From Macrostomum lignano (Eukaryota): a stretch of 28,053 nucleotides of DNA. Both the position numbers and the translations under genes were made by a program. Location: contig NIVC01001146.1 in assembly GCA_002269645.1 (NCBI GenBank), positions 1-28,053 of the forward strand. The letters are read 5' to 3'. The notes beneath the pieces are model-generated. The model searched no databases, was not told the origin of the DNA, and saw only the letters and a program-made list of their open reading frames with translations. Below, one piece after another: positions 1 through 28,053 of the stretch (positions within the stretch are counted from its first letter, which is position 1; each line of letters opens with the position of its first letter).

Positions 1-421
1 ACAAAGTTTCGTATCGCAGGCTCTTTCCCTGTTCTCATCACCCGACCAACACCTCAAAAAAGTTTGCCTATACAACTGTCTATTGTGGCGGCCACAGACA
101 GAAGCTAGCTAGGACTTGCTATTCTCTATGTATGCATGGCCACTCCAGACTGTTTGCGCATCGCGCTGTTTTGTTTGCGTGCCTATGGCAGATGAAAAAT
201 ATCTGACTTTTTTCTTCTCGCTTGCTCGGTCGTAAAACGAGCCGCTAAATTGGTTAGCCCGACTTTTCTCAAATCGTGAGTTGAGAATGCCAGAGCACAC
301 AGCAACAGCGCTAAACAGTTGATGCAGCTGCCGATGTCACAGAGCACGAACCTGTCATCGCTACTGGCATCAGCACAACAGCCAGCGTTTTAACGATGCG
401 AGCAGCAACACAACTGTCAGC

Positions 422-1670
422 GCAGTAGCGCTCAAGCTGCCTCCATTTTAGGCCTCCCAGCCCCGAGCATGGTTTATCCAAGCCGAGGCTCAGTTTACAC
501 GTAGGGGCGCCACGCAGGACTCGACCAAATGCTACTATCAGCTGGTCGCAGCGCTAGACCACAGTTCGCAGAACGTTTCTTGGATGTTCTTGAGGACCCC
601 CCTACTGAAAACAAGTACGCATGGCAGTTGAAGGCTTGCCTGCTTGGCACTTTCGGTTTATCGAGGCAACGCATGGCGTTGGTCTCCGCGAATTTCAAGG
701 AGCCACGATCGTATTGTACCGGCCACTGGCGTTGGTCGTCGACAAGCCTGGCACTGCTAGTCGACAAGCCCAGCCAGGGGATTGCGTTGGTTCACCAGCC
801 TGTGGTCGCGGCCGCCCGTGAGAGTCGTGTCAACCGTTTCGATAGGGGTGAGCTACCACAGGGGTGAAGCCAGCGGTCTTTGCTTTTTTCTCAAGAAGTT
901 CGGCGCGAAGGCCAGGCGATGCGAAGCCCCGTGTAGGTTTCAGGGAAACGGGGCAGGCCAGCCGTCAGTGAACAGCTCGGCGGCCGGCAGCAGCAGTCTA
1001 CTCCTTGTCCCGGATCTCTGCAGACAGGCCGGCGTTTCCGTGTTGACACCGGTGCCGAAGCCAACATCTTTCCGATCACCGCGGAGCAGCCCAAATGCAG
1101 CGCCAAGGCCCACCGCTCAACGCAGCCAACGGTTGTCAAATCCGAACTTTTGGCACCGGCCCACCAGTTCACTCTGGACCTAGGCATCCGGCGTTGCTCT
1201 TGCCTATTCATTCTGGCTGCGGTTCAGCGACCGTTGATCGGCGCGGGTTTTCTCGGCATCATGGCCTGCTATGGACCTGCCGCATCGGCGTCTGCTCAAT
1301 GCTCGCGTGCACCTGATTGACAGCACGGGCCGGGCCTGTAGCTCACCGCAGCCGCCGCTGCGGACCCGTACAGCCTTGGTCAGCGCAAGAAAGCAGCGCT
1401 ACCTGGCCTATGTGTCCGAATTCAGCACGATTGTCCAACATGTGGCAGGCAAGGACAACGCAGCAGCGGACGCGCTCTCCGTTGCACGGTGGCTTCTGTT
1501 CAGCCCCAGTTGCTCCCTGGCGTTGATTTCATGGAATGGCCAAGGCGCAGCAGGCGGATCCAACAAACCAGACCAGCAGCAGTCTCAGCTAGCGCAGGTG
1601 CGATTTGGTCCCGGGTTGGATTTGTTGTGTGACAACTCCACCGTCCGGCCGTGGCCACTCGGCCGTGGCC
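422..1670 (+). mobile_element. Decayed, internally deleted Ty3/Gypsy LTR-retrotransposon fragment (gag, protease, RNase H C-terminus); no RT or integrase core seen
   Basis: Manual translation across frameshifts. Gag N-terminus AVALKLPPF*ASQPRAWFIQAEAQF from 422 (W to TAG at 449-451), then ERFLDVLEDPPTENKYAWQLKACLLGTFGLSRQ. Gag C-terminal motif LCFFLKKFGAKARRCEAPCRFQGN. Protease RRFRVDTGAEANIFP (DTGA at 1045-1056) and AANGCQIRTFG. RNase H end QRYLAYVSEFSTIVQHVAGKDNAAADALS, then LLCDNSTVRPWPL. Confidence 0.9.
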
Positions 1671-1820
1671 AATTGTCACTTGTAATTTTTCTGACAAATG
1701 ACTTCATGAAATCCACCGCAGGTGGCAATTTTTCTAGCAATGTTTAAAACTGGGTTGTTTCATTAACTCGAAATAGTTTCACGTCGTCAACCTAAAGAGG
1801 AATCTTGTGAAGTTTTAAAG

Positions 1821-2549
1821 CAGGGATCGGCAAACTCGACCGGACGGCAAAGCCTCTCTACGCTCGTATCCGGCGCACGGGTCTTTGAAACTTTACATTG
1901 GCAATCCGGCCCACTCAAGGCTTGTGTCTCTTCTCATCCCTCTTATCTCTAATCTCCTCTCTTTTCTCTCTTCTCTTCGATCTACTCTTCTCTCCTATTC
2001 TATATCTCCTATCTTCATAGATATGGATATTATGATATGGATTTTCGGCATGATATGGATTTTATGGTGGGTGGGGGAACAAAGGGCAGAATTCTACACG
2101 TACATGTACATTGTTTTCAGAATTAGTATTGCCAGCGCTCATTTTGGTGCCGCAGGCACTCATTTTAGCGCCGCATGCACTCATTTTAGCGCCGCATGCA
2201 CTCATTTTAGCGCTCCAGGCACTCATTTTAGCGCTGCAGGCACTCATTTTAGCGCCGCTGGTACTCATTTTAGCGCCTCAGGCACTGTGTTTTGTCGCCC
2301 TGAAGCAAAACTATTGATTTCCACAACGGGTCACAAGGTCGGGTGGATGACAAAGCATTGGCATGTCCCTCCCATAGCTTACTATATAGCAGGTCCCCCA
2401 CGGTGGCGACGCCTCTCTTCTTTATTCTCTCGCCTCTCCTTTCTCCTATCTCTTTTATCTCTTCTCTATTCCCTCTCCTCTCCCCTCCAGCGCAGTCATG
2501 CCCTAGGTTCTCTACCTAACATTGAGGTAAAAAACTTTGCCGACCCCTG
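1821..2549. mobile_element. Non-autonomous hAT-type DNA transposon (MITE-like), 729 bp
   Basis: Left end CAGGGATCGGCAAA (1821) and right end TTTGCCGACCCCTG (ending 2549) form a 14-bp TIR with 1 mismatch. Flanks TTTTAAAG (1813-1820) and T+TTTTAAAG (2550-2558) fit an 8-bp TSD with a one-base poly-T slip. No transposase motifs inside. Confidence 0.85.
2135..2286. repeat. 21-bp minisatellite (GCACTCATTTTAGCGCCGCAG), about 7 copies, inside the hAT element
   Basis: Read directly; explains the THFSAAG / MSACGAK repeat ORFs. Confidence 0.95.
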
Positions 2550-2704
2550 TTTTTAAAGGTTGAATGAAATATTCGAGCTTGTGAAAGCAGATCTTGACAA
2601 ACAGCCAATGAAACTTATAATATTGTCGATAATTTTATGTCGTAGAGGACAACAAAGTATATTCATAAACGAGTAGGATAATGCTCAACAAAATCAAAAT
2701 ATTA

Positions 2705-2710
2705 TTTATT
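2705..2710 (-). terminator. Candidate polyadenylation signal (AATAAA) of the metallothionein-like gene
   Basis: TTTATT on plus strand about 157 nt downstream of the stop at 2867. Confidence 0.55.
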
Positions 2711-2866
2711 GTATTACATTGAATTGATGGCGGCTTAAAGCGTTGCGATATGATGAATATTCACAACAAACAGCGGCATACATAGATAAGACAGACAGTA
2801 ACGATTAATTAGTATTCAATGTACGACACTAAGTCACTGGTTATAACAACAGTCTGCCAACAATTG

Positions 2867-3115
2867 TCACTCCGAGCAATGACAGTTGTTCCTTTTGCAA
2901 CACTCGCCACCGGGTGTGCAGCCTGTGCCGCATTTGCAAGCCTTATCCGACGCAGCAGTAGCAGCAGCGTTCTTGGCTCCACCGCAGCAGCCGCCGACGC
3001 TGGTAGCGGCTTCCGACTTCGCCGAGCATCCGCAGCCGTTCTTTTTGCAGCAATCGCCACCGGGTGTGCAATTGGGGCCGCATTTGCAATTTTGGCTACA
3101 CGATTTGCAGTCCAT
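2867..3115 (-). CDS. Metallothionein-like protein, 82 aa, 18 Cys, intronless
   Basis: MDCKSCSQNCKCGPNCTPGGDCCKKNGCGCSAKSEAATSVGGCCGGAKNAAATAASDKACKCGTGCTPGGECCKRNNCHCSE*. ATG at 3115 in good context (AAGATGG). CxC/CC motifs, Lys/Gly/Ser rich, no aromatic residues. The ORF-track start at 3172 is a non-ATG codon. Confidence 0.85.
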   Translation of the reverse strand: MDCKSCSQNCKCGPNCTPGGDCCKKNGCGCSAKSEAATSVGGCCGGAKNAAATAASDKACKCGTGCTPGGECCKRNNCHCSE

Positions 3116-3519
3116 CTTCAACTTCGGTAGGGAGTCAGCGAGTGAGCGAGAAGATTGTCTGGATTGGATCAAATTTTAAATTTATTTAAATCGATCCGTC
3201 GGAGCTCTAGCTAACAATGATAAATAGAGGTTACAGAAGGGCTGTTTTAAAGATAAGAAGTTGAGGAGGGACCTTCCTTGAAAGAATTAGCATCTCGCGG
3301 AGTGCTAAAAATAAACCCACTCCTCTGCCCTCAAGTGTACATTGGAGCGAGTAAAGAATTGGGGGTGTGAATTAGGGGGGACGGGTGGCAGGCGGCTACG
3401 GCGGGAATAGAGGTCACGTGATTTAGTTCCACGGCCAGTCCACGGGCCATTAGCTGACCAATAACTATAGGCTTGTCGCTTTCTCGTTGTCTCTAACCAT
3501 GGGAGTTCATATGTACAAT

Positions 3520-3526
3520 TGCACAC
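3520..3526 (+). promoter_or_regulatory. Metal-response-element core (TGCACAC, matches TGCRCNC) about 400 bp upstream of the metallothionein ATG
   Basis: Exact match to the MRE core consensus; a single 7-mer can occur by chance. Confidence 0.35.
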
Positions 3527-4136
3527 TCACTACTGGAACGAACTAGATAGACTTCAGGTTGTACATGTCTACGCGCCTACGCGCTTCTAATGCTCTCGCG
3601 CTCTGTACATTGCGCGATTAATTCTCTCAACTTGGGCTTCAGAGCCTCTCTCCGCCCTCGAATCGATCGATTTTGTCTTCCTCTCTTCCTCTCCCGTCCC
3701 CGTTCAAACTACTCTCGAAAGGCGAAGAAACATAAGGATTCTAGACTCTAGAGAATGAGAAGTTAATTAGAATGTAAAGAAGCCTCCGTCTGCAAGTGGC
3801 AGCCCACCCACGTAGCTATTAGTGGCTAGTACCATTTCTGAAATGTAGTTAAAAAATAAAGCTAGCCTTCATTTTTGTGCATCAAGTATTGCATTGAGCA
3901 CTATTAGTCAATTGTTGATTATTAGTATTTTGTTTTGATCATTCCATATCCCATGTACGAGTATATTAGTCGGCGTTTAAAACAAAAGTAAAGTTGATTT
4001 TTATTCGACTGCGCTTCTGGACAAGAGAGACATCAATTTCTTTTGATGAGATCATTAACAAAAAAGGGGCTGTCAATTTAAGCTCAAAAAGTGGAGCCCG
4101 AGTAACCTATGTATGTACACAAATGATACGTCATTC

Positions 4137-4363
4137 TGCTCACAGGGTGTCAGGGACACCAGAAAGCTGGGCTTGGCGAAAAAGTGACAAAAGTTGGACT
4201 TGCGATAACGGAGAACACCAAAGAGGATAATTGGGAATATTATGTCAACTTAAGCTCATATAAAGTAGAGTTCCTAATTATTCACTTGCTTATTCTCTTC
4301 TATACCAAGTCCAACTTATGTCACTTTTTTGCCAAGCTCAGCTTCCTGGTGTCACTGTGAGCA
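4137..4363. repeat. Imperfect inverted repeat (arms 4137-4202 and 4306-4363, spacer about 100 bp), probable MITE/foldback relic
   Basis: Left arm TGCTCACAG..GACACCAGAAAGCTGGGCTTGGCGAAAAAGTGACAAAAGTTGGACTTG matches the reverse complement of the right arm. No TSD found. Confidence 0.8.
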
Positions 4364-4367
4364 CCCT

Positions 4368-4570
4368 CAGATTGGCGAACCTAGCTATCCCCAGATTGGC
4401 GCTATCCCCAGATTGGTGCCCCTAGCTATCCCCAGATTGGCGCCCTAGCTATCCCCAGATTGGCGCCCTAGCTATCCCCAGATTGGCGCCCTAGCTATCC
4501 CCAGATTGGCGCCCTAGCTACCCCCAGATTGGCGCTCTAGCTTACACCCCAGATTGGCGTAGACTGGCGC
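4368..4570. repeat. 23-bp minisatellite (CTAGCTATCCCCAGATTGGCGCC), about 8 copies
   Basis: Read directly. Confidence 0.95.
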
Positions 4571-4920
4571 TCCTAAGCTCGTAGATACCAATCAGATTTT
4601 AACCACCCAGAAACATTATGCACAGCGTACTATTGATAGTAGGCAGCTACCGTTTTATGCTCTTAATAAATAAAGTAAAATATCGATAAAATGCATATGA
4701 TAGCTCGTGTATACCATAGGTCATTGTGCATTTTATTCGTATGGCTGAAAACTGGAATACTTGGTGACGCATTTGTGCGTTTGAAACGATACAAAAATTA
4801 ACAGAAAAAATGCCATGATTTCCTGCGAAGCTACTTACACTCGTCTTATAATTGGCTAATCCAAGTTGAACTACTTGCTACTGGAGTGATTGTACTAGCG
4901 AAACTAAAGAGAAACAGGCT

Positions 4921-7900
4921 CTCTCTTCGATCCCTCTCTCTTCCATCTATCACCCTCTCTCCCCGATCTATCAACCTCTCTCCCTGATCTATCTCCCTCT
5001 CTCCCCGATCTCCCTCTCTCCCCGATCTATCTCCTCTCTCCCGATCTATCTCCCTCTCTCCCCGATCTATCTCCCTCTCTCCCCGATCTATCTCCCTCTC
5101 TCCCCGATCTATCTCCCTCTCTCCCCGATCTATCTCCCTCTCTCCCCGATCTATCTCCCTCTCTCCCCGATCTATCTCCCTCTCTCCCGATCTATCTCCC
5201 TCTCTCCCCGATCTATCTCCCTCTCTCCCCGATCTATCTCCCTCTCTCCGATCTATCTCCCTCTCTCCCCGATCTATCTCCCTCTCTCCCCGATCTATCT
5301 CCCTCTCTCCCCGATCTATCTCCCTCTCTCCCCGATCTATCTCCCTCTCTCGATCTATCTCCCTCTCTCCCCGATCTATCTCCCTCTCTCCCCGATCTAT
5401 CTCCCTCTCTCCCCGATCTATCTCCCCTCTCCCGATCTATCTCCCTCTCCTTCGATCTATCTCCCTCTCTCTTCGATCTATCTCCCCTCTCCCCGATCTA
5501 TCTCCCTCTCTCCCCGATCTATCTCCCTCTCTCCCCGATCTATCTCCCTCTCTCCCCGATCTATCTCCCTCTCTCCCCGATCTATCTCCCCTCTCCCCGA
5601 TCTATCTCCCTCTCTCCCCGATCTATCTCCCTCTCTCCCCGATCTATCTCCCCTCTCCCCGATCTATCTCCCTCTCCCGATCTATCTCCCCCTCTCCCCG
5701 ATCTATCTCCCCCTCTCCCCGATCTATCTCCCTCTCTCCCCGATCTATCTCCCTCTCTCCCCGATCTATCTCCCTCTCTCTTCGATCTATCTCCCTCTCT
5801 CCCCGATCTATCTCCCTCTCCCCGATCTATCTCCCTCTCTCCCGATCTATCTCCCTCTCTCCCGATCTATCTCCCTCTCTCCCCGATCTATCTCCCTCTC
5901 TCCCAATCTATCTCCCTCTCTCCCCGATCTATCTCCCTCTCTCCCCGATCTATCTCCCTCTCCCCCGATCTATCTCCCTCTCTCCCCGATCTATCTCCCT
6001 CTCTCCCCGATCTATCTCCCTCTCTCCCCGATCTATCTCCCTCTCTCCCCGATCTATCTCCCTCTCTCCCCGATCTATCTCCCTCTCTCCCCGATCTATC
6101 TCCCTCTCTCCCCGATCTATCTCCCTCTCTCCCCGATCTATCTCCCTCTCTCCCCGATCTATCTCCCTCTCTCCCCGATCTATCTCCCTCTCTCCCCGAT
6201 CTATCTCCCTCTCTCCCCGATCTATCTCCCTCTCTCCCCGATCTATCTCCCTCTCTCCCATCTATCTCCCTCTCTCCCCGATCTATCTCCCTCTCTCCCC
6301 GATCTATCTCCCTCTCTCCCCGATCTATCTCCCTCTCTCCCCCGATCTATCTCCCTCTCTCCCCGATCTATCTCCCTCTCTCCCCGATCTATCTCCCTCT
6401 CTCCCCGATCTATCTCCCTCTCTCCCCGATCTATCTCCCTCTCCCCCGATCTATCTCCCTCTCTCCCCGATCTATCTCCCTCTCTCCCCGATCTATCTCC
6501 CTCTCTCCCCGATCTATCTCCCTCTCTCCCCGATCTATCTCCCTCTCTCCCCGATCTATCTCCCTCTCTCCCCGATCTATCTCCCTCTCTCCCCGATCTA
6601 TCTCCCTCTCTCCCCGATCTATCTCCCTCTCTCCCCGATCTATCTCCCTCTCTCCCCGATCTATCTCCCTCTCCCCGATCTATCTCCCTCTCCCCCGATC
6701 TATCTCCCTCTCTCCCCGATCTATCTCCCTCTCTCCCCGATCTATCTCCCTCTCTCCCCGATCTATCTCCCTCTCTCCCCGATCTATCTCCCTCTCTCTT
6801 CGATCTATCTCCCTCTCTCCGATCTATCTCCCTCTCTCCCCGATCTATCTCCCTCTCTCCCCGATCTATCTCCCTCTCTCCGATCTATCTCCCTCTCTCC
6901 CGATCTATCTCCCTCTCTCCCCGATCTATCTCCCTCTCTCCCCGATCTATCTCCCTCTCTCCCCGATCTATCTCCCTCTCCCCGATCTATCTCCCTCTCT
7001 CCCAATCTATCTCCCTCTCTCCCCGATCTATCTCCCTCTCTCCCCGATCTATCTCCCTCTCCCCCGATCTATCTCCCTCTCTCCCCGATCTATCTCCCTC
7101 TCTCCCCGATCTATCTCCTCTCTCCCCGATCTATCTCCCTCTCTCCCCGATCTATCTCCCTCTCTCCCCGATCTATCTCCCTCTCTCCCCGATCTATCTA
7201 TCTCCCTCCTCTCCCCGATCTATCTCCCTCTCTCCCCGATCTATCTCTCTCTCCCCGATCTATCTCCCTCTCTCCCCGATCTATCTCCCCTCTCCCGATC
7301 TATCTCCCTCTCTCCGATCTATCTCCCTCTCCCCCGATCTATCTCCCTCTCTCCCCGATTTATCTCCCTCTCTCTTCGATCTATCTCCCTCTCTCCCCGA
7401 TCTATCTCCCTCTCTCCCCGATCTATCTCCCTCTCCCCCGATCTATCTCCCTCTCTCCCCAATCTATCTCCCTCTCTCCCCGATCTATCTCCCTCTCTCC
7501 GATCTATCTCCCTCTCCCCGATCTATCTCCCTCTCCCCGATTTATCTCCCTCTCTCTTCGATCTATCTCCCTCTCTCCCCGATCTATCTCCCTCTCTCCC
7601 CGATCTATCTCCCTCTCTCTCGATCTATCTCCCTCTCTCCCCAATCTATCTCCCTCTCTCCCCGATCTATCTCCCTCTCTCCCCGATCTATCTCCCTCTC
7701 TCCCCGATCTATCTCCCTCTCCCCCGATCTATCTCCCTCTCTCCCCAATCTATCTCCCTCTCTCCCCAATCTATCTCCCTCTCTCCCCGATCTATCTCCC
7801 TCTCTCCCCGATCTATCTCCCTCTCCCCCGATCTATCTCCCTCTCTCCCCGATCTATCTCCCTCTCTCCCCGATCTATCTCCCTCTCTCCCCGATCTATC

Positions 7901-10900
7901 TCCCTCTCTCCCCGATCTATCTCCCTCTCTCCCCGATCTATCTCCCTCTCTCCCCGATCTATCTCCCTCTCTCCCCAATCTATCTCCCTCTCTCCCCGAT
8001 CTATCTCCCTCTCTCCCCGATCTATCTCCCTCTCTCCCCGATCTATCTCCCTCTCTCCCCGATCTATCTCCCTCTCTCCCCGATCTATCTCCCTCTCTCC
8101 CCCATCTATCTCCCTCTCTCCCCGATCTATCTCCCTCTCTCCCCGATCTATCTCCCTCTCTCCCCGATCTATCTCCCTCTCTCCCCCATCTATCTCCTCT
8201 CTCTCGATCTATCTCCCTCTCTCCCCGATCTATCTCCCTCTCTCCCCGATCTATCTCCCTCTCTCCCCGATCTATCTCCCTCTCTCCCCAATCTATCTCC
8301 CTCTCTCCCCGATCTATCTCCCTCTCTCCCCGATCTATCTCCCTCTCCCCCGATCTATCTCCCTCTCTCCCCGATCTATCTCCCTCTCTCTTCGATCTAT
8401 CTCCCTCTCTCCCCGATCTATCTCCCTCTCTCCCCGATCTATCTCCCTCTCTCTTCGATCTATCTCCCTCTCTCCCCAATCTATCTCCCTCTCTCCCGAT
8501 CTATCTCCCTCTCTCCCCGATCTATCTCCCTCTCTCCCCGATCTATCTCCCTCTCTCCCGATCTATCTCCCTCTCTCCCCGATCTATCTCCCTCTCTCTT
8601 CGATCTATCTCCCCCTCTCCCCGATCTATCTCCCTCTCTCCCCGATCTATCTCTCTCTCTCCCCGATCTATCTCCCTCTCTCCCCGATCTATCTCCCCCT
8701 CTCCCCGATCTATCTCCCTCTCTCCCCGATCTATCTCCCTCTCCCCGATCTATCTCCCTCTCTCCCCGATCTATCTCCCTCTCTCTTCGATCTATCTCCC
8801 TCTCTCCCCGATCTATCTCCCTCTCTCCCCGATCTATCTCCTCTCTCTTCGATCTATCTCCCTCTCTCCCCAATCTATCTCCCTCTCTCCCCGATCTATC
8901 TCCCTCTCTCCCAATCTATCTCCCTCTCTCCCCGATCTATCTCCCTCTCTCCCCGATCTATCTCCCTCTCTCCCCGATCTATCTCCCTCTCTCCCCGATT
9001 TATCTCCCTCTCTCTTCGATCTATCTCCCTCTCTCCCCGATCTATCTCCCTCTCTCCCCGATCTATCTCCCTCTCTCTTCGATCTATCTCCCTCTCTCCC
9101 CAATCTATCTCCCTCTCTCCCCGATCTATCTCCCTCTCTCCCCGATCTATCTCCCTCTCCCCCGATCTATCTCCCTCTCTCCCCGATCTATCTCCCTCTC
9201 TCCCGATCTATCTCCCTCTCTCTTCGATCTATCTCCCCTCTCCCCGATCTATCTCCCTCTCTCCCCGATCTATCTCTCTCTCCCCGATCTATCTCCCTCT
9301 CTCCCCGATCTATCTCCCCTCTCCCCGATCTATCTCCCTCTCTCCCCGATCTATCTCCCTCTCCCCGATCTATCTCCCTCTCTCCCCGATCTATCTCCCT
9401 CTCTCCCGATCTATCTCCCTCTCTCCCCGATCTATCTCCCTCTCTCCCCGATCTATCTCCCTCTCCCCCGATCTATCTCCCTCTCTCCCCAATCTATCTC
9501 CCTCTCTCCCGATCTATCTCCCTCTCTCCCCGATCTATCTCCCTCTCCCCGATCTATCTCCCTCTCTCCCGATCTATCTCCCTCTCTCCCCGATCTATCT
9601 CCCTCTCTCTTCGATCTATCCCTCTCCCCGATCTATCTCCCTCTCTCCCCGATCTATCTCCCCCTCTCCCCGATCTATCTCCCCCTCTCCCCGATCTATC
9701 TCCCTCTCTCCCTGATCTATCTCCCTCTCTCCCCGATCTATCTCCCTCTCTCCCCGATCTATCTCCCTCTCCCCCGATCTATCTCCCTCTCTCCCCAATC
9801 TATCTCCCTCTCTCCCCAATCTATCTCCCTCTCTCCCGATCTATCTCCCTCTCTCCCCGATCTATCTCCCTCTCTCCCCGATCTATCTCCCTCTCTCCCC
9901 GATCTATCTCCCTCTCTCCCCGATCTATCTCCCTCTCTCGCCGATCTATCTCCCTCTCTCCCCGATCTATCTCCCTCTCTCCCCGATCTATCTCCCTCTC
10001 TCCCCGATCTATCTCCCTCTCTCCCCAATCTATCTCCCTCTCCCCCGATCTATCTCCCTCTCTCCCCGATTTATCTCCCTCTCTCTTCGATCTATCTCCC
10101 TCTCTCCCCGATCTATCTCCCTCTCTCCACGATCTATCTCCCTCTCTCTTCGATCTATCTCCCTCTCTCCCAATCTATCTCCTCTCTCCCCGATCTATCT
10201 CCCTCTCTCCCCGATCTATCTCCCTCTCTCCCCGATCTATCTCCCTCTCTCCCCGATCTATCTCCCTCTCTCCCCGATCTATCTCCCTCTCTCTTCGATC
10301 TATCTCCCCCTCTCCCCGATCTATCTCCCTCTCTCCCCGATCTATCTCTCTCTCCCCGATCTATCTCCCTCTCTCCCCGATCTATCTCCCCCTCTCCCCG
10401 ATCTATCTCCCTCTCTCCCCGATCTATCTCCCTCTCCCCCGATCTATCTCCCTCTCTCCCCGATCTATCTCCCTCTCTCTTCGATCTATCTCCCTCTCTC
10501 CCCGATCTATCTCCCTCTCTCCCCGATCTATCTCCCTCTCTCTTCGATCTATCTCCCTCTCTCCCCAATCTATCTCCCTCTCTCCCGATCTATCTCCCTC
10601 TCTCCCCAATCTATCTCCCTCTCTCCCCGATCTATCTCCCTCTCTCCCCGATCTATCTCCCTCTCCCCCGATCTACCTCCCTCTCTCCCCGATTTATCTC
10701 CCTCTCTCTTCGATCTATCTCCCTCTCTCCCCGATCTATCTCCCTCTCTCCCCGATCTATCTCCCTCTCTCCCCGATCTATCTCCCTCTCTCCCCAATCT
10801 ATCTCCCTCTCTCCCCGATCTATCTCCCTCTCTCCCCGATCTATCTCCCTCTCCCCCGATCTATCTCCCTCTCTCCCCGATCTATCTCCCTCTCTCCCCC

Positions 10901-12439
10901 ATCTATCTCCCTCTCTCTTCGATCTATCTCCCCCTCTCCCCGATCTATCTCTCTTTCTCCCCGATCTATCTCTCTCTCTCCCCGATCTATCTCCCTCTCT
11001 CCCCGATCTATCTCCCCCTCTCCCCGATCTAACTCCCTCTCTCCCCGATCTATCTCCCTCTCTCTTCGATCTATCTCCCCCTCTCCCGATCTATCTCCCT
11101 CTCTCCCCGATCTATCTCCTCTCTCCCCGATCTATCTCCCTCTCTCCCCGATCTATCTCCCCTCTCCCCGATCTATCTCCCTCTCTCCCCGATCTATCTC
11201 CCTCTCCCCCGATCTATCTCCCTCTCCCCCGATCTATCTCCCTCTCCCCGATCTATCTCCCTCTCTCCCCGATCTATCTCCCTCTCTCCGATTATCTCCC
11301 TCTCTCTTCGATCTATCTCCCTCTCTCCCCGATCTATCTCCCTCTCTCCCCGATCTATCTCCCTCTCTCTTCGATCTATCTCCCTCTCTCCCCAATCTAT
11401 CTCCCTCTCTCCCCGATCTATCTCCCTCTCTCCCCGATCTATCTCCCTCTCTCCCCGATCTATCTCCCTCTCTCCCCGATCTATCTCCCTCTCTCCCCGA
11501 TCTATCTCCCTCTCTCTTCGATCTATCTCCCTCTCTCCCGATCTATCTCCCTCTCTCCCCGATCTATCTCTCTCTCTCCCGATCTATCTCCTCTCTCCCG
11601 ATCTATCTCCCCTCTCCCCGATCTATCTCCCTCTCTCCCCGATCTATCTCCCTCTCCCCCGATCTATCTCCCTCTCTCCCCGATCTATCTCCCTCTCTCT
11701 TCGATCTATCTCCCTCTCTCCCCGATCTATCTCCCTCTCTCCCCGATCTATCTCCCTCTCTCTTCGATCTATCTCCCTCTCTCCCCAATCTATCTCCCTC
11801 TCTCCCCGATCTATCTCCCTCTCTCCCCAATCTATCTCCCTCTCTCCCCGATCTATCTCCCTCTCTCCCCGATCTATCTCCCTCTCTCCCCGATCTATCT
11901 CCCTCTCTCCCCGATTTATCTCCCTCTCTCTTCGATCTATCTCCCTCTCTCCCCGATCTATCTCCCTCTCTCCCCGATCTATCTCCCTCTCTCCCCGATC
12001 TATCTCCCTCTCTCCCCAATCTATCTCCCTCTCTCCCCGATCTATCTCCCTCTCTCCCCGATCTATCTCCCTCTCCCCCGATCTATCTCCCTCTCTCCCC
12101 GATCTATCTCCCTCTCTCCCCCATCTATCTCCCTCTCTCTTCGATCTATCTCCCCCTCTCCCCGATCTATCTCTCTCTCTCCCCGATCTATCTCTCTCTC
12201 TCCCCGATCTATCTCCCTCTCTCCCCGATCTATCTCCCCCTCTCCCCGATCTATCTCCCTCTCTCCCCGATCTATCTCCCTCTCCCCCGATCTATCTCCC
12301 TCTCTCCCCGATCTATCTCCCTCTCTCTTCGATCTATCTCCCTCTCTCTTCGATCTATCTCCCTCTCTCCCCGATCTATCTCCCTCTCTCTTCGATCTAT
12401 CTCCCTCTCTCTTCAATCTATCTCCCTCTCTCTCCGATC
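4921..12439. repeat. 7.5-kb polypyrimidine satellite, 21-bp unit GATCTATCTCCCTCTCTCCCC, roughly 360 copies
   Basis: Read directly; frequent 1-2 nt indels plus recurring variants (CTTCGAT, CCCAAT, GATTT). Source of all GEREIDR / GREGDRS ORFs. Confidence 0.98.
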
Positions 12440-13133
12440 CAGCGTGTCCCCTTTCCTGTAACCCACTTCGCCCCTTCTTTCTCTTCAATTAATCTCTAAT
12501 TTCCCTCTGACGTGCCTCATCTGCAACTCGCTCACTCAGTTCCTGATTAAGTGAAATGTAAAATCCAATGTCGGACCTATCGATAATTAGATTTTGAGTC
12601 CGAAAGGCGCCCCTATCAGTGCCGTTAAGTATAAAACTCCAACAAAGTTGCTTCTCAAGGCAATTTCCGAATCCAGATGCCTGAATTTCTAGCTGTTGAT
12701 TTGATTCACTATTTTTATAGAAGTCACGTGACCTAATATATCAATATATCCGGCTGGTGACAATTTAACTGCTGAAGATGGGAATCAGCCAAAAGGAAAC
12801 AAATAGGACTTCCTGTTGCGGACTCAATATCCGCTTAGAGGGGACCTACCGGGTCTACCCTCTACGGCTCGCAATTTCCCGCACAAGACCAAGACAGGGA
12901 AGTGTTTCCGCCTTGGCTGTCTCTCGGATAAGCAGAAATTGAAAATACTTCTGCTTTCTTCGTCTTCTTCTTCTTCTACCGAAAAATGTGAAAAGCCAAG
13001 TCATGCCATTTTTAGCTTGCTTGAAATTGAAGAAATTGAAAATTAAAGAGAATATCAAAAAAAAGTTTGTTACGCTACATATCGGTGGATTGATCACGCA
13101 GTACAAAAATGCTTATGTAGCAGATAGGAAGCG

Positions 13134-13462
13134 AATTTCTCACGTTAATGGGAAGAATTTCTGGCATGAAGACTGGGGAATTCTCCATTTATGATTGCGG
13201 GAATTCTCATACAATGAGAGGAGAATTCACATATGATGAATGATGAATTATCATATGATGAATGGGGAATTCTCATATGATGAATGGAGAATTCTCATAT
13301 GCTGAATGGGGAATTCTCATATGATGAATGGAGAATTCTCATATGATGAATTATGAATTATCATATGATGAATGGGGAATTATCATATGATGAATGGGGA
13401 GTTCTCATATGATGAATGGGGAATTCTCATATGATGAATGGGGAATTCTCATATGATGAATT
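13134..13462. repeat. About 22-bp near-palindromic minisatellite (ATTCTCATATGATGAATGGGGA), roughly 14 degenerate copies
   Basis: Read directly; core TCATATGA is a perfect palindrome. Confidence 0.9.
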
Positions 13463-14442
13463 CTACCCTTTCGATGGGGGTATTTTCTAATAAATTAAAT
13501 GAGAAATTCTCCCTCTAGGACAGGAAAATTTCTTTTTTAAATAATGTTGAATCGTAATGAATTAGTGAGATGAAATGATCTGCATAAGCTTTTATCACGA
13601 GTTCCAAGTTTTCGTTCTTTTCTCTATTTTTGAAGTATTTTTGCTAATACATCGCTTTCGTCTCACACGCACTCTCCCTCATCGTATCTGTCTCCGTGGC
13701 GACTCCCCCAGCCATATTCATTTAAACTTCATCTCTTAGGCAAATGCGATTGCCCGTGCGCCACATGGTAGAATATCAGCCACGCCTTGGCCTCATTTAG
13801 GGACAGCTCCGGTGCAGGATGTCTGCAATCAGGCAGTGTTTGCTCAAAGCAATGCGGAACCCGCCTGCCCGGCTGACTCGTCTGTCTGTCCGTTGTACTC
13901 AGGCGGACGAACTTTTCTGGGGGAAAAATTTGCTCAACACTAAACTGTGCCAGGTGGATTTGATCTACAAAAACCGAAGCATTTTATGTTTGCTCAGCCT
14001 TATAAGGGATTAATTAGCGATAATCTGATAAATCGCTGTCACTGTAACTCCAATATAGGTGTTACACGCTGCGGACCAACGAAAGAGCATCTCCCAGAGC
14101 GACTAGCTGGGATGACAAAACACGCAGACGAATTGGGAAAATGAAATTCGAAAGTTAGATGAAGGGTTATGATAGATTCGCTAAGGGAAACTGCAAATCT
14201 TTATCATCCAAGATTATCTCTACGGGGCATCGGAGAACCTTGTCGTTCTTTCAATCTGATCATCCACGACGCTGAACAATCGACAGTTTCATCATCCAGC
14301 AAAACGATTTTGTTTTTGACAGTAAAATAAAGTAAAAATACGGGTTTTTTATCTAGGCGTTGGCTTTGAGAAATAGAACGATTTGTAACTCTTTCAACAT
14401 GTAGAAAGCATAAATCCCGGATGTAAAAACCCACACTTAAAT

Positions 14443-15914
14443 ACTCAGGTGACAGACATCCTGTACTCAGATACTCAGGTGTGATTGCAGACATCCTGCA
14501 CTCATACTCAGGTGTGATTGCAGACATCCTGCACTCAGATGCTCAGGTGTGATTGCAGACATCCTGCACTCAGATACTCAGGTGTGATTGCAGACATCCT
14601 GCTCTCGGAGACTCAGGTGTGATTGCAGACATCCTGCACTCTGATACTCAGGTGGGATTGATTGCAGACATCCTGCACTCAGATGCTCAGGTGTGATTGC
14701 AGACATCCTGTACTCAGATACTCAGGTGTGATTGCAGACATCCTGCACTCAGATGCTCAGGTGTGATTGCAGACATCCTGCACTCTGATACTCAGGTGTG
14801 ATTGCAGACATCCTGCTCTCGGAGACTCAGGTGTGATTGCAGACATCCTGCACTCTGATACTCAGGTGGGATTGATTGCATACATCCTGCACTCAGATGC
14901 TCAGGTGTGATTGCAGACATCCTGTACTCAGATACTCAGGTGTGATTGCAGACATCCTGCACTCTGATACTCAGGTGTGATTGATTGCAGACATCCTGCA
15001 CTCAGATACTCAGGTGTGATTGATTTCAGACATCCTGCACTCAGATACTCAGGTGTGATTGCAGACATACTGCACTCAGATACTCAGGTGTGATTGATTG
15101 CAGACATCCTGCACTCTGATACTCAGGTGTGATTTCAGACATCCTGCACTCTGATACTCAGGTGTGATTTCAGACATCCTGCACTCTGATACTCAGGTGT
15201 GATTTCAGACATCCTGCACTCAGATACTCAGGTGTGATTGCAGACATCCTGCACTCAGATACTCAGGTGTGATTGATTGCAGACATCCTGCACTCAGATA
15301 CTCAGGTGGGATTGCAGACATCCTGCACTCAGATACTCAGGTGGGATTGCAGACATCCTGCACTCAGATGCTCAGGTGTGATTGCAGACATCCTGCACTC
15401 AGATACTCAGGTGTGATTTCAGACATCCTGCACTCAGATACTCAGGTGTGATTTCAGACATCCTGCACTCTGATACTCAGGTGTGATTGCAGACATCCTG
15501 CACTCAGATACTCAGGTGTGATTGCAGACATCCTGCACTCAGATACTCAGGTGTGATTGATTGCAGACATCCTGCACTCAGATACTCAGGTGTGATTGAT
15601 TGCAGACATCCTGCACTCTGATACTCAGGTGTGATTGCAGACATCCTGCACTCAGATGCTCAGGTGTGATTGATTGCAGACATCCTGCACTCAGATACTC
15701 AGGTGGGATTGCAGACATCCTGCACTCAGATACTCAGGTGGGATTGCAGACATCCTGCACTCAGATGCTCAGGTGTGATTGATTGCAGACATCCTGCACT
15801 CAGATACTCAGGTGGGATTGCAGACATCCTGCACTCAGATACTCAGGTGGGATTGCAGACATCCTGCACTCTGATACTCAGGTGTGATTGCAGACATCTC
15901 GCACTCAGATGCTC
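14443..15914. repeat. 35-bp (variant 39-bp) minisatellite GCAGACATCCTGCACTCAGATACTCAGGTGTGATT, about 41 copies
   Basis: Read directly; the 39-bp variant carries an extra GATT. Confidence 0.97.
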
Positions 15915-16137
15915 ATTTTTAGCTGAAATGACATACAACACCTCAAATTAGCCGTGATAAGGACTTTAGTTGCGCAAACCATCCCATATTAGTATATTTG
16001 CTACAGTTTTAGAACTTTTTTCCAGTTGTCAGGCGTACTGAACTTTCAACCGTCTGATAACACCGAAATTGTGACAAACAGAACGTCTTCTAAGTTCAGC
16101 TGCACTTCAGCTACTTGAAGACTCCTTCGTTTGTAAT

Positions 16138-16607
16138 TTAGTACATAGAAGGCTCTTCCTGAACAATAGCTGATCGCTTGCCGAATCTGGCGTAGCCGCG
16201 CTTCCCGAATCTGGTGTAGCCGCGCTTCCCGAATCTGGCGTAGCCGCGCTTCCCGAATCTGGCGTAGCCGCGCTTCCCGAATCTGGCGTAGCCGCGCTTC
16301 CCGAATCTGGCGTAGCCGCGCTTCCCGAATCTGGTGTAGCCGCGCTTCCCGAATCTGGCGTAGCCGCGCTTCCCGAATCTGACGTAGCCGCGCTTCCCGA
16401 ATCTGACGTAGCCGCGCTTCCCGAATCTGGTGTAGCCGCGCTTCCCGAATCTGGTGTAGCCGCGCTTCCCGAATCTGGTGTAGCCGCGCTTCCCGAATCT
16501 GGCGTAGCCGCGCTTATCCAACGTGTCAAAGTCTCTTAGCAAACGCGTTTGTACGACGTCGCTATCTGCCAAAGAAAAAGTTCCATAGCTGTTGACATTT
16601 GGCTGCA
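16138..16607 (-). CDS. FMRFamide-like (GYxRFamide) neuropeptide precursor, last coding exon: 14 copies of GY[A/T/V]RF-G-KR
   Basis: After ...DTLDKR there are 7 GYARF, 5 GYTRF and 2 GYVRF, each followed by GKR (amidation Gly plus dibasic cleavage). Phase-1 acceptor GTCTGTAG ending at 16608 joins in frame to the signal exon. TAA at 16138-16140. Confidence 0.95.
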
Positions 16608-16733
16608 CTACAGACAGCGACTGCGACTAAGGAAAGCAAAGCAATAACCCTAACCCCATCCCTTAGCATAAACAAAAAACAAAAAACTAAAACCGAGTAC
16701 CAAACAATTCATGTGGGTAATAAAAAGTGTCAC

Positions 16734-16812
16734 CTGTATCTTCTTGCGCAAGCGACGGCGCGCTGAAGAACGCAATCAGCACCGCGGCCAGCAGGCCCCA
16801 CAGAAAGTTCAT
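16734..16812 (-). CDS. Signal-peptide exon of the GYxRFamide precursor (MNFLWGLLAAVLIAFFSAPSLA-QEDT); spliced product 182 aa
   Basis: ATG at 16812, hydrophobic core and S-L-A cleavage motif. Phase-1 donor AG/GTGACA at 16733. The 126-nt intron (16608-16733) gives 79+470=549 nt in frame. An alternative phase-1 donor (GTACTC) further on cannot be excluded. Confidence 0.85.
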
Positions 16813-16903
16813 CGTAGCCTTTGTACTTCAGTGGCTAGCAGCTGAGTTGAAACGGTCTGAATTGGCTGCTCTGCTATCTAATGTTAAAGTGGATTCAAAT
16901 AGA

Positions 16904-17407
<504 letters not shown>

Positions 17408-17439
17408 AGTTTATATTATAAATGGGAGAATAAACTTAC

Positions 17440-17546
17440 CTGAGAGGCAACGTGTCGTGCTGAGACAGCGCAGATCTCTGAGGCATTCAGCTCCGAATCC
17501 CTTTATCCCGTTGCAGCTCGACCCTCCTCCATCCCCAGCAGCCAAT
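17440..17546 (-). promoter_or_regulatory. Candidate promoter and short non-coding first exon of the neuropeptide gene
   Basis: Minus-strand consensus donor CAG/GTAAGT (intron starts 17439), TATA-like GATAAA at 17502-17507, CCAAT at 17542-17546. Possible acceptor TTTCAACTCAG at 16842 upstream of the ATG. TSS not determinable. Confidence 0.5.
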
Positions 17547-17706
17547 GGTTACTGTGTGGCGCCCCCATCCCTGTTGAATTGAAAATTTTAAGTGAGGCAA
17601 ATATCGCCTCAGTCAATTGAACTCAACCGTACAAAAGGCTTTTGAAAGTCATCGTCAAATAAATTAGCAAATTGCTTTTGATAGTCATTATTAGCCAGGC
17701 CATTTG

Positions 17707-17727
17707 CAGACAGACAGACAGACAGAC

Positions 17728-17786
<59 letters not shown>

Positions 17787-17796
17787 CGACACAGAC

Positions 17797-17872
<76 letters not shown>
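17707..17872. repeat. (AGAC)n microsatellite between the two divergent genes
   Basis: Read directly. Confidence 0.98.
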
Positions 17873-18342
17873 CCTTAGTCCCTCGTCCCTCCCCTGTCTC
17901 GCTGGTGTCCCGCAGTTCCCTAACGGGAGCGGAAAGCCTGGTAACTTGTCGATAAGAAGGCAAGATATGAGAATATCTCCAGCTAACCAATGTTGCCATA
18001 TCAGACGCTTTGATTGTTGGGAATATTGTGCAGCCTTGGCTGGGATATCAGCAGTGAGAGAGAGAATGCGGAGTCCAAATCTTATCGCTAGCCATAGGTA
18101 TGAATATTCAGAGAAATCAGTGCGCAGTGACTCTGATTGGCAATAAAAACCCGCACCGAGTGGAAATATTGCAAAATCGTGCTGCATAAAATTCTCATGC
18201 GCACTGGCTTCGGTAACCTGTTCCTCACTAGCCGAGACTATATCAGTTTTATCTGCTCAAGTATATTTCCTAGAAAGCTATCTCGGTTAGGACTGGTAAT
18301 TCACTGTCATCATTATTATTACGAACTCAATAGTGGATCAAT

Positions 18343-18395
18343 ATGTGGAACAGCTGGATCTGTCCGACTGATAGACAGCTGCGACTGAGATCCAA
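18343..18395 (+). CDS. RPH3A-like: Rabphilin/Noc2-like Rab effector, coding exon 1 (MWNSWICPTDRQLRLRS-K)
   Basis: Resembles the WVCPxDRQLxLRxKL N-terminal motif of Noc2/rabphilin as I recall it. ATG at 18343 with in-frame TAG upstream at 18331-18333. Phase-2 donor AA/GTAAGT at 18396. Confidence 0.85.
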
Positions 18396-18509
18396 GTAAG
18401 TGGATTTGTGCTGTTCAATTTGTTTTACTGGAATGTCCTGCTGAATGTTTGTATCCTTGATGTATTGATGAGGGTTTGTGTCTTCAGGGTGTCACTTGTG
18501 ACTATCAAG

Positions 18510-18830
18510 TGTGTGTGTCTAACATGTGTGTGTCTAACATGTGTGTGTCTAACAATTTTTGGTTGTGTCTAACATGTGTGTGTGTCTAACAGGTTTGTGT
18601 GTGTCTAACAGGTTTGTGTGTGTCTAACAGGTTTGTGTGTGTCTAACAGGTTTGTGTGTGTCTAACAGGTTTGTGTGTGTGTGTCTAACGGGTGTGTGAG
18701 TGTGTGTCTAACAGGTGTGTGAGTGTGTGTCTAACAGGTGTGTGAGTGTGTGTCTAACGGGTGTGTGAGTGTGTGTCTAACAGGTGTGTGAGTGTGTGTC
18801 TAACAGGTGTGTGAGTGTTAAACAGGTGTG
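18510..18830. repeat. GT-rich about 20-22-bp minisatellite (GTGTGTGTCTAACAGGT...) in rabphilin intron 1
   Basis: Read directly. Confidence 0.92.
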
Positions 18831-18936
18831 GGAAATTTTATTATCAAGTTGGCTAGCCTGAAAACTCAGCCTGGCCAGTGAAAGCACTCGGGGCATCCAC
18901 AGAGCTCAATTATGTCAACGCACCCTCCTTGCTCAG

Positions 18937-19062
18937 ACTGTCCAAGGGCTGGTGCAACATCTACCAGCATCGACCGACTTTTACAACCGAGGAGTTGCAA
19001 TTAATGGACAGGGTGATGCGGGACAATGAGGCACTGCAAGCTATGGAGAGAAACAGGATTCG
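18937..19062 (+). CDS. RPH3A-like: Rabphilin/Noc2-like exon 2, Rab-binding helix (LSKGWCNIYQHRPTFTTEELQLMDRVMRDNEALQAMERNRI-R)
   Basis: Acceptor CCTCCTTGCTCAG, phase 2 in and phase 2 out (CG/GTGAGA), 126 nt. Fits the SHD1 pattern L..GW...EE...I..V..R.E.L...E..RI. Confidence 0.88.
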
Positions 19063-19328
19063 GTGAGAGAGAAGTCGATTGCAACACTGCGATGTGGATT
19101 CTTTGTTCCTACCGACACAGTGCCTTTGTAGACTTGGGAGTGGCTGCGGCTTCAGTGTTGTTGCGGCTTTGGGGGTGACAGAGTGTTAGCGCGATTCAGC
19201 TGATATGCGACCCCTGCCGCATTGTGCCTTTGCACTGCTCAGCTGCCCTATGCTGCTCTGCAGTGCCGTTGCCAGGATCCTGGCTGCTGCATCTCTCACT
19301 AATCTCCCTGCCCTTTTGATTTTCATCG

Positions 19329-19641
19329 CCTCTCCTCTCCTCTCGTCTCCTCTCCTCTCCTCTCCTCTCCTCTCCTCTCCTCTCGTCTCCTCTCCTCTCC
19401 TCTCGTCTCCTCTCCTCTCCTCTCCTCTCCTCTCCTCTCCTCTCCTCTCCTCTCCTCTCCTCTCCTCTCCTCTCCTCTCCTCTCCTCTCCTCTCCTCTCC
19501 TCTCCTCTCCTCTCGTCTCCTCTCTTCTCCTCTCCTCTCCTCTCCTCTCCTCTCCTCTCCTCTCCTCTCCTCTCCTCTCCTCTCCTCTCCTCTCCTCTCC
19601 TCTCCTCTCCTCTCCTCTCCTCTTCTCTCCTCTCCTCTCCT
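19329..19641. repeat. (TCTCC)n microsatellite in rabphilin intron 2
   Basis: Read directly. Confidence 0.98.
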
Positions 19642-20842
19642 CAGTACTCCCCTCTCTCCCCTGTCTCTACACACTCTCTTTTTTTCCTCTCTTCTATCCT
19701 GCTCTCCTTACTCTTCACTGATCCCTAGCTAGTATGTTGTGCTCACCTGTCAATAAACTACTCATTGTTTTCAATTTTGTCAGATTTTTTATTTTAACTA
19801 TTCGCTCACAGTCGCCCTGGCAACAAAGTCAGTCTACTTAGCTAGCATTTTCTCAATGAACCGTGGCCTCTGCCGGAATCTACGAGTACTCTACTCTCTT
19901 CTCCATTTCCCAGCGCCAGCAAGCACTGAATCCTACTTTGTCCATCAGTCAATTACTTAAAGCTTTTGTCCCGCACCCTTAAAACGGCGATTGTGTCCTT
20001 CTAAGCTAATTGGAGTTTTGCTCGGTTGACTAGTTTGAGTAAATTGTGACTCCCCTGATGGGCCCGAGCTCGAAGCCTGCTAAAAGCCTTAAAAGTACCG
20101 ACCATTGTCGCCATAAAATGTCAAGCAATTCAAAGCCATGAAGAGAAATTGCTTTTCTCTGTTGAGCTTTCCCGCGGTTCAAGAGGACTGGAAGAGGCCG
20201 GGGCATCCACCCCACGTAGCTTACAATATTACTCATAATCTTATATGCATTTAGCCAATGTCGTATGACCATTGCCATCTAGCTATCTTCTAGTTTGCTT
20301 GTCCTAGTGTGTGAGTGTCTTGAATGTCTTAGTCACTCAGTGTCTTTAGAGTCTTATAGTCTTAATGTCTTACGATTACTATTCTTTATAGATTAATATT
20401 TCCGGTGACCTCTAGTAAAAACTCAGTCTAAAGCTACACACTAAACAAAAAGTAAAGAGTTTTTCTTAAAGACCACCTTGATAAGTTTTTTTGGCTTATT
20501 TTCTCCTTCTCCTTGTTCTCCTTCCATCCTCTCCGTTTGTCTTCTTTCACTTCCTTTCCCCTTTTCCTCTTCGTAGCCATGGGGCACCATTTTTGCTATT
20601 GGCGCTTGACCACTCTAATGGTGAGTTGCATATAATGAATAACAAAAGTTGTTGGCGCTGGTCTATCTATAGTACGAGACGACTTACAAGACCCACCTGG
20701 ATTGGTCGCGTAGTTGTGAATTGATTCGCAAACCTCATCGTCGGTATTAATCCGCACACACACGGCCCTGGCTCAGTCCCTACGCTTTCGTGTTTTAGTG
20801 TCTGACTGTCTGTCTGAGCGTTTTATTGCCATCAAGTCTTCC

Positions 20843-21282
20843 AGTCATAGTGTCAGTCAAAGTGTCGGTTATAGTGTCGGTGATGGTGTCGATGATTGTG
20901 TCGGTTATTGTGTCGGTCATAGTGTCGGTTATAGTTTCGGTGATAGTGTCGATGATAGTGTCGGTTATAGTGTCGATGATAGTGTCGGTTATTGTGTCGG
21001 TAAAAGTGTCTGTGATAGTGTCAATCATAATGTCGGTCATAGTGTCGGTCATTGTGTCGAATATATCGTAGGTCTTAGTGTCAGTGATACGCTCGTAGTG
21101 TCAATTATAGTGTCGGTTATTGTGTCGATTATAGTATCGGTCATAGTGTCGGTGAAAGTTTTGGATATAGTAACGGTGATACTGTCAGTCATTGTGTTGG
21201 TCATAGTATCGGTCATAGTGTCGGTTATAGTGTGGGTCAAAGAGTCGGTCATAGTTTCGGTCATAGTGGCTGTCATAATGTC
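20843..21282. repeat. Degenerate 12-bp minisatellite (ATAGTGTCGGTY), about 36 copies, rabphilin intron 2
   Basis: Read directly; source of the VIVS / TDTI ORFs. Confidence 0.92.
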
Positions 21283-21319
21283 AGTCTCTCAGACTCGAAC
21301 CCCAATCCCACCGCCTCAG

Positions 21320-21473
21320 GCACTACATCTCAAAGCTGGAGTCGCTGAAGTCGCTGGCCCGAGGAGACGGTCACAGCCGCTGCCTGCTGTGCGGTGACCG
21401 AGTGTCAGACTCGCTACTGATGCGGCTGCTGCCGAAGGTTCACCGCCGACTGCGGTGCTGCGTCTGCGGTCTG
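21320..21473 (+). CDS. RPH3A-like: Rabphilin/Noc2-like exon 3, start of FYVE-type zinc finger (HYISKLESLKSLARGDGHSRCLLCGDRVSDSLLMRLLPKVHRRLRCCVCGL)
   Basis: Acceptor CCGCCTCAG, phase 2 in, phase 0 out with donor CTG/GTGAGT, 154 nt. The GDG..RCLLCG motif is typical of the family. Confidence 0.92.
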
Positions 21474-21980
21474 GTGAGTCGGATGCTTGATCAGTTTCAG
21501 GCTGAGCTCAGACGAACCACCTCAGTTGCCCTGGTTGAACCTAAAAAAATGTCTTAAGCTAAAGTGCAGTCGCAGATTCACGCTGACTCAAATATGAAGG
21601 CTCAATAAGGTAGTTGCTACATTCTCAGCTCGGCTAGAGCAGTATTGAAAACAATTATTTGCTACAAAATGCCTTTGTGTGCCTTTTTTTTCCAATTTTC
21701 ACATCTAAGCGACACATTTCTTATCTTTGCGCACTTTCGAATAGCTTTTTTAGCAAAATTGTGCGTTCATTACACCGCACCGCAGAAGACACTCCAGACA
21801 GGCAAAGATCTCAGAGTGCAGAGTCTTTTCTTTGCGAATGTTTACATGCCGGAGGGGCGCCAACGAAGCGCTTAAATGACGACTCGAAGGCAGCATCAAA
21901 GGACAAACTGATGTCGACAAAAAGTCATGCCAATTTGAGGGCCTTCAGAACACGCTTTGGGAAGCGTTATACCTCCTCCA

Positions 21981-23060
21981 TGTCTCACTCTCCCCCTGTC
22001 TCACTCTCCCCCCTGTCTCACTCTCCCCCCTGTCTCACTCTCCCCCCTGTCTCACTCTCCCCTCTCCCTGTCTCCCTCTCCCTGTCTCCCTCTCCCTGTC
22101 TCCCTCTCCCTGTCTCCCTCTCCCTGTCTCCCTCTCCCTGTCTCCCTCTCCCTGTCTCCCTCTCCCCCTGTCTCCCTCTCCCTGTCTCCCTCTCCCTGTC
22201 TCCCTCTCCCCCTGTCTCACTCTCCCTGTCTCACTCTCCCCCTGTATTCCTCTCCGTCTCCCTCTCCCTGTCTTCGTCTCCCTGTCTCCCTCTCCCTGTC
22301 TCCCTCTCCCTGTCTCCCTCTCCTTTTCTCCTTCCTCCTTTCTCCCTCCTCCTGTCTTCCTCCCCCTGTCTCCCTCCCCCTGTCTCCCTCCCCCTGTCTC
22401 CCTCCCCCTGTCTCCCTCTCCCTGTCTCCCTCTCCCTGTCTCCCTCTCCCTGTCTCCCTCTCCCTGTCTCCCTCTCCCTGTCTCCCTCTCCCTGTCTCCC
22501 TCTCCCTGTCTCACTCTCCCCCTGTATTCCTCTCCGTCCCCCTCTACCTGTCTCCCTCTCCTTGTCTCCTTCCTCCTTTCTCCCTCTCCCTGTCTCCCTC
22601 TCCCTGTCTCCCTCTCCTGTCTCCCTCTCCCGGTCTCCCTTTCCCTATCTTCCTCTACCTGTCTCCCTCTCCCCTGTCTCTCTCTCCCCTGTCTCCCTCT
22701 CCCCTGTCTCCCTCTCCCTGTCTCCCTCTCCTGTCTCCCTCTCCCGGTCTCCCTTTCCCTATCTTCCTCTACCTGTCTCCCTCTCCCCTGTCTCTCTCTC
22801 CCCTGTCTCTCTCTCCCCTGTCTCCCTCTCCCCTGTCTCCCTCTCCCCTGTCTCCCTCTCCCCTGTCTCCCTCTCCCCTGTCTCCCTCTCCCCTGTCTCC
22901 CTCTCCCTGTCTCCCTCTCCTGTCTCCCTCTCCCGGTCTCCCTTTCCCTATCTTCCTCTACCTGTCTCCCTCTCCCCTGTCTCTCTCTCCCCTGTCTCTC
23001 TCTCCCTGTCTCCCTCTCCCCTGTCTCCCTCTCCCACAGTCCCCTACCCTCTCCCTATCA
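21981..23060. repeat. CT-rich compound minisatellite (CTCCCTGTCTCCCT family) in rabphilin intron 3
   Basis: Read directly; contains larger internal duplicated blocks (near 22600-23000). Confidence 0.95.
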
Positions 23061-23223
23061 CCCAAAACCATGGGACTCGCCTACTTCACACAAAATGCAT
23101 TAAAAAGCACATTAAAAAGGCTGCTTAAACGACCAGACCGCATGTTATCTTTTGTGTCTGAGCTGTTTTGTGTATTAGTATAGTGCTTTAGCAAAACCCC
23201 TATTTCTGTACAAAAATTTTCAG

Positions 23224-23394
23224 TCTACTTGCGTAAAGTGCGGCACGAGACCTCATGGTCATCATCGCAGACACAAGAGCTCAATCGAGCAGTTGCACTA
23301 CTCAAGCAGATTGAAATCTCGCTCCTTAGATCGAGTCGAACCTCAGACCTCGCCAAATGATTGGCAGTGCAAAATCTGTCACAAAGAGATTCAG
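23224..23394 (+). CDS. RPH3A-like: Rabphilin/Noc2-like exon 4, remainder of zinc finger (STCVKCG...PNDWQCKICHKEIQ)
   Basis: Acceptor AATTTTCAG, donor CAG/GTAACT, phase 0/0, 171 nt open. CxxC and WxCKIC complete an 8-Cys finger. Confidence 0.92.
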
Positions 23395-23718
23395 GTAACT
23401 CTTTTAATCCGGTTTTTTGCGGTAAAAAATTTGATTTTTTTGTCTAAGTATATCGACAGATAAAAACTCAAAAATTCTTCAAAAACCATTTTTTTCGACG
23501 CTACTTAATCATAAGCAAGTAAACTCCTTTTCGAATAAGCACTGCATAAAATAAACATCCTAGGATATCGACATAAAGAAACATATACAGTTAAACTGCC
23601 TATCAAATTAACTCTCATTTAATCATAAAATTGATCCGATAAACTCTATTAGATTAACATGCTGTTGAATGGTTTCCAATATTTCCAATATCCAACATTC
23701 CGTTGGATAGGAAAATTA

Positions 23719-24292
23719 TTAGATAAACACCCTATTGGATAAACACCATATTAGATAAACACCCTATTGGATAAACACCCTATTGGATAAACACCCTATT
23801 AGATAAACACCCTATTGGATAAACACCCCCTTGGATAAATACCCTATTGGATAAACACCCTATTGGATAAACACCCCCTTGGATAAATACCCTAATAGAT
23901 AGACACCCTATTAGATAAACACCATATTAGATAAACACCCTATTGGATAAACACCCTATTGGATAAACACCCTATTGGATAAACACCCTATTGGATAAAC
24001 ACCATATTGGATAAATACCCTAATAGATAGACACCCTATTAGATAAACACCCTATTTGATAAACATCCTATTGGATAAACATCCTATTGGATAAACACCC
24101 CCTTGGATTGACATCGTGTTAGATAAACGTCCTATTGGATAAACACCTCATTGGATAAACATCCTATTGGATAAACACCCCATTGGATTGGATAAACACC
24201 CCGTTAGATAAACATCCTATTAAATAAACATCCTGTTCAATAAACACCCTATCAAATAAACACCCGATCAAATAAACACCCGATCAAATAAA
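23719..24292. repeat. 16-bp minisatellite (GGATAAACACCCTATT), about 35 copies, rabphilin intron 4
   Basis: Read directly. Confidence 0.95.
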
Positions 24293-24399
24293 AAAGCACC
24301 TGCTTTAAATAAACAGTACCAAAATGCTTAGTAAACACTCTAACAAATAAACACTCCGTCATGTACACATAAACACCAATAAAAACATTATCTTTTCAG

Positions 24400-24535
24400 C
24401 TGTGGAAGAAATCAGGCGCCTGGTTTTATCAGCGGCTGCCAGTTTCAGCAGCTGGAGTGGACAGCGAAGAGATCTCGCAGAAAAGCGACCACATCTCGGA
24501 TACAGAAGCCGAAGCCGAGCCGATGCTTCATCCTT
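24400..24535 (+). CDS. RPH3A-like: Rabphilin/Noc2-like exon 5 with SGAWF motif (LWKKSGAWFYQRLPVSAAGVDSEEISQKSDHISDTEAEAEPMLHP)
   Basis: Acceptor ATCTTTTCAG, phase 0 in. WKKSGAWFY matches the diagnostic W.RSGAWFF Rab-binding motif. Phase-1 donor T/GTAAGA at 24536. Confidence 0.92.
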
Positions 24536-24851
24536 GTAAGAATACCGACTGCTGTTATTTCTACTTACAGTAGGCAGTGCCTCATTTGCACGGTTCGGGG
24601 GAAAAATACAATTTTGGAAAATTAACTTACAGATAAAGGATAGAAGCTTTTGGCGAAATTCACAGAACAGAGCAGTAGAAAGCGCGCCCGACTCTCGCGC
24701 CACGTGACAACTTGGTTGATCCCGTGCGCGGCCGTATTCATTTGGCGCCGGCCAAAAATGAACGCGAAAAACCAGAAATAAAAGTACATTCACAAAGTAT
24801 ACCTGCACAAGAAGGTGCATCAGAAAGGCGCAAGATGAAACACCGGGTGAA

Positions 24852-25373
24852 TTAAGGAGGCGCCGGGTGCATCAAGGAAGCGCCATGGGAGATCAAGAAA
24901 GCGCCATGGGAGATCAAGGAAGCGCCATGGGGGATCAAGGAAGCGCCATCGGAGATCAAGGAGGCTCCAGGTGCATCAAGGAAGCGCCATGGGAGATCAA
25001 GGAGACGCCAGGTGCATCTAGGAGGGTGCCAGGTGCATCTAGGAGGGCGCCAGGTGCATCTAGGAGGGCGCCAGGTGCATCAAGCAAGGAACCAAGTACA
25101 TTAAGGAGGCGCCAGGTGCATCAAGGAAGCGCCATCGGAGATCAAGGAGGCGCCAGGTGCATCAAAGAAGCGCCATCGGAGATCAAGGAGGCGCCAGGTG
25201 CATCAAGGAAGCGCCATGGGAGATCAAGGAGGCGCCAGGTGCATCAAGGAAGCGCCATCGGAGATCAAGGAGGCGCCAGGTGCATCAAGGAAGCGCCATG
25301 GGAGATCAAGGAGGCGCCAGGTGCATCAAGGAAGCGCCATGGGAGATCAAGGAGGCGTCAGGTGCATCAAGGA
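24852..25373. repeat. 41-bp minisatellite built from 20+21-bp subunits (GGAGGCGCCAGGTGCATCAA + GGAAGCGCCATSGGAGATCAA)
   Basis: Read directly; left part has monomer runs, right part regular dimers. Confidence 0.93.
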
Positions 25374-26009
25374 TCATGGCTCAAGTCGGCAATATACATG
25401 TAGGCTATTAATTAATGTTGATAATGCACGCAGCAAGATCAGAGTATTCAATGCATACATATACGAGTTAACCTCCTCTCCATCAATGAGTGCGCGGGAA
25501 GCGGAGAGTTTCATACCTCCATATAAACTGCTCACTTCCTATAGTCAGCCTCCCCCTTCGCATCCGACCGATGATGCTGATTGGCAAAATATAATCTAAT
25601 GAATCCTGACAATAATCCCTCCCTCACTCTATATCAGCCTGTGAGCCACCTGGGGCGGAGCTTAAACAAATTGGACAGAGGTGGCTTAGAAACAGCGGGG
25701 GGGGAGAAGGGGTGAACAGGGACGCACTTTGGGACGAGAGAGTCAAGGACATCTATCCATATGCAAAACCTGGAGTTGAAAGCTTCGCCATCAAAACATT
25801 CAGCTTGTGTTTAGAATGAGATGTTTTTCGAATATTTAATCCCTTTAGCATTGAGCAATTTCTTAGCCAAGACGCGTATACCATCACGTGATCGAATGGT
25901 GCAAATTTGAAAAAAATCGATTGAGTCGTTTTTCTGAAATCAATTACATATGATTCCTAGCCATGTGCGTCACTCTCAAAATCCGTCAATCTGATGATAC
26001 AAAAAATCG

Positions 26010-26228
26010 ATTTAATAATTGATTACATCCGCCCTATAGGCGGGAGGTCGCCACACACAGCCTCAATTACCCCAGCTAATGCTGGCACCCATTTTACAGC
26101 TGGGTGAACTGAAGCAATGCAGAGTTGAGTGTCTTACTCAATGACACAAATTGTTCCTAGTGGGTCGGGAATCGAACTCCCGACCTTCAAATCGTGAGTC
26201 CGAAGCTCCAACCACTAGGCAGAGGGTG
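26010..26228 (-). mobile_element. tRNA-derived SINE
   Basis: Minus strand GCCTAGTGGTTGGAGC (box A-like, near 26220) and AGTTCGATTCC (box B, 26168-26178), followed by a non-tRNA body (GTAAGACACTCAACTCTGCATTGCTTCAGTTCACCCAGCTGTAAAATGGGTGCC) and an AT-rich tail. 3' boundary approximate. Confidence 0.8.
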
Positions 26229-26668
26229 GACAGCGGTCCTGACTTTCTAATCATCAGGCATGTACAATCACTGCGCTTTGGCGGTTGGCTCTCATGGATG
26301 TGAAGTGGTTGATTGGACTCTAAAGACAAGCTCAAGTTTTTGAAAACCTGATAGCATCCGTGCTTGTTTATCCACTCCAGATGGCAGACCTGAGGCCCCC
26401 TTGACTAGGGACCTCCTACACTGCATTGCAGCGTCAGGAAGCAGGCTATTGGGCAGAAACAGGATTAGGTAGATGTGGGGATGGCCCAGAACAGTTGCTC
26501 CCACTCTTCCCCCCAGTGATATATATTTACGCTTAACCTGGGTCCAGCATCCTCTGTTCCCCATCTCAACAATCCAGCTCAGCTCATTAGTGGCGTTCTC
26601 TCTTCTACTAGGCAGCTGTCAAAGTGTCACTGCTCATCTGCTCATAGTCACAAACTGACTGATGCAAG

Positions 26669-26836
26669 CTCTGAGAGGCCTCCTGTGCTGCTGCCCACCG
26701 GATCTGCTGATTGGCAGGCCGCGCACCAGCGGTGGCGCGCCTAGCAAAGGCGCGCCTGACTTCGACGAGGATCAGGACAACAACGACGGCTGCGGCGGAG
26801 CTGCGGGCAGTGCGGGCGACACAGTGCCGCTGAAAG
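26669..26836 (+). CDS. Candidate downstream exon of the rabphilin-like gene (S-LRGLLCCCPPDLLIGRPRTSGGAPSKGAPDFDEDQDNNDGCGGAAGSAGDTVPLK)
   Basis: GC-rich open frame, phase 1 in and phase 1 out (AAAG/GTGCGC), 168 nt. Acceptor (AAG, no pyrimidine tract) is weak, and an ATG at 26662 offers an alternative start. Confidence 0.4.
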
Positions 26837-26865
26837 GTGCGCGCACTGATAAAGGCCTCCGGACA

Positions 26866-27297
26866 CCGATTCAGGCGCCGTCCTGACCCCCATTCAGGCG
26901 CCGTCCGACCCCATTCAGGCGCCGTCCTGACACCGATTCAGGCGCCGTCCTGACACTTATTTAAACGCCGTCCTGACACTTATTTAAACGCCGTCCTGAC
27001 ACTTATTTAAACGCCGTCCTGACACTTATTTAAACGCCGTCCTGACACTTATTTAAACGCCGTCCTGACTCTTATTTAAACACCGTCCTGACACTTATTT
27101 AAACGCTGTCCTGACACTTATTTAAACACCATCCTGACACTTATTTAAACACCGTCCTGACACTTATTTAAACGCCGTCCTGACACTTATTTAAACGCCG
27201 TCCTGACACTTATTTAAACACCCGTCCTGACACTTATTTAAACGCCGTCCTGACACTTATTTAAACGCTGTCCTGACACTTATTTAAACGCCGTCCT
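26866..27297. repeat. 23-bp minisatellite (ACACTTATTTAAACGCCGTCCTG), about 18 copies
   Basis: Read directly; grades from a GC-rich CAGGCGCCGTCCTGAC variant at the left edge. Confidence 0.95.
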
Positions 27298-27538
27298 CCC
27301 TGTGAAATTTCCCGGTGGAATTTTGACGGTTTTTTAACTGCTGACTTTTTTGTCCTTGGCGGTCAAGAAGTCGGCGCACGAAGATCGAATGCTCTCTAGG
27401 CAACTCAAGCTCACGGTCAAAGTCGGTTTCTTTGCTAACGCTGTGTTCTTGATTGTCATCACTGATAATGTGTTTGCGCAATGCGCAATGCAGAGGGATT
27501 TTAAAGATGAGAAGTAATTAATTGATTTTTATTTTCAG

Positions 27539-27601
27539 ATTCCGCTGCCAATAGCGAAAGTAACGGACTCGCTGCTGCTGGGAGAGTCGCGAAATATGGA
27601 G
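27539..27601 (+). CDS. Candidate 63-nt symmetric exon of the rabphilin-like gene (phase 1 reading: D-SAANSESNGLAAAGRVAKYG)
   Basis: Strong acceptor TTTTTATTTTCAG and donor GAG/GTAGGG; frame compatible with the phase-1 chain; no homology evidence. Confidence 0.5.
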
Positions 27602-27745
27602 GTAGGGATGCAGGGAGCTCGGCCTTAGCTGATCCATTTCTACCTGCTCAATGATTGTTACCTTTAGCCCGTGTCTATTTTTAATGTGCACCAAACTATT
27701 GTACATTCATCGTACTTAAGTGCACTTGCTCTATAAGCGCAGGAG

Positions 27746-28053
27746 TCTATCCCACACTTCTCTATCCCTCACTCCATCTATCCCTCACTCCATTCTATCC
27801 CTCACTCCAGTCTATCCACACTCCATTCCATCCCAACTCCAGTCTATCCCACACTAATTCTATCCCACACTCCATTCTATCCCAACTCCAGTCTATTCAC
27901 TAATTCTATCCCACACTCCATTCTATCCCACTCCAGTCTATCCCACACTAATTCTATCCCACACTCCATTCTATCCCACTCCAGTCTATCCCACACTCCA
28001 TTCTATCCCACACTCCATTCTATCCCTCACTCATCTATCCCACACTCCATTCC
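27746..28053. repeat. 17-20-bp minisatellite (CTATCCCACACTCCATT family) running off the window end
   Basis: Read directly. Confidence 0.92.

What the first reader, a model, noticed from the sequence alone, without database searches (positions are those of the whole stretch)
2867..3115. Unusual internally duplicated two-domain metallothionein (9+9 Cys)
The motif CKCGxxCTPGG[D/E]CCKxNxCxCS occurs twice, exactly 150 bp apart, with DNA identity still visible (TCGCCACCGGGTGTGCA). The N-half has CxxC plus 7 Cys. The C-half has an isolated GGCCGG in an Ala-rich linker plus 7 Cys and a His. Two 9-Cys halves suggest two M3Cys9 (beta-type) clusters. I do not recognise this spacing from a named MT family, and to my knowledge flatworm MTs are poorly characterised.
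Basis: partly seen in the sequence, partly recalled or inferred. Interest (0 to 1): 0.72.

Follow-up and report, generated by a model that had tools for sequence, protein, structure and literature searches.

The report
Flatworm metallothionein-like gene, two β1-like halves
This is a real, intact gene of the flatworm Macrostomum lignano, annotated only as hypothetical, that encodes an 82-residue cysteine-rich protein which looks like a metal-binding metallothionein; its cysteine pattern resembles the "β1" domain of mollusc metallothioneins, and no flatworm metallothionein gene turned up in my literature searches.

Summary
Window 3115..2867 (minus strand) is an intact 82-codon ORF with 18 Cys (22%), no aromatic residues, one His and no signal peptide. 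A 22-residue 7-Cys motif occurs twice, exactly 150 nt apart (68 nt, 79% identical). The window is contig NIVC01001146.1 of Macrostomum lignano. The genome holds three nearly identical copies. One carries the transcriptome-derived GenBank model BOX15_Mlig008448g3, named "hypothetical protein".

No database homologue, Pfam family or PDB sequence matches. These searches are also nearly blind to genuine metallothioneins. The new point is that the N-half spacing, Cx2Cx3CxCx3Cx5CCx4CxC, is one step from the mollusc β1 domain, [CxC]x3-6[CxC]x3Cx5[CxC]x3[CxC]. Seven of nine Cys coincide without gaps with snail β1 domains of solved structure, and CKCG..CT is shared. The similarity is moderate (empirical p about 0.0004 to 0.009). 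It is absent against vertebrate, crustacean and mollusc β3 domains, but partly shared with sea-urchin domains.

Best reading: a cytosolic metallothionein with two β1-like units, predicted to bind about 5-6 divalent ions. Metal binding, metal induction and homology to β1 are untested. I rate it a new variant of a known kind, of moderate interest.

The parts
2867..3115 (-). Complete single-exon CDS (82 codons plus TGA) of the metallothionein-like protein. ATG is at 3115-3113 in a good Kozak context (gAAGATGG); the stop codon is at 2869-2867.
   Evidence: The identical CDS lies on NIVC01001789.1, and a 98% identical 83-aa copy (P0001, BOX15_Mlig008448g3) lies on NIVC01000051.1.
3098..3109 (-). 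N-terminal Cys pair C3-K-S-C6 (CxxC). It occupies the position of the first [CxC] of a β1 domain.
   Evidence: The spacer to the core is x3 here and x4 in P0001. In molluscs this same spacer is the most variable one (x3-6).
3023..3088 (-). First copy of the 7-Cys core, residues 10-31: CKCGPNCTPGGDCCKKNGCGCS.
   Evidence: Direct repeat. Codon comparison. Alignment to snail β1 domains.
2939..3022 (-). Ala/Gly/Ser-rich linker of 28 residues (AKSEAATSVGGCCGGAKNAAATAASDKA). The AlphaFold2 model has low confidence here. The DNA is GCN-rich and of low complexity.
   Evidence: pLDDT is below 50 for residues 29-60. Short repeat D2, CTGCTGCG(G/T)..GGA, occurs 32 nt apart and therefore in two different frames.
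2984..2989 (-). Linker CC doublet (Cys43-Cys44, TGCTGC). It may supply the 8th and 9th ligands of the C-half, or it may be incidental.
   Evidence: 15 residues before the next Cys.
2873..2938 (-). Second copy of the 7-Cys core, residues 60-81: CKCGTGCTPGGECCKRNNCHCS. It includes His79 (2879-2881). The protein ends one residue after the core, two residues after the last Cys.
3171..3190 (-). A+T-rich TATA-like element (TTTAAATAAATTTAAAATTT), 56-75 nt upstream of the ATG, followed by ...CCAATCCAG at 3159-3167. This could be a core promoter or a trans-splice acceptor. It is inferred only.
   Evidence: Read directly and conserved in L001. No transcription-start or trans-splicing data were available.
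2705..2710 (-). AATAAA polyadenylation signal, 157 nt downstream of the stop codon (inferred 3' UTR of about 170-190 nt).
   Evidence: Read directly and conserved in L001.
3520..3526 (+). The only MRE-core match (TGCACAC) in the 1 kb upstream, 405 nt before the ATG. It is not above chance. Two further matches (2914-2920 and 3064-3070) are just the Cys-Thr-Pro codons of the CDS.
   Evidence: About 0.3 matches per kb are expected; most of the 49 window hits lie in a 35-nt minisatellite.

Best explanation
The gene encodes a small cytosolic metallothionein of the free-living flatworm Macrostomum lignano. Its 18 cysteine thiolates, and possibly His79, would wrap d10 metal ions (Zn2+, Cd2+ or Cu+) into two metal-thiolate clusters, buffering essential metals and sequestering toxic ones.

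The N-half (residues 3-30, 9 Cys) is a slightly altered β1-type domain of the kind found at the C-terminus of mollusc MTs. The first CxC has become CxxC and the third CxC has become CC. By analogy it should form an M(II)3Cys9 cluster.

The C-half arose by internal duplication of the 7-Cys core. It would complete its cluster with the linker Cys43-Cys44 and/or His79, or else hold a smaller cluster. That gives about 5-6 divalent ions per molecule.

Shown here: the ORF, its composition, the duplication, preservation of every Cys, three genomic copies, a transcriptome-derived gene model, and a moderately significant resemblance to β1. Inferred: metal binding, stoichiometry, cytosolic location, physiological role and common descent with β1.
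For: (1) Composition and anatomy are those of an MT. The protein has 82 aa, 22% Cys arranged in CxC, CC and CxxC motifs, 9 Lys, no aromatic residue, one His and a non-hydrophobic N-terminus. This fits the definition quoted in PMC7826182 (15-30% Cys, under 100 aa, CxC/CC motifs).

(2) It is a real gene. The 98% identical paralogue is GenBank model BOX15_Mlig008448g3. The NIVC01 annotation was built from the RNA-seq-based Mlig_RNA_3_7_DV1 'coregenes' transcriptome. Three loci keep the ORF intact, and the only length change is an in-frame Ser codon. The ATG context is good and an AATAAA lies downstream.

(3) The Cys residues appear to be under selection. In the internal repeat, 6 of 6 non-synonymous changes avoid Cys, and both changes in Cys codons are synonymous.

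(4) The N-half resembles β1. Its spacing vector is at L1 distance 3 from mollusc β1 and 12-17 from β2 or β3. Random Cys placement gives p=0.0004 for β1 and 0.0012 for any of 11 mollusc 9-Cys patterns (patterns). An ungapped overlay on Littorina 5ML1 and Helix 6QK5 β1 domains gives 7 of 9 coincident Cys plus shared K2, K9, G11 and T15. Smith-Waterman against composition-preserving shuffles gives p 0.002-0.009. hhalign gives probability 87-90%, and only 1 of 400 column shuffles reaches the observed score, in either direction. Vertebrate α and β, crustacean βN and βC, and mollusc β3 controls give z of 1.3 or less.

(5) The β1 pattern is reported as identical in chelicerate and myriapod MT1 and proposed to be ancient in bilaterians (PMC13168519), so finding it in a flatworm is plausible.

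(6) The 2024 review of M. lignano toxicology reports lethality only above 330 uM Cd but above 10 uM Cu (PMC11641670). That is compatible with a Cd-sequestering system, but it is circumstantial.
Against: No homologue other than the M. lignano paralogue was found in 5.8 billion or 1.8 billion proteins. There is no Pfam hit even at E<=10 and no PDB metallothionein by sequence. The value of these negatives is limited. Mytilus versus Littorina MTs reach only E=0.0015 in the small PDB set, and a β1 profile recovers nothing at E<=0.01 in the large database.

The β1 similarity is only moderate, about p=0.003 per test before correcting for roughly 12 comparisons. Sea-urchin domains also score z 2.2-3.9, so convergence from a shared CKC/GC 'grammar' cannot be excluded.

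The Cys content of 22% is at the low end for MTs because of the 28-residue linker. The C-half lacks the first Cys pair at the expected distance.

There is no MRE cluster upstream. I had no expression level, tissue or metal-induction data, and found no Logan or RNA-seq contig carrying the protein. AlphaFold2 gives no confident fold (mean pLDDT 49); this is my expectation for an apo-MT and is uninformative.
Confidence: 0.55

Rival explanations
1. It is a functional metallothionein-like metal binder, but it arose within the flatworm or Macrostomum lineage (de novo, or from low-complexity GC-rich DNA) and then duplicated internally. On this view the likeness to mollusc β1 is convergence, imposed by the geometry of an M3Cys9 cluster and the common CKC/CxC grammar.
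For: No sequence relative exists outside M. lignano. De novo origin of MT domains is documented in molluscs and chelicerates. Sea-urchin domains also give raised z-scores. The linker is visibly built from GCN repeats read in different frames. The similarity statistics are moderate.
Against: Seven of nine Cys coincide without gaps over the full 28-residue span. The variable spacer sits at the same place as in molluscs (x3 versus x4 between the M. lignano copies; x3-6 in molluscs). CKCG..CT identities add to this. The β2, β3, vertebrate and crustacean patterns are far more distant.
Confidence: 0.25
2. It is a Cys-rich protein with a non-MT role, for example a redox buffer, a structural or cross-linked component (germline, eggshell or sperm, as with keratin-associated or protamine-like Cys-rich proteins), or a zinc-ribbon-like interaction module.
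For: No family assignment could be made. Cys content is lower than in classic MTs. The net charge is positive, with 9 Lys plus 1 Arg against 6 acidic residues. No metal-responsive promoter signature was found.
Against: There is no signal peptide, no aromatic residue and no hydrophobic core, so a fold stabilised without metal is unlikely. The CxC/CC motif pattern and the β1-like spacing are typical of cluster-forming MTs, not of disulfide-rich or structural proteins.
Confidence: 0.12
3. It is not a functional protein-coding gene. It could be a chance or decaying ORF in a repeat-rich region, or the true product could be the codon-aligned antisense ORF (2819-3130, plus strand, 103 aa, Ala-rich).
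For: The window is packed with minisatellites. A full-length antisense ORF exists. The three copies are too similar (95-98%, flanks included) for dN/dS to discriminate.
Against: The GenBank gene model is on the minus strand and derives from a transcriptome. AATAAA and the Kozak context are on the minus strand. The antisense ORF is the expected by-product of a Cys(TGC)-rich frame with few Leu or TCA codons, because TGC reads as GCA (Ala) on the other strand. All 8 changed codons between the repeats would be non-synonymous in the antisense frame, whereas the sense frame keeps every Cys. The ORF also has the highest Cys fraction of 158 ORFs.
Confidence: 0.08

Closest known systems
Mollusc metallothionein β1 domain, [CxC]x3-6[CxC]x3Cx5[CxC]x3[CxC]. 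Examples are the C-terminal domains of Littorina littorea MT (PDB 5ML1) and Helix pomatia Cd-MT (PDB 6QK5). The classical 'family 2' signature is C-x-C-x(3)-C-T-G-x(3)-C-x-C-x(3)-C-x-C-K (signature recalled from memory).
   Same: Both have nine Cys over the same 28-residue span, and 7 of 9 Cys positions coincide without gaps. Both share the block C-K-C-G-x-x-C-T. The variable spacer follows the first Cys pair in both. Both domains end the protein 1-2 residues after the last CxC. In snails each such domain binds three Cd2+/Zn2+ through nine thiolates (established knowledge, from memory).
   Different: The first pair is CxxC, not CxC. The third pair is CC followed by x4, instead of CxC followed by x3. 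The sequence reads TPGG instead of TGP. Here the unit is tandemly duplicated, with a 28-residue Ala-rich linker, whereas mollusc linkers are mostly 2-10 residues. No α, β2 or β3 partner domain is present. No Pfam or phmmer match was obtained.
Chelicerate/myriapod MT1 (D1a/D1b bidomain)
   Same: PMC13168519 states that the D1b Cys pattern is identical to mollusc β1 and proposes a pre-bilaterian origin. The flatworm N-half would be a third phylum-level occurrence of that pattern.
   Different: I did not have arthropod sequences to compare directly. Arthropod MT1 pairs a β2-like domain with a β1-like domain, whereas this protein repeats the β1-like unit.
Crustacean MTs (lobster 1J5L/1J5M, blue crab 1DMC/1DME)
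   Different: The Cys spacing differs, with at most 5-6 coincident Cys and z<=1.3 against shuffles. Crustacean MTs have no long linker (sequences; the two domains abut, from memory) and no internal sequence repeat.
Sea-urchin MTA domains (1QJK/1QJL)
   Same: Local CKCxxGC words give raised alignment z-scores of 2.2-3.9.
   Different: Only 4-5 Cys coincide, the alignments need gaps, and the overall pattern is different.

Membership tests
Metallothionein superfamily (operational definition) | Small size (under 100 aa) and high Cys content (about 15-30%) | tested here: met
   82 aa with 18 Cys, or 22%. Definition as quoted in PMC7826182.
Metallothionein superfamily (operational definition) | Cys arranged in CxC, CC or CxxC motifs; no or very few aromatic residues and few His | tested here: met
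   4 CxC, 3 CC and 1 CxxC motifs; no F/W/Y; 1 His. The aromatic/His criterion is the classical definition, recalled from memory.
Metallothionein superfamily (operational definition) | Intracellular protein with no secretion signal | tested here: met
   The N-terminus MDCKSCSQN has no hydrophobic stretch. This was checked by inspection only.
Metallothionein superfamily (operational definition) | Binds d10 metals in metal-thiolate clusters | not testable with these tools
   This needs recombinant protein with ESI-MS, ICP and CD. The AlphaFold2 model without metals is unconfident (pLDDT 49).
Metallothionein superfamily (operational definition) | Expressed, usually metal- or stress-inducible | tested here: inconclusive
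   The gene model derives from an RNA-seq-based annotation. No expression values were available. Only one MRE core lies upstream, at chance level.
Mollusc-type β1 domain (Calatayud et al. 2021) | Nine Cys arranged as [CxC]x3-6[CxC]x3Cx5[CxC]x3[CxC] | tested here: inconclusive
   The N-half is Cx2C-x3-CxC-x3-C-x5-CC-x4-CxC. Seven of nine positions are exact and two are shifted by one residue (L1 distance 3, p about 0.0004). The C-half has only the last 7 Cys in register.
Mollusc-type β1 domain (Calatayud et al. 2021) | Detectable sequence similarity to β1 domains beyond composition | tested here: inconclusive
   Smith-Waterman shuffles give p 0.002-0.009. hhalign gives probability 87-90% with 1 of 400 column shuffles reaching the score. 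The result is specific against 8 control domains, but sea-urchin domains also score. Only two verified β1 sequences plus one from memory were available.
Mollusc-type β1 domain (Calatayud et al. 2021) | Located at the C-terminus, following a different N-terminal domain (α, β2, β3, γ or δ) | tested here: not met
   Here both halves are β1-like, and no other domain type is present.
Curated MT families in Pfam | Match to any Pfam-A model | tested here: not met
   0 families at E<=10. HMMER's bias correction removes most of the score of Cys-rich proteins: bias was 49.8 bits.

The most novel reading that the evidence does not exclude
The β1-type 9-Cys cluster domain is ancestral to Spiralia, or to Bilateria as proposed in PMC13168519, and survives in altered and tandemly duplicated form in the early-branching free-living flatworm Macrostomum. 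Parasitic flatworms are said to have no MT genes and to rely on phytochelatin synthase (PMC3561135). On this reading they lost it secondarily. That would give the first sequence-defined platyhelminth MT family and date the MT loss within the phylum.
Probability: 0.3. Interest if true: 0.6.

Novelty: new variant of a known kind. Interest (0 to 1): 0.45.

Why it matters
[quoted passage not shown] Platyhelminthes are a gap in that picture. Parasitic flatworms are reported to lack MT genes (PMC3561135). The one planarian review I read mentions MT upregulation without giving any gene sequence. A 2024 review of M. lignano as a toxicology model does not mention MTs at all.

A sequence-defined candidate in M. 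lignano makes the question directly testable, because that review describes it as the only flatworm with stable transgenesis and RNAi works in it (my own knowledge). Does a flatworm use an MT for Cd, Zn or Cu handling? If the β1 resemblance reflects descent, it would add a third phylum to the proposed ancient β1 domain and imply secondary loss in Neodermata. If the resemblance is convergent, this is another clean case of lineage-specific MT birth plus internal duplication. Either way the gain is incremental for biology at large and of real interest mainly to MT and flatworm specialists.

Tried and rejected
- **Homologue searches.** The search for homologous proteins with the full protein returned only the M. 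lignano paralogue. An exhaustive phmmer over 1.84 billion representatives returned that paralogue plus P0002, a 968-aa repetitive junk ORF that I rejected on inspection.
- **Curated libraries.** Pfam at E<=10 gave no family. PDB phmmer at E<=10 gave only chance hits to NDUFA11 and CO dehydrogenase.
- **Collecting mollusc MTs with a β1 profile.** No candidate scored E<=0.01. I therefore left the third search unused, because one search had shown only one word-sharing candidate for this protein.
- **Getting β1 sequences from papers.** No sequences or supplements were held as text. I used verified PDB sequences instead.
- **Metal-response elements.** One upstream hit is at chance level. The excess of 49 hits in the window comes from a 35-nt minisatellite.
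- **Bacterial promoter/terminator scan.** It is irrelevant for a eukaryote.
- **AlphaFold2.** Mean pLDDT was 49 and pTM 0.24, so I did not attempt a fold search.
- **Transcript contigs.** A look-up of the exact protein found only the three genome loci of the one assembly, and no Logan or RNA-seq contigs.
- **Literature search for gene id Mlig008448.** No paper mentions it.
- **Whole-domain duplication hypothesis.** I considered a 40-aa unit (Cys pair plus core) with a later 30-nt GCN insertion. MDCKSCSQN and GGCCGGAKN share C at position 3 and N at position 9. By my own hand count of the sequence the DNA identity there is only about 41%, which is not distinguishable from chance, so I dropped the idea.

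Full report
**Observation**

The stretch 2867-3115 is the reverse complement of an intact ORF. It translates to MDCKSCSQNCKCGPNCTPGGDCCKKNGCGCSAKSEAATSVGGCCGGAKNAAATAASDKACKCGTGCTPGGECCKRNNCHCSE*. The protein has 82 residues, 18 Cys (22%), 13 Gly, 10 Ala, 9 Lys, no Phe/Trp/Tyr and one His.

The repeat finder gives a single strong direct repeat, 2872-2939 versus 3022-3089: 68 nt, 79% identical, exactly 150 nt apart. This corresponds to the 22-residue motif CKCGxxCTPGG[DE]CCKxNxCxCS at residues 10-31 and 60-81.

It is not a chance ORF. It has the highest Cys fraction of the 158 stop-to-stop ORFs of 60 aa or more in the window. In the 66 nt of the two motif copies, 14 nt differ. The six non-synonymous codon changes all fall on non-Cys positions, and the only two changes inside Cys codons are synonymous TGC/TGT.

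**Origin and gene status**

The only database relative is an 83-aa "hypothetical protein BOX15_Mlig008448g3" of Macrostomum lignano, 98% identical. An exact-sequence look-up shows that the window is contig NIVC01001146.1 (28,053 nt) of assembly GCA_002269645.1. The identical CDS also lies on NIVC01001789.1.

With NIVC01000051.1 (L001) that makes three loci. Their flanks are 93-98% identical to each other. The assembly paper describes extensive duplication in this genome, so three copies are not surprising.

The copies differ in the CDS by one in-frame Ser codon, one S31L change and one synonymous Cys change. They are too similar to give dN/dS information.

The GenBank annotation of this assembly was derived from the RNA-seq-based, boundary-refined transcriptome Mlig_RNA_3_7_DV1 "coregenes" (PMC5730564). 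The gene model is therefore indirect evidence of a transcript.

On the coding strand the ATG has A at -3 and G at +4. An A+T-rich TATA-like block lies 56-75 nt upstream. An AATAAA lies 157 nt after the stop.

The full-length plus-strand ORF (2819-3130) is codon-aligned antisense. It is the expected by-product of a TGC-rich frame, because TGC reads as GCA (Ala) on the other strand.

**Failed family searches, and why they mean little**

Pfam gives nothing even at E<=10. PDB phmmer gives only chance hits. The exhaustive phmmer search gives only the paralogue and a junk repeat ORF.

Calibration shows that these tools barely see true MTs. A bivalve MT against snail MTs reaches only E=0.0015-0.02 in the small PDB set, with about 50 bits removed as compositional bias. 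A three-sequence mollusc profile recovers nothing at E<=0.01 in the 5.8-billion-protein database. "Orphan" status therefore cannot be concluded.

**Resemblance to the mollusc β1 domain**

Table 1 of Calatayud et al. (PMC7826182) gives the 9-Cys β1 domain, conserved in all eight mollusc classes, as [CxC]x3-6[CxC]x3Cx5[CxC]x3[CxC]. The flatworm N-half is Cx2C-x3-CxC-x3-C-x5-CC-x4-CxC.

Laid without gaps on the β1 domains of Littorina littorea MT (5ML1, [29 protein letters not shown]) and Helix pomatia Cd-MT (6QK5), both sequences taken, the result is as follows:
- Seven of nine Cys coincide over the same 28-residue span.
- The other two Cys are displaced by one residue.
- K2, K9, G11 and T15 are shared (CKCG..CT).

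The spacer that differs between the M. lignano copies (x3 versus x4) is the one that varies most in molluscs (x3-6).

The statistics are consistent with each other:
- **Spacing distance.** L1 distance is 3 to β1, against 12-17 to β2 and β3. Random placement of 9 Cys gives p=0.0004 for β1, and 0.0012 for any of 11 mollusc patterns.
- **Smith-Waterman against composition-preserving shuffles.** p is 0.002-0.009 for the N-half and 0.002-0.03 for the C-terminal core.
- **hhalign.** Probability is 87-90%, and only 1 of 400 column-shuffled controls reaches the observed score in either direction.
- **Control domains with verified PDB sequences.** Rat β and α, lobster and crab βN and βC, and snail β3 give z<=1.3. 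Sea-urchin α and β give z 2.2-3.9 through local CKCxxGC words, but with only 4-5 coincident Cys.

The similarity is therefore real but moderate, and not fully specific. A 2026 paper reports the β1 pattern as identical in chelicerate and myriapod MT1 and proposes that it predates bilaterian diversification (PMC13168519). That makes a flatworm occurrence plausible.

**The second half and the linker**

Only the 7-Cys core is visibly duplicated at the DNA level. The C-half lacks a Cys pair 3-6 residues before its core. Its two extra Cys are the doublet Cys43-Cys44, 15 residues upstream, in a 28-residue Ala/Gly/Ser linker.

The linker DNA is GCN-rich. The motif CTGCTGCG occurs twice, 32 nt apart, and so in two different frames. 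It reads Cys-Cys in one frame and Ala-Ala in the other (family D2). The "9+9" symmetry is therefore less secure than "9 + 7 (+2, +His79)".

AlphaFold2 with the two-sequence alignment gives mean pLDDT 49, with the linker below 50. That is what I would expect for an apo-MT, it is uninformative, and I did not run a fold search.

**Mechanism proposed**

The protein is a cytosolic metallothionein. The N-half would fold around an M(II)3Cys9 cluster, as snail β1 domains do (established knowledge, from memory). The C-half would form a second cluster, using either the linker CC folding back and/or His79, or a smaller cluster.

The predicted load is about 5-6 Zn2+/Cd2+ per molecule, and more for Cu+. 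Its function would be metal buffering and detoxification.

The only circumstantial support is that M. lignano is reported to die above 330 uM Cd but already above 10 uM Cu (review PMC11641670).

No MTF-1-type regulation is indicated. One MRE core lies at -405, at chance level, and two more lie inside the CDS, where they are simply Cys-Thr-Pro codons.

**Rivals**
- A lineage-specific MT, convergent on β1 (0.25).
- A non-MT Cys-rich protein (0.12).
- A non-functional or antisense ORF (0.08).

**What is known**

Searches combining metallothionein with flatworm, Platyhelminthes, Macrostomum, planarian or Dugesia found no described flatworm MT gene. [quoted passage not shown] A planarian review mentions MT upregulation without gene-level detail. 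The 2024 M. lignano toxicology review never mentions MTs.

**Verdict**

This is a genuine gene, annotated but uncharacterised. It is most likely a metallothionein built from two β1-like units, and I found no sequence-defined flatworm MT described before it. I rate it a new variant of a known kind, with interest 0.45. The decisive tests are read mapping, a search for orthologues across flatworms, metal stoichiometry of the recombinant protein, and RNAi with metal challenge in M. lignano.

Noticed in passing
window 16138-16812, minus strand (tandem repeat 16175-16515): This looks like an FMRFamide-like neuropeptide precursor gene. A 24-nt tandem repeat (14.2 copies, 97% match) encodes KR-GY[A/T/V]RF-G units: GYARF x7, GYTRF x5 and GYVRF x2. 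After dibasic cleavage and Gly amidation these would give GYxRFamides, close to the planarian GYIRFamide (from memory). About 80 nt upstream on the same strand is an ORF, 16812-16687, starting with a textbook signal peptide (MNFLWGLLAAVLIAFFSAPSLA/QED...). I could not find a canonical in-phase GT-AG splice joining the two ORFs. There is no Pfam hit. The same array is present in L001 at about 3460-3752.
   Followed up: partly
window 4931-12439: A giant 21-nt minisatellite (TCCCTCTCTCCCCGATCTATC, about 363 copies, 93% match) causes the extreme GC and AT skew of 5-12 kb. From the BLAST coordinates, the homologous array in the paralogous locus L001 is much shorter, roughly 2 kb. Array length therefore differs strongly between the duplicated loci.
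   Followed up: partly
window 14453-15915: A 35-nt minisatellite of about 41 copies carries TGCACTC in every unit. This accounts for most of the apparent excess of metal-response-element cores in the window (49 found against 9 expected). It is a trap for motif counting.
   Followed up: yes
window 2819-3130, plus strand: A 103-aa Ala-rich ORF lies exactly codon-aligned antisense to the MT-like CDS. It is a mirror artefact of a TGC-rich frame (TGC read as GCA), not a second gene.
   Followed up: yes
window 2138-2286, and ORF 1885-2556 plus strand: A 21-nt tandem repeat (7 copies) lies about 600 nt downstream of the MT-like gene. In one frame it encodes THFSAAG repeats. It gives weak tblastn noise with the MT linker (E=0.01) and is probably non-coding.
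   Followed up: no
window 782-1747, plus strand: Two ORFs of 133 and 158 aa. The second contains ...VAGKDNAAADALS..., a motif I recall from LTR-retrotransposon pol proteins, which suggests a decayed transposon fragment. No significant Pfam hit was found.
   Followed up: partly
window 16904-17407, 17707-17872, 19329-19642, 22060-23035, 23717-24281, 24846-25373, 26920-27297, 27744-28052: There are many further micro- and minisatellites: (TATC)126, (CAGA)42, (CCTCT)63, and units of 14, 16, 21/41, 23 and 16/49 nt. Apart from the MT-like gene and the neuropeptide-like gene, I recognised no other gene among the ORFs of 130 aa or more in the contig.
   Followed up: no

Follow-up and report, generated by a model that had tools for sequence, protein, structure and literature searches.

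On the minus strand of the window, by which we mean the whole 28,053-nt stretch of Macrostomum lignano DNA analyzed here, lies a locus that we read, with a probability of about 0.9, as a three-exon gene encoding a 168-residue preproneuropeptide for FMRFamide-like peptides (FLPs). The predicted precursor consists of a 22-residue signal peptide, a 21-residue acidic spacer, 112 residues of peptide units, a KR pair, and an 11-residue acidic tail. The coding sequence of 507 nt contained neither stops nor frameshifts and had canonical splice sites. A preliminary description of this DNA had proposed a signal peptide, an acidic/polar spacer, and 14 amidated pentapeptides flanked by KR, and this layout was borne out by the ORF, by Tandem Repeats Finder (TRF), and by reading the frame across the splice junctions. 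The same description had called the precursor architecture complete; the coding layout held, but a 5'UTR exon ending at 21327 and the 4501-nt first intron had been missed. The coordinates of the gene are collected in Table 1.

Table 1. Parts of the predicted FLP precursor gene, listed from 5' to 3' along the minus strand
Feature	Position in the window	Strand	Basis
Exon 1, non-coding 5'UTR	21327..21500 (5' end at least 21500)	-	Join to 16825; paralogue model A0A1I8F9H7 similar up to about 21500
Intron 1, 4501 nt, GT...AG	16826..21326	-	Splice join and TRF
Exon 2: 13 nt of 5'UTR, signal peptide, QEDT, first base of the next codon	16734..16825	-	
Signal peptide MNFLWGLLAAVLIAFFSAPSLA	16812..16747	-	Hydrophobic core and small residues at -3/-1
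Intron 2, 168 nt, phase 1, GT 16733/16732, AG 16567/16566	16566..16733	-	A0A1I8JRL5 junction AQEDT/DSDVVQ
Exon 3 overall	16565 to stop 16140..16138	-	Spacer, 14 units, tail
Start of exon 3: rest of acidic spacer DSDVVQTRLLRDFDTLD	16516..16565	-	Identical in A0A1I8JRL5
14 tandem 24-nt units, each KR-GY[A/T/V]RF-G	16515..16180	-	Codon-register reading and TRF
Final KR, C-terminal SAIVQEEPSMY, TAA stop at 16140..16138	16138..16179	-	C-terminus matches A0A1I8JRL5 and A0A1I8F9H7
Probable 3'UTR	15993..16137	-	AATATA at 15998..15993, the only polyadenylation-signal-like hexamer found downstream; weak

The minus-strand ORF at 16138..16608 reads through DKRGYARFGKRGYTRFG into 14 KRGY[A/T/V]RFG units, followed by KR and SAIVQEEPSMY before the stop; in its translation, LRDFDTLD stands directly N-terminal to the block of KRGYxRFG units. 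TRF placed a 24-bp repeat of 14.2 copies at 16175..16515, the copies matching at 97%. Along the minus strand the units succeed one another in the order A T T T V V A T A A A A T A, and each is encoded by AAG CGC GGC TAC xxx AGA TTC GGG; xxx stands for GCC in the seven Ala units, for ACC in the five Thr units, and for GTC in the two Val units. Tyr, Arg, Phe, and the Gly amide donor were conserved in 14/14 units, and the position of Ile was taken in every unit by Ala, Thr, or Val, which confirmed the earlier statement that Ile is absent. Only the first two positions of the X codon varied among the units, apart from the Gly codon of the last unit, where GGC replaces GGG; in the KR that follows, Arg CGA replaces CGC, and both changes are synonymous. 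It is at this same X codon that the known flatworm FLPs vary. The 24-nt units are nearly identical, which suggests recent tandem duplication or homogenization. Judged by the criterion for FLP/FaRP precursors, that is, repeated Arg-Phe peptides with a Gly amide donor and dibasic borders, the sequence contained 14 such units of the form KR-GYxRF-G-KR. The predicted products per precursor are seven GYARFamides, five GYTRFamides, and two GYVRFamides, with calculated [M+H]+ values of 612.325, 642.336, and 640.357, respectively.

The ATG at 16812..16810 starts MNFLWGLLAAVLIAFFSAPSLAQEDT, and because 79 nt of coding sequence precede the GT donor at 16733, intron 2 is in phase 1. In the signal peptide, the 14-residue core formed by residues 3-16 had a mean Kyte-Doolittle value of 2.6, and a reading of MNFLWGLLAAVLIAFFSAPSLA/QEDT placed Ser at -3 and Ala at -1 before Gln23, in keeping with a predicted signal peptide. 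The identical signal peptide is present in two UniProt entries from M. lignano, A0A1I8JRL5 and A0A1I8IXZ7. The donor GT of exon 1 was located at 21326/21325, 4.5 kb upstream of exon 2, and joining 21327 to 16825 yielded FSDSSFEITKATMNFLWG, which is exactly the N-terminal part of A0A1I8JRL5.

Intron 1 consists largely of tandem arrays, namely (TATC)126, (CAGA)42, GT-rich units of 15-23 bp, (CCTCT)63, and a 12-bp array; (TATC)126, at 16904..17407, starts only about 80 nt from exon 2, and the 12-bp array ends about 40 nt from exon 1. On the other side of the gene, 14453..15915 is occupied by a 35-bp satellite, present in about 41 copies and organized in a higher-order period of 109 bp; it starts about 220 nt downstream of the stop and may be part of the 3'UTR of the peptide gene or follow it closely. 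Farther away, a 7.5-kb array at 4931..12439 comprises about 363 copies of the 21-bp unit TCCCTCTCTCCCCGATCTATC and has a GC skew of about -0.84, an extreme strand asymmetry. An intronless minus-strand ORF at 2867..3115 encodes 82 residues from an ATG, 20 of them cysteines, with two internal repeats of the pattern C-K-C-G-x-x-C-T-P-G-G-[DE]-C-C-K-[KR]-N-x-C-x-C-S; it looks metallothionein-like, and searches of Pfam and of PDB sequences gave no match. The plus-strand ORF at 1271..1747 contains VQHVAGKDNAAADALS, which we take to be a motif of the LTR-retroelement pol type, and is probably a retroelement remnant; it had no Pfam match. A single in-frame NLRAFRTRFGKRY at 21926..21970 lies on the plus strand, divergent from the peptide gene and about 450 nt upstream of exon 1. 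We rejected its lone RFGKR (21953..21967) as a second peptide gene, as it is one unit with no upstream in-frame ATG or signal peptide; by a rough estimate, about 0.1 motifs of the RFGKR type are expected by chance in the six frames of 28 kb, and this one is probably due to chance, though curious beside an RFamide gene. A search of Rfam found nothing in the window.

The best database match of the precursor was A0A1I8JRL5, an M. lignano protein named 'FMRFamide-related neuropeptides' (E=2.3e-45; E=8.8e-56 in the full HMMER search). A frame-slip-tolerant alignment with the three-exon splice product gave identity at 183/191 residues, at the cost of 11 indel or frame-slip steps. A0A1I8JRL5 begins with 26 residues before Met, which are followed by the signal peptide and by the junction AQEDT/DSDVVQTRLLRDFDTLDKR. 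Its residues ...FSDSSFE(I) map to about 21349..21327 on the minus strand, after which comes GT, and (I)TKATM maps directly 5' of the ATG, preceded by AG. The two agreed fully in 5'UTR exon, signal peptide, spacer, and tail, and their 14 A/T/V units followed one another in the same order, whereas the repeat region of A0A1I8JRL5 is read in all three frames (GYVRSGSAATSDSGSARLRQIREARLHQIRE..., SGSAATSDSGS..., ARLRQIRE...) and that of the window in one uninterrupted frame. The entry therefore displays only seven Y[A/T]RFG motifs (3 YARFG and 4 YTRFG) for 14 units, and no YVRFG. From the identity with frame slips and the shared unit order, A0A1I8JRL5 is, as judged by sequence comparison, a model of the same locus built from an error-prone assembly rich in indels, and the clean sequence is the one in the window; an exact look-up of A0A1I8JRL5 found no contig carrying its sequence. 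Since the model extends across a splice into the 5'UTR exon instead of starting at Met, it may have been built on a transcript. The earlier call of a flatworm FMRFamide-like prepropeptide agrees with the name of this best match, and relatives of the precursor are annotated as FLP precursors, but A0A1I8JRL5 represents the same locus and its name was assigned automatically.

A second acceptor AG, ending at 16608, also keeps the frame open and would give a 126-nt intron. The preliminary description had placed the intron at 16608-16733; its donor at 16733 and its phase 1 stand, but the acceptor does not agree with the sole public model of the locus, which uses 16566. If the coding intron of the same gene ended at 16608, or if both acceptors were used as alternatives, 14 residues, VQPNVNSYGTFSLA, would be added to the spacer and the 14 peptides would be unchanged. 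The 20 nt upstream of the two acceptors were similar in pyrimidine content (12/20 versus 13/20), but an unbroken CTTTTTCTTT run precedes 16566. We consider the use of 16608 as the main acceptor, or of both as alternatives, unlikely; it may serve as a minor or alternative site. Because the junction of A0A1I8JRL5 lies at 16566, the 14 residues that had been counted as part of the spacer are probably intronic.

The open frame across the array is no evidence by itself, because five of the six frames are open anyway: a reading of the 24-nt unit found no stops in 3/3 minus-strand and 2/3 plus-strand frames, and three of these five frames were also seen open directly in translations of the window. 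This openness, together with the abundance of tandem arrays in the window (28 TRF rows, some of which are overlapping descriptions of one array), would suit a non-coding 24-bp minisatellite whose neuropeptide-like translation is an accident. Such an accident is nevertheless highly improbable. In a six-frame scan of the window, at least three dibasic-X-Gly-dibasic units in one stretch occurred only in the array at 16180..16515, and 14 of the 15 RFG[KR][KR] motifs of the window fell in it. The unit length is a multiple of 3, with variation limited to one codon; the array joins a signal-peptide exon in frame via a canonical GT-AG intron; and existing gene models match the locus together with its spacer, tail, and UTR. 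Peptide grammar, the in-frame join to the signal-peptide exon, and the existing gene models go beyond chance, and on these grounds a chance ORF in a minisatellite was rejected.

Two further entries showed that the preproneuropeptide gene has relatives in the same species. A0A1I8F9H7 has the spacer and the ...EEPSMY end in common with the window and differs by 32 frame slips and by substitutions. A0A1I8IXZ7, an 'RNase H domain-containing protein', contains about 20 units, nearly all GYARF, and after GKRSAI runs on into a non-LTR retrotransposon ORF; because that ORF follows directly, the entry is modelled as a single 789-residue protein, and its name hides the neuropeptide part. By their sequences these entries are related but different copies, and since they do not represent the locus in the window, the gene is multi-copy in the M. 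lignano genome. Copies with different numbers and types of units are present, and GYARFamide appears to be the predominant predicted product across them. The genome of M. lignano was duplicated recently, and several copies would be in line with this. The copy in the window could be a silent or decaying duplicate, not expressed despite its intact frame, and the existence of at least two others, one of them fused in its model to the retrotransposon ORF, and of satellites and a retroelement remnant around the locus is in line with this. However, the uninterrupted coding sequence with its canonical splice sites, the spliced 5'UTR exon in the public model of this very locus, and the synonymous nature of the differences at the array edge make a silent copy improbable, though less so than an accidental minisatellite translation.

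Run against 1.84 billion representative proteins, a full HMMER search with the precursor returned 355 matches at E<=0.001. Among the 121 of these that were inspected, GY[A/T]RF units were found only in M. lignano entries, and no orthologue from another species was found in the protein searches, including the full HMMER scan; a word-index protein search with a shortened precursor gave no candidates. Many of the remaining matches were unrelated low-complexity proteins. The other matches with repeated RF-Gly-dibasic units, where identifiable, were all named or evident RFamide precursors. They included a YMRFamide precursor of Lineus longissimus (XP_064635473.1, 'FMRF-amide neuropeptides-like', P0074), an unnamed precursor with NYIRF and TSYIRF units (P0141), two with xxDYVRF units from an ENA marine metagenome assembly (P0003, whose contig is from Tara Oceans, and P0004), and several with APMRF units. 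In the Lineus precursor, as in that of the window, a signal peptide precedes numerous RF-Gly units bordered by basic cleavage sites, but acidic spacers separate most of the Lineus units, whereas the 14 units of the window precursor are packed directly together. This packing bears on the Pfam FARP family (PF01581), with which the full precursor gave no match even at E<=10 and a three-unit construct scored 9.9 bits against a gathering cut-off of 15.5, while the control precursors P0003, P0074 (72.9 bits), and P0141 passed. The 11-position model expects an N-terminal extension, which is absent from back-to-back 8-residue units; the score below the cut-off is a formal matter of membership in this Pfam family and not evidence against function.

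GYIRFamide, YIRFamide, and RYIRFamide are flatworm FLPs isolated from triclad turbellarians, and YMRFamide is likewise cited as a flatworm FLP (PMC2919380). The window peptides are one residue away from GYIRFamide, with which they share the pentapeptide length, Gly1-Tyr2, and the Arg-Phe-amide end; where the three triclad peptides have Ile, they have Ala, Thr, or Val, and a C-terminal Tyr-Ile-Arg-Phe-NH2, the mark of the flatworm YIRFamide type, was found in none of the 14 units. In M. lignano itself, YMRFamide from the propeptide Mlig001796.g3 is the RFamide tested in PMC9234716. Compared by name only, it belongs to the same peptide class of the same species and has the same Tyr-x-Arg-Phe-amide ending, but it derives from a separate gene and, as named there, carries Met at -3 and no N-terminal Gly (PMC9234716). 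The Schmidtea mediterranea prohormone spp-11, of the YIRFamide type and validated by peptidomics (PMC2953531), is by its description also a flatworm prohormone for Y-x-RFamide peptides, but its peptides have Ile where those of the window carry A/T/V.

If the precursor read from the sequence follows the established neuropeptide pathway, the signal peptide would be removed in the ER by cleavage after Ala22, and a prohormone convertase would cleave after each Lys-Arg. The basic residues would then be trimmed by a carboxypeptidase, and peptidylglycine alpha-amidating enzymes would turn the C-terminal Gly into the amide, giving 7 GYARF-NH2, 5 GYTRF-NH2, and 2 GYVRF-NH2 per precursor. The PC2 homologue of M. 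lignano is expressed in the nervous system, and its knock-down is lethal in juveniles (PMC4490696). GYIRFamide and YIRFamide are potent excitants of flatworm muscle that act via a GPCR, PKC, and voltage-operated Ca2+ currents (PMC2919380). By analogy with these two, the window peptides would be released from neurons and might excite muscle by way of a GPCR on the muscle as their target, with a PKC-dependent rise in Ca2+ entry through voltage-operated channels leading to contraction.

An anti-GYIRFamide serum stains a well-described set of neurons in M. lignano (PMC2717932, PMC4490696). Since the window peptides are only one internal residue away from the immunogen, they are an obvious candidate for the antigen in these 'GYIRFamidergic' neurons; the GYIRFamide-immunoreactive neurons are compatible with expression of the window gene and not specific to it. 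To our knowledge, position -3 of known flatworm FLPs is Ile or Met and never Ala, Thr, or Val. Day and colleagues (1997) are reported to have seen much lower potency of YIRFamide on schistosome muscle when its Ile was exchanged for a small residue. In view of Ala, Thr, or Val at -3 and of this loss of potency, myoexcitation by the window peptides is not to be assumed, and the M. lignano receptor may have different ligand requirements. We put forward, tentatively and with some doubt, that the 'GYIRFamidergic' system in fact uses GYARF-, GYTRF-, and GYVRF-amide as its endogenous peptides; their small residue at -3 would reflect a receptor with a ligand pocket that diverged early in flatworm evolution, or else the three variants would act on different receptors.

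The preliminary description had treated the Ala, Thr, and Val variants as unfamiliar. Neither GY[A/T/V]RFamide nor Y[A/T/V]RFamide occurred in the open literature searched, outside which the catalogue of McVeigh et al. 2009 lies, and the supplements of PMC9234716 and PMC6188537 contained no GYxRF sequences. Novelty thus holds for the peptides as far as that literature goes, but the gene is already in UniProt in frameshifted form, and YMRFamide is already known in flatworms and in M. lignano. In kind, the gene is a classical multi-copy FMRFamide-like precursor, the peptide complement of which is garbled in the public entry, and its description is an incremental addition rather than a new principle.

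The principal excitatory neuromuscular peptides of flatworms belong to the FMRFamide-like class, and in parasitic species the receptors for these peptides have come under discussion as drug targets. M. lignano is a flatworm in which transgenesis works, and a clean gene structure with exact peptides is therefore of practical use. The window sequence corrects three garbled database entries and enables probes, knock-downs, reporter lines, and synthetic ligands for receptor deorphanization, and it suggests the real target of the widely used anti-GYIRFamide serum in M. lignano. If the peptides with Ala, Thr, or Val at -3 were indeed the endogenous ligands of the 'GYIRFamidergic' system, M. lignano, as a transgenic model, would offer a natural experiment in the co-evolution of FLP ligands and receptors.
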